A stretch of 60,807 nucleotides of DNA from a virus (taxonomy: Duplodnaviria > Caudoviricetes): positions 1 to 60,807 of the IMG/VR virus record IMGVR_UViG_3300045944_000168. One strand, 5' to 3'. Of this stretch, positions 1-60,807 are shown piece by piece. Numbering within the stretch: position 1 is the first letter of the stretch; every line of letters starts with the position of its first letter. Made by a program: the position numbers and the translations under genes. The notes under the pieces are model-generated. The model was not told the DNA's origin. It saw only the letters and a program-made list of their open reading frames with translations, and ran no database searches.

Positions 1-9028: not shown

Positions 9029-11482
9029 ATGAATACCAGGGGAACTGAATATCGAATTTTCGGACCACCTGGGACAGGGAAAACCACAACGGTGAGTCGA
9101 TTGGTGACGCAAGCGTGCAAAGAATATGGGTCAGAATATGTGCTGGCGGCGTCATTCACGCGGACGGCCGCACGGGAACTCGTGCAACGCGATCTACCCA
9201 TGAATGATGAGCAGATTGGGACCCTCCATGCCCTGTGTTATCGCCAACTGGATCGGCCGAAGATTATTACGAGGACCCACCTGAAAGACTGGAACGCGGA
9301 GCATCCGCAATGGCGGTTCGATGGGGCAGGGGCCTCCGATATCGATGACCCGTATGGCGATATCGAAGCCAATGGACAACAGGACGGTGACCGAATTCTC
9401 CAGGAATACCATCGGCTACGTGGACTGCTGGTGCCACCCGAAGAATGGCCGATCAAAATTCAATGGTTTGCGGAACGGTGGACCGATTTCAAAACGCAAA
9501 CCGGCTTGATCGATTTCACCGACCTGATTGAGCAATGCTGGCGTGAACGGACCGAAATCCCCAATGGTGCCGCCGTCTTCTTCCTGGATGAAGTGCAGGA
9601 CTTTTCTCCACTGGAATTAGCTCTTGCTCGGCATTGGGGAGAACAATGCGACCGCGTATATTTATGCGGAGATGAGGATCAATGCCAACCAGGAGAGAGT
9701 CTTGTTCGAGCGACGTGTGGGGATGTGCCGATCAAAGCGCTCGATCCAACGCTCCATCGTCTCGTAAGTTATGACCGCACAAAGAGCATTCTCGTTGGAC
9801 AGAAAGAAGGCTACGCTTTTCAAAAATCTGAGCGCTTCTATCAAGGTCGAATGATGACCGTGAAGACGACGGTCACTGCTGGCGCGCAATGCACGCCTAA
9901 TCACCGGTGGTTGGTTCGATGGCATGAGACGGCCAAGCACCCATCGGTCCATGTGGTTTATCTTATGCAACAAGATGCACGCTTTCGTATTGGGTGGTGC
10001 CGGTTATTTCGGGCCGATGGCTGCTTCCATCTTGGGACACGCGCCAGATTGGAATCCGCTGATGCCGCGTGGATTCTTCGTGTCTGTACCAATCGCAGCG
10101 AGGCATCGTTATGGGAATCTATCCTCTCAACCCGCTACGGCATTCCAACGATTCCGTTCCGTGAGGTAGTTGGCGCAACTCACTATACCGCTGCCGGTAT
10201 TGACTTTATCTTTTCCAAACTCTCCGATCTGAGGACAAACGCTGTCCAGTGCCTCATAGATCATGGACGTGATCTGGCCTTTCCCATCTGGACCCCACAA
10301 CAAGCATTCGCTCGTCGAGGAGGTACCTCAATCATTGAGATCGAAGCCTGTAACCTCCTCTCAGAATTCATGTGTGTGCCAGTCGTGGATGGACGTCGCA
10401 CTGTGTGGCATCCCATCACCATCACGGAGATGCCTTTTCATGGCACGGTCTATTCCCTTGCGGTTGAACCCTATCACCTCTACATTACCCATGGACTGGT
10501 GACCCATAATTGCCTGTACCGCTTTAAAGGCGCAATTCCCGATACCTTTCTCTCGCCGGAGCTCCCACCTGAACAAGTACAAGTCCTCGATCAGTCGTAT
10601 CGCGTGCCACGTACAGTGCATGCTGCAGCAGTCAGATGGATCGACCAGGTGACGCACCGGATGCCGAAAGCGTATCGTCCGCGAGACGAGGACGGGGAAG
10701 TCGGCGGACTCAATATCACGTACAAATATCTGCTCCCCCTGAAAAATCAGCTCGATGAGTGGATGGACCAAGGTAAAACCATTGCTTTCTTAGCGTCCTG
10801 TTCGTTCTTTCTTGATCCCCTCAAACATCAATTGCGCGCATGGGGCATTCCGTTCTGGAATCCGTACCGCAAGAAACGAGGGGATTGGAACCCGCTGACT
10901 GGGCGTGCGGGCACGATCAGCGCGACCGAGCGACTCCTGTCGTATCGCAAGCTGATCGATGCCGGCGAATGGTGGTCGTATCGGGACTTGTGGCAGTGGG
11001 CGTCTACACTGGAAGCCGACAGCGTGTTTAGTCGTGGTGCCAAAACGGCGATGCGTAAGAAAGCGGAAGATGCCCAGATGGCCAAGGTAGCGGTGGCTAC
11101 AGACGACTTGGACGCCTGGATGCCAGGTGAAGAAGCGGCTGATGCCGCAACAAAAGGAGATGTGGCATGGCTGCAAGCGCATCTCTTATCGACGTACGAC
11201 AAGCCGATGCGGTATGCCTGTTCGATTTTTGAGGCGCGTGGTCTCTCAGCGCTGCGCGAGACGCCACGAGTCAGCATCGGCACCATCCACAGTTACAAAG
11301 GAGGTGAAAGTCAGATTGTGGTGCTGTTTCCGGACCTCTCCCCAGCAGGATTCCGTGAATGGTCAACGCCTGGTGAGTGCCATGACAGCGTGCGGCGCAC
11401 CTACTACGTCGGGATGACCAGGGCGAAGGAAGCCTTGTATTGGGCGCAACCGTGCGGACTTTCAATCGGAGGGTACCTATGA
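9029..11482 (+). CDS. UvrD/Rep (SF1) helicase with intein
   Basis: AGGAGG RBS; GPPGTGKTT, TLHAL, DEVQD, GDEDQ|C, QSYR, TIHSYKGGE, YVGMTRA. Confidence 0.9.
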   Translation: MNTRGTEYRIFGPPGTGKTTTVSRLVTQACKEYGSEYVLAASFTRTAARELVQRDLPMNDEQIGTLHALCYRQLDRPKIITRTHLKDWNAEHPQWRFDGAGASDIDDPYGDIEANGQQDGDRILQEYHRLRGLLVPPEEWPIKIQWFAERWTDFKTQTGLIDFTDLIEQCWRERTEIPNGAAVFFLDEVQDFSPLELALARHWGEQCDRVYLCGDEDQCQPGESLVRATCGDVPIKALDPTLHRLVSYDRTKSILVGQKEGYAFQKSERFYQGRMMTVKTTVTAGAQCTPNHRWLVRWHETAKHPSVHVVYLMQQDARFRIGWCRLFRADGCFHLGTRARLESADAAWILRVCTNRSEASLWESILSTRYGIPTIPFREVVGATHYTAAGIDFIFSKLSDLRTNAVQCLIDHGRDLAFPIWTPQQAFARRGGTSIIEIEACNLLSEFMCVPVVDGRRTVWHPITITEMPFHGTVYSLAVEPYHLYITHGLVTHNCLYRFKGAIPDTFLSPELPPEQVQVLDQSYRVPRTVHAAAVRWIDQVTHRMPKAYRPRDEDGEVGGLNITYKYLLPLKNQLDEWMDQGKTIAFLASCSFFLDPLKHQLRAWGIPFWNPYRKKRGDWNPLTGRAGTISATERLLSYRKLIDAGEWWSYRDLWQWASTLEADSVFSRGAKTAMRKKAEDAQMAKVAVATDDLDAWMPGEEAADAATKGDVAWLQAHLLSTYDKPMRYACSIFEARGLSALRETPRVSIGTIHSYKGGESQIVVLFPDLSPAGFREWSTPGECHDSVRRTYYVGMTRAKEALYWAQPCGLSIGGYL
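9683..10510 (+). mobile_element. intein (276 aa) in helicase motif III
   Basis: Starts CQPGES after GDEDQ; block B CTPNHRW; ends THN followed by C+1 (CLYRFKGA). Confidence 0.9.
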
Positions 11483-11628
11483 AGATGAGCTGTGTCTTTC
11501 TCATGTATGGGTGGAAGGTGGGCGGAAAACGCACCACCAAGCAACGGCAAGCCGTGTCCAACGCCGATCATGCCCGGCACGGGCTCAAGAAGATTGAAGC
11601 CCTGTTCAAACTCAAAAGGTCGACATGA
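11479..11628 (+). CDS. small hypothetical protein
   Basis: GGAGGG RBS; ATGA overlaps on both sides. Confidence 0.45.
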   Translation: MKMSCVFLMYGWKVGGKRTTKQRQAVSNADHARHGLKKIEALFKLKRST

Positions 11629-11960
11629 GCCGATGGGCGACGGCGAAAGAACTCTGCCACTGGGATTGGCACAGGGAATGGCACAGGGAATGGAGGGAGA
11701 TATGCCACGGCACGATGGGAGAGGATCAACCGCTGCTCGTGTTCGAGCTGGTGGAGGCGCTCGACCGCGCCTACTTACGGAACGATCGGCCGGCCTTTCT
11801 CGACCTCAAGCACCAGCTCGTGAATCAGCCCTCGTGGCGCGGATTACGGCCTACCTCCGCACCGTCCCCGGCTGCTACGTCCGCAAGCTCCACGGCTCCG
11901 CCTTCCAAGTCGGACTCCCCGACCTTGTGGGATGCTATCGAGGGCGCTTCGTCGCCATAG
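11625..11960 (+). CDS. hypothetical protein overlapping the VRR-NUC gene
   Basis: ATGA-coupled start; helical-looking N-terminal half. Confidence 0.4.
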   Translation: MSRWATAKELCHWDWHREWHREWREICHGTMGEDQPLLVFELVEALDRAYLRNDRPAFLDLKHQLVNQPSWRGLRPTSAPSPAATSASSTAPPSKSDSPTLWDAIEGASSP

Positions 11961-12106
11961 AATGTAAGAAAAAAGGAGGGAAGCCGACCGTGGTGCAAGT
12001 CGAAGAGTTGAGGCGGATCACTCAGGCCGGCGGGGCCGCTTGTTGGTGTGACGACTTCACCATGTTTCTCGGCTGGTGGGAGCTCGTCAAGGCAGGGGCG
12101 CGATGA
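11702..12106 (+). CDS. VRR-NUC domain nuclease
   Basis: RESAL...GLPDL...FVAIECK...PT..Q...GG, a PD-(D/E)xK pattern; start uncertain. Confidence 0.85.
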   Translation: MPRHDGRGSTAARVRAGGGARPRLLTERSAGLSRPQAPARESALVARITAYLRTVPGCYVRKLHGSAFQVGLPDLVGCYRGRFVAIECKKKGGKPTVVQVEELRRITQAGGAACWCDDFTMFLGWWELVKAGAR

Positions 12107-12375
12107 CCTGTCCACGCTGCGCCGGCTTCCTCGTGCGATCCTGGCTGGTCGACCTCGGTCAATGGGAGATTCGTTGTGTGCAATGCGGGCATCGCCTGCC
12201 GTGGGTCGTCATTCCCCTCACACGGCAGGCCCGCATTGATGTCAATGCCCGATCCTCCGACGAGCCCTCGATGACCTGTCGCTGTGGAGCGAGCAAGCCG
12301 CTCCTGTGGTCACGCTGCCGCCAGTGCCTGCAACGGAATGCGGAGCAGATGAGACGGTGGCGAGCGAAGCAGTGA
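12103..12375 (+). CDS. zinc-finger protein
   Basis: CPRC...CVQCG...CRC...CRQC. Confidence 0.6.
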   Translation: MTCPRCAGFLVRSWLVDLGQWEIRCVQCGHRLPWVVIPLTRQARIDVNARSSDEPSMTCRCGASKPLLWSRCRQCLQRNAEQMRRWRAKQ

Positions 12376-12379
12376 GCCG

Positions 12380-12547
12380 TTAGACCTCTGGAGGGTCCGT
12401 CCGTGTGCCCCGCGTAATCCGTTGTCGGATCGCCTCACGAATCCATTCCGCCCGGCTCTGGCCGTCCGGGCGGTAACTGTCCAGCTCCTGCAGCAACTCG
12501 ACCGGGATCGGGAGGATGATCCGTGGCGTGCGTGTGGTGCGAGTCAT
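12380..12547 (-). CDS. ribbon-helix-helix (CopG-like) regulator
   Basis: 55 aa, not in the ORF track: RIILPIPVELLQELD...SRAEWIREAI; ATGA-coupled to the upstream minus-strand gene. Confidence 0.7.
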   Translation of the reverse strand: MTRTTRTPRIILPIPVELLQELDSYRPDGQSRAEWIREAIRQRITRGTRTDPPEV

Positions 12548-12813
12548 AGCTGTTTCTCCGCTAAGCTAATGGCTGCGTTGACAATCTCACGCATCGCTGC
12601 ACGATTCTCAGGACATGTGCTGTCGTGGTAGGCCAGAACCTCTTTCAGCGCACGATACATCACCGGCGCCGCCGCGAGGAGGGCGCGATGTTCTGGTTTG
12701 CAATGCACCCCATCGTCGTTCGTGGTGTACCACAGGACGGATTCTCCTGTGTCGTCGGAGAGCCAATAGCCGGTCCATGTCCATTTTTCTGATTGATGTG
12801 TTTTCTTGTTCAT
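12544..12813 (-). CDS. hypothetical phage protein
   Basis: GGAGGG RBS; ALLAAAPVMYRALK motif common in phage accessory proteins. Confidence 0.65.
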   Translation of the reverse strand: MNKKTHQSEKWTWTGYWLSDDTGESVLWYTTNDDGVHCKPEHRALLAAAPVMYRALKEVLAYHDSTCPENRAAMREIVNAAISLAEKQL

Positions 12814-13022
12814 GTTGCCCTCCATGCCTGATTCTATATGCCATTTGTATGCCGTTAGTATATACACATGGAGATCCTTTGATAATCATGACTTCTGGTT
12901 GCACGGTGCCCGGTGCTGTCTTGATTGTGTGGCGACCTTGCTCCAGTACATGTGGCACTTTTGTTACAGTGTGGCGAAAATGCTCAATGAACGATTGGTT
13001 AAAACCCTGCACACTTCCCCCC

Positions 13023-13051
13023 TTGACACCGTGCACATGTTGCTATACATA
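13023..13051 (+). promoter_or_regulatory. candidate late promoter
   Basis: TTGACA-N17-TACATA ahead of the packaging operon; the -10 element is imperfect. Confidence 0.35.
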
Positions 13052-13119
13052 GCGTGATAGATGAGCCGTTCCCCTATATACTATAGGATAGGATGGGTGT
13101 ATGTCCGGAAGGAGTGACT

Positions 13120-13404
13120 ATGCTACCGATGCAATCAGAGCAATCCGGGGCTGCCGAGATGATGGAGGCGGAACCGGCTGGTGAGGTGAATCTCAAGATC
13201 TGCGTCGATCGTCTGGCCGATGGCACGTTCTCCGTGTATGTGGATTCTGGCGCGGAAGTCGATGGCGAAGCCCATCAGACGGCTGAGGATCTGGAAGGTG
13301 CCCTGCAAATTGTTATGGATCTCGTCGAGCAACATCCCGATGATCAGTCGCCACAAGCTCAGTTCTCAGCTGGCTTCAAAGGGGAAAACAGGGAGCCGTA
13401 TTAA
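13120..13404 (+). CDS. acidic hypothetical protein
   Basis: AAGGAG RBS. Confidence 0.6.
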   Translation: MLPMQSEQSGAAEMMEAEPAGEVNLKICVDRLADGTFSVYVDSGAEVDGEAHQTAEDLEGALQIVMDLVEQHPDDQSPQAQFSAGFKGENREPY

Positions 13405-13516
13405 GTCAATGATGAATGATGATTTCCAAATGGCATTTTCGATTCTCGCTGAGCATGAACGGAAGATCAAACTTGTGCTCGTCTTCGTGAACGTTTTTTG
13501 TGGATACTGAGGACGT

Positions 13517-13786
13517 GTGGCTAAAGCACATCTCAACTTTGAAGATCAAGGCAACGGCGTGGTGGCGCTGCAACTCATTTTTGATTCACCATCGACTCCT
13601 TTCGAGAAAGACTCCGCGGCGCATCAGATGGCACTCTGCGCCGTGCAGTATTTGGATAAATTACTGGAGAGGCGCAGCGAGCCGGCCGTGACGCTGAAAG
13701 AATCAACCGACGAGTCGGTGATTGTAGAACCGGAGCCGGAAACCCGCGTTATTACGCCGATCTATCATTTGAGTGGGAGCGGATAG
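13517..13786 (+). CDS. hypothetical protein
   Basis: GAGG RBS; abuts the small terminase gene. Confidence 0.55.
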   Translation: MAKAHLNFEDQGNGVVALQLIFDSPSTPFEKDSAAHQMALCAVQYLDKLLERRSEPAVTLKESTDESVIVEPEPETRVITPIYHLSGSG

Positions 13787-14176
13787 GTGAATGCTGATCT
13801 AGTTTCTGCGCGCACAGGGCGGGCAAAGCGGAAAGCGCCGCCACATGCGTGGAGACCAGGGCAAAGCGGCAATCCACGTGGTGGAGCGAAGCGTACAGCG
13901 GAGGAGCTGAATCTGATTGCTGCGTGCCGTGAAAAAACACCCAAAGCGCTTGCTACGATCTGCGCCTTGATGGAGTCCGCCGATAAAGATTCCGTGCGAC
14001 TTGGAGCGGCGACCTATATCATCGATCGCGGATGGGGGAAGGCGGTGCAAGTCGTGGAAGATCGAAACGGCAATCCCCTGGCCAATGCGGCCACTGAGTT
14101 GCTCATGGCCATGCGCGAACGATTGACACAAACCGTGGAAGAGCGAAAGCACCTCGTCCATGTCCATGATCGCTGA
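13787..14176 (+). CDS. terminase small subunit (DUF5681-like)
   Basis: WRPGQSGNPRG and IIDRGWGK motifs; directly upstream of TerL. Confidence 0.75.
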   Translation: MNADLVSARTGRAKRKAPPHAWRPGQSGNPRGGAKRTAEELNLIAACREKTPKALATICALMESADKDSVRLGAATYIIDRGWGKAVQVVEDRNGNPLANAATELLMAMRERLTQTVEERKHLVHVHDR

Positions 14177-15635
14177 TCTTCTACCGGAAGAGCTGGCTAT
14201 CCGTGAAATTGATGCTATTTTAGCGACGCGCAAGCTTGATCTGTATAAACCCTATCCCAAGCAAATTGCATTTCACACGCAGGGCGGTGATCCTGACGTG
14301 CGGGAGCGGCTGCTGAGTGCTGGAAACCAAGTCGGCAAGACCTTAAGCGCTTCGGCAGAAACCGCCATGCATCTCACGGGGCGATACCCGCAGTGGTGGG
14401 ATGGCGTGCGGTTCGATCGTCCGGTCACGTGGATGGTGGCGTCGGAGACCGCAAAACTTACGCGAGACGGGGTGCAGGTGCATTTGTGTGGATGGCCGAA
14501 GCATCCGAAAGGTACGGGGATGATCCCCGCGCAGGATCTGTTAGAGACGCCAGCGGCAACGGGCATTGTGGACTACTACGATTTTCTGCGAGTGCAACAT
14601 TACAATGCGGCCGGTGAGAAGGACGGGGAATCGCTGTGTTATCTCCGGTCCTATGATCAAGGTCGGGAGCGCGTGCAAGCCTTAACCCTCGATGGCGTGT
14701 GGCTCGATGAAGAGCCGGAGTTGGCGTATTACATGGAGTGCTTCACGCGCACGAACGTGGTCATGGGGCCGGTCTACCTGACTTTTACCCCGCTCAAGGG
14801 CATGTCTGAGGTTGTGCGGCGGTTTCTGATCGAGAAAGTACCTGGAACCGCGACCACGACGATGACGATTTACGATGCTGAGCATTATTCGGAGGATCAG
14901 CGCAAGCGGATTATTGCGAGTTATCCGGCGTACATGCGGGACGCGCGTGCGTTAGGGATCCCGGTCCTGGGATCTGGGCGCATCTTCCCAGTAGACGAGG
15001 CGTTGCTGAAAGTGCCGAGTCGGCAGATTCCGGCCTGGAATAAACGGGTGGTGGGGATGGATTTTGGCTATGATCACCCCACAGCGGCCGTGTGGATTGC
15101 CTACGATCCGGATACCGATGTGGCGTATCTGTATGATGCCTACCGGCAGCGCGAAGCGTCTCCCGCGATTCATTCGGTCGCGATCCGGACACGAGGCGCC
15201 TGGATTCCGGTGTCCTGGCCGCATGATGGCTATCAGCATGATAAGGGGGGCTCGTGTGAAGCGCTCGCCGATCAATATCGACAGTTCGGTGTCAATATGA
15301 TGGTGCGGCATGCGACCCATGCGCCGGCTCAGGATCAGAAAGAGGGGGAGGGCGGCTATGGGCGTGAAGCCGGGCTCATGATGATGTTGGATCGCATGCA
15401 GACTGGACGTCTCAAAGTCGCAGACCATCTGAACGATTGGTGGGAAGAGTTCCGGTTGTATCATCGGAAAGATGGCAAAGTGGTGGATATTGGCGATGAT
15501 TTGATGAGTGCCACGAGAATTGGCTTGATGATGTTGCGGCATGCGCAGACCATGCCGAAGCCGGTGCAATCCGCGTTCTGGGATGCGGTGAAACCACCCG
15601 CGCCGGCTGGCGCGATGGGGATGTTGGGGTCATGA
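14160..15635 (+). CDS. terminase large subunit
   Basis: AGNQVGKT, WLDEEP, TFTPLKG, GMDFG, DDLMSATR. Confidence 0.95.
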   Translation: MSMIADLLPEELAIREIDAILATRKLDLYKPYPKQIAFHTQGGDPDVRERLLSAGNQVGKTLSASAETAMHLTGRYPQWWDGVRFDRPVTWMVASETAKLTRDGVQVHLCGWPKHPKGTGMIPAQDLLETPAATGIVDYYDFLRVQHYNAAGEKDGESLCYLRSYDQGRERVQALTLDGVWLDEEPELAYYMECFTRTNVVMGPVYLTFTPLKGMSEVVRRFLIEKVPGTATTTMTIYDAEHYSEDQRKRIIASYPAYMRDARALGIPVLGSGRIFPVDEALLKVPSRQIPAWNKRVVGMDFGYDHPTAAVWIAYDPDTDVAYLYDAYRQREASPAIHSVAIRTRGAWIPVSWPHDGYQHDKGGSCEALADQYRQFGVNMMVRHATHAPAQDQKEGEGGYGREAGLMMMLDRMQTGRLKVADHLNDWWEEFRLYHRKDGKVVDIGDDLMSATRIGLMMLRHAQTMPKPVQSAFWDAVKPPAPAGAMGMLGS

Positions 15636-15982
15636 GTCGAAACAGCTGGGTTCAGACGCTGACTTGTCGTAACGGTGGCTGGTGGGCGATTCCATACGAT
15701 CGTCTCGTGTCATTGGATGTGAAGATACAGTCTTCGCCTCCATCGCCTCCATGGGTGCATACCTCGGTGGCGCGCGGCTGGCCCCGCTGTTCGATTTGTC
15801 GCGCGCCGATTTCGCCGCAGGTGGGGCATTGTCCGCATGCCACGGGACATGTCGTCAACGGGGACTATACGTTGATTCCCCATATTCACTATCCGGACTA
15901 TGCCACCGTAGCTTATGGAGTAAAGCCCCGGTTTTGTAAACCGGAGAAGGCCGCGCACGTCGGTCCGGTGGCTCCATCATAG
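15632..15982 (+). CDS. hypothetical Cys/His protein
   Basis: ATGA-coupled; CSIC...CPH. Confidence 0.5.
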   Translation: MSRNSWVQTLTCRNGGWWAIPYDRLVSLDVKIQSSPPSPPWVHTSVARGWPRCSICRAPISPQVGHCPHATGHVVNGDYTLIPHIHYPDYATVAYGVKPRFCKPEKAAHVGPVAPS

Positions 15983-15991
15983 AAAGCAACC

Positions 15992-16255
15992 ATGACGCTT
16001 GATATTGAGATCATGCAGGTCGAGACAGGTGAGATCGCGACACTGATTTCGGAGTGGGACGAAAGGGATGAGTGGCCTCCGTTTTTTTGGACCGATGGAA
16101 ATTTTTCGTGCGATTGCAATCGAGAGCTGGAATTTTATCGTGTGAAGGGGCAGCCGAGATCCGTCGACCACGCGCAGTGTGGAAGTGGCCGGTATTGTGT
16201 GAAGCTTACGGCTGGAGATCAGATCTATGATGAGTTGTCAGAGGTTGCACCATGA
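15992..16255 (+). CDS. hypothetical protein
   Basis: FFWTDGNFSCDCNR motif. Confidence 0.6.
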   Translation: MTLDIEIMQVETGEIATLISEWDERDEWPPFFWTDGNFSCDCNRELEFYRVKGQPRSVDHAQCGSGRYCVKLTAGDQIYDELSEVAP

Positions 16256-18612
16256 GTTCAGCCATCCGTGACCTTCCCCTCTCCATCCGTACTCGCCTTG
16301 CACGGCAAAAGCGCGATCAGGCACGGTCAGAGCAGGTCTTGAAAGAACTGACTAACACATTAGTCCAACGCCGTAAGCGGTACGTGGACGGGCGAGCGGC
16401 GAGCGGGATTGAGGAAGTGTGGCGCAAGTGTGACGATAATATGGCGTGCGTGGATGAGATGACCGGGAAAGGCTCCGCCATTGTGCCGCCACGGTACACC
16501 AAGGGCATGACGCTCACGGACGGCATTCGGCGGAATGATGATGTCGCCACGAGCTTGAATAGCAAATCGCGGGCCTTTGAGCGGCTCACGGCGCGGTATG
16601 TGGCGGCTGGGGCGGCGAAGGTGAATAGTATTATTACCGCGATCGATGCCAAGTTGTTTTCAATTGATAAGACGCCAGTCGAAGATCTGATTGAGTTGCA
16701 AGAGTCTGTCTCACCCGTTTCCCTCAATGGGAGCCAGGCGCTTCGGGATCCAAAACCGGAAGAAGTTATGCCGGTGAATTCCACGGATCCGTTGCGTCCG
16801 CCGCCGATGCCGCCAGGGATGATGCCGGCGGCGTTGCCTGGGGTGCCGCTCACCACGAAAGATCTGGCTGATGAACAGGCGGCACTAGCGCACAAGAAAG
16901 CGAAGAAGGCCGAGCAGCTGATCTACGATTGGCAGATCGAGGCGAAGTATTCTAAGCATATTCGCCGTATGATGTATCGTGCCGCGCGGTATGGCACGGG
17001 GGTCATGAAAGGGCCGTTCCCGGAGTACCGCACAATGCGCGCCGTGACGATGGTCGACCAGCAGACAGCTAAGGTGGAGTATAAAGAGCTGATCAAACCG
17101 GGGTTTGAAGCGCTGTCCCCGTGGGATTGCTTCCCGGATCCTGACTGTGGCGAGGACATTCATCAAGGGGAAGGTTTCTTTGAGCGGAGTTACGTCGTTG
17201 AAAAAGTGCTACGCAAGCTGGCCAAGGAGGACGGCTATTTCGATCGTGAAATTCTGTTGGCGATCAAGGAGGGGCCGCAGCAGGGGCGTGCCTCGAACGA
17301 GGGACCGTCGCTATCAGGCGCTGGCACTGGCAAGGATGAGCGGTTCGAGCTGTGGTACTACACGGGGACGTTGACGTTAGAAGAATCGAAGGCGATCAAC
17401 GATGCGTTGGGGGCGCAGCAGAAGGACTTGTTGTTACCGTTGCAAGCCATGGTGCCGGTGATCATCACGATGGTCAACGATCGGATTATCAAGTGTACTC
17501 AATCGCCGATCAAATCCGGGAAGTTGCCGTACAATTTTCAGCCGTGGGAGTTCCGGGAGGGTTCGTGTTGGGGGATTGGCGTTGCCGAGCAGTGTTTTAT
17601 GCCGCAAGAGATGCTCAATGGCGCCTTGCGAGCCATGGCGAACAATGCGGCGGCTGGGACACAGGTAATTTTGAATAAGCAGTTAGTCACTCCCGCGGAT
17701 CAGAGTCCGGTGATTTATGCGCTGAAGCTGTGGCATTTATCGGCGGATGCGACGACCGACGATATTCGCAAGGCGTTCGGGATTTTTGATATTCCGAACG
17801 TGACCGACAAGATGTTGGCGATCATTAATCACGCCTATCTTGTGGCGGAGAATTCCACGAACATTCCGTTGATTACGCAGGGGCACAGCGGCAAGACCAC
17901 ACCTGACACGTATGGCGCGGCGCAGTTGCAAGAGAACAACGCCAATCAGCTCTTGCGCGATGTGGCGGGGCGCTACGACGATTTTATCGGTGAGCGGAAC
18001 GTCGATGATTTGTATGAGTGGCTCTTGCTCGATCCTGAAGTTCCGGCGGATGCGAAAGGCGATTTTCAGATTCATGCGAAGGGGGCATCAGCTCTCGCCG
18101 AGCGGTACATTCAGGATCAATTTATTGCGCAAGAATATCCGATGGTCAAGGATCCGGCGTTTGGCATTAATCCCAAGAAGTGGTATGCACAGCTGCGCCG
18201 CTCGAAGCATTTGAATCCCGAGGATGTGCAATATACCGACGAAGAGCAGCAGAAGCTGGCGCAAGTGCCGCCGCCGAAGGCCCCGCAAGTACAGGCCGCG
18301 GAGATTCGCGCGCAGGTGGATCTGCAGAAAGCGAAGATGGATCAGGATCGTGATACGGTCTATGTCCAAGCAGAGACGGCTAGAACACAGAGCGAGCATC
18401 AGGCGCGGATGCAGGAGTTGGCGCAAGAGCTGGATATTGCGATGCGCAAGGCACAGATCGAAATGGAGAAGATCAAGGCGGACATTGCCGAGACGACGAT
18501 GAAATTGCAGACACAGCAGGAGTTGTCGACGCAACGGCATGCAGTCGAGGTGGCAACTCCGCCCACGGAGCCGGCGGGGAGGGCACCGGCTGGGCAGGCG
18601 TTTGAGAAATGA
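16252..18612 (+). CDS. portal protein
   Basis: 786 aa after TerL; YGTGVMKGP, SPWDCFPDP, WGIGVAE; C-terminal coiled coil. Confidence 0.85.
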   Translation: MSSAIRDLPLSIRTRLARQKRDQARSEQVLKELTNTLVQRRKRYVDGRAASGIEEVWRKCDDNMACVDEMTGKGSAIVPPRYTKGMTLTDGIRRNDDVATSLNSKSRAFERLTARYVAAGAAKVNSIITAIDAKLFSIDKTPVEDLIELQESVSPVSLNGSQALRDPKPEEVMPVNSTDPLRPPPMPPGMMPAALPGVPLTTKDLADEQAALAHKKAKKAEQLIYDWQIEAKYSKHIRRMMYRAARYGTGVMKGPFPEYRTMRAVTMVDQQTAKVEYKELIKPGFEALSPWDCFPDPDCGEDIHQGEGFFERSYVVEKVLRKLAKEDGYFDREILLAIKEGPQQGRASNEGPSLSGAGTGKDERFELWYYTGTLTLEESKAINDALGAQQKDLLLPLQAMVPVIITMVNDRIIKCTQSPIKSGKLPYNFQPWEFREGSCWGIGVAEQCFMPQEMLNGALRAMANNAAAGTQVILNKQLVTPADQSPVIYALKLWHLSADATTDDIRKAFGIFDIPNVTDKMLAIINHAYLVAENSTNIPLITQGHSGKTTPDTYGAAQLQENNANQLLRDVAGRYDDFIGERNVDDLYEWLLLDPEVPADAKGDFQIHAKGASALAERYIQDQFIAQEYPMVKDPAFGINPKKWYAQLRRSKHLNPEDVQYTDEEQQKLAQVPPPKAPQVQAAEIRAQVDLQKAKMDQDRDTVYVQAETARTQSEHQARMQELAQELDIAMRKAQIEMEKIKADIAETTMKLQTQQELSTQRHAVEVATPPTEPAGRAPAGQAFEK

Positions 18613-18645
18613 TGAGTGCAATGCTGAAGGTATTGAGGCGATAGC

Positions 18646-18858
18646 ATGGTTTCCCTCAACACCATTCGGCTTTATCGATTAATGGGAGCGACGTATGCGG
18701 AGTTGGGGTATGCGTCGGATAGGCTTGGCGAGAACCATGCGCGAAGCATTATTGGGGGTGGTCCCGTTGTGAAATGGTTACAGTTTGCTAAACGTAATCC
18801 GACGTTCCGTTCGGCGATGGAGCGGGTCTTAGTGAGGTGGGCGGAGCAATGTACTTGA
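18646..18858 (+). CDS. hypothetical protein
   Basis: GAGG RBS. Confidence 0.4.
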   Translation: MVSLNTIRLYRLMGATYAELGYASDRLGENHARSIIGGGPVVKWLQFAKRNPTFRSAMERVLVRWAEQCT

Positions 18859-18890
18859 CAACCAGAAGTGATTGTATTACATGACGAATC

Positions 18891-19091
18891 ATGGAGTGGA
18901 CCCAGGCGGATCGGCTCTCTCCCACGGGACAGAGGGTTGTGGCGTATTTCAACGAGCGGTCCACCGATCTTCTAAGGCAGATTCGGAGAAAGGATCTCAC
19001 GGAGCAGGACACGCAGTTTCTCCGGGGGCAGCTCCACGAGCAGGAAGTGTTTCTTCGGGACTTTCTCACGGACGAATCGTCGAACTTTTAA
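18891..19091 (+). CDS. small post-portal protein
   Basis: TQFLRGQ motif, typical of the podovirus gene between portal and scaffold. Confidence 0.6.
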   Translation: MEWTQADRLSPTGQRVVAYFNERSTDLLRQIRRKDLTEQDTQFLRGQLHEQEVFLRDFLTDESSNF

Positions 19092-19185
19092 AGTCGATGA
19101 CGGGATTACAAAGGCAAATTAATGAACTAAAACCACAGTTGGAAGCGTTGATTCGATAACGCCTCCTCGTTCTTAGGAGAACGGT

Positions 19186-19234
19186 AAAGGCCACGATGGT
19201 CCGAGTTTTTAGCTCGGCTGTCGTGGCCTTTTTT
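19186..19234 (+). terminator. long hairpin with U-tract
   Basis: AAGGCCACGA..CCGAG/CTCGG..TCGTGGCCTT followed by TTTT. Confidence 0.65.
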
Positions 19235-19276
19235 ATTAGCTTTGACGGAAACGCCGAAGCGCGAGAGGGAGAGACG

Positions 19277-20146
19277 ATGAGCACGGTTGCAGAACAGACA
19301 GACGCAGTGGTCGAACCGGGTGGACCGGGTGGACCGGTCGATGAAGCAGCCATTCTGGCCGCGTCATTTGCTGAAGGGTTTTCCGGAAAGGAGACGGAAC
19401 CGCCTCAACCGGAAGCTAGCCAAGAGGAGCAGTCTGTTGTGAAACCGGCGGTTGTCGACCAACCACCGGGGCCGAAGTACGTGCAGCTGACAGAAGACGA
19501 ACATCGGGACCTCCTCAAGATTCGTGACTTACAAGGCAAACTCGATACGGGATTCGGCACGTTAGGACAATTGCAGCAAACCATGAAGGAGCTGCGGGAG
19601 TCGTGGAAGACGGGTGCCGGATTCGATGTGTCGGATGACGATTTTGCTGAGCTGAAGGCGGAATTTCCCGAACTGGCAGCGATGTATCAGAAGGGGATGA
19701 ACCGCATTCTTCAGCGTTTGAAGGTCCCGACACAAGTGCAAGCGCTCGACGAAGGGCAACTCAAGGACAAAATCTCGATGGAGCTGGCAGCGAAGGAGTT
19801 GGAAGACGAGTACCCCGACTGGAGGACGATCGTTGGGCCGGCTGGAACGGAAACGCCGTTTCGGCAATGGGTCTCGACACTCCATGAGGTTGACCAAAAG
19901 AAGATCTGGGGAAGCCGAAATCCACGCTATCTCGCACGGCAATTAGACAAATTTACGGAGGCGGCGGCATCGAAGCCGGAGACGAAGCCTCCAGAAAAAC
20001 CATTATCAAAGCTTCCTGATCGGACGGCACAACTTAAGGCAGCGGTCCCTGTGAAACGGGTGACGCCGCCATCCTCGCCGGTCGATGAGGGAGGATTCAG
20101 CTCGGGATTCGCCGAAGAGTTTAAGGCGATGGGACTCAAGAGCTGA
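19277..20146 (+). CDS. capsid scaffolding protein
   Basis: Acidic, helical; directly upstream of the major capsid gene. Confidence 0.65.
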   Translation: MSTVAEQTDAVVEPGGPGGPVDEAAILAASFAEGFSGKETEPPQPEASQEEQSVVKPAVVDQPPGPKYVQLTEDEHRDLLKIRDLQGKLDTGFGTLGQLQQTMKELRESWKTGAGFDVSDDDFAELKAEFPELAAMYQKGMNRILQRLKVPTQVQALDEGQLKDKISMELAAKELEDEYPDWRTIVGPAGTETPFRQWVSTLHEVDQKKIWGSRNPRYLARQLDKFTEAAASKPETKPPEKPLSKLPDRTAQLKAAVPVKRVTPPSSPVDEGGFSSGFAEEFKAMGLKS

Positions 20147-20167
20147 ACAGGAAAGGACTAATTCATC

Positions 20168-21232
20168 ATGCAACAGTACGCAACAACCGTCGCTCGCATT
20201 GGGAAATTTGCCGGGAAGGTCCTGGCCCATGCGGTGTGTGAAGAGATTTTAGCGAAGATGGGGGAACAGATCCCCATGCCGACCAATAAAAGCGATCTGA
20301 TGATCTGTCGTCGGTGGTTGCCGTATGGCGCCACGGCGACAAGTGCAAACAGCCAAAATCGATTCTATCAGGATGGCAACGGTGATCGGGCACTAACGAT
20401 CGTGCAGGCGCACCAAACGCAGGACGGCGTGACGCCGACGCCAGATACGATCGTACCGGTCGATGTCAGCGCACAGATTCTGCAATACACCTGTTTGTAC
20501 GGCTATACCGATAAAACGGCGTTGTTATTTGAAGACGATATTCCTGCGCAGATGAAAGTTCAGGTTGGGGAGCGGGTTGCATTCGTCAATGAATTGAAGA
20601 TCTACGGTGAGCTGCGGGCGAGCACCAATCAATTTTATGGAGGGAGCGGAACCAGCCTATCAACGGTCAATGGTGCTTTAACGTTGGGGCTGTTGCGGAA
20701 AATCACGAAAGCGTTAGATGCGAACCATGCCAAGCCGATCAACAAGATGTTATCGGCGTCCGAGAAATATGGCACCACACCGGTTCGGATGGGTTGGGGG
20801 GTATACATTCATCCAGACATGGCCCCGGACGTGCGGAATTTGCCGGGGTTTGAAGATTCCTCGAAGTACGCATCGGGGACGCCACTGCCTGGCGAGTTAG
20901 GCAAGTGCGAAGAGTTTCGTTTCATCAAACACCCCGATATGCCGCCGATCCAGAACGGAGGAGCCGCGATTGGGGGAACGAACCTCTATTCGACGAGCGG
21001 CACCAGCATCGATGTGTACCCCTTCATTGTGTTGGCGATGGACGCTTTTGCGCAGATTTCGCTGCGCGGAGAAACGGCGATTAAGCCGACGCACTTGCCG
21101 ACTGGGCAAAAAGATAAGGCGGACATTTTCGGGCAGCGCGGCTATGTGGGAGCCATGTGGTGGAAGGCCGTGCTGCGCAAGAACGATGGCTGGATGGCGA
21201 TCGGCAATGTTGGTGTGAAGAACCTCGAATAA
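20168..21232 (+). CDS. major capsid protein (N4-gp56 family)
   Basis: PMPTNKS...RRW, DGVTP, HPD, GELG, DKADIFGQRGYVG. Confidence 0.9.
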   Translation: MQQYATTVARIGKFAGKVLAHAVCEEILAKMGEQIPMPTNKSDLMICRRWLPYGATATSANSQNRFYQDGNGDRALTIVQAHQTQDGVTPTPDTIVPVDVSAQILQYTCLYGYTDKTALLFEDDIPAQMKVQVGERVAFVNELKIYGELRASTNQFYGGSGTSLSTVNGALTLGLLRKITKALDANHAKPINKMLSASEKYGTTPVRMGWGVYIHPDMAPDVRNLPGFEDSSKYASGTPLPGELGKCEEFRFIKHPDMPPIQNGGAAIGGTNLYSTSGTSIDVYPFIVLAMDAFAQISLRGETAIKPTHLPTGQKDKADIFGQRGYVGAMWWKAVLRKNDGWMAIGNVGVKNLE

Positions 21233-21256
21233 CCATTTATGGAGTGAGGACTGATT

Positions 21257-21763
21257 ATGCTTGGCAAAATTAGTGAACATCTCCAAGGGGTTGTTGATAG
21301 TTCGTCGCGCATGGCGTTGTCGAACATTCTGCGACCGTTGGGAGATCGGCACGCCTGCCGGATGTTGAATTCGGCAGCGTTAGCAGGCACAGCCGTGACG
21401 GTGCCATCGACGGGGGCGGTGTCGTATTTGCTTGTGGCGAACGTGTTGCGCACGATTGGCAGCTCACAGGCACTGGCCGCACTGGCCGGCACAGTCGTGA
21501 ACGCCACGTTCAACGTGTTTCTGTACCTCGTGAATGCGTCGGGGACCCTCTCAACGAAAATCGGATTGCCGGGAGCGACCCTCGCGGCAGTCCGGTTTCC
21601 GGAGATTCCCGAAGGCTTAACGGTCATTGGATTTACGATCATCAATCCCACTGGGACGGGGGATTTTGTCGGTGGGACCACGAACTTTAACGATGCGACG
21701 GTTGTTCCGAACGCAGTGCATATTAGCATTGTTGGGGAATTCGATCCGTCGATTAAGGTGTAA
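21257..21763 (+). CDS. virion structural protein (capsid-associated)
   Basis: Follows the capsid gene; Ala/Gly/Thr-rich beta composition. Confidence 0.55.
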   Translation: MLGKISEHLQGVVDSSSRMALSNILRPLGDRHACRMLNSAALAGTAVTVPSTGAVSYLLVANVLRTIGSSQALAALAGTVVNATFNVFLYLVNASGTLSTKIGLPGATLAAVRFPEIPEGLTVIGFTIINPTGTGDFVGGTTNFNDATVVPNAVHISIVGEFDPSIKV

Positions 21764-21778
21764 GAAAGGAACACGATT

Positions 21779-22261
21779 ATGGATCAGCTTTCGCAGCAAC
21801 CATTAACCCTGTGTACCGTGAAAGCAGCGTTAGCTGCCGGGACAACGACCACCCTTACCAATACCGGCACCATCGCGTTTTGCATTAAGGGGAAAGCCTA
21901 CAGCAAAGCAGCGATGACCAATGCCACGACGCCTACGGCGGACGCGGCGACGGGTGCTACATTTGTCGCTGTGGGCGTCAATAAAGGCTCGGTCTTTGTC
22001 ATTGGGCTTGATGCGGCCGGCGCCTTGAAGGTGACGCAAGGCAAGATCACGGATCTGGATAGTTCGGGGGCGTTTATCACAGCTCCGGAATTCGGGCCGG
22101 TGCCGTCCAGTGTCTGTCCGATCGGGTACCTTGTGACCAAGGTCGGCGCCACGGGATCACCTTGGACGTTTGGGGCAAGCAACCTCGCTGGTCCTCCGAC
22201 AGGAGTGACGCATACCTTTGTCGATCTTATGACGATGCCGGAGCGTCCGCAAGTGAGTTAA
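21779..22261 (+). CDS. virion structural protein (capsid-associated)
   Basis: Position; resembles the preceding ORF (PE..P....IG). Confidence 0.55.
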   Translation: MDQLSQQPLTLCTVKAALAAGTTTTLTNTGTIAFCIKGKAYSKAAMTNATTPTADAATGATFVAVGVNKGSVFVIGLDAAGALKVTQGKITDLDSSGAFITAPEFGPVPSSVCPIGYLVTKVGATGSPWTFGASNLAGPPTGVTHTFVDLMTMPERPQVS

Positions 22262-22274
22262 TGCCTAATGCAAT

Positions 22275-22317
22275 AGGCAGTATGCGCGGGGAGCAATCCT
22301 CCCCGCGCCGATTGCCT
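22275..22317 (+). terminator. GC-rich intergenic hairpin
   Basis: GCGCGGGGA/TCCCCGCGC stem extended by AGGCAGT/ATTGCCT; no U-tract. Confidence 0.4.
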
Positions 22318-22328
22318 GAAGGAGGGAT

Positions 22329-22880
22329 ATGGAAGCATCAACGCAGAGTCGTCCGATTAAGCGTCCGTCGAAAGATTTGTATCCCGATGCGGAAAAGATC
22401 GAACAGCCGAGCGATCACGATCTCGGCCTTGGGGAAACGCCGTTTCAACGTCCGTCGCCGAGTGAGGTGATTGTTGAGCCGAATCCAGTGCGGATGGAGT
22501 ATGCCGAGGAGCTGCGATTCAACGAAGATCCGGTAACGATCATTGCGCATACGTCGGCGGACCCTAATGCGCCGTTGTATATCGAAGGGTGGGTGAATGG
22601 GCGTGGGGTGGAACGATGGCTGGAGGGCCTTGGCTGGTGTGAGGTGAAATTCATTCCCGTGGGCGAACCGGTCACCGTCAAGCGGAAATACGTGGAGCAA
22701 TGGTTGCGTGGGCGTACGGTGGGGGTGCAGACCGTGGAGGATAAAGCGGACGGTAGTGAACCGCGCAACATGTTGCGGCGCATTGTGTCCGGGACGCATA
22801 CGATACAGATCGTTGAAGACCGAAACCCGCGCGGGGCCGAATGGGCGCGTCGATTGATGCGGATGACCGTCGCAGCGTAA
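22329..22880 (+). CDS. conserved phage hypothetical protein
   Basis: GGAGG RBS; VNG...V.RKYVE...D.NPRG..W. Confidence 0.65.
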   Translation: MEASTQSRPIKRPSKDLYPDAEKIEQPSDHDLGLGETPFQRPSPSEVIVEPNPVRMEYAEELRFNEDPVTIIAHTSADPNAPLYIEGWVNGRGVERWLEGLGWCEVKFIPVGEPVTVKRKYVEQWLRGRTVGVQTVEDKADGSEPRNMLRRIVSGTHTIQIVEDRNPRGAEWARRLMRMTVAA

Positions 22881-22893
22881 GGAGCGTTACGCC

Positions 22894-23628
22894 ATGCCCA
22901 TTGGATCGTCTACGGCGTCGCTCGACGGGCAAGCGACGTTCCTCGAAATCTGTCAACAGGCTGTGCAGGAATGCCGGCTGGCCCATGGGGCGAATCGATT
23001 GCCGACTTCGGTGATGGCGCAAGTCGGGGAATTGCGGCGCCTCGTGGATTGGACGGCGGAAGCTTGGTTTGAAATTCAATCGCTGCATCCGAACTGGAAT
23101 TTTAAGCGTCATACCACCACGTTTGTGACTGTTCTGGGCCAAGCAGAATATGCGACGGTTGAATGTAATGTGGATCCCGGCACGTTTGGGCGATGGGTGC
23201 CAGACTCCTTTCGGTGTTATGAAACGGCGGTGGGCCTCTCCTCAGAGCAGCATTTGACGGACATGCCCTATGCGGCATGGCGAGACACCTATCAGTTCGG
23301 TACGATTCGGACCTCGACGGCGCGTCCAAATGTCATCACGCAACTTCCCAATAACGGCTTAGGGCTCGGGTTTGCGCCGCTCGCGGGGTACACCATTCTC
23401 GGCGATTATTTTACCGCGCCGATTCGCATGGAGACCGATGAAGAAATCCCCGAATTGCCGATTGCGCACAGCTACATGATCATTGTGTACAAGGCGATGA
23501 CGTATTACGGCGAAGCTGAGTCCGCGATGGAAGTTCTTTCGAGAGGAGAACGTGGCTATAGCCGGTTGTTGACTGCTTTGCAGGAGGATCAATTGCCGCA
23601 ACTCGTGATGGCAGGAGCGATGTGGTAA
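22894..23628 (+). CDS. head-tail adaptor
   Basis: TFLEICQ..., WNF, IVYKAM..Y; position upstream of the nozzle gene. Confidence 0.7.
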   Translation: MPIGSSTASLDGQATFLEICQQAVQECRLAHGANRLPTSVMAQVGELRRLVDWTAEAWFEIQSLHPNWNFKRHTTTFVTVLGQAEYATVECNVDPGTFGRWVPDSFRCYETAVGLSSEQHLTDMPYAAWRDTYQFGTIRTSTARPNVITQLPNNGLGLGFAPLAGYTILGDYFTAPIRMETDEEIPELPIAHSYMIIVYKAMTYYGEAESAMEVLSRGERGYSRLLTALQEDQLPQLVMAGAMW

Positions 23629-25718
23629 CGATGCCGACTGCACGCACTCCTATCCGTGCGCTTCCAACGATCGAGTATGCCACCATCGAATTTAAAGGTG
23701 GGCTTGATCAAGTCACGCCGGTTCTGCGCTTAGATCCTGGTGTGCCGCGCGATGCGCTCAATTATGAGTGTGCGATCACCGGGGGGCATACGCGAATTGG
23801 GGGATATGAGCGCTACGATGGTCGGTTCAAGCCGGCGGATGCAACGTATTCAATTATTCAGGTGACGGGGTTTGCGAATGTCCCGAGTGTGGGGCAAACC
23901 TTAACCGGACAAACAACCGGAACCACGGCGACCATTGTCGCGGTGGACGAAGCGAAAAATTATATGGCGGTGACGTTGATTGTCGGCGCGGGGTTTTCCA
24001 CGTCGGAAATCGTCAAGGTTGGCACCACTACCATTGGAGTTGCGACCATCGTGACCGTATTCGTGAATGCCCGGTCAAACTCCATTTATCTGAATGCCGC
24101 GGCCGATGTGTACCGTGCGTTGATTGCGGCGCCGCCAGGGTCCGGCGCGATCCGCGGCGTGTTTTCGATGGTCAACGGCAATGTACATGAGGTCTTTGCC
24201 TTTCGCAACAACGCCGGGGGGACCGCGTGCGTACTGCATAAAGCGTCGGTATCGGGGTGGACTGTTGTGCCGTATTTGCATGAAGTTGCATTTACCGGTG
24301 GTAGTGTTGCGCCAACTGAAGGGTTGACCATTACGCAGGGAGCGAATTCTGCCACGGTGCGACGGGTGATGGTGGAATCTGGAACCTGGGGCGGGGGGAC
24401 GGCTGCGGGACGATTGATTATCACGGCGCCGACTCCAGGGAACTTCTCAGCGGGAGCATTGACGACGGGTGGAACCTTAACGCTTGCTGGTGCGCAGACG
24501 GCTATTACGATGTTGCCAAGTGGAACGTTTGAATTTGATGTAGGAAATTTTTCCGGCGCGGCGGGCACACAGCGGATCTATGGGTGCGATGGGTCGAATC
24601 GATGCTTTGAGTTCGACGGCGTGACGTTAGCGCCGATTAAAACAGGACTGACCACTGATGCGCCGACGCATATTGCCGTGCATCAAAATCATTTATTTGT
24701 GAGTTATAAAAGCTCGGTACTGCATTCAGGGATCGGGACGCCGTTTAATTTCACGGCTCTGGCCGGCGCGGCGGAATACGGAACGAGTTTTGTCGTGACC
24801 GGATTCAAGGTGCAGCCTGGCGCGCAGGATACCCCATCGATCTTGATTACGCTGACCCATGGTCTGCGTATCATGTACGGATCGGCGGCGGCGGGATCGA
24901 ATCCGTTCCGCCTTGTGAATTTTCATACTGAGACCGGCGGGGCGGCACGGAGTCTCCAGACCCTGGATCGATCGTACTTTCTTGGGGCAACGGGGGTGCT
25001 GGATTTGGCGCGCGTTCAAGAGTTCGGCAATTTTGCGGCAGCCTCGCTCACGTTTTCCATGCAGCCCTATGTTGAATCGAAACGCACGTTGGTCTCTGCG
25101 AGTTGTACTCATAAAACCAAAAGTCAGTATCGACTGTTCTTCTCAGATGGCAGCGGCCTCTACTTGACGATTGTGAATGGAAAGCCGGTTGGCGCGATGC
25201 CTATCCTCTTTCCTAATCCTGTGACGTGCGCGTTTAATGGGCAATTGTCAAACGGGGTCGAGGTGATTTATTTCGGGTCGACGAACGGCATGGTGTACCA
25301 GTTGGAACGGGGCTCCTCGTTTGATGGAGAGGCGATTGATTACTATTTGACTCCCAATTGGGCGTCGATGAAATCGCCTCGAATTTTGAAGTCGTACCGG
25401 AAGGCGAGCCTTGAAATGTACGGAGATAGCTATGCGGAAGTGGTGTTTAGCTATCATCGTGGATACAGCTCTCCTGAATATGCTGAGCAATCAGGCATTA
25501 CGTATGCCTCGAATTTTCAAGGGGTGCCTCGGTGGGATAGCGGTATTACGTGGGATGCGTTTGTCTGGGATGGATCGACCTTGGGACCGACAGAAATTGA
25601 AGTGAGCGGGGATGGTGAAAATATTCGAGGTCGGTTAGGCGGCAGTTCTGACTACATTTATCCGTTTACAGTGAGTTCACTCACGTTTTCGTATATTCCG
25701 CGTCGAGGGATTAAATGA
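23622..25718 (+). CDS. tail nozzle / tubular protein
   Basis: GGL...P...NYE...GG.RI.GYER N-terminus; beta-propeller-like composition. Confidence 0.7.
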   Translation: MVTMPTARTPIRALPTIEYATIEFKGGLDQVTPVLRLDPGVPRDALNYECAITGGHTRIGGYERYDGRFKPADATYSIIQVTGFANVPSVGQTLTGQTTGTTATIVAVDEAKNYMAVTLIVGAGFSTSEIVKVGTTTIGVATIVTVFVNARSNSIYLNAAADVYRALIAAPPGSGAIRGVFSMVNGNVHEVFAFRNNAGGTACVLHKASVSGWTVVPYLHEVAFTGGSVAPTEGLTITQGANSATVRRVMVESGTWGGGTAAGRLIITAPTPGNFSAGALTTGGTLTLAGAQTAITMLPSGTFEFDVGNFSGAAGTQRIYGCDGSNRCFEFDGVTLAPIKTGLTTDAPTHIAVHQNHLFVSYKSSVLHSGIGTPFNFTALAGAAEYGTSFVVTGFKVQPGAQDTPSILITLTHGLRIMYGSAAAGSNPFRLVNFHTETGGAARSLQTLDRSYFLGATGVLDLARVQEFGNFAAASLTFSMQPYVESKRTLVSASCTHKTKSQYRLFFSDGSGLYLTIVNGKPVGAMPILFPNPVTCAFNGQLSNGVEVIYFGSTNGMVYQLERGSSFDGEAIDYYLTPNWASMKSPRILKSYRKASLEMYGDSYAEVVFSYHRGYSSPEYAEQSGITYASNFQGVPRWDSGITWDAFVWDGSTLGPTEIEVSGDGENIRGRLGGSSDYIYPFTVSSLTFSYIPRRGIK

Positions 25719-26638
25719 AAAAACTCGCGTTAAGTTGTGCGTTTGTGCTGGGCACGTTCTCCATCGTGTGGGGGGTGAACGAATATTATTCACACGGGAG
25801 TTTTCCGTCGCCGTCGTCGCCGGCTACATCGGCATCGATGCGGGCTGAGTTTGATTTAATTTCGTCGGGGTTTGATAAGCTTCCGGTCCTGACTGGGAAT
25901 GGTGGCAAGCTCATCCAGATCAATGGTGGTGGCACGGCGTTGTCGGTCATGCCTGGTGGGTCATTATCTTTAGGTGGCAATCTTGTCTTTAGCGGGGCCT
26001 ATAACACGACGTTTGTTCAGCAACAGACGACGACGCTGACGCTTCCTAGCACCAATGGTACGTTGGTAACGGCGCAGGGCGTTGAGACCCTCTCGAATAA
26101 AGCGCTGAACCTTTCTAATTCCACATTGACCGGTACTACAGCGCAATTCAACAACAGTTTATCGGACGGTGATTTTGCCACTTTAGGAGGCATTGAAACC
26201 CTCACGAGTAAACTGATTCAGTTTCCCGCGTTACAGAATTCTTCGTCCAACGCGAATACGTTGGACGATTACGAAGAGGGAAGTTGGACGCCCAGTGTGG
26301 GCGGCACAGCGACGTATACCACGCAGAACGGGCATTACGTCAAGGTTGGGCGCCTGGTGTGTTTGAACGGACTGCTGACGATCAATACGATTGGCACGGG
26401 AAACCCCAATACGATTTCAGGGATACCGTTTAGTCCGACCTATGACGTAGCCATTCCGATTTCGCGGACAGCGAACCTGTCAACGTCCGTGACTTCGATT
26501 TCGGGGGTCATTTTTGGTGGGTTTTTGTCGGTGGCGCTCTATTCGCGCACAGCAGCCTCAACGTCTGATGCGCAAAACAGCGTGTTAGGGAACGGCTCCT
26601 CATTTAGCTTGTCCGGCTGTTATTCCACAGCGACCTAG
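25715..26638 (+). CDS. tail fibre protein with N-terminal signal peptide
   Basis: MKKLALSCAFVLGTFSIVWG| then NEYYSH..P...MRAEFDLI..GFDKLP; C-terminal LDDYEEGSWTP...YVKVGRLV. Confidence 0.7.
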   Translation: MKKLALSCAFVLGTFSIVWGVNEYYSHGSFPSPSSPATSASMRAEFDLISSGFDKLPVLTGNGGKLIQINGGGTALSVMPGGSLSLGGNLVFSGAYNTTFVQQQTTTLTLPSTNGTLVTAQGVETLSNKALNLSNSTLTGTTAQFNNSLSDGDFATLGGIETLTSKLIQFPALQNSSSNANTLDDYEEGSWTPSVGGTATYTTQNGHYVKVGRLVCLNGLLTINTIGTGNPNTISGIPFSPTYDVAIPISRTANLSTSVTSISGVIFGGFLSVALYSRTAASTSDAQNSVLGNGSSFSLSGCYSTAT

Positions 26639-26650
26639 AAAGGATCTGGT

Positions 26651-27043
26651 ATGGCGGCGATTCAACCAACAATTACGCACAAAGTCGGCGATGAAGACGG
26701 CTCGTTGATGTTTGCGGTATGGGTGCTGTCAACGACCGATAATATCGGGATCGGGGTACCCATGGCGGAATGGATTGACCGCACCTGGCACGTCAAGATT
26801 GATGGGGGGGGATCGATTGGCGGCGGGACCGTCGCGGTTGAGACGGCGCCGTCCGATACCAATGCGGACTACGCGGCGTGCAAGAATGCGGCTGGTGGGG
26901 CAGCGATTTCGCTCACGGGTGCGACGTGCGCCACCAGTATTGAAAATGTGGGGTTTATGCGACCGAAACTGAACGGGTCAACGGGGGCGTCTGGGGTGCG
27001 TGTCACTCTTCTGGCGCGTCGTCCGAATACCATGAGGCAATAA
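26651..27043 (+). CDS. tail-region hypothetical protein
   Basis: AAGGA RBS; beta-rich. Confidence 0.6.
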   Translation: MAAIQPTITHKVGDEDGSLMFAVWVLSTTDNIGIGVPMAEWIDRTWHVKIDGGGSIGGGTVAVETAPSDTNADYAACKNAAGGAAISLTGATCATSIENVGFMRPKLNGSTGASGVRVTLLARRPNTMRQ

Positions 27044-27044
27044 G

Positions 27045-27584
27045 ATGGGAAAAACTACGGCATCAGTGGATACGCTCGATCGGCTCGCGGTGCAGCTGTC
27101 CGGGATTCAGGAAGCGGCCAAGCAGCTACGGGAAATCGGTTCGTATGACGGCGCGATCGAAGAATTGAAGAAGCAGAAGGAAACATTGCTCAAGGAGATC
27201 GAGGTTGAGCGGACGACGCTGAGCGAACTGCAGAAAACAATTCAGGCGTCGATTGCCAACGCACAACATGAGGTCGATGAGATCCGCAATACAGCCGCAA
27301 GCATCATCGACGATGCAAAAAGGCAAGCCACGAAAATCGTGCAGGATGCAGAAGCGAAGGCCGTGCAGCGTGCGGCAACAGAACGCACCAAACGGGAAGG
27401 AGATTTGTCCGGCATCCAAAAGCAGATCGATGAAGAAACGATCAAACTGAATGGGATGAAGGCGAAAACCGCACAGGCGCTTGCAAAGATTGATGCGATA
27501 GAAAAACGGGCTCAGGACGCGCAACAGGCACTTGAATCAATTCAAAATGCGGTGAAGGCGCAGGCGAAAGCGCTCGCGGAATGA
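27045..27584 (+). CDS. coiled-coil protein
   Basis: Heptad-rich in A/E/K/Q. Confidence 0.65.
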   Translation: MGKTTASVDTLDRLAVQLSGIQEAAKQLREIGSYDGAIEELKKQKETLLKEIEVERTTLSELQKTIQASIANAQHEVDEIRNTAASIIDDAKRQATKIVQDAEAKAVQRAATERTKREGDLSGIQKQIDEETIKLNGMKAKTAQALAKIDAIEKRAQDAQQALESIQNAVKAQAKALAE

Positions 27585-27593
27585 GTCCACGCC

Positions 27594-27722
27594 ATGCTGA
27601 CGCCAGCGGTAATGATCGCGCTGAAGTTGCTGCAGGGAGCCAGTAACGTTGGAGAGGGGGGCGGAGGGAGCGGAGCGTTGACGTTGTGGCGCCCCACGTG
27701 GATTCCGAGGAGACGTGGATAA
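27594..27722 (+). CDS. small tail-region peptide
   Basis: MLTPAVMIALKLLQ...WRPTWIPRRRG; fills the gap between two genes. Confidence 0.35.
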   Translation: MLTPAVMIALKLLQGASNVGEGGGGSGALTLWRPTWIPRRRG

Positions 27723-28181
27723 GTGTCGGACAATTTTCAGACCGATGCATCGGCGGGTGACGGAAAGACCTTTGCGAGTGATGAAGTTGTTGGGGGGCCG
27801 ACTGGAGGGACGTGTGATTATCCACTCTCAAAACTTGCGTTTGGTCCGCTGGATGCCGCCACGATTGTTGACGATGCGGCCGGGGCTCGATTCCCTGTTA
27901 AGGTTAGCGATGGGCTTGGTGCTGCGGCGGTTTTATCTGGACAGATTTCTCTCTCAGGAGCGGAGTCTGCGCTCTCGGCGGCTGTGGCGAGACGATTCAA
28001 GCTGAAAGCCCATGTGGACAATACTGATGTGGTGTATGTAGGGACGACCGGTGTTACCACGAGTAGTGGCTATCCGCTCTGGCCAGGAGATCCGATGGAT
28101 GTTGAGGTCTCAAATTTGAACGTCGTGCATGCCATTGTGGGATCCGGGACACAGAAGCTGAGTTATTTAGGGTTTGTGTGA
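27723..28181 (+). CDS. tail-region structural protein
   Basis: KAHVDNTDVVYVG...GYPL.PG motif. Confidence 0.6.
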   Translation: MSDNFQTDASAGDGKTFASDEVVGGPTGGTCDYPLSKLAFGPLDAATIVDDAAGARFPVKVSDGLGAAAVLSGQISLSGAESALSAAVARRFKLKAHVDNTDVVYVGTTGVTTSSGYPLWPGDPMDVEVSNLNVVHAIVGSGTQKLSYLGFV

Positions 28182-30550
28182 TGATCATTCTACTTTTCAT
28201 CCTGCTGCTTGCTCCTTCCATCGTCTTTGGACAGACCACGAACTCACGAATACAGGCCGGAGATGGAACGCCGATTACCGATACGACCAATGGTCGATTG
28301 GATGTTACGGTGCAAAATCCGGTCAATGCGGCGCAGAGCGGCACTTGGAATGTGACTAACGTCTCAGGCACGGTATCGTTGCCGACTGGCGCAGCCACAG
28401 AAACGACGTTGGGGACACGGCTGGCCGATGCGACCTTCACGGGGAGATTTCCGGCAGCCTTTGCTTCTGCCGACAACATTGCCGCTCAAACTGCAACGTT
28501 CATTCACGGGGGCTTGTTCGCCTGGGACAGTGGTGGTGGCAATTGGGATCGACTGTTGCTGACCTCGGGGGCGCTGCACGTGAATGTGCAGAATGCGAGC
28601 CTCGCTGTGACGCAATCGGGAGCATGGAGCCTTACGGCGAATGCCGGCTCCAATCTGAATACCTCAGCCTTAGCGCTCGAATCCGGCGGCAATCTGGCAG
28701 GGCTGAACGGAAAATTCCCTGCGGCGGCAGCGTTGGCCAACGATACGGCCAATCCTACCCTTTCGGCCATTGCGTCCTACAACATGTGTTTTGATGGGGC
28801 TACGTGGGACCGGTGCGCGAACATGGCCACGGACACCGATGATAATTCACTTGCGAGTGGACAGGTTACCGGGATCGACATCAGTTTGAACTACGGGTTT
28901 GATGGTACCAATTGGGTGCGGCAACGCGCGTTCTCGTCTGCAGACAATATTGCGGCACAAGTCGGGCAGTTTATGCACGGTGGATTGATGGCCTGGGATT
29001 CAGGCGGTAGCAATTGGGATCGGGTCTTGATTGCCAGCGGACGGCTGCAAGTGGATGGGTCTGGGGTGACGCAACCGATTTCTGGGACGGTGACGGTTGG
29101 TACATTCCCTGATAATGAACCGTTCAACCTTAGCCAGATTGGCGGCAATGCTGTCAGTGCTGGAGTCGGTGTATCTGGAACCGGCACGCTGCGAGTGGCG
29201 GCCATTCTTCATGATGGGACGGATACGGCGTCCGTGACGGCGGCTGGTCGGCTGGAAGTTGAGTGCGGCAATTGTTCAGGATCTGGCGCCACTCATGTAG
29301 ATGATGCTGCTTTTACCGCTACTTCTGACGATGTAGCCCCACTCGGTGCACTCTATGATACGACACCTCCGGCCATTACGGATGGGCGTGTGGGTGTTGC
29401 ACGGATGAATTCCAATCGCGCTTTGATGGTGGACGGCTCCGGCGTCACGCAACCCGTCTCTGGAACGGTGACCGTAACGGACGGCGCCGGCGCGTTGAAT
29501 GTGATTGTCGATTCAGGGTCTCTCACAGCCAACGCGGGAACGAATCTGAATACCTCGGCGCTAGCCCTGGAATCTGGCGGCAATCTGGCGACGGTGGCGG
29601 GGGTGGTGGATGCGACCGGGACGGCCGTGCCAGCCAACACGCTGTTTGTCGGGGGGACGGACGGGACCAATACTCGGGCGCTCAAGACTGATTCGAGCGG
29701 CGAGCTGCAAGTCGACGTGCTCACACTGCCCAGCGTGACGATTGGGACCTTTCCCGACAACGAACCGTTCAATGTGGCGCAAATCAATGGCTCGACGGTG
29801 CAAGTCGCGAGCAACAGCCTCAATACTACTGGCGCGGGCTTGCAAGCGCAGGCGATGGTGGGCCAGTGCGACGACACTTCGCCTACCTCCTTGACCGAGA
29901 ACCAATTCGGGCATGCGCGAATCAACTGCACGACGCACCATCAGCTTGTCGAAGTCGGCGCGGCGCTTCCGACAGGCGCCAATACCATCGGGAATGTGAA
30001 CCCAGGGACGGCAACGAACTGGGGGATCTACGCCGAAGATAACGGCGAAACAGCCGGCGGAAATCTGATGATGGCGGGCACGGTCCGCCGGGATACGGCG
30101 GCGTCCTCAGCGGGATCAACAGGCGACAACGCGACTCTGAACACGGATGCGACCGGCCTCTTGTGGACGCGCTTGATTGATCCCTGTACCTCTGCCGCAA
30201 AAACCTACTTACCGATCAATATTTCCACGGCGGCGACGACTGAAATTACGCCCTCGCTGGCCGGGGGCAGCAATCATTATTACGTGTGTTCGTTGGTGCT
30301 CATTACGGCAGCGGCGAACAACGTGGCCTTGGTGGACGATGATAGCGACGGCTGCGGGTCGGTGACCTCCGGCTTAGCTGGCGGAACCACGGCGGCGTCA
30401 GGATTCAACATGGCGGCGAATGGCGGGCTCACGTTTGGGAATGGTCTCGGGGCGGTGTTCAAGACTGGGGGCACGAATCGGGTGCTCTGTTTGGTCACCA
30501 GTGCGTCGACGCAGCTCTCCGGGACGATGACCGTGGTAGCTGCGCCGTAG
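28178..30550 (+). CDS. repetitive tail fibre-like protein with signal peptide
   Basis: IILLFILLLAPSIVFG|Q; repeated VDGSGVTQP.SGTV, ALALESGGNLA and WDR modules. Confidence 0.7.
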   Translation: MMIILLFILLLAPSIVFGQTTNSRIQAGDGTPITDTTNGRLDVTVQNPVNAAQSGTWNVTNVSGTVSLPTGAATETTLGTRLADATFTGRFPAAFASADNIAAQTATFIHGGLFAWDSGGGNWDRLLLTSGALHVNVQNASLAVTQSGAWSLTANAGSNLNTSALALESGGNLAGLNGKFPAAAALANDTANPTLSAIASYNMCFDGATWDRCANMATDTDDNSLASGQVTGIDISLNYGFDGTNWVRQRAFSSADNIAAQVGQFMHGGLMAWDSGGSNWDRVLIASGRLQVDGSGVTQPISGTVTVGTFPDNEPFNLSQIGGNAVSAGVGVSGTGTLRVAAILHDGTDTASVTAAGRLEVECGNCSGSGATHVDDAAFTATSDDVAPLGALYDTTPPAITDGRVGVARMNSNRALMVDGSGVTQPVSGTVTVTDGAGALNVIVDSGSLTANAGTNLNTSALALESGGNLATVAGVVDATGTAVPANTLFVGGTDGTNTRALKTDSSGELQVDVLTLPSVTIGTFPDNEPFNVAQINGSTVQVASNSLNTTGAGLQAQAMVGQCDDTSPTSLTENQFGHARINCTTHHQLVEVGAALPTGANTIGNVNPGTATNWGIYAEDNGETAGGNLMMAGTVRRDTAASSAGSTGDNATLNTDATGLLWTRLIDPCTSAAKTYLPINISTAATTEITPSLAGGSNHYYVCSLVLITAAANNVALVDDDSDGCGSVTSGLAGGTTAASGFNMAANGGLTFGNGLGAVFKTGGTNRVLCLVTSASTQLSGTMTVVAAP

Positions 30551-30563
30551 GAGGGGGGGATGT

Positions 30564-30809
30564 ATGCCTAATATGGCTGTGCTGGTTGCTGCGTATGTGT
30601 TTCAGAATGGAGTGTTGCAGTGTCAATTGGCGACGGTCACGGCAGACGGACAAGTTGCTGATGTGTTTTTTGCGTATGATTTCGATATGAATACTTCTCA
30701 GTTCAATGCTGAAGTCGAGGCACAGGCCAAAGCGGCTCAGGTAGCTAAAAACGGCGTTGTGTTTGTACCTAGCGATAAAATTCAGATTGCGGCAGGGAGA
30801 GTGACGTGA
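30564..30809 (+). CDS. small tail-region protein
   Basis: GGAGG RBS. Confidence 0.55.
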   Translation: MPNMAVLVAAYVFQNGVLQCQLATVTADGQVADVFFAYDFDMNTSQFNAEVEAQAKAAQVAKNGVVFVPSDKIQIAAGRVT

Positions 30810-31507
30810 AGATTCCGTTGCGAGCCTGGCATCTCTTGGTGGTGCAGCTGGTCTTAGTCGCTTCCCTGGTCTGGGCGGCGAATTCGCGGATTACCGAACT
30901 GACCGAATTGACCACCCCTGCCACTGGCGACATGCTGGAAATCGTCGATGTGTCCGATACGACGGACAACGCGGCTGGCTCCAGCCGCAAAATGCGCGTG
31001 GATCGGATCAGTGAGCAGATCTATGCCTTAGGGAGTGACTACACCAACTCGACGGCTACCGGGACGGAGATTACTGGTATTGGGCCGATGACGGCGCCAG
31101 CAGCCGGGACGTACAAGCTGGAATGTTGGCTGATTGCGCAGAACGCGACCGCCGCGAACGCCGGGGACTTTGGGGTGAACTATACCGGGACCGTCACGCA
31201 AATGTTTGCCACGTTGATTTTCCCAGATCAAGGCCAAACGGCGACGATTGGGACGGCAGACGGCACGGTCACCGGGAACGGCGGTGAGTTGATGGTGACA
31301 CACGGCTCAGTCCTGACCGAATCGACGACGACGCCGAACCTGAACATCATCGACTCCTTTGCGGGGGTGGAGGATGTCTGGATCAATATTCATGCGCTCC
31401 TCACGGTGTCGGATACGGGAGATTTTGAGATCTGGGCCGCGAGCGAATCGACCACAACCTTAACCGTGCAGTCCGGCAGTTATTGCGGTCTGCGGAGGAT
31501 TGCATGA
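30806..31507 (+). CDS. tail fibre-like protein with signal peptide
   Basis: ...LVVQLVLVASLVWA| then ANSRITELTELTTPATGDMLEIVD. Confidence 0.65.
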   Translation: MKIPLRAWHLLVVQLVLVASLVWAANSRITELTELTTPATGDMLEIVDVSDTTDNAAGSSRKMRVDRISEQIYALGSDYTNSTATGTEITGIGPMTAPAAGTYKLECWLIAQNATAANAGDFGVNYTGTVTQMFATLIFPDQGQTATIGTADGTVTGNGGELMVTHGSVLTESTTTPNLNIIDSFAGVEDVWINIHALLTVSDTGDFEIWAASESTTTLTVQSGSYCGLRRIA

Positions 31508-32337
31508 TCGGGCTGATCCTCATTGCGCTATTGTTGTGGGCTGTGCCGAGTTGGGCGGCGCTCGGCATTGGCCAGAGTGAGCTGTGCCGTGCGTTGACCA
31601 CTACCTGCACCACGACGGGGGTGACCACGACCAACGGATCCTCGTTTGTGGTGTGTGTGTCCGGAAATGGCGTGCCGAATACTCCAAGCGACAGCAAAAG
31701 CAACACGTATACCGCGATTGCTACGGAATTATTTCTTGGCGCCAACAACCGCAATCGGTGTTACCACGCACTAAATGCCACTGGTGGATCATCGCATACC
31801 TTTACCGGCTCGATCGCCAGTGGCTCAGTGGTGAGTGTAATTGCTGTGGAAATCACTACAGCGACGACGACGGCGGCGGAAAGCTCAGCCAGGCAGACCG
31901 ATAACGCCACGGCGTTTCTTTCGCCTGGAACCACGACCACGCACGCAGACTCACTGCTGATCGGGTTTCAGACGTTGGAAGGGGGGAGCGCCACCTATAC
32001 GCCGACCCATGGCAATTCGTTTACCGGTCTGGATTCAGAAACCGACGGCGATCTGTATTATCCGGTGTATTCGAGTTATCGCGCGGTATCGAGCGGAACC
32101 TATAATACAAGCATTACAGTGACAGGCTCACCGACCAATACGGGGAATTGGGTGATGGCGTACTACGAAGTGCCTCCGGTGATCTCCGGCTGTCGTTTGC
32201 TCCAAAACGGGACTGATAAACGGTTGACGCAAAACGGGACTGATGGACGGATTTTGCAAGGGGGCGGGGATTGTGAACTCGGCGGCGGCGGACCGGCGGT
32301 GGTCCCTGTCCGCATGATGATAGGTGTGGGGTTATGA
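31504..32337 (+). CDS. tail-region protein with signal peptide
   Basis: MIGLILIALLLWAVPSWA|; Thr/Ser-rich; C-terminal LQNGTD repeats. Confidence 0.65.
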   Translation: MIGLILIALLLWAVPSWAALGIGQSELCRALTTTCTTTGVTTTNGSSFVVCVSGNGVPNTPSDSKSNTYTAIATELFLGANNRNRCYHALNATGGSSHTFTGSIASGSVVSVIAVEITTATTTAAESSARQTDNATAFLSPGTTTTHADSLLIGFQTLEGGSATYTPTHGNSFTGLDSETDGDLYYPVYSSYRAVSSGTYNTSITVTGSPTNTGNWVMAYYEVPPVISGCRLLQNGTDKRLTQNGTDGRILQGGGDCELGGGGPAVVPVRMMIGVGL

Positions 32338-32338
32338 A

Positions 32339-32539
32339 ATGTCGTGGTGTCCGTGGTGCGAAACCAAGGACGATGAAGCAGACAATCGGATTTGCAAGAA
32401 CTGTCGAGAGACATTGCTGAACGAATTGAGAAAAGCGAGCCCCTGTGAGCCTGAGCGGAGTCCGTATGTGACCGTGGTGCGGTGTAATTACTGTGGGCAT
32501 CTGAAGCGGAGTGAGGAAGTGGAAGGACAGGAACGATGA
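32339..32539 (+). CDS. small zinc-finger protein
   Basis: CPWC, CKNC, CNYC. Confidence 0.5.
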   Translation: MSWCPWCETKDDEADNRICKNCRETLLNELRKASPCEPERSPYVTVVRCNYCGHLKRSEEVEGQER

Positions 32540-33930
32540 TGTCTGTACGTAATATGGCCAGATGGAGTCTTGGGGTGGTGCTGTTCTGCCTACTGCATCA
32601 GTCAGTATTTGCAATGGAGCATTATACGGAAGTCTTGAAGGATGGCAAAGGGAACTCCATTAAAGGGGCATCGATCTATGTCTATAACGCCGGCACTACT
32701 ACGCCGTCCCAAATTTATTCAGATAACGGCATTACGCCAAAGGCCAACCCGTTTCTGACCTCCAGCACGATCGATCATCCAGGAGCGTTCGATTTCTACG
32801 CAGTCGGTGGCGTCTACGATATCGTGATTATGAAAGAAGGCTATTCGTTTGATCCGCTGTTGACGAGACGAATTGCGTTGTTTGATCAAACGTCCGGGTT
32901 GGCGATTCCGTATGGACCATCATTTCCTTCCTCTCCCGCTCTGCATTCGCTGTTCATCCTGACCAGCGATAGCGGCGCGAACTGCGAACAAAGCGGGGGA
33001 GTCGTCGTGACGCTTTGTCGATGGGATGGGCTGGCCTGGGCGGTGTTCGGCGGAGGCGGAGGCGGCGGAGGCGGAGGCGGCGGAACAACCGGTTGGCCAT
33101 CGGTCTTAACGGGTGCAGCGGCTACGAGCGAAACGGCAGGGCAGTCCGTCAACATTCGAGGAATCGGTGCGCAGTCAGCCAATGGCAACGATCGCTTCCA
33201 AGGATCTGACGGAATGTTCTACGACGTGTGTGTGGTCGGGAACGTTCGGAACAATTGTAATTATTCTCGGCAACTTAATGCGGGGTTTTATTGGGAGATC
33301 AAGGACGATGATGGCAACGCGATTTTCAGGGTAACGAACGACACGCAGGAACTCACCAACGTAAGGCTGAACGGAGCGAGTTCCGGCAATACAATTATTC
33401 TCACGGAGGAAGATCATTGGGACGTAGCCGCCTGTCAGGATACTACGGCGCAGGCCATCTTCAATCTTCCAACGACGAACGCACCGACCCCCGTTTGTGA
33501 GGGGAGCAACACACGGCTGGCGACGCTCGATTTCAACGATACAACGGATCAGAGTTTCTCTGCTCGATTGATTCTTCCAACAGGGTATCAGTCTACTCCT
33601 GGCATCGATGTCCATTTCCGATGGAAGGCGGCATCGACGTCCGGCACGGTCATGTGGTGCGCGAGATTTGCTCGTGTCGCGGTTGGCTCAACCTCAGATC
33701 CATCGCTTCCATCGGAAACCACGTCGAGTTGTGTGAGTGATACGGCCAACGGTTCGACGCTCACTGAAAATACTACGACCATCGCATCCGTTGCCTGTAC
33801 GTCATGTGCAGCCGGCGATGCCGTTAATGTGGTGGTGTCTCGTGATGCGAACGGCACTTCTGGAACCGACAGTATGACTGGGGACGCTAAGCTCATGAAC
33901 TGGGGGCGAACGTGGACGGTGGCTCACTAA
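32536..33930 (+). CDS. tail fibre/spike-like protein with signal peptide
   Basis: ...LGVVLFCLLHQSVFA| then YNAGTTT...IYSDNG..PKANPF...FYA..G.YDI; poly-Gly linker. Confidence 0.7.
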   Translation: MMSVRNMARWSLGVVLFCLLHQSVFAMEHYTEVLKDGKGNSIKGASIYVYNAGTTTPSQIYSDNGITPKANPFLTSSTIDHPGAFDFYAVGGVYDIVIMKEGYSFDPLLTRRIALFDQTSGLAIPYGPSFPSSPALHSLFILTSDSGANCEQSGGVVVTLCRWDGLAWAVFGGGGGGGGGGGGTTGWPSVLTGAAATSETAGQSVNIRGIGAQSANGNDRFQGSDGMFYDVCVVGNVRNNCNYSRQLNAGFYWEIKDDDGNAIFRVTNDTQELTNVRLNGASSGNTIILTEEDHWDVAACQDTTAQAIFNLPTTNAPTPVCEGSNTRLATLDFNDTTDQSFSARLILPTGYQSTPGIDVHFRWKAASTSGTVMWCARFARVAVGSTSDPSLPSETTSSCVSDTANGSTLTENTTTIASVACTSCAAGDAVNVVVSRDANGTSGTDSMTGDAKLMNWGRTWTVAH

Positions 33931-35084
33931 TGACACGGATCATTCTCCTGTTTCTCCTGCTCTTCTGTTGGTCCAGTGCGCCACAGGCGCAGCTGGCCAA
34001 AGTGGTGTATCTCGCGCCATATGACGGAGACGGGAGCGGAGAGAACCCGTTCCGCCCACGTGGGATGGACGAACAGACCGGATGTATCGATGTGCGCAAG
34101 AATCCAGAGCAAGCGGCCGGGGTCGCGATCTGTGGACGCCAGAGTCTTCCGGCGGGAACCGGCTATATCGAACTCTCAAATCGGTTGGACGGCATCTTGA
34201 GCCGTGCACAGCGACAGGCGATCGAAAGTCGTCTATTGGACGGCGACACGCTTACGGCCACGGACGTACCGGGCATTCTCGTGGAACTCTTGATTGATCG
34301 GCGGAGCGGCGCAAATAAGCTCCGCCAGAATCGTGACGGGAAATACCACATTTATCTCGGTCGAGAAGAGGCGGTCAAGCGCACGGCCTGGCTCTACGAT
34401 CAGTGGCACGTGAACGATAACGGTCTTGTGGCTGATACCACTAATGCCGTTTTCGCGCTACTGCAACCATCGCTCGCGTGGGCGGCCTCCTATACCGAAG
34501 ATTGGGACTGTGCCGACAACGCGGCGCTCACCTGCGACCTCACATGGACGGAAGTCACCGGGACAGGGTGGGAGATTTTCTCCAACGTGGCTCGCACCCT
34601 GACGACGGCGACGGGACGGGCACGCGCAGAGAGTGCGTTAGACACGGACGATCATAAAGTCTCTGCCACCATGACGACCTTTGCCATTACTGGCGGGACG
34701 TTTGGGCGCTGCGGTGTGATGGGGCGGAAAGACGGTACGTCGGCGAATAATTCATACGTGTTCGTGGCGAACAATTTCTCTACGACTAGCGGCTTCGAGC
34801 TTGGCGTGTTTACGGGCGGCGCGATTTCGGTGATTGGCACCAGTACGCAAGATCAGGTCGATGGCGATGTCCTTACGCTCATCGTGGATGGATCGAGCAT
34901 CAGTGGGGATGTCGATACGTCGGTCATCGTCGGGCCGGTGACGGATATGGCTGTTTCTGGAAATCTGTATGGCGGTATTTATAGCAACGGCAATAACACG
35001 AACTTGGATTGCCGATTGAATAATTTTGCAACTGAAGATCTCCCTCCTCCTCCATGGAGTGGAGTGTTAAGGAGACGTGCATGA
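33930..35084 (+). CDS. tail-region protein with signal peptide and lectin-like C-terminal domain
   Basis: MTRIILLFLLLFCWSSAPQA|; beta-sandwich composition. Confidence 0.6.
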   Translation: MTRIILLFLLLFCWSSAPQAQLAKVVYLAPYDGDGSGENPFRPRGMDEQTGCIDVRKNPEQAAGVAICGRQSLPAGTGYIELSNRLDGILSRAQRQAIESRLLDGDTLTATDVPGILVELLIDRRSGANKLRQNRDGKYHIYLGREEAVKRTAWLYDQWHVNDNGLVADTTNAVFALLQPSLAWAASYTEDWDCADNAALTCDLTWTEVTGTGWEIFSNVARTLTTATGRARAESALDTDDHKVSATMTTFAITGGTFGRCGVMGRKDGTSANNSYVFVANNFSTTSGFELGVFTGGAISVIGTSTQDQVDGDVLTLIVDGSSISGDVDTSVIVGPVTDMAVSGNLYGGIYSNGNNTNLDCRLNNFATEDLPPPPWSGVLRRRA

Positions 35085-37879
35085 TGAAGCAGGCATTGTT
35101 TGCTGTGGTCTGTTTGCTCTGGCTGACAACGGCATATTGGCTCACGTTTGCGCAGGCTCCGATCGTGACGTATTGGGTTTCTCCCTCTGGGAGTGACGCG
35201 AATGCCTGTTCGGCAGTCGATGGGAGCACTGATCCCGGCGTGTATAAAGCGACGCCAAACGGGGTCATGACCTGCCTCACAGGGGGCGGGAAGGCCATTA
35301 TTCGAGCTGGAACGTATACCGGTTCGACGGCCCATTTCCGCAATCTGCCGTCCGGGACGCCAGGATCTCCCATCATTATTGAAGGCGATCCCAACGATTC
35401 TCCAGGATGTGCGTTGGCCGAAACGTGTTCAACGATTTTGCAGCCGGCCACTGGGTCTGTGAACTCCATCATTCCAGCGTCAAATTATATTATCCGCAAG
35501 TTCATTATCGATCATACGAACAACCGGAATTATCCGATCCGCATTGGTGGGAATGGAGTGACGACTTGTACTAACGTCCTGATTGAGGATGTGGTTTTGC
35601 GGAACACGCAACTGTCTGATGGTGGAGCCGGGGGAGCTACGGGGCTGATTACGGATGATGCTTGTAATTTCATTACCTTCAGACGGATGCATATTCATCA
35701 TAATGGGGAAGTCCCTGGCGGTGGCCCTGGCGGGTATTTTCAGAGTGATGATACGACGTTTGAGGATGGGTGGGTTCACCATAACTCATATATTGGGATT
35801 CAGTGCTACAGCTCTTTCCCCGGAGTTGCGAGACCGGATCGATGCAAAATCTTACGATCGATCATCGAAAACAACGATAATGCAGGAATATTTCTCGAAG
35901 GAGACGATGATGAAGCCATTGGAAATATCATCAGGAACAACGGAGGAGGAATCGATACGGGGTCAAACGGCGCGGCTAGAGCGCATATCTACAATAATGT
36001 CATCGCAAACGGTAGTATCAACATCGGCGCATCAGGGTCTGGACCTAACTCGATCATTCGAAACAATATTATGATGGGCAATGTGACGGTCAGTGCTGGC
36101 TCCACGGGGACGATTGTGTCTCACAATGCGTGCCTATCATCCAGTAATTGTGGGACGAATAAGCTGACGATTGCATCTATTGCTGATCTGACCGTTTCGT
36201 CCAGCAATTTCAGTTTGAAACCAGGTTCTGCGGCGATTAATGCGGGTATCGATGTCGGGTTGCCGTTCAACGGATCGGCTCCTGATATCGGCATGAGTGA
36301 AACCTTTCTTGTCTCGTCCGCGACGGTGGCGACCAATGTCGTTGAAGTGGTTGTCGGCATGAACCTGAATACGCCGGTTGTCCCGACCTCATCTGGTTGG
36401 TCGGTAGGCTGTACTGGAACGGGATGCGGATCTCCAGTCGTTTCGACTGTTACGCTGAAATCAGGCACCAGCGCCACGATCCAACTGGTGATTACGGGGA
36501 TTACCGGCACGAACTGTGATGCCGGCCAAACCTGGACCGTGAGCTATTCCAGTGCGACCGGCACTACGACGAATTTTACGTGGGTTGTCAATCGGCAAGC
36601 CTTGACGAGTGCTACGAATTTCGCAGTGACGAACAATTGTACGGGCGGTGGGCCACCTCCACCGGCCGGATTGCATATTTATTACAAGCTTGATGATGGG
36701 ACCGGTACGAATGCCAACGATGAGACAGCGAACAATCTGGATGGGACCTTAACGAATAGTCCAGCGTGGGTCGCGGCCCGCAATGGGCAGGGTGTGTCCA
36801 TCACGCAAGCCAGTACCCAATATATTGCCATGCCCTATGGTAGCGGGATCAATCCTCTCTCGCAATCGCTCACCGTCTCCTTCTGGGTCTATGTCACCGA
36901 TGTGAATTTCCTGGGAATTCGCTGGGGCGCGCCACTCGGCACGAATCAACGGCTGTATATCGGACAACAGAGCGGCACGTGGCGAATTGGCGTGCAGGAT
37001 TCTAACTACAGCACAGGGGCGTCAGATAAAGCAGTGGAAGTCGGCTGGACGCATCTTTGTATGACAGTGGACAACGCGACGCCTGGTAGCGGTACAGGGA
37101 CTGCGACGTTGCATGTCAATGGAGTTGCGTCAAATTCTCCGAATGCGAAGAAGACCTATACGTCCTACGCGCTAGCCGACAATTTCCGTGTGGGTGGCAT
37201 TGCAGCGAATCCTACTCCCGGAGGCATCTATGACGATGTAAAACTATGGCTTGGTATTGTTTCTTGTGCCGACGATTTTGCTTCCTCTAATCCTCCTACT
37301 TCTCCGTGGATCGGCACACTTTCGTCTGTCGCTGCGCAATTTTATATGACCAAGACAGATCCGGCCAGTGTGCTGATCCCGCTTGGGAAAAACAACGCCA
37401 ACGTGACAATCCCTCCTGGGGGGGCATGGGCCTTGTTGCTCGAAACGAAATGCGAGGCGGGTGTGAATTGTACGCCGATCGGGCAAAAGCTCTTTTATTC
37501 CTGTGCGGCCTGTCCGAGTAATGGATCGATTTTATTGATGCCGAACACGGCGACCACGGACGGCATTGAATTTTGGGGCCAGACCACGGAGCCAGGATTG
37601 TTGAGTGGAGCACCACCGAACAAACTGACGACCGGTACGTCAGTGGATGTGGCAGGCGGAACAAACCCGAATGCCGATACAATCCCTGTGGTGGGATTGA
37701 ATCAAAATCAAAGCACGGTGATTGCGTATCTTGGCCGTATTGTTCCAGGAACGCCGACCGGGCGAACGTTCTGTATGAAGCCGCGCGAGCAATCCGGGCT
37801 CGATTTAAATGGTGGCTATACGCCGCCTGGAGGAGCGTGTGTGACGGTAGGCATTCCAACTTCGACTGGCGGGCCGTGA
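35081..37879 (+). CDS. tailspike-like parallel beta-helix + LamG-like protein with signal peptide
   Basis: ...FAVVCLLWLTTAYWLTFAQA|; YWVSPSGSDAN; IxNN repeats; GSAAINAG...APDIG; YYKLDDGTG...WTHL...YDDVK. Confidence 0.75.
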   Translation: MMKQALFAVVCLLWLTTAYWLTFAQAPIVTYWVSPSGSDANACSAVDGSTDPGVYKATPNGVMTCLTGGGKAIIRAGTYTGSTAHFRNLPSGTPGSPIIIEGDPNDSPGCALAETCSTILQPATGSVNSIIPASNYIIRKFIIDHTNNRNYPIRIGGNGVTTCTNVLIEDVVLRNTQLSDGGAGGATGLITDDACNFITFRRMHIHHNGEVPGGGPGGYFQSDDTTFEDGWVHHNSYIGIQCYSSFPGVARPDRCKILRSIIENNDNAGIFLEGDDDEAIGNIIRNNGGGIDTGSNGAARAHIYNNVIANGSINIGASGSGPNSIIRNNIMMGNVTVSAGSTGTIVSHNACLSSSNCGTNKLTIASIADLTVSSSNFSLKPGSAAINAGIDVGLPFNGSAPDIGMSETFLVSSATVATNVVEVVVGMNLNTPVVPTSSGWSVGCTGTGCGSPVVSTVTLKSGTSATIQLVITGITGTNCDAGQTWTVSYSSATGTTTNFTWVVNRQALTSATNFAVTNNCTGGGPPPPAGLHIYYKLDDGTGTNANDETANNLDGTLTNSPAWVAARNGQGVSITQASTQYIAMPYGSGINPLSQSLTVSFWVYVTDVNFLGIRWGAPLGTNQRLYIGQQSGTWRIGVQDSNYSTGASDKAVEVGWTHLCMTVDNATPGSGTGTATLHVNGVASNSPNAKKTYTSYALADNFRVGGIAANPTPGGIYDDVKLWLGIVSCADDFASSNPPTSPWIGTLSSVAAQFYMTKTDPASVLIPLGKNNANVTIPPGGAWALLLETKCEAGVNCTPIGQKLFYSCAACPSNGSILLMPNTATTDGIEFWGQTTEPGLLSGAPPNKLTTGTSVDVAGGTNPNADTIPVVGLNQNQSTVIAYLGRIVPGTPTGRTFCMKPREQSGLDLNGGYTPPGGACVTVGIPTSTGGP

Positions 37880-38055
37880 TCGAATACATCTGGCAGCGTG
37901 CCTGCCCACAATGCGGGAGACACTTAGCACGCCTCTGTGAATACGGGGTTGCATGGCTCTGTAAGTGCGGATGGACCACTGCCGATGTAAGCAGAGCAAT
38001 ACGAAAGCCTGAGCACCCACAGAATGTTGAGAATGTGTTCCACGGGGAACAATGA
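37876..38055 (+). CDS. small zinc-finger protein
   Basis: GTGA-coupled; CPQC...CKCG. Confidence 0.45.
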   Translation: MIEYIWQRACPQCGRHLARLCEYGVAWLCKCGWTTADVSRAIRKPEHPQNVENVFHGEQ

Positions 38056-38477
38056 TGGTTTTAGATCTCATCAGGGTGGGCTCCTCGAATCGCGGGACAT
38101 TCGGCGTGTTGCGTCATGGCCAAGTACCGTTTGTCCTGACCCTAGAGCGACCCTGGCTGGACAATCAACAGAACGTCTCGTGTATTCCGGCTGGGCGCTA
38201 TCGCTGTCGCAAGATCCGATCGCCGAAGTTCGGGAATACCTATGAGATTTGCGATGTCCCGAACCGAACGCACGTATTATTTCACAGCGGCAATGTTATT
38301 GAGGATACCGCAGGGTGTATACTCGTCGGTGAAGAGTTCAGCGGAACCTGGGATAAACCGATGTTGGTGTCTAGTCAACGCGGGTTTGGCGAATTGATGA
38401 AGTACTTGGATGGCATGCCAGAGTTTGACGTGGTAATTCATGAGTTCTCACTCATCGAGTCGTCGGTTGCCGTATGA
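38052..38477 (+). CDS. DUF5675-family protein, putative endolysin
   Basis: TLERPW..N...SCIPAGRY...VPNR..VLFHSGN...DTAGCILVG; first gene of the lysis cassette. Confidence 0.8.
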   Translation: MMVLDLIRVGSSNRGTFGVLRHGQVPFVLTLERPWLDNQQNVSCIPAGRYRCRKIRSPKFGNTYEICDVPNRTHVLFHSGNVIEDTAGCILVGEEFSGTWDKPMLVSSQRGFGELMKYLDGMPEFDVVIHEFSLIESSVAV

Positions 38478-38666
38478 AGAAACCCAGGGTGTTTCGCTGT
38501 CCAAATTGTGGCGGATCGGTGATTGCGCATGAAGTCAATGTTCACCTACGGGAGTGCGAGAAAGGGAAACGGTAGCGGGAACCGTGTAAGGCTGGCTAAT
38601 GCGCCAGTAGCCTCCTATATAGAAATCGTTGTACCGTCCATTTAACAGTAGGGAGGCTGTCATGAA

Positions 38667-38954
38667 ATGGTGGACGGTACAGGTAGTTTGGAACTCGGCC
38701 CTACGTATAAAACCCTTTTCCTTGGTGCTTGCGTTGTTATTGGGGGGGCTGTTGGGTGGTTTGTGCAGGACATTCGTCACTCCGTCGACGAACTCACTCG
38801 TGAGCATTACGCGCTTCTCGACCGACAGCGCGAGTTGGAGACAGGAGCGAGCGCATATAAATGCAGCCGAGAGAGAGATCATGTTGAGGATACGGAAATC
38901 AAGCGTCGTCTGGCTGAAATTGAACAGGAATTAAGATGGAAGAGCAAGCGATAG
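38667..38954 (+). CDS. membrane protein (holin/antiholin-like)
   Basis: One TM segment plus coiled coil. Confidence 0.5.
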   Translation: MVDGTGSLELGPTYKTLFLGACVVIGGAVGWFVQDIRHSVDELTREHYALLDRQRELETGASAYKCSRERDHVEDTEIKRRLAEIEQELRWKSKR

Positions 38955-38961
38955 CAGTGTA

Positions 38962-39192
38962 GTGATGATGGACGAAGTTCCGACCCATGGTATGTCCACG
39001 TGGGAGCGGATGCTCCTCACGGCGATTGGGACCATCATCTTTTTTATTCTCTCGGCGACGATTACGCAGGTGATTATTAATTCCAGTCGATTAACGGCGC
39101 TCGAAACGCGGATGGTCGGACACGATGCCGAAATGGATCGGATCTATGGTGAGATTCGCGAGCATCGCAAAATCAGCGAAGGACGGCGATGA
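38962..39192 (+). CDS. membrane protein (holin-like)
   Basis: One TM segment plus coiled coil. Confidence 0.55.
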   Translation: MMMDEVPTHGMSTWERMLLTAIGTIIFFILSATITQVIINSSRLTALETRMVGHDAEMDRIYGEIREHRKISEGRR

Positions 39193-39560
39193 CCACACAA
39201 CCTGAAGATAAAATCTATTGGGGTGGGCAGCTCGAACGCTTGCCGACGATGATTCGAGCGGCGATTGTGGCGGTTCGTCTGGGTGGGCAAACGGTGGTCA
39301 TCATGGCGCTTGTCGGGATCCTCATTGGGATTCATCTTGGGGCGTTCCCCGACCAAGCGTCAAAAGACCGAGAAATACTCATCCGGGAATCGAAACAACA
39401 ATCCGAGGAGCTGCATCAAAACAGCATGATTCAAGCGCAGCAATTACGGGTCCTGGAAGAGCATGCCCGTACTGCACGCGCAACCGTCATGGTGCTGTGC
39501 GCGAATCTGGCTCCCGGGACGTACGAGCGGGGGCAGTGTTTAGAAATTCTGGGGAAATAG
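39189..39560 (+). CDS. membrane protein (holin/antiholin-like)
   Basis: TM segment, coiled coil, C-terminal Cys pair. Confidence 0.55.
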   Translation: MTTQPEDKIYWGGQLERLPTMIRAAIVAVRLGGQTVVIMALVGILIGIHLGAFPDQASKDREILIRESKQQSEELHQNSMIQAQQLRVLEEHARTARATVMVLCANLAPGTYERGQCLEILGK

Positions 39561-39568
39561 GAGGCACG

Positions 39569-39844
39569 ATGAGTGAGGAGCAGGTTTCAGCGAGCAAATC
39601 TAAGTGGGGGATGAATATCTTTCTCGCGTTCCTTACGTGGTTTCTCATTTCTGGGTTTCTGTCCGTCCTCTCTGCACTCTTCTTCTGGCATGTTCCGGAT
39701 GGGAATAAGGAAATACTGGTATATATGGCCGGCCAACTTTCAGGGTTTACCGGATCGGCGGTTGCGCTCTGGACGAACACAACTTATCAGAGCGCTCAGA
39801 AAACGGAGATGCTGGCGAAGTCGGGGCCGATTGATCCGCATTAA
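39569..39844 (+). CDS. putative holin
   Basis: GGAGG RBS; two TM segments; VPDGNKEIL..M.GQL. Confidence 0.65.
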   Translation: MSEEQVSASKSKWGMNIFLAFLTWFLISGFLSVLSALFFWHVPDGNKEILVYMAGQLSGFTGSAVALWTNTTYQSAQKTEMLAKSGPIDPH

Positions 39845-39852
39845 GGAGTCGT

Positions 39853-40473
39853 ATGCTGCCCGCTCTCATGGCGCTCAAACCGGCGATTAAGTACGGCGTG
39901 CCTGTCGCGATCCTGGTGGCGTTGATTGGTGGAACCAATACATGTTCTTACGTCAAGGGCAAGCGGGTAGTGCAGCAAGCCTGGGACGCCTCGATTGCAC
40001 AGCAAGCGGCGCAATCAGTCAGAGAAGTTGTGAAAGCCCAGGCGATGGAATCGGAGGTGGTGCGAGAGAGCGATGTGCGCGAGCGTGACATTAAGAGGAA
40101 GGTTGATACCATCAGAAAGAAGGTGCTTCGTGATCCACACAAACCGATTACTCTCAGCCCTGCTACTGTGCGGTTGCACGATGAGCTTCGCAGCCTGTCA
40201 AACAAAACCGACGACCGTGTGCCCGCCGCCGATCCTGGCACCGGGTCACCTGAAATACTACGAGGAGGATTGGGATCTGCCACCACTGAAGTCCTACAAG
40301 TCGAGGATGGAGAATTCGTCGAACTGACCATGGAGGAATTGAAGCAGGCGGCTACTGATTACTTTGAGAAATATGCGTTGCTGCGGAATAACTATCGAGG
40401 ACTTTCCGAATGGAACGATGGCCGAGAAGCGCTCGAAAAAGCGCGACATGGGATTGAAGAACATCATGAGTAG
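39853..40473 (+). CDS. i-spanin (Rz-like)
   Basis: N-terminal TM plus coiled coil; hosts an embedded lipoprotein gene. Confidence 0.65.
   Translation: MLPALMALKPAIKYGVPVAILVALIGGTNTCSYVKGKRVVQQAWDASIAQQAAQSVREVVKAQAMESEVVRESDVRERDIKRKVDTIRKKVLRDPHKPITLSPATVRLHDELRSLSNKTDDRVPAADPGTGSPEILRGGLGSATTEVLQVEDGEFVELTMEELKQAATDYFEKYALLRNNYRGLSEWNDGREALEKARHGIEEHHE
40130..40327 (+). CDS. o-spanin (Rz1-like lipoprotein), embedded
   Basis: +1 frame inside the Rz-like gene; NRLLSALLLCGCTMSFAAC lipobox; Pro-rich mature part. Confidence 0.65.
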   Translation: MIHTNRLLSALLLCGCTMSFAACQTKPTTVCPPPILAPGHLKYYEEDWDLPPLKSYKSRMENSSN

Positions 40474-40912
40474 GCTGAAATCCTGGTGGACCAGAACCAC
40501 CGTTGATCCGGAGTATATTTTGATCACGATGGTGATTATGGCTTTTGCGCTCTTGGTCATTGTCGCGCTGGTTCCAATGGTGGTCCATGCGGGCGCGTGC
40601 TTGGTGATTGAAGTCCCGCCGCAAGCGGTGACCTGGGTCCAAGACGGCGATACGTTCACCTTGTTCAATTTCGCGCCAGGGGGAGCGGTGAAAATCAGAG
40701 TCTCGAACGTCGATACGCCTGAGAAGAAAGAGCCGAAGTTTGAAGAAGCGCGACAGTTTACACGGGACTGGCTTGCTAAAGGAAAATTCATCGTCGATAC
40801 ATGCGGTGAATATACGTTTGAGCGCATTCAAGCCGTGGTGACGCGGGATGATCAGACATTGGCGCAAGAGTTGATCCGTGCAGGACTCGGGACCGCTGGA
40901 AAGAGGAACTAA
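40466..40912 (+). CDS. thermonuclease (SNase) family protein with membrane anchor
   Basis: DGDTF...IRVSNVDTPE...LIRAGLG; long hydrophobic N-terminus. Confidence 0.8.
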   Translation: MSRLKSWWTRTTVDPEYILITMVIMAFALLVIVALVPMVVHAGACLVIEVPPQAVTWVQDGDTFTLFNFAPGGAVKIRVSNVDTPEKKEPKFEEARQFTRDWLAKGKFIVDTCGEYTFERIQAVVTRDDQTLAQELIRAGLGTAGKRN

Positions 40913-41938
40913 ATGGCGACCGTACAAACATACATGCCACCTGTCTACGATGATTCGAAGTTTCCGTTTGCTCCGAAGAAAGGTGGGATTTTCAACGATC
41001 CTCAGCTCAATCCCGCGCCGGCGGCGGCCACAGCGGCGGCGGACCGCGCGACGGCGGTGAACTATGCGCCGGAATCGTTTCATGTCACACCCGACCAGAC
41101 GGTGAATGATCAGATCGCCAAGATCGTCAGTGAGGATTCGAAGTTGATGCAACAGGCTCGCACGCGCGCGAATCAAGAGGCTCAGGCCAGGGGGTTACTC
41201 AATTCGAGCTTAGCCGTTGAAGCAGGGCAGAATGCTGTGATTGGGCAAGCTATGCCGATTGCCCAATCTGATGCGGCAGCCTATGAGCGGGCGGCAACGA
41301 ATACGGTTAACGCGAATAATGCAGCGGCCTATCAAAATGCACAAGCAGCGAATACGGTCAATTTGGAAAATGCGAAGGCGGGAACGACGGTCAATCTCGC
41401 GAATGCCTCAGAGGCGAACAAGTTACTTGGCACAAAAATGACCTTAGACTCTGATCTGCTGAAAACACGACTCACGTTGGATAACCAGATGGCCTTGGCG
41501 AAGCTTGATGCGAGTACCAAGACGGAACTTGCCAAGATGGACAATGAATATCGCGGGTTATTACAACTGTCGCAGAATGCCACTAATAAGTTTAATCAAG
41601 TCATGCAGAGCATTGCGCAGATCTCGCAGAACAACACGATGTATAAACCCGCGAAAGATGCGGCAATCGCGACGCAACTTAATATGCTGAAAGAGGCGTT
41701 GAAGATTGAAGAGGAAATCCAGAAGAGTGGGAATGCGGCTGTGAAGGGACTGAACCTTGGCCAGTTTTTCAATTTCACGCTTGAGACGGCGCGCAATCTG
41801 CCTCCGACAACGACGCCGATAGCAGCCCCTGCGACGAATCAGCCGGTGAATCCGACGATTCAGCAGGTGAATCAAGTGGTTCGAAATCAAGGCGGGACGG
41901 TTCCCGCTCCGGCGGCGGCGTACCGGCCTTGGAAGTAG
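40913..41938 (+). CDS. internal virion / ejection protein
   Basis: ARGLLNSSLA motif; Ala/Asn/Gln-rich. Confidence 0.6.
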   Translation: MATVQTYMPPVYDDSKFPFAPKKGGIFNDPQLNPAPAAATAAADRATAVNYAPESFHVTPDQTVNDQIAKIVSEDSKLMQQARTRANQEAQARGLLNSSLAVEAGQNAVIGQAMPIAQSDAAAYERAATNTVNANNAAAYQNAQAANTVNLENAKAGTTVNLANASEANKLLGTKMTLDSDLLKTRLTLDNQMALAKLDASTKTELAKMDNEYRGLLQLSQNATNKFNQVMQSIAQISQNNTMYKPAKDAAIATQLNMLKEALKIEEEIQKSGNAAVKGLNLGQFFNFTLETARNLPPTTTPIAAPATNQPVNPTIQQVNQVVRNQGGTVPAPAAAYRPWK

Positions 41939-41945
41939 AGGGCTG

Positions 41946-42425
41946 ATGATAGTTGCGGAATCGACGACGATCATTCGAGCCATGACGGTCAAAGAACTCC
42001 CGTTGTGTCTGCCGTTTGGGGAAGCGTTTATGCAGGAAAAGCATATTCCTGGCGTGTTCAATCCCGATGTGTTCCTGAAGAATTGGACGACGTTTCTGAC
42101 TAGTTATCCGGCAGCCATCTTTGGGTTGTGGAAGGATGAACAGTTGATCGGCGGGATCGGCGGCATGATTCATCCAGACTTGAATACCGGGCAGCGGATC
42201 GCTGTGGAATTCTTTTGGTACGTGGGGCATGAACATCGTCATACGATCGGATCCATCAAGCTGGTTCGACGGTGGAAACGATGGGCGAAGGAGAACGGGG
42301 CCGTTCGATGGCGGATGATTCACTTGCTCGATGTCGATGAAACGGCCTCGTCGGTGAAGTTGGCGTCCTTCTATGAGAAGCAAGGGTTGCGTCCAATTGA
42401 AGTAGGGTTTGACGGACCGTTATGA
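41946..42425 (+). CDS. GNAT acetyltransferase
   Basis: EFFWYV..EHR...G..L...WAKENG...FYEKQG. Confidence 0.8.
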   Translation: MIVAESTTIIRAMTVKELPLCLPFGEAFMQEKHIPGVFNPDVFLKNWTTFLTSYPAAIFGLWKDEQLIGGIGGMIHPDLNTGQRIAVEFFWYVGHEHRHTIGSIKLVRRWKRWAKENGAVRWRMIHLLDVDETASSVKLASFYEKQGLRPIEVGFDGPL

Positions 42426-42452
42426 CTAACACAGTAGGAAAGGGGTGGACCC

Positions 42453-43418
42453 GTGGCCATTATTAGCGCAGCCATAGCCTCAATCGCCGCTGCGGCCACA
42501 GCGATCGGGGCTGCGGCAGCAGGAACCGCTACCGTTGGGGCCGCGATCGGCGCCGTCGCCACAGCGGCCGTCTCAGTGTCGACCGTGGTCGGCGTAGCCG
42601 GGATGGCCGTGACCGCTGTTGGGGCCATTACGGGCAATGAGGATCTCCTCAAGGCCGGGAAGATCATGGGTTATGTGGGGCTTGGGAGTGCGGTTGGCGG
42701 CGGGCTCCTCGGAGGAGCCAGCACCTTTTTTGAAGGCGGGGCGAGTAGCTTTATGAGTGGCGTGAAAGGTGCATTTACTGGAGCCGGCGAGCAGATCAGT
42801 AAGTCGTGGAAAGAGGGGGTTGGGAGCTGGTTTTCGTCGGATGCTGGTGCCGCGACGAAAGCGGTGGGGCCCGCCGGAGTCGAAGATCTTACCGCGAAGA
42901 ATACCGGTATTGTGGTCGATACGCCGGATACGACGATTGTGCCGAATACCAGTAAGTACACTGGGGTCGGTGATTTTCGTGCCCCCGCAAACACGCTGCC
43001 GGCTGGTCAGAACCCGGCTGGGCTGTCCCAGACCATCACGCCGGGTGATATGTCGCAATTTGCGCCGAAGACGGCCCCATCGCCGACAACCGGTCTGCTG
43101 AATGCGACGCAAGCGGCAAATGTGGGACCGGTCGCCCCCACCGTCGCGCCGGAAATGAAAAGCTTTGATTTTGGCTCAGTGGTGAATCAGCCACCACCAG
43201 AGGCGCCAGGGCTCTTAGCTGGCGTACCTGATTGGGCGAAGTACGCGGCTATGACGAGCGGCGCCCAAGGTTTGACGGGGTTGGCGTCTGGATATTTTCA
43301 AGGATTATCCGCCGAAGAACAGCTGGAGTTTCAGAAGATGGTGAATGCGCAGCGCGAAGCGCAAGTGCAATTGCAGAACCGGAACAACGCCTATGCGCCC
43401 GTGGTAACGTTTCGATAA
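42453..43418 (+). CDS. ejection protein (Ala/Gly-rich)
   Basis: Hydrophobic Ala/Gly N-terminus; follows the GNAT gene as in podoviruses. Confidence 0.6.
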   Translation: MAIISAAIASIAAAATAIGAAAAGTATVGAAIGAVATAAVSVSTVVGVAGMAVTAVGAITGNEDLLKAGKIMGYVGLGSAVGGGLLGGASTFFEGGASSFMSGVKGAFTGAGEQISKSWKEGVGSWFSSDAGAATKAVGPAGVEDLTAKNTGIVVDTPDTTIVPNTSKYTGVGDFRAPANTLPAGQNPAGLSQTITPGDMSQFAPKTAPSPTTGLLNATQAANVGPVAPTVAPEMKSFDFGSVVNQPPPEAPGLLAGVPDWAKYAAMTSGAQGLTGLASGYFQGLSAEEQLEFQKMVNAQREAQVQLQNRNNAYAPVVTFR

Positions 43419-43427
43419 GGAGACACG

Positions 43428-44072
43428 ATGCCCACACAGACTACTCCTGCTTCGCACCCACCACCCCTGAGTGCCGAAAAAAACAACAGCACTCAGACGC
43501 GCGGCAACCAAGACCTAGCCGGGATTAAAGCTGAGGTTGAGAAGATGGCGAAGGGACTCCCTAAACCACTCGCACAGAGCTATGAATCCATCGTGACTGC
43601 GGGGATGAAACTCATGTGGTCCGATGAAACGCATCAGTTTCTCGCGGAGTATCTCCAATCGATCAAAAGTCCTGAGCAGATCCCACAGCTCGTGGCCCAT
43701 GCCATTATTAAGGGGATCAGCATCATTATTAAGGAAGCGAACGTGCCGAATGATTTAGGCGATCCGTTCTATGCCGCCTCCATGTTGGCGAGCAAGTATT
43801 TGATGTGCGATGCGCTGGAGTATGTGGCACAGCGCGGACAATCCATCGATCGGCGCATCATTGATCAGACCACGCAACAACTCACCAGCGGTATGTTTGC
43901 GTTGTACGGGATCAATGAAGAGCAGATGCAATCGGCGGCGAATTTGGCAGACGAAACGATGGCGAGGACTAAACCGGCGGTGGCCATGGCCAATTCTGAG
44001 GTATCACCTGGCCAGGTGATACCTAGTAAAGTAGACAATCAGCAGGGCTCAGGTCTGTTCGCACAAGCATGA
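43428..44072 (+). CDS. hypothetical virion-region protein
   Basis: AAGGAG RBS. Confidence 0.6.
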   Translation: MPTQTTPASHPPPLSAEKNNSTQTRGNQDLAGIKAEVEKMAKGLPKPLAQSYESIVTAGMKLMWSDETHQFLAEYLQSIKSPEQIPQLVAHAIIKGISIIIKEANVPNDLGDPFYAASMLASKYLMCDALEYVAQRGQSIDRRIIDQTTQQLTSGMFALYGINEEQMQSAANLADETMARTKPAVAMANSEVSPGQVIPSKVDNQQGSGLFAQA

Positions 44073-44081
44073 GGATATAAC

Positions 44082-44867
44082 ATGGGAAATCTCGCACTCG
44101 CTGGGGCCATCAGTGGCATGGGGGAAGGGCTGGGCCGTGGACTCTTCGCCATGGAGCAAGGGTTTATTCAGCAAGGGTTGATGCAAGAACGGGAAAAGCT
44201 GGAGCAGGCCCGTCTCGATAAGACGTTTGCCCATGCCGAGGGAATGGAGGCGATGCGTGCGACACACGCGGCCGGACTCCAGCAGGAGCGGATTAAGGCG
44301 GATCGTGAGATGAATCAAGAGCGGATGGGTGCCGGACTTGTTGAAAAAGGCATGGGGATTCAAGGCCAAAAAGACATGCAGGCCACGGAAAATGAGGCGC
44401 TGGAGCGACGAACACAGACCCAGGTTGGCGGGCAATTGGCGGCGGCGGGGATTCAACGGGACACGACGTTACAGGCTAATCGAGAAGACAATGAGATGCG
44501 CACCAAGATTGCCGAGAAGGAATATACCACCAAGGAGCGGATTGCCGAGAAGGATCGCCGAGCACGTCAAGCTGAACAACAAGCCGATATCGCGCGGGAT
44601 ATTATGCTTGCGCGGTTTCGGACAGAGGAGGTTCGTGGATCCGGGCGAGCGTACATGGATCCTGGCGTGGATGCACGAATCAAGTCCCGCATGGAAAAGA
44701 TGAAGGGCATTCAATCCCAGATGGAAAAAGGTTTGTTGTTGCCGGACGAGTTGACGGCGGCCAAAACGGAAATTAATGGACTGATGCGGGACATCGATCG
44801 GCTGTCTGGGGCACAACCGGAGGAGCGGCCTAAGTACGTGAAACCGTCGATGCAACCGGCTCGGTGA
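44082..44867 (+). CDS. ejection protein
   Basis: Gly-rich N-terminus plus charged coiled coil. Confidence 0.55.
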   Translation: MGNLALAGAISGMGEGLGRGLFAMEQGFIQQGLMQEREKLEQARLDKTFAHAEGMEAMRATHAAGLQQERIKADREMNQERMGAGLVEKGMGIQGQKDMQATENEALERRTQTQVGGQLAAAGIQRDTTLQANREDNEMRTKIAEKEYTTKERIAEKDRRARQAEQQADIARDIMLARFRTEEVRGSGRAYMDPGVDARIKSRMEKMKGIQSQMEKGLLLPDELTAAKTEINGLMRDIDRLSGAQPEERPKYVKPSMQPAR

Positions 44868-44873
44868 GGTGTT

Positions 44874-47800
44874 ATGGCATCGCCTACACTTGATGCGTAC
44901 CTTGCGCAATCTCGACCGCTCAATCCTGATTATACCGATGATGAAATTATCAAGGAGTATGAGCAGGAGTATGGCCGAAACGAGACCGCCTCTGCGCTAA
45001 TTCCGTTCGATCAGTACCTTTCGAAAGCCCGCACCCTCAACCCCGAATACTCCGACGACGAAATCCGTACCTTCTGGGAAGAAGACCACGGCAGTAAAGG
45101 TGCGCCAGAAGTGACGCCGAAAGAGCTTGGCCTCTCCGGCACGCTCCTCGAAGGAGCCAAATCCACTGGACGCAGCTTACAGGCAGCGGCGCAGACCTAT
45201 TTGGGATCTGATCAGGATCTCGTTGACACAGCCAACGCTCAGCAAGACGCGCCGAAGGATCCCGCGCTTGAGGCGCTGCTCCAAGACATTCAGCAACGCA
45301 AGGACGCTCTTGGGAAAGATGCAGGATTTTTAGAGACGGCTGGCGCGTTTGGCAAAGCTGCCCTCTCGCATCCGAAAGGCGCTGGTCTGCTCTTAGCAGA
45401 GCAGGTCCCCAATACTGTGGCATCGCTTGGCTCTGCGGGGGCTGGTGCGCTGGTCGGATCGGCATTCGGCCCAGTAGGGACCGTAGCGGGTGGGTTGGCC
45501 GGCTTGTTTTTAGGCGACATTGCGTTAGAAACAGGGGGCTATGCGCTGGAAAAAGCTGCGGATGGGATGGTGACGCCTGAGGAGCGGAGTGCCATTAAAA
45601 AGGAAGGACTCATCAAGGGCGGCATTGTGGGAGCTATGGATGCAGCAACGCTCGGGATGACGAACTTCCTGACAGGAACAACCGCGCGGGCGGTCGAGCG
45701 GGCGACCGTGAAAACACTGACGGACCATGGAATTGATCTTGCGAATCGGGCGGCGGTGCAAGCGGCACGATCGAATCCGGCCATTCTCCAGGCCGTGCAG
45801 GAAAGTGCGACCCGTGCGATCGCTGGGGTCAATACACTGGGAAAGAAGATTGCTCGCGGCACAGCGGCACTGGGCGTGGAGTCACTGGGAGAAGGGGCTG
45901 GTGAATATCTCGGGCATTATGCGGCGACGGGCGAAGCCGACAAGATGGAGGCGGTGATTGAAGCGTTTGCCGGGTTGAGCCAGAGCGCCGGTGAAGTCGC
46001 GGCGACCAGTCTCTACAACAAAACACGGATGACAAGCATTCCGCAACGATTAGGAGTGGCCGATCCTGGCGTGTCGCTCGATGAAACCATTGCCCGCTCA
46101 CAAGCCGTTCTCGATGAGCGGACGACGCTGGAGCGGCTTCGCCGTGAAGACACCGAACGCCGGACGGAGGAGCAGGCTCGGTTGAAAGAGGTGGATGACG
46201 CGGCGATTGCTGATCAGCAGGCGCAGCGGTTCGCCGAGGAGCAGGCCCGCCTGCAACGGACGGAAGCCGTCACCAATCGGTTAAGCCGGGCTCAAACATT
46301 TGGGCAAGCACAGATGGCTGAGAACCTGGCCACAACCGATGAATCGGCCATGCAAGCGATAGCCGAACGTGATCGCGTCCAACGGGCTCGATCGGAGTAC
46401 GCCGAACTGCCTGCACCAGAGCGAACGAAGTCGACACCGACAGATACCCCGATTCTTGCTGGTCGTGAACCGGCTGAGGAAGGACTGATTCAGCCAGGCC
46501 AAGCGTTTACCCCACGGACACAGACTGATCTGCCTCTCAAGGAGAGGCTTGCCCAGGAACGCGCTCGGCTCATCGCGATGCGTGATCGTCGGCCCCTCCT
46601 TCCGGCAAGCCCATCCGAAGAACAACCGAACGCCCATGCGGTTTCAACGGCAGAGCCGTTGAAAAGCGCAATAGAAACCGGCTTTGCCAAAGCCTTTCCC
46701 TCCGCACGCGAAACACGAGCCCTTGTGCATGAGTCTGGCTTCCATCTAGATACGCCGGTCTTTCGAGAATATCTGAAGCAGGTGACGGGCAAAGAGGTGT
46801 TCTCGGATCTCACACCTCAAGAATTACAGAAGTTACATGATGCGCTGCAGAAGATCAAGCCGACAGAGCAACCCTCAGCGGCGCCACAAATCCCGACGCA
46901 ACCCGTGACACTGGTCGAGAAGCCGTCTGCGCCGGTCACCACCATTCCTGAGGCGCAGGTGCCGCGATCGGAGTTGCCGCCGGAGCAGAACGCCGAAGTG
47001 CTCTTGCGTGCGCAAAAAGCGCAAGCGGATATGGAGATTGCTGGAACAGAGCGTGGTGGACGATTCCAGCTTGAACAACAAGGCACAGGGGGCACGAGGG
47101 AAGTTGTTGGTCTGAAATCTCCTACGGCAGATTGGTACAAAGATCTCACGTCGGGTCCCTCGCCGGCCATTCGCGGAGATCGAAAACAATCCGCACGCGA
47201 GAAGATCGAATCGGCCATTCAAAAGATCATTCAGGATCAGGGCGCGGATCGCGGGAAAGCCGTTGAACTGGTCAAAGCGGCACTCCTGCAAGACCGTGAG
47301 TTTCATCGAACCGAATGGGGGCGGGATCTGAATTCAATCCTTGAATGGGAATGGCCGTCGTGGATGGAACAGCCTGGGCAGGCTCAGCCATCCGTTGAAG
47401 CGCTCCATCAGCTCGCCGAATCAAAAGGCATTCCCTGGGATAACAATCCAGAGTTCATGGCCTTCACGAAGCGCGTGACGGGCAAGGAGCACCTAGACGA
47501 TTTGTCGACAGAGCAGCGGAAGCTGTTAGCGCAAGCGATTGAGGCGCAAACAGAAACGCCGCCAACCACGGATCTGGTGTTGACGGCGCCACGCCAAGCA
47601 CGGGCCAAAACAAAATCTAAGGATACCGCTAAAGGCGCACAAACGTCAATCGATGTTCCTCCAGAAACCATTGGTAGCCGTCCCATCATTGGACGGGAAG
47701 CGCAACCGGAAGAGGCGCCGTTGTTCTCGAAGGCGGCGCAAGAGCCGGAGGCGGAACAGACCGCACTACCACCAGCCTCCACAACGCGCATTATGAGCAT

Positions 47801-50800
47801 GACCGAAGAGGAGGCACGAGCAACGATTGATCGACTTTCCGCGCTTGGCGAACAACGACGCAATGCGGCGAAGGATGAATCGATTCGCGCCCTTCGTCCA
47901 TCCGGTACAGACTGGCTGAATGCCGATGAGCTTGAAGAGTTAAACCAAGCGCAAACCGCGATTGGACGCCTCGAACGGGGTGCCGCGCAAGCGCGAGTGG
48001 CGCAGAAGCGTGCGGCGAAGACCACGCCTGAATCTCCCACCGGCATCATTGCTTCGGCCTTGCGCAGCGCAGCGGATCAGATCGAGGGAACGCTGACAGA
48101 TGTTGGAGAAAAGATCGGAGGTGCCAGGAAAGATAAATGGGCCGAGCGTGGACTGACGCTGGCCGATCTGGAAGGCATGACCGGCGGAGAAGAAGCGAAG
48201 TTTATTGTCAAAGCCAATATCTGGAAGCCGGACTATGCCGCGATGGTCTCGGCTGGGGCAGATCCCAAAGCAGCCGCCTTGGTGAAAGTCATCTACGATC
48301 GTCTCGCGGCAAAGCCGACGAAGGATACACCGGAAGGTCGACGCCACTATCTAACGATGATGGGGTACGTGAAAGACGTGCTCAGCGCTGTGGAGACGGT
48401 GGAGGATGCAAAGAAGGTACAAGACCGTATCTTCCAAGAAAAACTTGCATGGGGAGATAAAGGCTGGAAGGACGAACAGAAACGCGCAACACTGCATTCC
48501 GTCTATAAGAACAACGCGGACCCCTTCAGGATCGATTGGAAAGATCAGCGCAAAGCCGACAAGATGGTGGCCGAAGGCTTCCCCGCGCAAGAAGCGTGGA
48601 CACGTCGCTACAAAGTCTATCAAGAGCATCACCCTGGTAATTTGACCGAGCACGGTGCATCCGTGTACGCCAAGCGCGTCTTTGAATCGGACGATCCCTG
48701 GAAGACGACGTTTGCCAATGAGCAGGAGTTGGCAGACCGGTTCAAGGAATTGGGCGTCTGGACTGTCCTGGAAAAGTCAGGGAAGCTTGTTGGCTATCGT
48801 GCGACGAAAGCAGAAGCGGGGACACGCGCAGCTGAGGTCTATGCAAACAAAAAAACCGAAACGAGTGAGGAAGGGAACGAACCGGTACGACCGCATCTCG
48901 ATGAGCTTACGCGAATGGGAGAAGACTACCGCCAAGGGCGCAATGTTACAGCCGAAGATTTTCGCCAAGCCTTTGGGTTCCGTGGCGTGGAGTTCGGCAA
49001 TTGGGCCGCATCGGATGAACGGCAAAAGCACATTAATCAGGCCTATGACGGACTGATGGATCTTGCGAATACCTTGGATATCCCACCACAAGCCATCAGC
49101 TTACACGGCACCTTAGGGATTGCCTTTGGCGCGCGCGGTGGGGGGCATGCCATGGCGCACTATGAACCGTCTAAGCTGGTGATCAATATCACCAAGATCA
49201 ACGGTCCTGGCGCGGTGGCCCATGAATGGGGGCATGCGCTTGATCATTACTTTGGTGAAGTGGATAAGCCCAATGCGTATCAAGGTGCGCCGACAGGGAT
49301 CTCCGGGTGGCGTGGGTCGCATACGAACGTTCGCCGGGAGCACCTTCGTTCAGAGATGCGGACCGCGTTCCAGCGCGTGATGAGTGCGCTCTTTGAACGA
49401 GACCGGACGAAAGCCGAGCGGGTGCGTGATATTGAATTGAGGCTTGAGCGATCTAAGATTGCGCTTGCGAAGGCCGAAGCTGCAAAGCATGAGACCGCCG
49501 ATTGGAAGAAGTACATTCTGCGACTCAAAGATGATGTGGTGGGATTCGGGAAGATGCTCACGCAGACCACCGGCGAAGAGAGGCCGGCTGGTGGATATGG
49601 GAAAGTTGAAACATCATACGTCAAAGAAGCCAGTGCGCTCTCGGGGAAGACCGGTGATTACTGGAAACGCCCCACGGAGATGTTTGCGCGGGCGTTTGAG
49701 TCCTATGTCTTCGATAAGCTCGGTCGGCAGAGTCAGTATCTGGTCCATGGTGTTGAGCCGTCACGGTTTGCAACGGGTTACAAGGGCAACCCGTACCCGC
49801 AAGGGATGGAACGTGAGACCATCAACCAGGCGTTCGACACGCTGTTTGAGACCATCGAAAGTAAGGAGACTGAGAAAGGGGTCGCGCTGTTCGACGAGCG
49901 TGAATATGAAGAGCGGGACGGTGCTGGCATGGAACCCAGCATGGAGCAGTTTGAGCAGGGGATTGAAACCGGCATTCCGATCGGTAATACCGAATGGAAG
50001 CTCATCGATTCCTCACAGCAATTTCCGCGTGCCATGATGAAGCAAACAGCCATGCGGACCTATGTGCGCAAAGTTTCTGATGTCGTTCACAAAATCTTGC
50101 AAGAAGTGGTTCCGCTTCTACAACGTGCGGATAAAACATTCGGCGATCCGACATTTATCGGATTGAGCCCAGACGATTACTACCTTGGCGTGAATCTACG
50201 TGGACCTGATCAGATTATTATGAACCCGTGGGGAGCGCTCTGGACAGCACAGACCCATATTCGACGCGGGGAAATCACTGCGGCCGAGACGCAAGAAGCC
50301 ACTGCGGCCATTATGTTGGAAACGCTGATCCATGAACTCACGCATCAGCAGGTCGTCACAAACCACACTACCGGTGATCCGGCAACACCAGTTTTTACCA
50401 GGATGTTACGCTTAAACCATGCTATTCTAGGAGCTGATCGACTTGACCGATTTCAACGCCAATTGATGGCGGTACTCACAGGAGGACCTGATGGAAGTCT
50501 CGCCCACATCGCAAAAGACCTTGAAGCACAGCTCCCCTTCTGGAACGGTGAAAATCCGCTATCTGGCGAGACTGGCCGCAGTGCTCCAAAACCCACCCGA
50601 TTCTTTCAGCGTCGCCATGTGGTTAAAGATGGCACAAGCGGACGGGCTGGACCCCCAACGTATCTACGAAGCAGCAGTGAAAGCGCGTCCCTCTCATTGG
50701 ATGAAAGCTCCGGACTACCAGGACGTAGCACCGGACTAGATCCCCTCAACCTGACATCCGAATCGCTCACCTACGACATTCCAGAACTCTCCAAACTGGA

Positions 50801-53480
50801 CGACGTTATTCGACTTGTGCAAGACAAAAATATTGATCTCGTTCGCTTGGTCGACGCGATAAAAACAGCGAACGGCTCTATCGCCGACGATCTCAATCCC
50901 GTCTTAAAGGAAGAACTCTATCTGGGCCGCGTGATGCACCAGAACGAGAACTTTTTGACCGACGAGCTGAAGCCGCTGATTCAGTCCATGCGGCTGCAAA
51001 AGGTCTCGATCAAGGATCTCGATACCTACCTGCATGCCAGGCACGCGAAGGAAGCCAACACCTACCTTCGATCGATCAATGAGGATCGGCAAGACGATAC
51101 CGAGTTCTGGGCCAAGCCGTCCGGCATGACGGACGCGGAAGCCGAACGGATTTTAGGATCAGCAGATCCTAAAATGCGGTCATTGGCTGATCGTGTCGAT
51201 AAGATCGTGGACGGCACGCGCAAGACACTGGTCAAGTACGGGTTGGAGAAACAAGAGACCATTGACGCCTGGACACACCAGTATCAGCACTATGTGCCCC
51301 TCTACCGCGAAGGGAAAGAACAGCGGATGGGGACCGGGCAAGGTCGATCAGTGCGCGGACCAGCCTCGAAGCAGCGTACCGGTTCAACGCGCGCCGTTGA
51401 AGATATCTTGGCGCATATTGCGATGGATCGTGAAAAGGCGATTGTCCGTGGAGAGAAGATGCGGCCGGTGATTGCGCTGGCTGGGTTGCTGAAGAAGCAT
51501 CCGAACCCAGACATCGCCAAGTTGGCGAAACCAACAACGGTGACCTATACGGATACTGAGACAGGCTTAGAAGTCACGATGCCCGGTCAGGTTGGCGAGT
51601 ACAATGTACCGACCATCGCGTACAAAGATCCACGCACAGGGCAGGTGGCGCGCCGTCCGGACCCGGCCTATAAAGGCCGAGACAACGTGGTGAATTTCCG
51701 AGTCGACGGCGAGGATCGCGCCATCATCTTCAATGAAGACAATGCGCGCGCAATGGAGATGGCACGCGCGCTCAAGGACCTCGATGTTGGCGATTTGAAT
51801 AAACTCTTATCCGCTGTCGGCACAGCCACCCGCTATCTGGCAGCGGTCAATACGCAGTACAATCCAATTTTCGGCATCGTGAACTTTGTGCGGGACGCGC
51901 AGTTTGCCATGCTGTCACTTTCATCGACGCCACTCAAAGGCAAGCAAGCGCAGATTGTGAACAACGCGCGGAAACTCATGGGCGGTATCTATAAGGATGC
52001 CCGTGCTGTGCGAAATGGGGAGCATCCCACGTCCGACGCGGCGCAGCTGTGGGAGCGCTTTCAAACGGTCGGTGGACCCACGGGGTATCGAGACCTGTTC
52101 CGCACCAGTAAGGATCGCGTGCATGCGATTGAAAAGCTCATGGATCCTGATTGGTGGCAGAAGACACGAGGAGGAAAGCTGCTTACCGCCGGCGGTGCGC
52201 TCAAGACGCCCACGTCCTTTCTCTTCAGTAAATTTGGCAAGGGCGTCATGGAGTGGCTGTCGGACTACAACCTCACCATGGAAAACGCGATGCGTCTGGC
52301 TGTCTTTAAGACCGGGGTGGATGCCGGATTGAGTGATGAGAAGGCGGCGTCGTTGGCGAAGAACATCACTGTCAACTTCAATAAGAAGGGTCAGATTTCC
52401 GCCCAGGCCGGCGCGTTGTACGCCTTCTTCAATGCCTCGGTTCAAGGCACAGCCAGGCTGGCTGAGACGTTGTTCGAACCAGGTAAGGTCGGAGTGTTGA
52501 GTGCCGCCGGTAAAAAGATTGTTACAGGTGGCGTCATGCTGGGCATTCTTCAAGCGATGTGGCTTGCGATGGCAGGATTCGATGATGATGAGCCACCGGA
52601 GTTTGTCAAAGCTAAGAATTTTGTGTTTCCCAATCCGTTGACTGACAAAGGCTACGGGACACTCCCTATGCCGCTCGGGTTTCATGTGTTGCCGGCTTTC
52701 GGACGGTTGGCGACAGAAGCGATCATTCATGGCAACCCTGGTAAGAAGTCCGCCGACTTTCTCTCGGCGGTGCTGGATTCATTTTCGCCGACAGGGGCAT
52801 CCGCCAGCCTCGTGCAAACACTCGCGCCAACGGCGACGGATCCACTTGTGGCCTTAAGTGAGAATAAAGACTGGACCGGAAAGCCCATCTACCGTGAAGA
52901 CTTCAATAAACTGCGACCAACGCCAGGATTCCAGCGGGCCAAGGACAGCGCGACGCCCTGGGCGCGCGGACTGTCGGAACTCCTCAATTATGTGAGCGGC
53001 GGCACGGACTACACGCCGGGAAAATTCAGTCCGTCCCCGGACGCCATTGACTATCTCATCGGCCAAGCCACAGGCGGGGTTGGTCGAGAAGTCTCGAAGG
53101 CCGCACGGACGGCAACCGGACTGGCTACTGGTGAGGAAGTCCCTTGGCATGCAGTGCCCGGCGTGGGACGGTTTGTCGGCTCAGCTGGTGATGAGGCGGG
53201 CGTACGAAGTCGGTTCTATGACAATCTTCGGCGGCTCAACGAAGAGGAAGCGGAGATCAAAGGGCGACGCGAGCACGGTGCCGACTGGGGCTCTTACCTG
53301 CGTGAGCATCCGGAGGCACGGTACGCCGACGCCGCGCAGAAGGTGGAGCGCGAGATTGCGGAGCTGACGAAACGAAAACGGGAGATGGTGCGGCGTGGAG
53401 CCAACCGCGAGATGGTCAAACTAATCGAACAGCAGATTCAGGCGCGAATGACCCGAATCAATCAGCTGGTAGAACGCTGA
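44874..53480 (+). CDS. large polyvalent / ejection protein (LPD5-, LPD1-, zincin-, LPD38-like domains)
   Basis: DVGEKIGGARKD; RGVEFGNW...AFGARG...AHYEP...AHEWGHALD...EMFARAFE; IHELTH; NKDWTGKPIY. Confidence 0.85.
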   Translation: MASPTLDAYLAQSRPLNPDYTDDEIIKEYEQEYGRNETASALIPFDQYLSKARTLNPEYSDDEIRTFWEEDHGSKGAPEVTPKELGLSGTLLEGAKSTGRSLQAAAQTYLGSDQDLVDTANAQQDAPKDPALEALLQDIQQRKDALGKDAGFLETAGAFGKAALSHPKGAGLLLAEQVPNTVASLGSAGAGALVGSAFGPVGTVAGGLAGLFLGDIALETGGYALEKAADGMVTPEERSAIKKEGLIKGGIVGAMDAATLGMTNFLTGTTARAVERATVKTLTDHGIDLANRAAVQAARSNPAILQAVQESATRAIAGVNTLGKKIARGTAALGVESLGEGAGEYLGHYAATGEADKMEAVIEAFAGLSQSAGEVAATSLYNKTRMTSIPQRLGVADPGVSLDETIARSQAVLDERTTLERLRREDTERRTEEQARLKEVDDAAIADQQAQRFAEEQARLQRTEAVTNRLSRAQTFGQAQMAENLATTDESAMQAIAERDRVQRARSEYAELPAPERTKSTPTDTPILAGREPAEEGLIQPGQAFTPRTQTDLPLKERLAQERARLIAMRDRRPLLPASPSEEQPNAHAVSTAEPLKSAIETGFAKAFPSARETRALVHESGFHLDTPVFREYLKQVTGKEVFSDLTPQELQKLHDALQKIKPTEQPSAAPQIPTQPVTLVEKPSAPVTTIPEAQVPRSELPPEQNAEVLLRAQKAQADMEIAGTERGGRFQLEQQGTGGTREVVGLKSPTADWYKDLTSGPSPAIRGDRKQSAREKIESAIQKIIQDQGADRGKAVELVKAALLQDREFHRTEWGRDLNSILEWEWPSWMEQPGQAQPSVEALHQLAESKGIPWDNNPEFMAFTKRVTGKEHLDDLSTEQRKLLAQAIEAQTETPPTTDLVLTAPRQARAKTKSKDTAKGAQTSIDVPPETIGSRPIIGREAQPEEAPLFSKAAQEPEAEQTALPPASTTRIMSMTEEEARATIDRLSALGEQRRNAAKDESIRALRPSGTDWLNADELEELNQAQTAIGRLERGAAQARVAQKRAAKTTPESPTGIIASALRSAADQIEGTLTDVGEKIGGARKDKWAERGLTLADLEGMTGGEEAKFIVKANIWKPDYAAMVSAGADPKAAALVKVIYDRLAAKPTKDTPEGRRHYLTMMGYVKDVLSAVETVEDAKKVQDRIFQEKLAWGDKGWKDEQKRATLHSVYKNNADPFRIDWKDQRKADKMVAEGFPAQEAWTRRYKVYQEHHPGNLTEHGASVYAKRVFESDDPWKTTFANEQELADRFKELGVWTVLEKSGKLVGYRATKAEAGTRAAEVYANKKTETSEEGNEPVRPHLDELTRMGEDYRQGRNVTAEDFRQAFGFRGVEFGNWAASDERQKHINQAYDGLMDLANTLDIPPQAISLHGTLGIAFGARGGGHAMAHYEPSKLVINITKINGPGAVAHEWGHALDHYFGEVDKPNAYQGAPTGISGWRGSHTNVRREHLRSEMRTAFQRVMSALFERDRTKAERVRDIELRLERSKIALAKAEAAKHETADWKKYILRLKDDVVGFGKMLTQTTGEERPAGGYGKVETSYVKEASALSGKTGDYWKRPTEMFARAFESYVFDKLGRQSQYLVHGVEPSRFATGYKGNPYPQGMERETINQAFDTLFETIESKETEKGVALFDEREYEERDGAGMEPSMEQFEQGIETGIPIGNTEWKLIDSSQQFPRAMMKQTAMRTYVRKVSDVVHKILQEVVPLLQRADKTFGDPTFIGLSPDDYYLGVNLRGPDQIIMNPWGALWTAQTHIRRGEITAAETQEATAAIMLETLIHELTHQQVVTNHTTGDPATPVFTRMLRLNHAILGADRLDRFQRQLMAVLTGGPDGSLAHIAKDLEAQLPFWNGENPLSGETGRSAPKPTRFFQRRHVVKDGTSGRAGPPTYLRSSSESASLSLDESSGLPGRSTGLDPLNLTSESLTYDIPELSKLDDVIRLVQDKNIDLVRLVDAIKTANGSIADDLNPVLKEELYLGRVMHQNENFLTDELKPLIQSMRLQKVSIKDLDTYLHARHAKEANTYLRSINEDRQDDTEFWAKPSGMTDAEAERILGSADPKMRSLADRVDKIVDGTRKTLVKYGLEKQETIDAWTHQYQHYVPLYREGKEQRMGTGQGRSVRGPASKQRTGSTRAVEDILAHIAMDREKAIVRGEKMRPVIALAGLLKKHPNPDIAKLAKPTTVTYTDTETGLEVTMPGQVGEYNVPTIAYKDPRTGQVARRPDPAYKGRDNVVNFRVDGEDRAIIFNEDNARAMEMARALKDLDVGDLNKLLSAVGTATRYLAAVNTQYNPIFGIVNFVRDAQFAMLSLSSTPLKGKQAQIVNNARKLMGGIYKDARAVRNGEHPTSDAAQLWERFQTVGGPTGYRDLFRTSKDRVHAIEKLMDPDWWQKTRGGKLLTAGGALKTPTSFLFSKFGKGVMEWLSDYNLTMENAMRLAVFKTGVDAGLSDEKAASLAKNITVNFNKKGQISAQAGALYAFFNASVQGTARLAETLFEPGKVGVLSAAGKKIVTGGVMLGILQAMWLAMAGFDDDEPPEFVKAKNFVFPNPLTDKGYGTLPMPLGFHVLPAFGRLATEAIIHGNPGKKSADFLSAVLDSFSPTGASASLVQTLAPTATDPLVALSENKDWTGKPIYREDFNKLRPTPGFQRAKDSATPWARGLSELLNYVSGGTDYTPGKFSPSPDAIDYLIGQATGGVGREVSKAARTATGLATGEEVPWHAVPGVGRFVGSAGDEAGVRSRFYDNLRRLNEEEAEIKGRREHGADWGSYLREHPEARYADAAQKVEREIAELTKRKREMVRRGANREMVKLIEQQIQARMTRINQLVER

Positions 53481-53497
53481 GAGACTGAGACAACATC

Positions 53498-53836
53498 CTA
53501 CCGTCCCCAATCATCATACGGCGATCCAGACCGTGATCCGTAACCAGACCGTGACGACGGATGCCGATCCTCATAATAGGACCTGGACCGCTGCTCCTGT
53601 TCTCTCAGATAATCACGGTCTCGTGGCGAGAGGGTCATATACGGATCCACGTTCCCTTTTTCGTCCGTAATGATGCCACGGCTCCGATCAGGCCCAAGCG
53701 GCACCAGCGTTCGGTTCGAGAGGTTACTGCCGTCGCAGGAGATGGTGCCGGCATACCCGCCATAGTCGAAGCAAGAGACCTGAGCCATAGCCGAAATCGG
53801 GAATAACAATAATGCTGCTAATAAAACAGGTTTCAT
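53498..53836 (-). CDS. secreted hypothetical protein (moron-like)
   Basis: Signal peptide ending AMA|Q; Cys pair. Confidence 0.65.
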   Translation of the reverse strand: MKPVLLAALLLFPISAMAQVSCFDYGGYAGTISCDGSNLSNRTLVPLGPDRSRGIITDEKGNVDPYMTLSPRDRDYLREQEQRSRSYYEDRHPSSRSGYGSRSGSPYDDWGR

Positions 53837-54040
53837 CTAGCACGCTCCTTCGAAGTGAGCCGCAACCGCGAGCTTGTCTTCATGATCGTGCTGAATCATT
53901 TGATTCAACGTTTTTTCATCCACCATCAGGTAGGCTTGTGGATAGTTCATACCATTTAGTTTTTCCCCTACCTCACCTGCCTCGACCGACACGGGCATAA
54001 GGAATAGAGAAATGAGAAGCAGATCGATCATGCGTACCAC
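53837..54040 (-). CDS. small exported hypothetical protein
   Basis: Hydrophobic N-terminus ending VEA|. Confidence 0.45.
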   Translation of the reverse strand: MVRMIDLLLISLFLMPVSVEAGEVGEKLNGMNYPQAYLMVDEKTLNQMIQHDHEDKLAVAAHFEGAC

Positions 54041-54189
54041 CGATCTATATCCAAAAAAGCTTTGGTAAACTCGCTATCTCCAATATAATCCAACAAGAGA
54101 TGATCGGCTTGTTCGTGCTCAACTTCGCGATCATCCTCTGTGAATGCGCGCAGCTGTTTCAATAATTCTTCCTTGGTCATGCTCTCTTC

Positions 54190-54522
54190 CTATAGAGATT
54201 CTCCAGCCTCAGCTCGCGTGACCCGAGCGACCATTCGTCGATGCCCCTCGCGTGCCTCTGCACTCGTCGCATAGCGTATTTGTTCCTGATCGAGGAATCC
54301 ACCAAACACCATGGTTTCAAAGATGATCGGCGATCCGACTTCACAGAAGTTATGATCGATACCAAGAAACACGGTACTGACCTGAATGTCCGGCGTGATA
54401 ATGGTTCTGGCAATTACCCGATCCTCGAAATGTGTCTCAAACCAGCGAGCCCATGTCAAGACATCAACGGCCTGAATCTCATCACCATGCAAAATGTAAT
54501 ACAGTCGATCCAGGTAAGTCAT
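54190..54522 (-). CDS. conserved phage hypothetical protein
   Basis: VSTVFLGIDH...FETMVFGG...RY.T...A..GH. Confidence 0.7.
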   Translation of the reverse strand: MTYLDRLYYILHGDEIQAVDVLTWARWFETHFEDRVIARTIITPDIQVSTVFLGIDHNFCEVGSPIIFETMVFGGFLDQEQIRYATSAEAREGHRRMVARVTRAEAGESL

Positions 54523-54643
54523 GATGTGACTTCGAGCAGATAATCGGTTGAATGACGATCTCGCCGTTCCAATAAATGTGAGACCTGAAAAAATTCTTCC
54601 ATACGCTCATGCTATGTCCAAACCAGTAAAAGCACAAGGGGCA

Positions 54644-54922
54644 TTATGGATCCTCTGGAATTCCTTTCAGAATTTCCCCGCCGATTCCTCCGCTGAGTCC
54701 TATCACAACACCAAGTTGCACGAGATGAGGAACCGTGGGTTCGAACGACGATACCCCCCAGAGCCACACAGCACCGAGAAGATGGAACCAATACCAGACT
54801 GTGGCACGCAGGCGGCGCGGGCAATACGTCCCGATCACTCCTAACGCAATGAGCCAGCCGAGTGGGAGCAGCACTAGAATCCACGAAAAGGCCGAGTCAT
54901 CCATGTCGTCTACATACTGCAT
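54644..54922 (-). CDS. membrane protein
   Basis: Three hydrophobic segments. Confidence 0.5.
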   Translation of the reverse strand: MQYVDDMDDSAFSWILVLLPLGWLIALGVIGTYCPRRLRATVWYWFHLLGAVWLWGVSSFEPTVPHLVQLGVVIGLSGGIGGEILKGIPEDP

Positions 54923-54923
54923 G

Positions 54924-55176
54924 TGCTATGATTTTGCTACGGTCTACACCTGTTTTCAGACCGACAATGACCGTTTATGACCGGTCGAGGCTCGATGACT
55001 AGGACCTGTTTGGCGAGTGCCAAACGGTGCGAACCGCCGCATTGACGCTGTAGATATAGCATTTCGGTGTTGGTGCGCCCGACAGGACTTGAACCTGTAA
55101 CCCCCAGATCCGTAGTATTCTGAAACGCATGTTTGGTCAATAGGTTATGATGTCTCATCTACGGTCTTGCTACGGT
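54924..55176. promoter_or_regulatory. candidate integrase arm-type sites
   Basis: Direct repeats TGCTATGAT/TGCTACGGT (54924-54943) and CTACGGT/TGCTACGGT (55159-55176) flank the core. Confidence 0.55.
55071..55116 (-). mobile_element. attP core = 3' half of tRNA-Arg(ACG)
   Basis: Reverse complement ACTACGGATCTGGGGGTTACAGGTTCAAGTCCTGTCGGGCGCACCA contains the anticodon loop, T-arm and CCA; no 5' half; next to the integrase 3' end. Confidence 0.9.
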
Positions 55177-56254
55177 TTGAATGGATCTCCAAGAGAGTCT
55201 TGATCGGCAATAGGCTCATGGCTCGGCGCTGGGCCGCTAAATCAACATCCAAGTAGAAAGTGGCTGTGGTACGAATATCGGCGTGACCGAGTGTCGTTTG
55301 GACGCTCTTGAGATGATCGCCAGCCTCCATTCGATGTGTTCCGTGTGAATGCCGAAAACGATGCGGACTCACTCGAAATCCCACGATCTTACTGATTCGA
55401 TCGTACTTGCTTTTGATTCCTTCTTCGCCAAGTCGCCCACCATTTACGGAGAAGATGTACTCAGAATCAATGATGCATTCCGCTTCGCGGATGATCTGAC
55501 TGAGGTCAGACGTGAGCGCAATGAGCTTAGGTTGGTTTTCTTTGTTGGTCGGAATTTCCACATAGCCTTGATCCCACCGAACGGCGCGGCGAGTCACGTT
55601 GCACAGTTCCCCTAATCGACACCCAGTGGCATAGAAGAACAGCGTTACGAGTTGCCAGAAGCGGGAGCAGGCGGCGAGGACGAGGGGCAACTGTTCCTGG
55701 TAAAGCCGCTTCGGTCTCGTCTTAATGACCTTGGCTCGATCCAGCGCGGCAAATGGGTTGACGCTGATCCACTTCCATTTGACAGCACGGTTGAAAATGG
55801 CGCGAAGAATCGCGCGACGACTGTTCCACGTTGACGGGGCGAGTGTAGGCTTGATGGCCGTTTGGTAGTCTCGGAGCCACGCTTCGTTCAGATCGGCCAA
55901 GTCGGCTGTGGGTCGAAATCTGAGCAGACTGTCCAGCGCCCACCGTTCTGTGCGATTGAACGTGTTGCGTGAAACGAGTTGCTCAGTTAAGACCTTATGT
56001 TCGTACTCACCACAGAAGGCGCGAAGTGTCCAGCTCACGCCGATGATCGGTGCAACCTGGATCCCTAGCGCCTGCCTGGCTTTCGCCTGATTGAGTTCTA
56101 GGTCTTTGGCTTTTTGCAAGGCCTTCGCGCGAAGCGCATTTTTTGTCCGCAACGATCGGCAATGTTGACGATGGCCTCCTGGATGCGTGACGCATCCAGG
56201 CTGGCAGTACCACGACAAAAACCACGAACCTGCTCGTTTGTAGCGGGTGCTCAT
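55145..56254 (-). CDS. int: tyrosine integrase
   Basis: TGCRLGEL, HRFRHS, LGHADIRTTATFY. Confidence 0.95.
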   Translation of the reverse strand: MSTRYKRAGSWFLSWYCQPGCVTHPGGHRQHCRSLRTKNALRAKALQKAKDLELNQAKARQALGIQVAPIIGVSWTLRAFCGEYEHKVLTEQLVSRNTFNRTERWALDSLLRFRPTADLADLNEAWLRDYQTAIKPTLAPSTWNSRRAILRAIFNRAVKWKWISVNPFAALDRAKVIKTRPKRLYQEQLPLVLAACSRFWQLVTLFFYATGCRLGELCNVTRRAVRWDQGYVEIPTNKENQPKLIALTSDLSQIIREAECIIDSEYIFSVNGGRLGEEGIKSKYDRISKIVGFRVSPHRFRHSHGTHRMEAGDHLKSVQTTLGHADIRTTATFYLDVDLAAQRRAMSLLPIKTLLEIHSNRSKTVDETS

Positions 56255-56532
56255 CTGCGCCAATGCGGCTTCAACGTGCGAATAAATTTCCGATAATGAT
56301 CGACACGATTCGGAGTATCCTTCTCCGCCGCGCGTAGAATAGTATCGAGTGGCACCTGAAGCGCGGTCGCCAGTGCGGGGTAATGGATCCACGGGACGTA
56401 TTGCACCTGGCGGTCTTCCCGGACCCAGGCCGACACACTGACCGGAGAGATATGGAGTTCATCGGCCAGATCAAACCGCTTCATCTTCAGAGAACGAAGG
56501 CGTGATTCAATCAACTGGCCAAGTGCCGTCAC
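56251..56532 (-). CDS. XRE-type helix-turn-helix regulator
   Basis: LGQLI...RFDLADELHISPVSVSAWVR...LATALQV; ATGA-coupled to int. Confidence 0.75.
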   Translation of the reverse strand: MTALGQLIESRLRSLKMKRFDLADELHISPVSVSAWVREDRQVQYVPWIHYPALATALQVPLDTILRAAEKDTPNRVDHYRKFIRTLKPHWRR

Positions 56533-56773
56533 CGACGATCCCTCATGCTGACTACTGCAGCAGTTCCAGGACGGTTGCAGCAATAAAAATAATCGCTCGA
56601 ATATTCATTGCTACTTGTTCTTTGTCGGTAGTGCATTCCCTCGACCATTCCGATATTTCCACGCCTATCAACCCTCTAGTATTCTCTCTGTCGAAGAATT
56701 TCCCATATTCCATCAGTCCGCAAAATCGCTCCTGCAGCGCCTTGGGAGAAGTGCGTCCATAATACCTTTGGCA

Positions 56774-57073
56774 TCATCCCCCCTTTTTCTTTTCAGCGTG
56801 GTGCGGTACTTGTGACAGTGACGAAATGCCAAGCTTCTTATACTGTCGCTTGAGTGATTCATTTTCGTCGCGCTTCATTTGCTCATAAATTGGGAGTCCT
56901 AAGTTAAAGACGATTTGGATAGCGACTCCGATTGTGGTGCGCCGTTCTGCAGCGACACGTTTCACGGTCTCATACCACTCTATCGGCGCTTTAAAGCCAT
57001 TAACTGGTTGCAGCTTCTTCCCGCCATTTTCGTTGCCATCGTCATCCATAGTCGTAATTGGTAATGAATTCAC
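56774..57073 (-). CDS. putative repressor, ribbon-helix-helix-like
   Basis: NGFKAPIEWYETVKRVAAERRTTIG; divergent from the early operon. Confidence 0.55.
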   Translation of the reverse strand: MNSLPITTMDDDGNENGGKKLQPVNGFKAPIEWYETVKRVAAERRTTIGVAIQIVFNLGLPIYEQMKRDENESLKRQYKKLGISSLSQVPHHAEKKKGG

Positions 57074-57120
57074 GGCTCTACAGTCCAGGGTTATAAAGAA
57101 CTAAAAAGTAATAATAGGTA

Positions 57121-57149
57121 TTGACACGGGTTATAAACGGTAATATAGT
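57121..57149 (+). promoter_or_regulatory. early sigma70 promoter with overlapping operator repeats
   Basis: TTGACA-N17-TATAGT; GGGTTATAAA at 57088 and 57128. Confidence 0.8.
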
Positions 57150-57156
57150 TACAACC

Positions 57157-57315
57157 ATGAAGCGCATACACAAACGAGAAATCAAAGAACACGTGGTCGC
57201 CCTCAAGTTGGCTAGCTCTCTGGTGGACGCCATTGATCGTGAAGCCATGGCGGAAGGACTTACCAGATCAGCTGTCATTCGGCGAACGTTGCTTGCCAAG
57301 CATTCCGAGAAGTAG
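57157..57315 (+). CDS. CopG/RHH regulator in the Cro position
   Basis: VALKLASSLVDAIDREA...LTRSAVIRR; ATG 7 nt after the -10 element (apparently leaderless). Confidence 0.75.
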   Translation: MKRIHKREIKEHVVALKLASSLVDAIDREAMAEGLTRSAVIRRTLLAKHSEK

Positions 57316-57368
57316 TCGGTGTTCCAATAGGAGTCGCTTCCATGTTGCTCCAGTTTTACCCCCCATTA

Positions 57369-57466
57369 GCTCGGTTCTCGGCTGGTACCCCACTCGCTCC
57401 GTACTTGCGGAGAACTAAGGTCGCTGGCGCCGGAATGGAAGCCGGTCCCACAGCCGCGAACCGGGC
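57369..57466 (+). ncRNA. candidate structured regulatory (antisense) RNA
   Basis: 16-bp closing stem 57369-84/57451-66 enclosing two hairpins. Confidence 0.5.
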
Positions 57467-57485
57467 GTTTGTGAAGGAGGCTTCC

Positions 57486-60807: not shown

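Follow-up and report, generated by a model that had tools for sequence, protein, structure and literature searches.

A podovirus carries a run of late genes, P1 to P7, encoding seven proteins with Sec-type leaders. P1 is identified by sequence comparison as the orthologue of the fibre that is encoded directly after the nozzle in related phages. Export and oxidative folding of P1–P7 are strongly supported, because the leaders, the selection acting on them, the orthology of P1, the cysteine pattern, and the all-or-none distribution of leaders among relatives all point to them. In this uncultured phage and a clade of relatives, the site of folding of the host-recognition proteins is thus very probably the periplasm, although particles are built in the cytoplasm. 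It is plausible that the proteins join the virion at lysis. The best explanation, held with moderate confidence, is that the whole host-recognition apparatus, composed of the P1 fibre and six accessory proteins (P2–P7), is made as Sec substrates that dock at lysis.

Genome organization and host

The window, which is the whole stretch of DNA analyzed here (60.8 kb; 60,807 nucleotides), is a complete-looking genome of a podovirus distantly related to the N4-type phages. It encodes an HK97-type capsid together with a terminase and a portal. The genes from the nozzle to the lysis region are as follows.

23622..25718, plus strand: nozzle-type tail protein, leaderless, presumed docking partner of P1
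25715..26638, plus strand: P1, 307-aa tail fibre with a 20-aa leader, cleavage approximately between VWG and VNE
26651-27043, plus strand: 130-aa ORF, leaderless, only weak PHROG matches
27045-27584, plus strand: 179-aa ORF, leaderless, helical, no Cys, only weak PHROG matches
27723-28181, plus strand: 152-aa ORF, leaderless, only weak PHROG matches
28178..30550, plus strand: P2, 790-aa repeat-rich protein, GTG start, 18-aa leader (cleavage between VFG and QTT), 10 mature Cys
30564..30809, plus strand: 81-aa ORF between P2 and P3, N-terminus moderately hydrophobic, without n- or c-region
30806..31507, plus strand: P3, 233 aa, GTG start, GGGAGAG ribosome-binding site, 24-aa leader (between VWA and ANS), 2 mature Cys
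31504..32337, plus strand: P4, 277 aa, GGAGG ribosome-binding site, 18-aa leader (between SWA and ALG), 6 mature Cys
32324..32539, plus strand: 71-aa ORF, leaderless, zinc-ribbon-like with 7 Cys, overlapping both neighbours
32536..33930, plus strand: P5, 464 aa, 26-aa leader (between VFA and MEH), 10 mature Cys
33930..35084, plus strand: P6, 384 aa, leader of about 20 aa (conserved W-A-S-x-P-Q-A-Q), 6 mature Cys
35081..37879, plus strand: P7, 932 aa, leader of about 24 aa (between TFA and QA), 22 mature Cys
38052..40473, plus strand: lysis region with a DUF5675 protein, small membrane proteins, and spanin genes
38052-38477, plus strand: DUF5675 protein (Pfam)
39853-40473, plus strand: Rz-like spanin (phrog_312)
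40073-40327: Rz1-like lipoprotein ORF embedded in the Rz-like gene, with a lipobox-like L-C-G-C and a Pro-rich stretch

The nozzle protein has 17 relatives in IMG/VR with 36–48% identity, and its N-terminus is not hydrophobic. Its orthologue in MW202426 is annotated as a 'phage stabilization protein' and is located after a 'head completion adaptor'. A homologue of the 130-aa ORF sits upstream of the nozzle gene in locus L006. The Rz/Rz1-type spanin pair indicates a host with a periplasm and two membranes. The closest relative of the window is a contig (C156 of G001) whose capsid protein is 77% identical and which bears leaders on its P1 orthologue and on three further proteins. A capsid match was found in 3 of 301 Nitrospiraceae genomes, two of the three being weak, and a Nitrospiraceae host is only hinted at. 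No tRNA genes were found in the window. No phage-encoded Dsb protein, signal peptidase, or secretion factor was found among the ORFs scanned against Pfam and PHROG, which covered the early genes in part.

Leaders of P1 to P7

The sequence-only reading had described Sec-type leaders on seven ORFs starting at 25715, 28178, 30806, 31504, 32536, 33930, and 35081, and both the starts and the leaders were borne out. Leader calls were made with a crude heuristic of our own and with comparative evidence in place of a trained predictor. In all seven proteins, the best 10-residue Kyte-Doolittle mean lies between 2.33 and 3.72, begins at residue 2–11, and covers an uncharged stretch. The hydrophobic cores are short (10–15 residues), and a site with small residues at −3 and −1 and no Pro at +1 is available in each protein. 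Of the small-residue sites proposed earlier, the 'AQA' site of P7 puts Pro at +1, so that cleavage between TFA and QA is more likely, and the exact position of the 'PQA' site of P6 is uncertain because it has Pro at −3. A positively charged n-region is found in P1 (KK), P3 (K, R), P5 (R, R), P6 (R), and P7 (K). P2 and P4 have none, although most P2 homologues do. The portal, capsid, adaptor, and nozzle proteins had been described as leaderless, and the same heuristic agrees.

The heuristic flagged 8 of the 12 ORFs in the cluster, as compared with 3 of 48 elsewhere in the window (Fisher p = 2.6e-5). The eighth flagged cluster member is the 81-aa ORF at 30564, which was left out of the leader-bearing set because it has no n- or c-region. 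Outside the cluster, the three flags fell on an upstream extension of the longest scaffold ORF (19196), on an Ala/Gly-rich protein (42453), and, on the minus strand, on what looks like a true signal peptide (53498-53836).

Translational coupling of the cluster, also claimed from the sequence alone, was confirmed, since each of the seven start codons overlaps the preceding stop. The overlap is ATGA for P1 (with the nozzle stop), P4, P5, and P7, GTGA for P2 and P3, and TAATG for P6. Five of the seven starts have a GGAG-like ribosome-binding site upstream; the site is weak for P2 and P6. It could be argued from the GTG starts of P2 and P3 and from these two weak sites that the leaders are an annotation artefact, with the real starts lying downstream and the hydrophobic stretches untranslated or due to chance. 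This is very improbable in view of the overlapping starts, the five GGAG-like sites, the enrichment in the cluster, and the retention of leaders across hundreds of independently called homologues. Expression in lysogens only, which had been named as a refuting outcome, is also unlikely, because the late-operon starts are coupled and a consensus scan, itself weak evidence, gave no clear surplus of promoter-like sites (9, with 12.5 expected) or terminator-like sites (19, with 17.2 expected).

The leader junction in the P1 family

P1 consists of a conserved N-terminal module (residues 21–135) followed by a fibre-tip-like C-terminal part. Residues 168–221 match annotated tail fibres and spikes, and P1 itself has no Pfam or PHROG match. 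Its leader-bearing orthologue P0134 matches Pfam Collar (1.4e-25) and 17 PHROG families, 15 of which are in the tail category. Its leaderless orthologue P0138 matches Peptidase_S74. In one leaderless locus (L003), the P1-type fibre is the only large ORF between the nozzle and lysis genes.

Homology to P1 begins at residue 19–22 in the loci of 11 relatives that gave a tblastn match. Sixty metagenomic loci were surveyed for P1 orthologues, and all except 2 could be classified. Among these 58, 46 orthologues are leaderless and start with M-[STA]-N-x-[FY]-Y, which corresponds to the predicted cleavage point of P1, and the other 12 bear a leader that ends just ahead of N-[DE]-[FY]-Y. An alignment of homologues had been suggested as a check on the leaders, and its outcome is that leaderless relatives begin where P1 is predicted to be cut. 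A similar picture was found among close database homologues of the P1 N-domain, where 17 of 20 have a leader and 3 begin with M-[TS]-N-P-[YF]-Y. All 17 leader-bearing orthologues have a −3/−1 compliant site 0–1 residues before the conserved block. Their mean pairwise identity is 17% in the leader as compared with 65% in the first 60 mature residues. Judged from these alignments, the leaders of the P1 family diverge fast while keeping their shape, as signal peptides do, and are real and under selection.

These junctions bear on whether the leaders are cut at all. Uncleaved, they would act as signal anchors that keep the proteins attached to the inner membrane on its outer side. The anchored proteins could be a stored form that a different protease frees at lysis, or they could serve on the surface of infected cells or lysogens. 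The very hydrophobic leaders of P2 and P4, which have no n-region, and the imperfect sites first proposed for P6 and P7 would fit such anchors. The proposal is nevertheless improbable. The short cores speak against it, as do the compliant sites before the conserved block in every leader-bearing P1-type protein and the compliant alternative in P7. Furthermore, leaderless P1 orthologues start at the same point, which indicates that the functional protein has its N-terminus free at this position.

The same junction could also hold a second translation start. Each gene would then give a long exported form and an internally started leaderless form that builds the virion in the cytoplasm. Leaderless isoforms are possible for P1 and P5, because a start-type codon lies at mature +1 in both: codon 21 of P1, at the first mature residue, is GTG, and codon 27 of P5 is ATG, with Met kept at this position in approximately 25 of the listed P5 homologues. 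However, the only G-rich stretch in P1 abuts the GTG with zero spacing, no ribosome-binding site precedes ATG27 of P5, and no Met or Val is conserved at the junction of the leader-bearing P1 orthologues. P2 has no in-frame ATG, GTG, or TTG between codons 3 and 40, and the in-frame candidates of P3, P4, and P7 lie only within the leader or 5–13 codons downstream of the site. An even number of cysteines would also be pointless in a cytoplasmic form. The two-isoform proposal is therefore given little credence. As a general explanation, dual starts were rejected for P1, P2, P3, P4, and P7 on codon positions and junction alignments.

Distribution of leaders among relatives

A survey of related phage genomes, which had also been suggested, showed that leaders are all-or-none within a phage. 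Within 12.5 kb after the fibre start, 16 of 18 ORFs of at least 400 aa are signal-peptide-like in leader-clade loci, as compared with 0 of 33 in 20 leaderless-fibre loci. On the tree, the leader label needs 1–2 changes, against a mean of 19.8 after shuffling. This distribution suggests that the proteins would have to share a compartment since they assemble with each other.

On these data, it can be hypothesized that the Sec leader was gained once or twice and that a phage has it either on every large protein of the fibre type or on none of them. The hypothesis is joined to that of a split across the clade, in which fibreless particles in the cytoplasm and a disulfide-bonded receptor-binding set in the periplasm would meet when the holin breaches the membrane. 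The chances of this joint proposal are put at about even.

Cysteine content

The mature forms of P1–P7 contain 2, 10, 2, 6, 10, 6, and 22 Cys, respectively, so that the count is even in all seven. Among the remaining window proteins, 12 have an even count, 18 an odd count, and 6 no Cys (Fisher p = 0.008 against P1–P7), and such parity p-values overstate independence because the counted sequences are related. Leader-bearing P2 homologues (n = 99) include 96 with an even count, 3 with an odd count, and none without Cys, as compared with 3 even, 6 odd, and 2 zero among 11 P2 homologues with non-hydrophobic N-termini. Mature Cys counts are even in 116 and odd in 6 of the leader-bearing P5 homologues (n = 122). 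In the P6 family, the Cys pairs 194/202 and 261/361 are each lost together. P1 orthologues have 0 to 5 Cys, those with leaders included, and show no consistent even count. Because of this inconsistency, disulfides are not a universal reason for the leader.

Accessory proteins P2 to P7

P2 is conserved in an N-terminal module and, most strongly, in a C-terminal domain of approximately 180 aa. Such a C-terminal peak of conservation is unusual for an N-terminally anchored receptor-binding protein. More than 1785 P2 homologues were found, and 99 of the best 120 are leader-bearing. The N-terminal domains of the leaderless P2 homologues P0049, P0053, P0074, P0084, P0087, and P0098 gave no Pfam or PHROG family, and that of P0085 gave no PHROG family in a scan of PHROGs only. 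No relatives of P2 or P5 turned up when IMG/VR was scanned by pattern. P3 has no relatives in Pfam, in PHROG, or among cultured phages (tblastn). P4 has no Pfam or PHROG match, which is likewise true of all proteins from P2 to P6, and no homologues of P3–P7 were found in the 60 metagenomic loci.

P5 begins with a beta domain, continues with a 12-Gly linker, and ends in a beta-sandwich of the carbohydrate-binding-module type. It has 2052 homologues, and 122 of the 150 listed have a leader. Its predicted structure (AF2 pLDDT 89) gave Foldseek matches to CBM61/CBM11/CBM35, Bdellovibrio fibre tips, and the lambda tail tip. The C-terminal domain of P6 is of the ConA-like lectin type, and an RRR is conserved at the C-terminus. 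Its predicted structure (AF2 pLDDT 75) matched CBM66, legume-lectin-like domains, and mycobacteriophage receptor-binding domains in Foldseek. Twelve of the 13 members of the P6 family are leader-bearing, and the leaderless homologue P0155 begins at the first conserved block. P7 matches Pfam Laminin_G_3 (ConA-like; 41.2 bits against a cut-off of 27.6) and has a candidate right-handed beta-helix region (Pfam Beta_helix, E = 9.8e-6; 25.7 bits, just below the 25.9 cut-off). A tblastn search of cultured phages with P7 gave no match. As part of the best explanation, and with the same moderate confidence, P2–P7 would be accessory glycan-binding or glycan-cutting proteins.

Proteins of this kind could also be exported and never enter the virion. 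P1–P7 would then be secreted glycan-binding or glycan-cutting proteins that act on the envelope or matrix of the producer cell. Such proteins could keep progeny from sticking to debris by destroying or masking receptors, could loosen the capsule or exopolysaccharide ahead of phage release, or could provide superinfection exclusion, and adsorption would rest on the nozzle or an unrecognised protein. The signal peptides and the disulfide signature point to export only, P2 is best conserved at its C-terminus, and P5–P7 resemble lectins, carbohydrate-binding modules, and a beta-helix enzyme, which bacteria secrete too. In contrast, P1 keeps the N-terminal module of the post-nozzle fibre, at the 65% identity noted above within the leader clade, which would be needless in a free protein. 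The all-or-none leaders, with no signal-peptide-like large ORF in the leaderless-fibre loci, also count against it. In addition, Pfam and PHROG scans found no leaderless receptor-binding, fibre, or spike candidate elsewhere in the genome, and the leader-bearing proteins of Cellulophaga phage phi18:3, described below, are annotated as virion components from MS/MS. A purely secreted role for all seven proteins is thus considered fairly unlikely. Released depolymerases or decoys may occur in the set, most of all among P5–P7.

A possible route of export and assembly

The sequence-only reading had proposed that the phage exports its receptor-binding apparatus to the periplasm, where it would mature and join particles during or after lysis. 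Export of receptor-binding-type proteins is strongly supported by the match at the leader junction, the fast divergence of leaders, the even Cys counts, and the all-or-none distribution. The joining of the virion, which is a plausible second part, is favoured because P1 keeps the post-nozzle N-terminal module, because the genome scans gave no leaderless receptor-binding candidate, and because of the phi18:3 annotations.

In the favoured assembly at lysis, P1–P7 would be translated late, coupled to the tail genes, and carried over the inner membrane by the host Sec machinery. Signal peptidase I would cut the leader, giving P1 a mature N-terminus equal to the start of its leaderless orthologues. 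The proteins would then fold, oligomerise, and form disulfides in the oxidising periplasm, while DNA-filled particles without fibres build up in the cytoplasm. When the holin opens the inner membrane, the fibre and particle pools would mix, and P1 would attach to the nozzle or adaptor through its N-terminal module, either ahead of outer-membrane rupture by the spanin or immediately after it. A complex prediction for the nozzle (698 aa, 12-row alignment) and P1 residues 21–135 (18-row alignment) scored 0.02 against a mark of 0.32 and was uninformative either way. Mixing of periplasm and cytoplasm only at lysis would reduce efficiency. We know of no lysis-time mixing route described for tailed phages. 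In the literature searched, which consisted mostly of sources other than subscription journals, and in the parts consulted of PMC5723332, PMC12210884, PMC12923769, and PMC3517404, Sec export of tail fibres was not described for any tailed phage.

If it is true, this arrangement would be an exception to the textbook rule that the parts of tailed phages are folded and assembled entirely in the cytoplasm. Disulfide bonds would be available to the fibres, making them sturdier outside the cell, and the final assembly step would be tied to lysis. Sec, signal peptidase, and Dsb would be phage dependency factors and possibly routes to resistance. Pipelines that drop signal-bearing proteins as 'not structural' would miss receptor-binding proteins, and these proteins would have to be expressed in the periplasm when made recombinantly. 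A clean test is available in the P1 family, in which orthologous fibres occur with and without a leader and the junction lies at the same residue.

Comparison with known systems

Podovirus fibres and tailspikes of the P22 gp9 and T7 gp17 type are anchored by their N-termini, and they fold and attach in the cytoplasm. P1 likewise follows the nozzle and has a conserved N-terminal module and exchangeable distal domains, and P2 and P5 similarly have a conserved module right behind the leader followed by a variable remainder. Unlike the P22 and T7 proteins, P1 has a Sec-type leader before the anchor module, and it is accompanied by accessory proteins with paired Cys.

The Bdellovibrio adhesins Bd1399 and Bd2133 (PDB 8okh, 8ond) have tips that match the C-terminal beta-sandwich of P5 (Foldseek E = 3e-4 to 9e-4). 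They differ in being encoded by a bacterium, and the match is weak (TM-score normalised to query length 0.13–0.17).

The cultured Cellulophaga phage phi18:3 (NC_021794) encodes three consecutive large proteins, gp085, gp086, and gp087, with signal-peptide-like leaders that have a small residue before Gln. The annotation of all three in its record is virion structural or tail protein, with the qualifier 'based on experimental MS/MS proteomics analysis'. Nine other MS-annotated phi18:3 proteins examined have no such leader, and the start of gp120 is moderately hydrophobic and Ala/Gly-rich. The three proteins share no sequence similarity with P1–P7 (best blastp E = 0.084), and phi18:3 differs in having a Bacteroidota host and few Cys in gp085–gp087 (0, 1, and 3).

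Virion proteins with cleavable signal peptides that mature on the periplasmic side are established in the Inoviridae (pIII and pVIII), whose filamentous particles are assembled by extrusion through the envelope. In contrast, the HK97-type capsid of the window, with its terminase and portal, must be filled in the cytoplasm. Small signal-bearing envelope or lysis proteins are also encoded in the late regions of tailed phages, such as lambda Lom, Bor, spanins, and SAR endolysins. P1–P7 resemble these in having export signals among late genes, and the window has its own Rz/Rz1-like pair. Unlike these small proteins, however, P1–P7 are seven large, translationally coupled proteins of the fibre, lectin, and beta-helix types, and they include the orthologue of a post-nozzle fibre.

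Gene content and phage type

The window is a single contig of 60,807 bases and is the complete record. It encodes a large terminase (phrog_2), a portal (phrog_332/1216) and an HK97-type major capsid protein (phrog_1357), together with adaptor-like and nozzle-like tail proteins, replication genes, and internal virion proteins, one of which is a giant of 2868 aa (phrog_14770/616). Seven ORFs with Sec-type signal-peptide-like N-termini (leaders) are termed P1-P7. These, with the lysis and integrase genes, are as follows.

25715-26638 (+): P1, 307-aa fibre-type protein encoded right after the nozzle
28178-30550 (+): P2
30806-31507 (+): P3
31504-32337 (+): P4
32536-33930 (+): P5
33930-35084 (+): P6
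35081-37879 (+): P7
39853-40473: Rz-like spanin (phrog_312), lysis region
40073-40327: Rz1-like lipoprotein ORF, embedded in the spanin gene in another frame, with a lipobox-like L-C-G-C and a Pro-rich stretch
55145-56392 (-): integrase

No record in the collection of cultured or deposited phages exceeds 45% identity to the capsid protein; N4-type phages are among this protein's more distant relatives. Because of its gene content, including the spanin and the integrase, and its capsid relatives, the phage is podovirus-like with a two-membrane host and is probably temperate. A capsid match was found in 3 of 301 Nitrospiraceae genomes, and a Nitrospiraceae host is only hinted at.

Leaders and gene starts

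The sequence-only reading described seven translationally coupled, leader-bearing ORFs, and the starts, leaders and coupling were recovered for all seven. In each leader, a hydrophobic core free of charged residues precedes a site where positions -3 and -1 are small residues; P2 and P4 lack a positive n-region. All seven start codons share bases with the stop codon before them (ATGA in four, GTGA in two, TAATG in one), and a GGAG-like site lies upstream of five starts. The AQA site proposed for P7 was revised to cleavage between TFA and QA, which is more likely because the former puts Pro at +1. Promoter-like and terminator-like sites showed no excess.

Leaders were called with our own crude heuristic flag on ORFs and comparative evidence; the flag was positive for 8 of 12 cluster ORFs vs 3 of 48 elsewhere in the window (p = 2.6e-5). 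The eighth flagged cluster ORF, of 81 aa, was not accepted as leader-bearing. Of the outside hits, one is an internal protein rich in Ala and Gly, one a 112-aa ORF on the minus strand, and one probably reflects a scaffold ORF extended too far upstream. In the longest ORF of this scaffold-like gene (19196-20146), a stretch of 16 hydrophobic residues comes first; the PHROG match begins at residue 88, and a relative's protein starts without this stretch. Translation probably begins at the ATG of codon 28. The 112-aa ORF (53498-53836, minus strand), near the integrase, has a classical, genuine-looking signal peptide with predicted cleavage at about AMA/QVS, lacks Pfam and PHROG matches, and looks like a moron. 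Given the enrichment in the cluster and the homologues described below, an artefactual origin of the P1-P7 leaders is extremely improbable.

P1 orthologues with and without a leader

Nozzle-based searching gave 17 related loci, in which a P1 homologue is encoded directly after the nozzle and homology starts at P1 residues 19-22, just past the leader. A database search with residues 21-135 returned 22 proteins. The N-terminal block is common to 20, of which 17 (the window's P1 counted) carry a leader and three open M-[TS]-N-P-[YF]-Y. Metagenome contigs with the P1 N-terminal module provided 60 loci, comprising 12 with a leader, 46 leaderless and 2 unclassifiable. Leaderless orthologues open M-[STA]-N-x-[FY]-Y, and in leader-bearing ones 0-1 residues separate a -3/-1 compliant site from N-[DE]-[FY]-Y. 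The expectation that leaderless relatives begin at the predicted cleavage site thus holds for P1 orthologues. Since leaderless orthologues start at this junction, predicted cleavage of P1 would restore the N-terminus of a normal fibre of the kind encoded after the nozzle. P1 orthologues contain Collar or Peptidase_S74 domains and have many PHROG tail-fibre matches, and the stretch 168-221 of P1 is similar to annotated fibres and spikes. Pairwise identity among the 17 leader-bearing orthologues is 17% in the leader and 65% in the following 60 residues. A hydrophobic core might also remain as an uncleaved membrane anchor; alongside compliant sites at the conserved junction, this is very unlikely.

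Leader state of each phage

The survey covered 12.5 kb after the fibre start, with L036 and L037 left out as copies of locus L035 and the near-copies L039 and L040 kept. ORFs of at least 150 aa passed our heuristic in 30 of 43 cases in leader-clade loci vs 14 of 115 in leaderless loci, and those of at least 400 aa in 16 of 18 vs 0 of 33. The 14 from leaderless loci are all at most 341 aa, and their N-termini are spanin-like or rich in Gly/Ala. Two changes account for the leader label on the N-terminal module tree (weak support; 63 rows by 120 columns), and only one is forced by well-supported branches; shuffled labels average 19.8. In the closest relative (contig C156 of genome G001; 77% identity in the capsid protein), the P1 orthologue and three more proteins bear leaders. 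A second contig of this genome (L024, G001:C56:5035-8610) contains, in an open frame of 292 aa, a P2-like stretch with 39% identity across query residues 450-617; it may represent a bacterial gene or a further phage fragment.

Other families, folds and cysteines

P2 has more than 1785 homologues, and 99 of the best 120 passed the strict leader test; the other 21 comprise 8 with weaker or truncated leaders, 2 fragments and 11 with non-hydrophobic N-termini. In one P2 subgroup, the mature N-terminus is 53-71% identical to that of P2, and leaders and distal parts differ. P5 has 2052 homologues, with a leader in 122 of 150 listed representatives. The P6 family has a leader in 12 of 13 members, and the sole leaderless one begins at the first conserved block. 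P3 and P7 have no cultured-phage match, and P3, P4 and P7 have no homologues in the 60 metagenomic loci. A nearly invariant Arg-Arg(-Arg) lies a few residues before the stop in the P6 family; P3 ends in LRRIA. The first predicted mature residue of P5 is Met27, which about 25 of the 150 listed homologues retain; it may be left over from an ancestral start codon or serve as a second initiation site. Paired isoforms, each from its own start, would be possible only for P1 and P5, and for the set this explanation is very unlikely.

In the P5 model (AF2, pLDDT 89), a linker of 12 Gly joins an N-terminal beta domain to a C-terminal beta-sandwich, which resembles carbohydrate-binding modules as well as the tips of Bdellovibrio fibres and of the lambda tail. 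The glycine run (33060-33110, residues about 174-199, 12 Gly) has pLDDT <50, and its repeated GGN codons could slip. The P6 model (pLDDT 75) has a C-terminal ConA-like lectin domain, like CBM66 and mycobacteriophage receptor-binding domains. P7 matches Laminin_G_3 and, at borderline level, Beta_helix.

After predicted cleavage, P1-P7 hold 2, 10, 2, 6, 10, 6 and 22 cysteines, all even; other window proteins comprise 12 even, 18 odd and 6 without cysteine (p = 0.008), and because parity is counted over related sequences, p-values overstate independence. P2 homologues with a leader have 96 even, 3 odd and 0 zero counts, and the 11 with non-hydrophobic N-termini have 3, 6 and 2. Leader-bearing P5 homologues have 116 even and 6 odd. 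In the P6 family, two cysteine pairs are each lost together, in different members. As counts span 2 to 34, gains and losses come in pairs. P1 orthologues follow no even-cysteine rule.

A 71-aa ORF (32324-32539), overlapping the P4 end and the P5 start, is zinc-ribbon-like and leaderless, with 7 cysteines in CxxC pairs. Of five proteins after the lysis region (40913-53480; the 2868-aa giant among them), four lack cysteine and a 214-aa one (43428-44072) has one; a GNAT-like ORF lying between them (41946-42425) likewise has one, compared with 2-22 in the exported-type P1-P7. This near-absence would fit passage unfolded through the tail.

Proposed mechanism and precedent

The predicted export of P1-P7 is well supported. 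The whole receptor-binding set would be exported by Sec, lose its leaders, fold with disulfide bonds in the periplasm, and join particles from the cytoplasm once the holin breaches the inner membrane. This joint reading is somewhat probable. Docking on the virion is suggested because P1 keeps its anchor module, leaders are all-or-none, and there is no other receptor-binding candidate (no leaderless fibre or spike candidate was found elsewhere in the genome). Export could also occur with P1-P7 never virion-bound, and we consider this rather unlikely.

Exported tail fibres of tailed phages are not described in the portions of the literature consulted. Cellulophaga phage phi18:3 provides a likeness: its gp085, gp086 and gp087, which the record labels on MS/MS grounds as virion or tail proteins, carry leaders that pass our heuristic, like P1-P7, but have no sequence similarity to them. 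None of nine other MS-annotated phi18:3 proteins checked has such a leader; the start of gp120 is moderately hydrophobic and Ala/Gly-rich.

Follow-up and report, generated by a model that had tools for sequence, protein, structure and literature searches.

Why would a tailed phage place secretion signals on proteins that look like its receptor-binding fibres? The question arises from the 60,807-nucleotide stretch analysed here (positions 1 to 60,807 of virus record IMGVR_UViG_3300045944_000168; hereafter the window), a 97%-complete podovirus-like phage genome. Between the putative nozzle and lysis genes lies a fibre module in which all seven ORFs of at least 233 aa, and none of the five smaller ones, carry a Sec-type leader, as called by a crude heuristic together with homology junctions. 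The layout is the same in a relative (L008) whose capsid protein is 77% identical. We lean towards the view that three of the seven products, proteins 1–3, are exported, signal-peptidase-cleaved receptor-binding proteins that dock on the tail at lysis; most of the seven are probably receptor-binding fibres or spikes too.

A sequence-only reading of the window had placed three N-terminal virion-attachment motifs directly behind predicted cleavage sites, and we find this arrangement in all three proteins. The motifs at 30878 (codon 25 of ORF 30806–31507; ANSRITELTELTTPATGDMLEIVD) and 32614 (codon 27, an ATG, of ORF 32536–33930; MEHY...YNAGTTT..IYSDNG..PKANPF) were exact, and protein 3 indeed keeps a Met (Met27) at +1, right after VFA. 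The motif at 25775 was correctly positioned (codon 21 of ORF 25715–26638), with one amendment: the codon is GTG (Val), the quoted N lies at 25778, and the predicted mature end is VNEYYSHG...MRAEFDLISSGFDKLP. The leaders, on the plus strand like every feature described here, span 20 aa in protein 1 (25715..25774, ending ..IVWG), 24 aa in protein 2 (30806..30877, ..LVWA) and 26 aa in protein 3 (32536..32613, ..SVFA), with the sequences MKKLALSCAFVLGTFSIVWG, (V/M)KIPLRAWHLLVVQLVLVASLVWA and MMSVRNMARWSLGVVLFCLLHQSVFA, respectively. Each begins with basic residues, continues into a hydrophobic core and has small residues at −1 and −3. The homologue sets are two-state, with the N-module either at residues 1–5 or directly behind a leader of 17–51 aa, a pattern well beyond what chance would give. 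Leaderless homologues in all three families thus start at the N-module, as expected if these motifs normally begin at Met1.

Protein 1 (307 aa, 25715..26638) comprises its leader, a type-1 N-module (25775..25990) presumed to be the nozzle/adaptor-docking end, a short shaft and a C-terminal tail-fibre tip domain. In 45 phage records, genes annotated as tail fibre, tailspike or 'endosialidase' match residues ~146–242. Upstream lie two leaderless genes. The first encodes a putative head-to-tail adaptor (244 aa, 22894..23628), assigned from its position and because related loci have conserved homologues immediately before the nozzle gene, with no Pfam, PHROG or PDB match. The second encodes a putative nozzle or tail-tube protein (698 aa, 23622..25718), a positional label, with no PDB sequence match and with unnamed viral proteins as its Atlas neighbours; an ATGA overlap joins its stop to the start of protein 1. 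Nozzle homologues (36–73% identity) lie directly upstream of a type-1 fibre gene in 48 of 48 viral loci, of which 15 have a leader-bearing and 33 a leaderless fibre, and of eight nozzle-seeded loci extending beyond the nozzle, six have a type-1 fibre next. Because this adjacency is invariant, the leader-bearing gene fills the primary-fibre slot, and the synteny points to an anchor role for its N-module. In one relative (L021), no large ORF other than the nozzle-adjacent fibre follows the nozzle.

The type-1 module has 1811 representatives at E≤1e-3. In the best 150 of these it is preceded by 0–3 residues in 95, by 17–46 in 55 and by 4–16 in none, proportions that come, like those for proteins 2 and 3, from searches seeded with leader-bearing queries. 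The N-module is 58–72% identical, and the C-termini vary, with lengths from 119 to 925 aa; this is the pattern of a docking module. In a nozzle tree of 55 rows, the 16 leader-bearing rows need two changes, and 14 of them form a clade (support 99) that branches from within leaderless rows, which indicates that the leader was gained. The proposal that leaders were grafted onto ancestral leaderless genes is therefore supported for protein 1. For protein 2 the change may have run in either direction: the family tree has a single leader change, and its midpoint root points the other way.

Protein 2 couples a type-2 N-module (30878..31030; ANSRITELTELT..DVSDTTDNAAGSSRK) to a predicted C-terminal TNF-like jelly-roll knob (31031..31507; model pLDDT 77.5), for which Foldseek returned TNF ligands, a TNF-like lectin and phage spike knobs at E 2e-4. 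Among 53 homologues the module stands behind a leader in 28, at residues 1–4 in 24 and is absent from one; the leader is conserved in the 28, all with A, G or S at −1. Leaderless copies, which start MADTKISAL.. or MANTRLTDL.., lie in phage structural modules (L011–L013), and the joining of a conserved N-module to varied C-termini in such modules suggests an anchor here as well. No characterised anchor for N-module types 1 and 2 was found in Pfam, PHROGs or the PDB.

Protein 3 (464 aa, 32536..33930) consists of its leader, a head-binding-like domain, a poly-Gly linker and a Cys-rich C-terminal part (10 Cys). Its N-terminal domain (32614..32880) is modelled as a beta-sandwich like that of tailspike head-binding domains (pLDDT 83). 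VIA-align matched the model to 9vyg_o of the Pan3 tail complex (Z 9.8, rmsd 2.1 Å over 79 residues), to the Pam1 'Tailspike head-binding domain' 7eeq_A (Z 8.9, 3.4 Å over 89) and to the P22 head-binding domain 1lkt (Z 7.6, 2.2 Å over 77). The fold alone is not specific, because Z is about 8 for generic transthyretin/CnaB domains too, and phmmer matches to the same PDB entries are marginal (E 0.014–0.13). With tblastn, the domain matched the N-termini of cultured-phage tailspikes at E 1e-4 to 0.6; their Met1 aligns with Met27 exactly in two of four records and within two residues in the other two. Since its best sequence and fold matches are head-binding domains inside the Pan3 and Pam1 tail complexes, the modelled domain is probably an anchor. 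Of its nine homologues, seven are leader-bearing and two leaderless. The seven leaders differ, yet all end in ..A, followed by M(E/D)(H/Q/N)Y, with K for M in one.

The other leader-bearing ORFs encode a 790-aa protein (28178..30550; ..IVFG, then QTTN; 10 Cys in the mature part) with weak matches to phage 'glycoprotein repeat' proteins, a 277-aa protein (31504..32337; leader ending MIGLILIALLLWAVPSWA; 6 Cys in the mature part) with a GGAGG Shine–Dalgarno (SD)-like site and an ATGA overlap, a 384-aa protein (33930..35084; ..SAPQA; 6 Cys in the mature part) and a 932-aa Beta_helix and Laminin_G_3 protein (35081..37879; ..TFAQA; 22 Cys). A search for phage matches to the last two returned none; no fibre N-module is recognisable in the 932-aa protein, which may be a free enzyme. 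The leader trait is genome-wide, in that loci whose primary fibre bears a leader also tend to have more leader-bearing ORFs downstream: signal-peptide-like ORFs of at least 150 aa make up 20/57 downstream of leader-bearing fibres vs 5/62 downstream of leaderless ones (Fisher p 5e-4; upstream controls 5/84 and 0/141). Stop–start overlaps, SD-like sites before the leader starts, and no excess of promoter-like (9 vs 12.5 expected) or terminator-like sites (19 vs 17.2 expected) favour a structural role over a moron role, as had been suggested. So does the finding of no leaderless paralogue of any of the three N-modules elsewhere in the window.

The main rival holds that these proteins are exported and never join the virion. 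They would instead be tailspike-like enzymes or adhesins, secreted or periplasmic, that work on the host envelope in late infection. They might destroy or mask receptors so that progeny are not trapped, remodel polysaccharide or exclude superinfection; the N-modules would persist because folding or trimer stability needs them, as in WceF of Pantoea stewartii. In the excerpted account of that protein, a cleaved signal peptide is followed by a P22-like head domain needed for solubility (PMC7949094). Such a role would also suit the annotation of protein 3's phage relatives as EPS or colanic-acid depolymerases, and the 932-aa protein, in which an enzyme-like part starts directly behind the leader. 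It would, however, leave the phage with no receptor-binding protein at all, because there is no leaderless paralogue and every fibre-module ORF of at least 233 aa has a leader. It also fits poorly with a leader-bearing gene in the invariant nozzle-adjacent slot and with the docking pattern of the type-1 family, and the Tat signal and chromosomal EPS cluster that the same excerpt gives for WceF do not apply here (PMC7949094). We therefore regard this alternative as rather unlikely.

For fibres that do join the virion, the junction itself bears on whether the leader is removed. Among leader-bearing homologues of proteins 1, 2 and 3, positions −1 and −3 counted from the exact homology junction hold small residues in 55/55, 28/28 and 7/7, respectively; a plain membrane anchor would not need such a site. 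The leaders vary in sequence and share a common character: net charge over the first eight residues is at least +1 in 26/28, 29/29 and 4/7 leaders of three sets, and twin-arginine-like motifs occur in 0/28, 1/29 and 0/7. Methionine aminopeptidase removes Met from starts of the MADTKIS and MANDYY types and does not process Met-Glu. Leaderless ends would thus become ADTKIS and ANDYY, against predicted post-leader ends of A(D/N)SRIT and (A)NDYY, and a leaderless MELK keeps its Met, matching the post-leader MEHY. Of the idea that cleavage regenerates the docking end, the register fits leaderless N-termini of all three types; the cleavage is a prediction. Were the leaders instead retained as membrane tethers or hydrophobic plugs, full-length fibres might be held at the inner membrane until lysis, and uncleaved signal-anchor (SAR) domains do exist among phage endolysins in the excerpted literature (PMC7143992). 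Yet the leader cores, at ~10–15 residues, are shorter than a membrane span and Leu/Val/Phe-rich, not SAR-like Gly/Ala, and a retained leader would leave buried or blocked the very end with which all leaderless homologues begin, making retention very unlikely.

Initiation at an internal start, chiefly the ATG32614 suggested earlier, could in principle yield a leaderless cytoplasmic virion form, with another role for the exported one. Met stands at +1 in protein 3 and in 6/7 of its leader-bearing homologues, and codon 21 of protein 1 is GTG. The leader starts, however, overlap the preceding stop codon and have SD-like sites (GAGGG, 5 nt upstream of ATG25715, in protein 1; GGGAG in protein 2; GGAGG and AAGGAG), whereas none lies at workable spacing before GTG25775, which a G-run abuts, or ATG32614; the leaders are therefore real translated features. 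Families 1 and 2 generally have A, N, Q or S at +1, not a start codon, and the +1 Met of protein 3 may equally be a retained structural residue, since Met-Glu escapes processing. Dual initiation thus seems highly improbable. That the leaders are untranslated 5' extensions of mechanically called, over-long ORFs is scarcely credible, given seven consecutive ORFs with SD-like sites and stop–start overlaps, a leader character kept across dozens of homologues despite different sequences, and leaderless homologues with no in-frame upstream extension.

Returning to the export-and-docking reading, leader removal would expose the attachment end of the leaderless relatives, and the fibres therefore probably complete their maturation beyond the cytoplasm and are added to the virion only at lysis. 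Cysteine content in the window is consistent with this. Counts in the seven mature parts are all even (2, 10, 2, 6, 10, 6 and 22), and Cys makes up 1.79% of them vs 0.57% of 21 other proteins (0.86% without a Cys-free 2868-aa protein). In the protein 2 family, a Cys pair of the C-terminal knob fills its columns in 16/16 leader-bearing vs 0/14 leaderless rows, a covariation that amounts to a single event on the tree. Beyond the window genome the cysteine argument is weak: parity did not differ in the 150-representative type-1 set (even/zero/odd 21/11/23 vs 25/50/20, p 0.14), and phylogenetically independent pairs gave no leader–Cys link. In the excerpted report on phage Milano, moreover, virions assembled in the cytoplasm can carry extensive disulfide networks (PMC10811340).

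We infer that the proteins are exported and cleaved, that they fold in the periplasm and that they dock at or after lysis. Late translation from the structural operon, coupled to the nozzle gene, would yield the fibres and spikes as preproteins bearing Sec-type signal peptides. After export across the inner membrane, signal peptidase I would cut at the AXA-like site and leave an N-terminus in register with that of leaderless homologues. Folding and trimerisation would follow in the periplasm, probably with disulfide bonds, while the cytoplasm would be the site of capsid, portal, adaptor and nozzle assembly. Holin and spanin would then breach the envelope, mixing the compartments, and the fibres would dock by their N-modules: the nozzle or adaptor would receive type 1, and the tail or other fibres types 2 and 3. 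The putative lysis region (38052..40473) encodes a DUF5675 protein, a small membrane protein and an Rz-like spanin; the spanin match (E 3e-5) implies a host with an outer membrane.

The literature searched yielded no report of signal-peptide tail fibres, and known systems each share part of the arrangement. Fibres of T7-type podoviruses bind the adaptor–nozzle junction through an N-terminal domain. Protein 1 resembles them in its conserved N-module, exchangeable C-termini and gene linkage to adaptor and nozzle; it differs in that no solved fibre anchor is detectably related to it in sequence and in that a third of its nearest type-1 relatives are leader-bearing. The g3p of filamentous phages is a receptor-binding protein with a Sec signal peptide and periplasmic disulfides that joins the virion outside the cytoplasm, the route proposed here; inoviruses assemble at the membrane without lysis, whereas the window phage is tailed and lytic-type, with a cytoplasmic capsid and tail core. 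The tailspike N-domains of P22 gp9, Sf6 gp14 and cyanopodophages Pan3 and Pam1 (1lkt, 7sg7, 9vyg, 7eeq) have the same beta-sandwich as the first ~90 mature residues of protein 3 and the same N-terminal position (model residue 4–5 aligns with chain residue 9–14); protein 3 adds a Sec-type leader in front, and the sequence similarity is marginal. WceF, a bacterial exported tailspike-like glycanase, likewise has a signal peptide followed immediately by a P22-like head domain, and differs, as excerpted, in its Tat signal and single chromosomal gene in an EPS cluster (PMC7949094), where the window phage has seven Sec-type preproteins in a late structural operon and fibre slot. By the same excerpt, WceF retains its head domain although it does not belong to a virion (PMC7949094), a caveat to any structural assignment. 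Finally, signal-peptide and SAR endolysins and the T4 antiholin RI, which is cleaved, are late phage proteins sent to the periplasm by host Sec before lysis; in the excerpts available they are lysis proteins, not virion parts (PMC7143992, PMC8385771).

The three motifs that the sequence-only reading placed at mature N-termini lie just inside the open reading frames of proteins 1, 2 and 3 (25715–26638, 30806–31507 and 32536–33930), at codon 21 (position 25775), codon 25 (30878) and codon 27 (32614), respectively. All three motifs are present at these positions, with one correction: the codon at 25775 is for Val, and the Asn that was quoted there comes next, at 25778. In each protein the motif opens a conserved segment, the N-module, which directly follows a signal-peptide-like leader at a junction that homology defines. 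The proposal that such motifs normally start at Met1 was borne out in all three families, where leader-bearing homologues stand beside others that begin the module at residues 1–5.

Among 53 homologues of protein 2, counts that share the bias of all our homologue proportions because searches were seeded with leader-bearing queries, 28 have a leader and then A(D/N)SRIT.L.ELT, 24 start with M-A-D-T-K-I-S-A-L or similar at residues 1–4, and one lacks the module. Leaderless type-2 copies sit within the structural modules of other phages (loci L011–L013). For protein 1, the module was found in 51 among the 120 matches listed, after varied leaders in 29 and at residues 2–4 in 22. An exhaustive search with the 72-aa mature type-1 module returned 1811 cluster representatives at E ≤ 1e-3, and in the best 150 of these the module is preceded by 0–3 residues in 95, by 17–46 in 55 and by 4–16 in none. 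For protein 3, tblastn matched 14 records of cultured phages, with alignments starting between query residues 21 and 30. In the four records examined, the Met1 of a tailspike or EPS depolymerase aligns exactly with Met27 in Serratia phage Spe5P4 and Pantoea phage Vid5, and the annotated Met1 lies at most 2 residues from it in the other two. Of nine metagenomic homologues of protein 3, seven have unrelated leaders whose last residue is Ala; the next four residues are M(E/D)(H/Q/N)Y in six and KEHY in one.

Cleavage is predicted to yield A(D/N)SRIT in family 2, (A)NDYY or VNEYY in family 1 and MEHY in family 3. Under the methionine-aminopeptidase rule, leaderless proteins would begin with ADTKIS, with ANDYY or SEYY, and with MELK, whose Met is kept. 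Both routes would thus reach the same N-terminal register. Internal translation starts were rejected, as ATG32614 lacks an SD-like site upstream and GTG25775 has none at a workable spacing.

Leaders were called by our own heuristic together with the homology junctions, using as Sec/SPI criteria a basic n-region, an uncharged, hydrophobic h-region of ~7–15 residues, a total length of ~18–30 residues and small residues at −1 and −3. The window leaders are 18–26 aa long and those of the homologues 17–51 aa, with medians of 19–24. Net charge over residues 1–8 is at least +1 in 26 of 28 leaders of family 2, 29 of 29 of family 1 and 4 of 7 of family 3. Residue −1 of the homology junction is A, G or S in 28/28 family-2 leaders and A in 7/7 family-3 leaders; in family 1 a small −1/−3 site lies within −1 to +2 of the junction in all 55 leader-bearing homologues. 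Leader sequences vary freely and their signal-like character is kept. Judged by sequence, both the leaders and their predicted cleavage sites have the features of a Sec-type SPI signal peptide. They do not fit a Tat signal peptide, given the near-absence of the twin-arginine motif, RRx-hydrophobic-hydrophobic, which occurs in 0/28 leaders of family 2, 1/29 of family 1, 0/7 of family 3 and none of those in the window. Among type-1 homologues, some leaders end in a lipobox-like VVGC and may be lipoprotein variants, and a few with SRRW(L/C)LW are possibly Tat-like (P0055, P0061, P0064; P0085, P0184).

The leaders belong to a defined part of a genome rated 97% complete by IMG/VR (60,807 bp), in which the + strand holds almost all genes. 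In order along the genome come the large terminase (14160), portal (16252) and major capsid protein (20168), then a putative adaptor gene (22894, +) and the nozzle candidate (23622, +). The last two labels are positional: neither protein has a PDB sequence match, and the protein Atlas neighbours of the nozzle are unnamed viral proteins. The nozzle ORF probably begins at its codon-4 ATG and not at the GTG (23622–23633), and the Atlas sequence runs from residue 4. Directly after the nozzle comes a 12-kb fibre block of 12 ORFs (25715–37879, +), with a lysis region containing an Rz-like spanin on its 3′ side; further along are internal proteins free of Cys, one of them a polyvalent protein of 2868 aa, and the minus strand carries an integrase. 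Seven ORFs of the block begin with leaders (starts at 25715, 28178, 30806, 31504, 32536, 33930 and 35081), namely all seven ORFs of at least 233 aa and none of the five of 71–179 aa. Each of these starts overlaps the previous stop codon by 1 or 4 nt, and clear SD-like sites precede five of the seven. Pfam revealed no phage-encoded DsbA or signal peptidase among the 61 ORFs. A 71-aa ORF (32324–32539, +) with seven Cys in CxxC-type, zinc-ribbon-like pairs overlaps the start of protein 3, and small leaderless ORFs also lie 5′ of other leader genes (27723 before 28178, 30564 before 30806); these could be chaperones or regulators. A C5 cytosine methylase, an SNF2-type helicase and a UvrD-like helicase are encoded in the early region, and a LuxR-type regulator at the right end (906–1646, 3706–5016, 8963–11482 and 59711–60094).

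Genetic evidence that the type-1 N-module is a docking end is strong. A nozzle homologue lies immediately upstream of the module gene in 48/48 viral loci (15 leader-bearing, 33 leaderless). The gap is at most 90 nt in 46 of them and 527 nt in locus L039; in locus L077 our own start call produced an overlap. In a separate search with the nozzle as query, eight loci reached past the nozzle, and in six of them the gene that follows begins with the module at its Met1. The module is 41–72% identical among proteins of 62–1247 aa. With its conserved N-module, exchangeable C-terminus and nozzle linkage, protein 1 fits the pattern of podovirus primary fibres. The type-1 module has no PDB, Pfam or PHROG match, so no characterised anchor homologue was detected. 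A complex prediction from alignments of nozzle, adaptor and a 58-aa type-1 module scored 0.02, which bears neither way on binding.

The mature ends had also been likened to the anchor domains of fibre families, a likeness supported for protein 3 by a head-binding-like N-domain and matched by no library entry for types 1 and 2. The model of the protein 3 N-domain (pLDDT 83) is an N-terminal beta-sandwich like the P22 gp9 head-binding domain, a type defined by such a fold of ~100 residues. Its top PDB fold matches are 9vyg_o of the Pan3 tail complex (Z 9.8, rmsd 2.1 Å over 79 residues) and 7eeq_A of the Pam1 tail complex (Z 8.9, 3.4 Å over 89). Scores for the head-binding domains of P22 and Sf6 are Z 7.5–7.6 (P22 1lkt_A, Z 7.6, 2.2 Å over 77), and all four align in N-terminal register. 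Unrelated transthyretin/CnaB domains also score Z ~8, and since the beta-sandwich fold is common, the match is supportive and not decisive. The best sequence matches of the single domain, by phmmer, are marginal (E 0.014–0.13 to 9vyg, 7eeq and 9vyh chains), and the tailspike matches are lost when the full-length family-3 profile is searched against PDB. By tblastn, protein 3 matches a ‘tail fiber protein’ of Oceanospirillum phage GJ44 at E 1e-4 and others at 0.01–0.6. A 12-Gly run (~33060–33100, +) joins its N-terminal part to a Cys-rich C-terminal part.

For type 2, the sole docking-type pattern is a conserved N-module on varied C-termini; the modelled fold of the protein 2 C-domain is a TNF-like knob, a form found on fibre tips. 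PDB profile searches for families 1 and 2 gave chance-level rows or none, and neither PHROGs nor Pfam has a family that matches the three proteins or 18 of the 21 homologues compared. Residues 1–48 of one homologue, P0045, weakly match a ‘virion structural protein’ (E 0.005). The other leader proteins of the block had weak tblastn matches or none.

The sequence-only reading held that leaders had been grafted onto leaderless genes. The nozzle tree agrees for protein 1, and in family 2 midpoint rooting would point the other way. The nozzle tree took 55 of 57 rows (L041 and L062, which have no long nozzle ORF, were left out), and two changes account for its 16 leader-associated rows. A clade with support of 99 unites 14 of these, the window included. 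It is nested within a clade that includes leaderless rows; its sister is a 28-row leaderless group and the outgroup an 8-row leaderless one. This nesting makes the leader of the primary fibre a derived addition. At least 6 switches are needed on the 51-row N-module tree and at least 13 on the one of 138 rows, these 138 being the rows of the 150-row set with at least 150 aa after the junction; one comparison took 42 of the 51 sequences and another 12. In the family-2 tree, built from 30 of the 53 proteins (full-length homologues only, leaving out P0009, a leaderless call on a 1.8-kb contig, P0016 and N-module-only matches), there is a single change of state, and midpoint rooting would nest leaderless within leader-bearing forms.

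The leader state extends past the primary fibre. In loci that are phylogenetically dependent and include near-duplicates, our heuristic called 20 of 57 downstream ORFs of at least 150 aa signal-peptide-like in 15 leader loci versus 5 of 62 in 33 leaderless loci (Fisher p 5e-4); for upstream structural genes the counts were 5/84 and 0/141. Locus L041 (1416–11236) has a leader-bearing primary fibre and then six more leader-bearing ORFs of 163–509 aa. A scan of genome contigs found three MAG contigs, labelled Aquiluna, Nitrospiraceae and beta-proteobacterium. The closest relative in the genome collection, L008, is a 50-kb contig binned with the Nitrospiraceae MAG; it has the same leader-bearing module, with four leader-bearing fibre-module ORFs and a capsid protein 77% identical to that of the window. 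The capsid protein occurs in just 2 of 301 genomes of that MAG's class, one being the MAG itself, so the binning of L008 is not host evidence.

Cysteine content bears on what export might provide. The seven mature leader proteins contain 2, 10, 2, 6, 10, 6 and 22 Cys, all even numbers and many in close pairs, at a density of 1.79% versus 0.57% in 21 other window proteins. All 16 leader-bearing rows of family 2 have Cys in two conserved columns that none of the 14 leaderless rows fills, a covariation that amounts to one event on the tree. In family 1, Cys density is 0.54% with leaders versus 0.23% without; Cys parity does not differ with or without a leader in the best 150 of the 1811, and independent-pair tests on 138 rows gave no leader–Cys association. 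Disulfide bonding as a general reason for export is thus not supported in family 1. Disulfide networks are also described, for phage Milano, in virions assembled in the cytoplasm (PMC10811340), and this, with the weak family-1 signal, leaves the disulfide idea not established as the reason for export. Disulfide-bonded fibres in this phage are plausible. The 2868-aa polyvalent LPD1/LPD5/LPD38 protein (44874–53480, +) and three neighbouring presumed internal or ejection proteins (40913–41938, 42453–43418 and 44082–44867, +) are free of Cys; selection may disfavour Cys in proteins that have to traverse the periplasm unfolded.

The leading alternative to a virion role is that the proteins act as free exported enzymes. 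The strongest counter-example to a structural role is WceF of Pantoea stewartii, a tailspike-like glycanase, and some of the seven, particularly the 932-aa beta-helix protein that has no fibre N-module, may be free enzymes like it. Morons have their own promoter and terminator and are inserted between operon genes, often in the other orientation. The fibre-module genes are translationally coupled in a late operon, with stop–start overlaps on the same strand, and promoter-like and terminator-like sites are not above shuffled expectation, which does not fit the moron pattern. The genome contains none of the three modules in leaderless form. A structural over a moron role, as first suggested, is supported by the coupling, the primary-fibre slot, the lack of a leaderless paralogue and the chance-level sites. 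Two minus-strand ORFs beside the integrase (53498–53836 and 53837–54040; 112 and 67 aa) have signal-peptide-like N-termini and look moron-like, unlike the fibre-module genes.

We lean somewhat towards a route in which Sec would export the fibres, signal peptidase I would remove the leader at the junction, and folding and trimerisation would take place in the periplasm; at lysis the regenerated N-modules would dock onto tails built in the cytoplasm. Docking outside the cell would be biochemically ordinary, since in classical phages the attachment of tailspikes and fibres proceeds in vitro. We hold more tentatively the broader idea that this is a clade of tailed phages with a two-compartment virion assembly line and repeated switches between cytoplasmic and exported fibres, to which the 13 or more changes of state on the N-module tree, and the leaders in 55 of the 150 nearest sequence clusters, would correspond. 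Capsid and tail core would form in the cytoplasm, and the entire set of receptor-binding proteins, as many as seven, would be exported by Sec, trimmed by signal peptidase and folded in the periplasm, with probable disulfide bonding, joining the tail only once lysis has brought the two compartments together.

According to standard teaching, tailed phages assemble entirely in the cytoplasm. If a complete fibre set has cleavable export signals, this would be a new assembly route for tailed phages; the literature searched yielded no report of signal-peptide tail fibres or of such a route. Fibre folding would then depend on host Sec, signal peptidase and possibly Dsb, which would become new host factors and new routes to resistance. 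Receptor-binding proteins could fold oxidatively and would be kept apart from tails until lysis. Recombinant production of such fibres would require periplasmic expression, and pipelines that drop signal-peptide proteins as non-structural would miss them. In one published study, the absence of signal peptides serves as a mark of a phage-origin binding protein (PMC6199706). A known system for comparison is WceF, an exported tailspike-like enzyme described as having a head domain after a Tat signal (PMC7949094). A head domain directly after the signal peptide is common to WceF and protein 3, whereas WceF carries its Tat signal in a chromosomal polysaccharide cluster and the leaders of the window, free of the RR motif, belong to a phage late operon.
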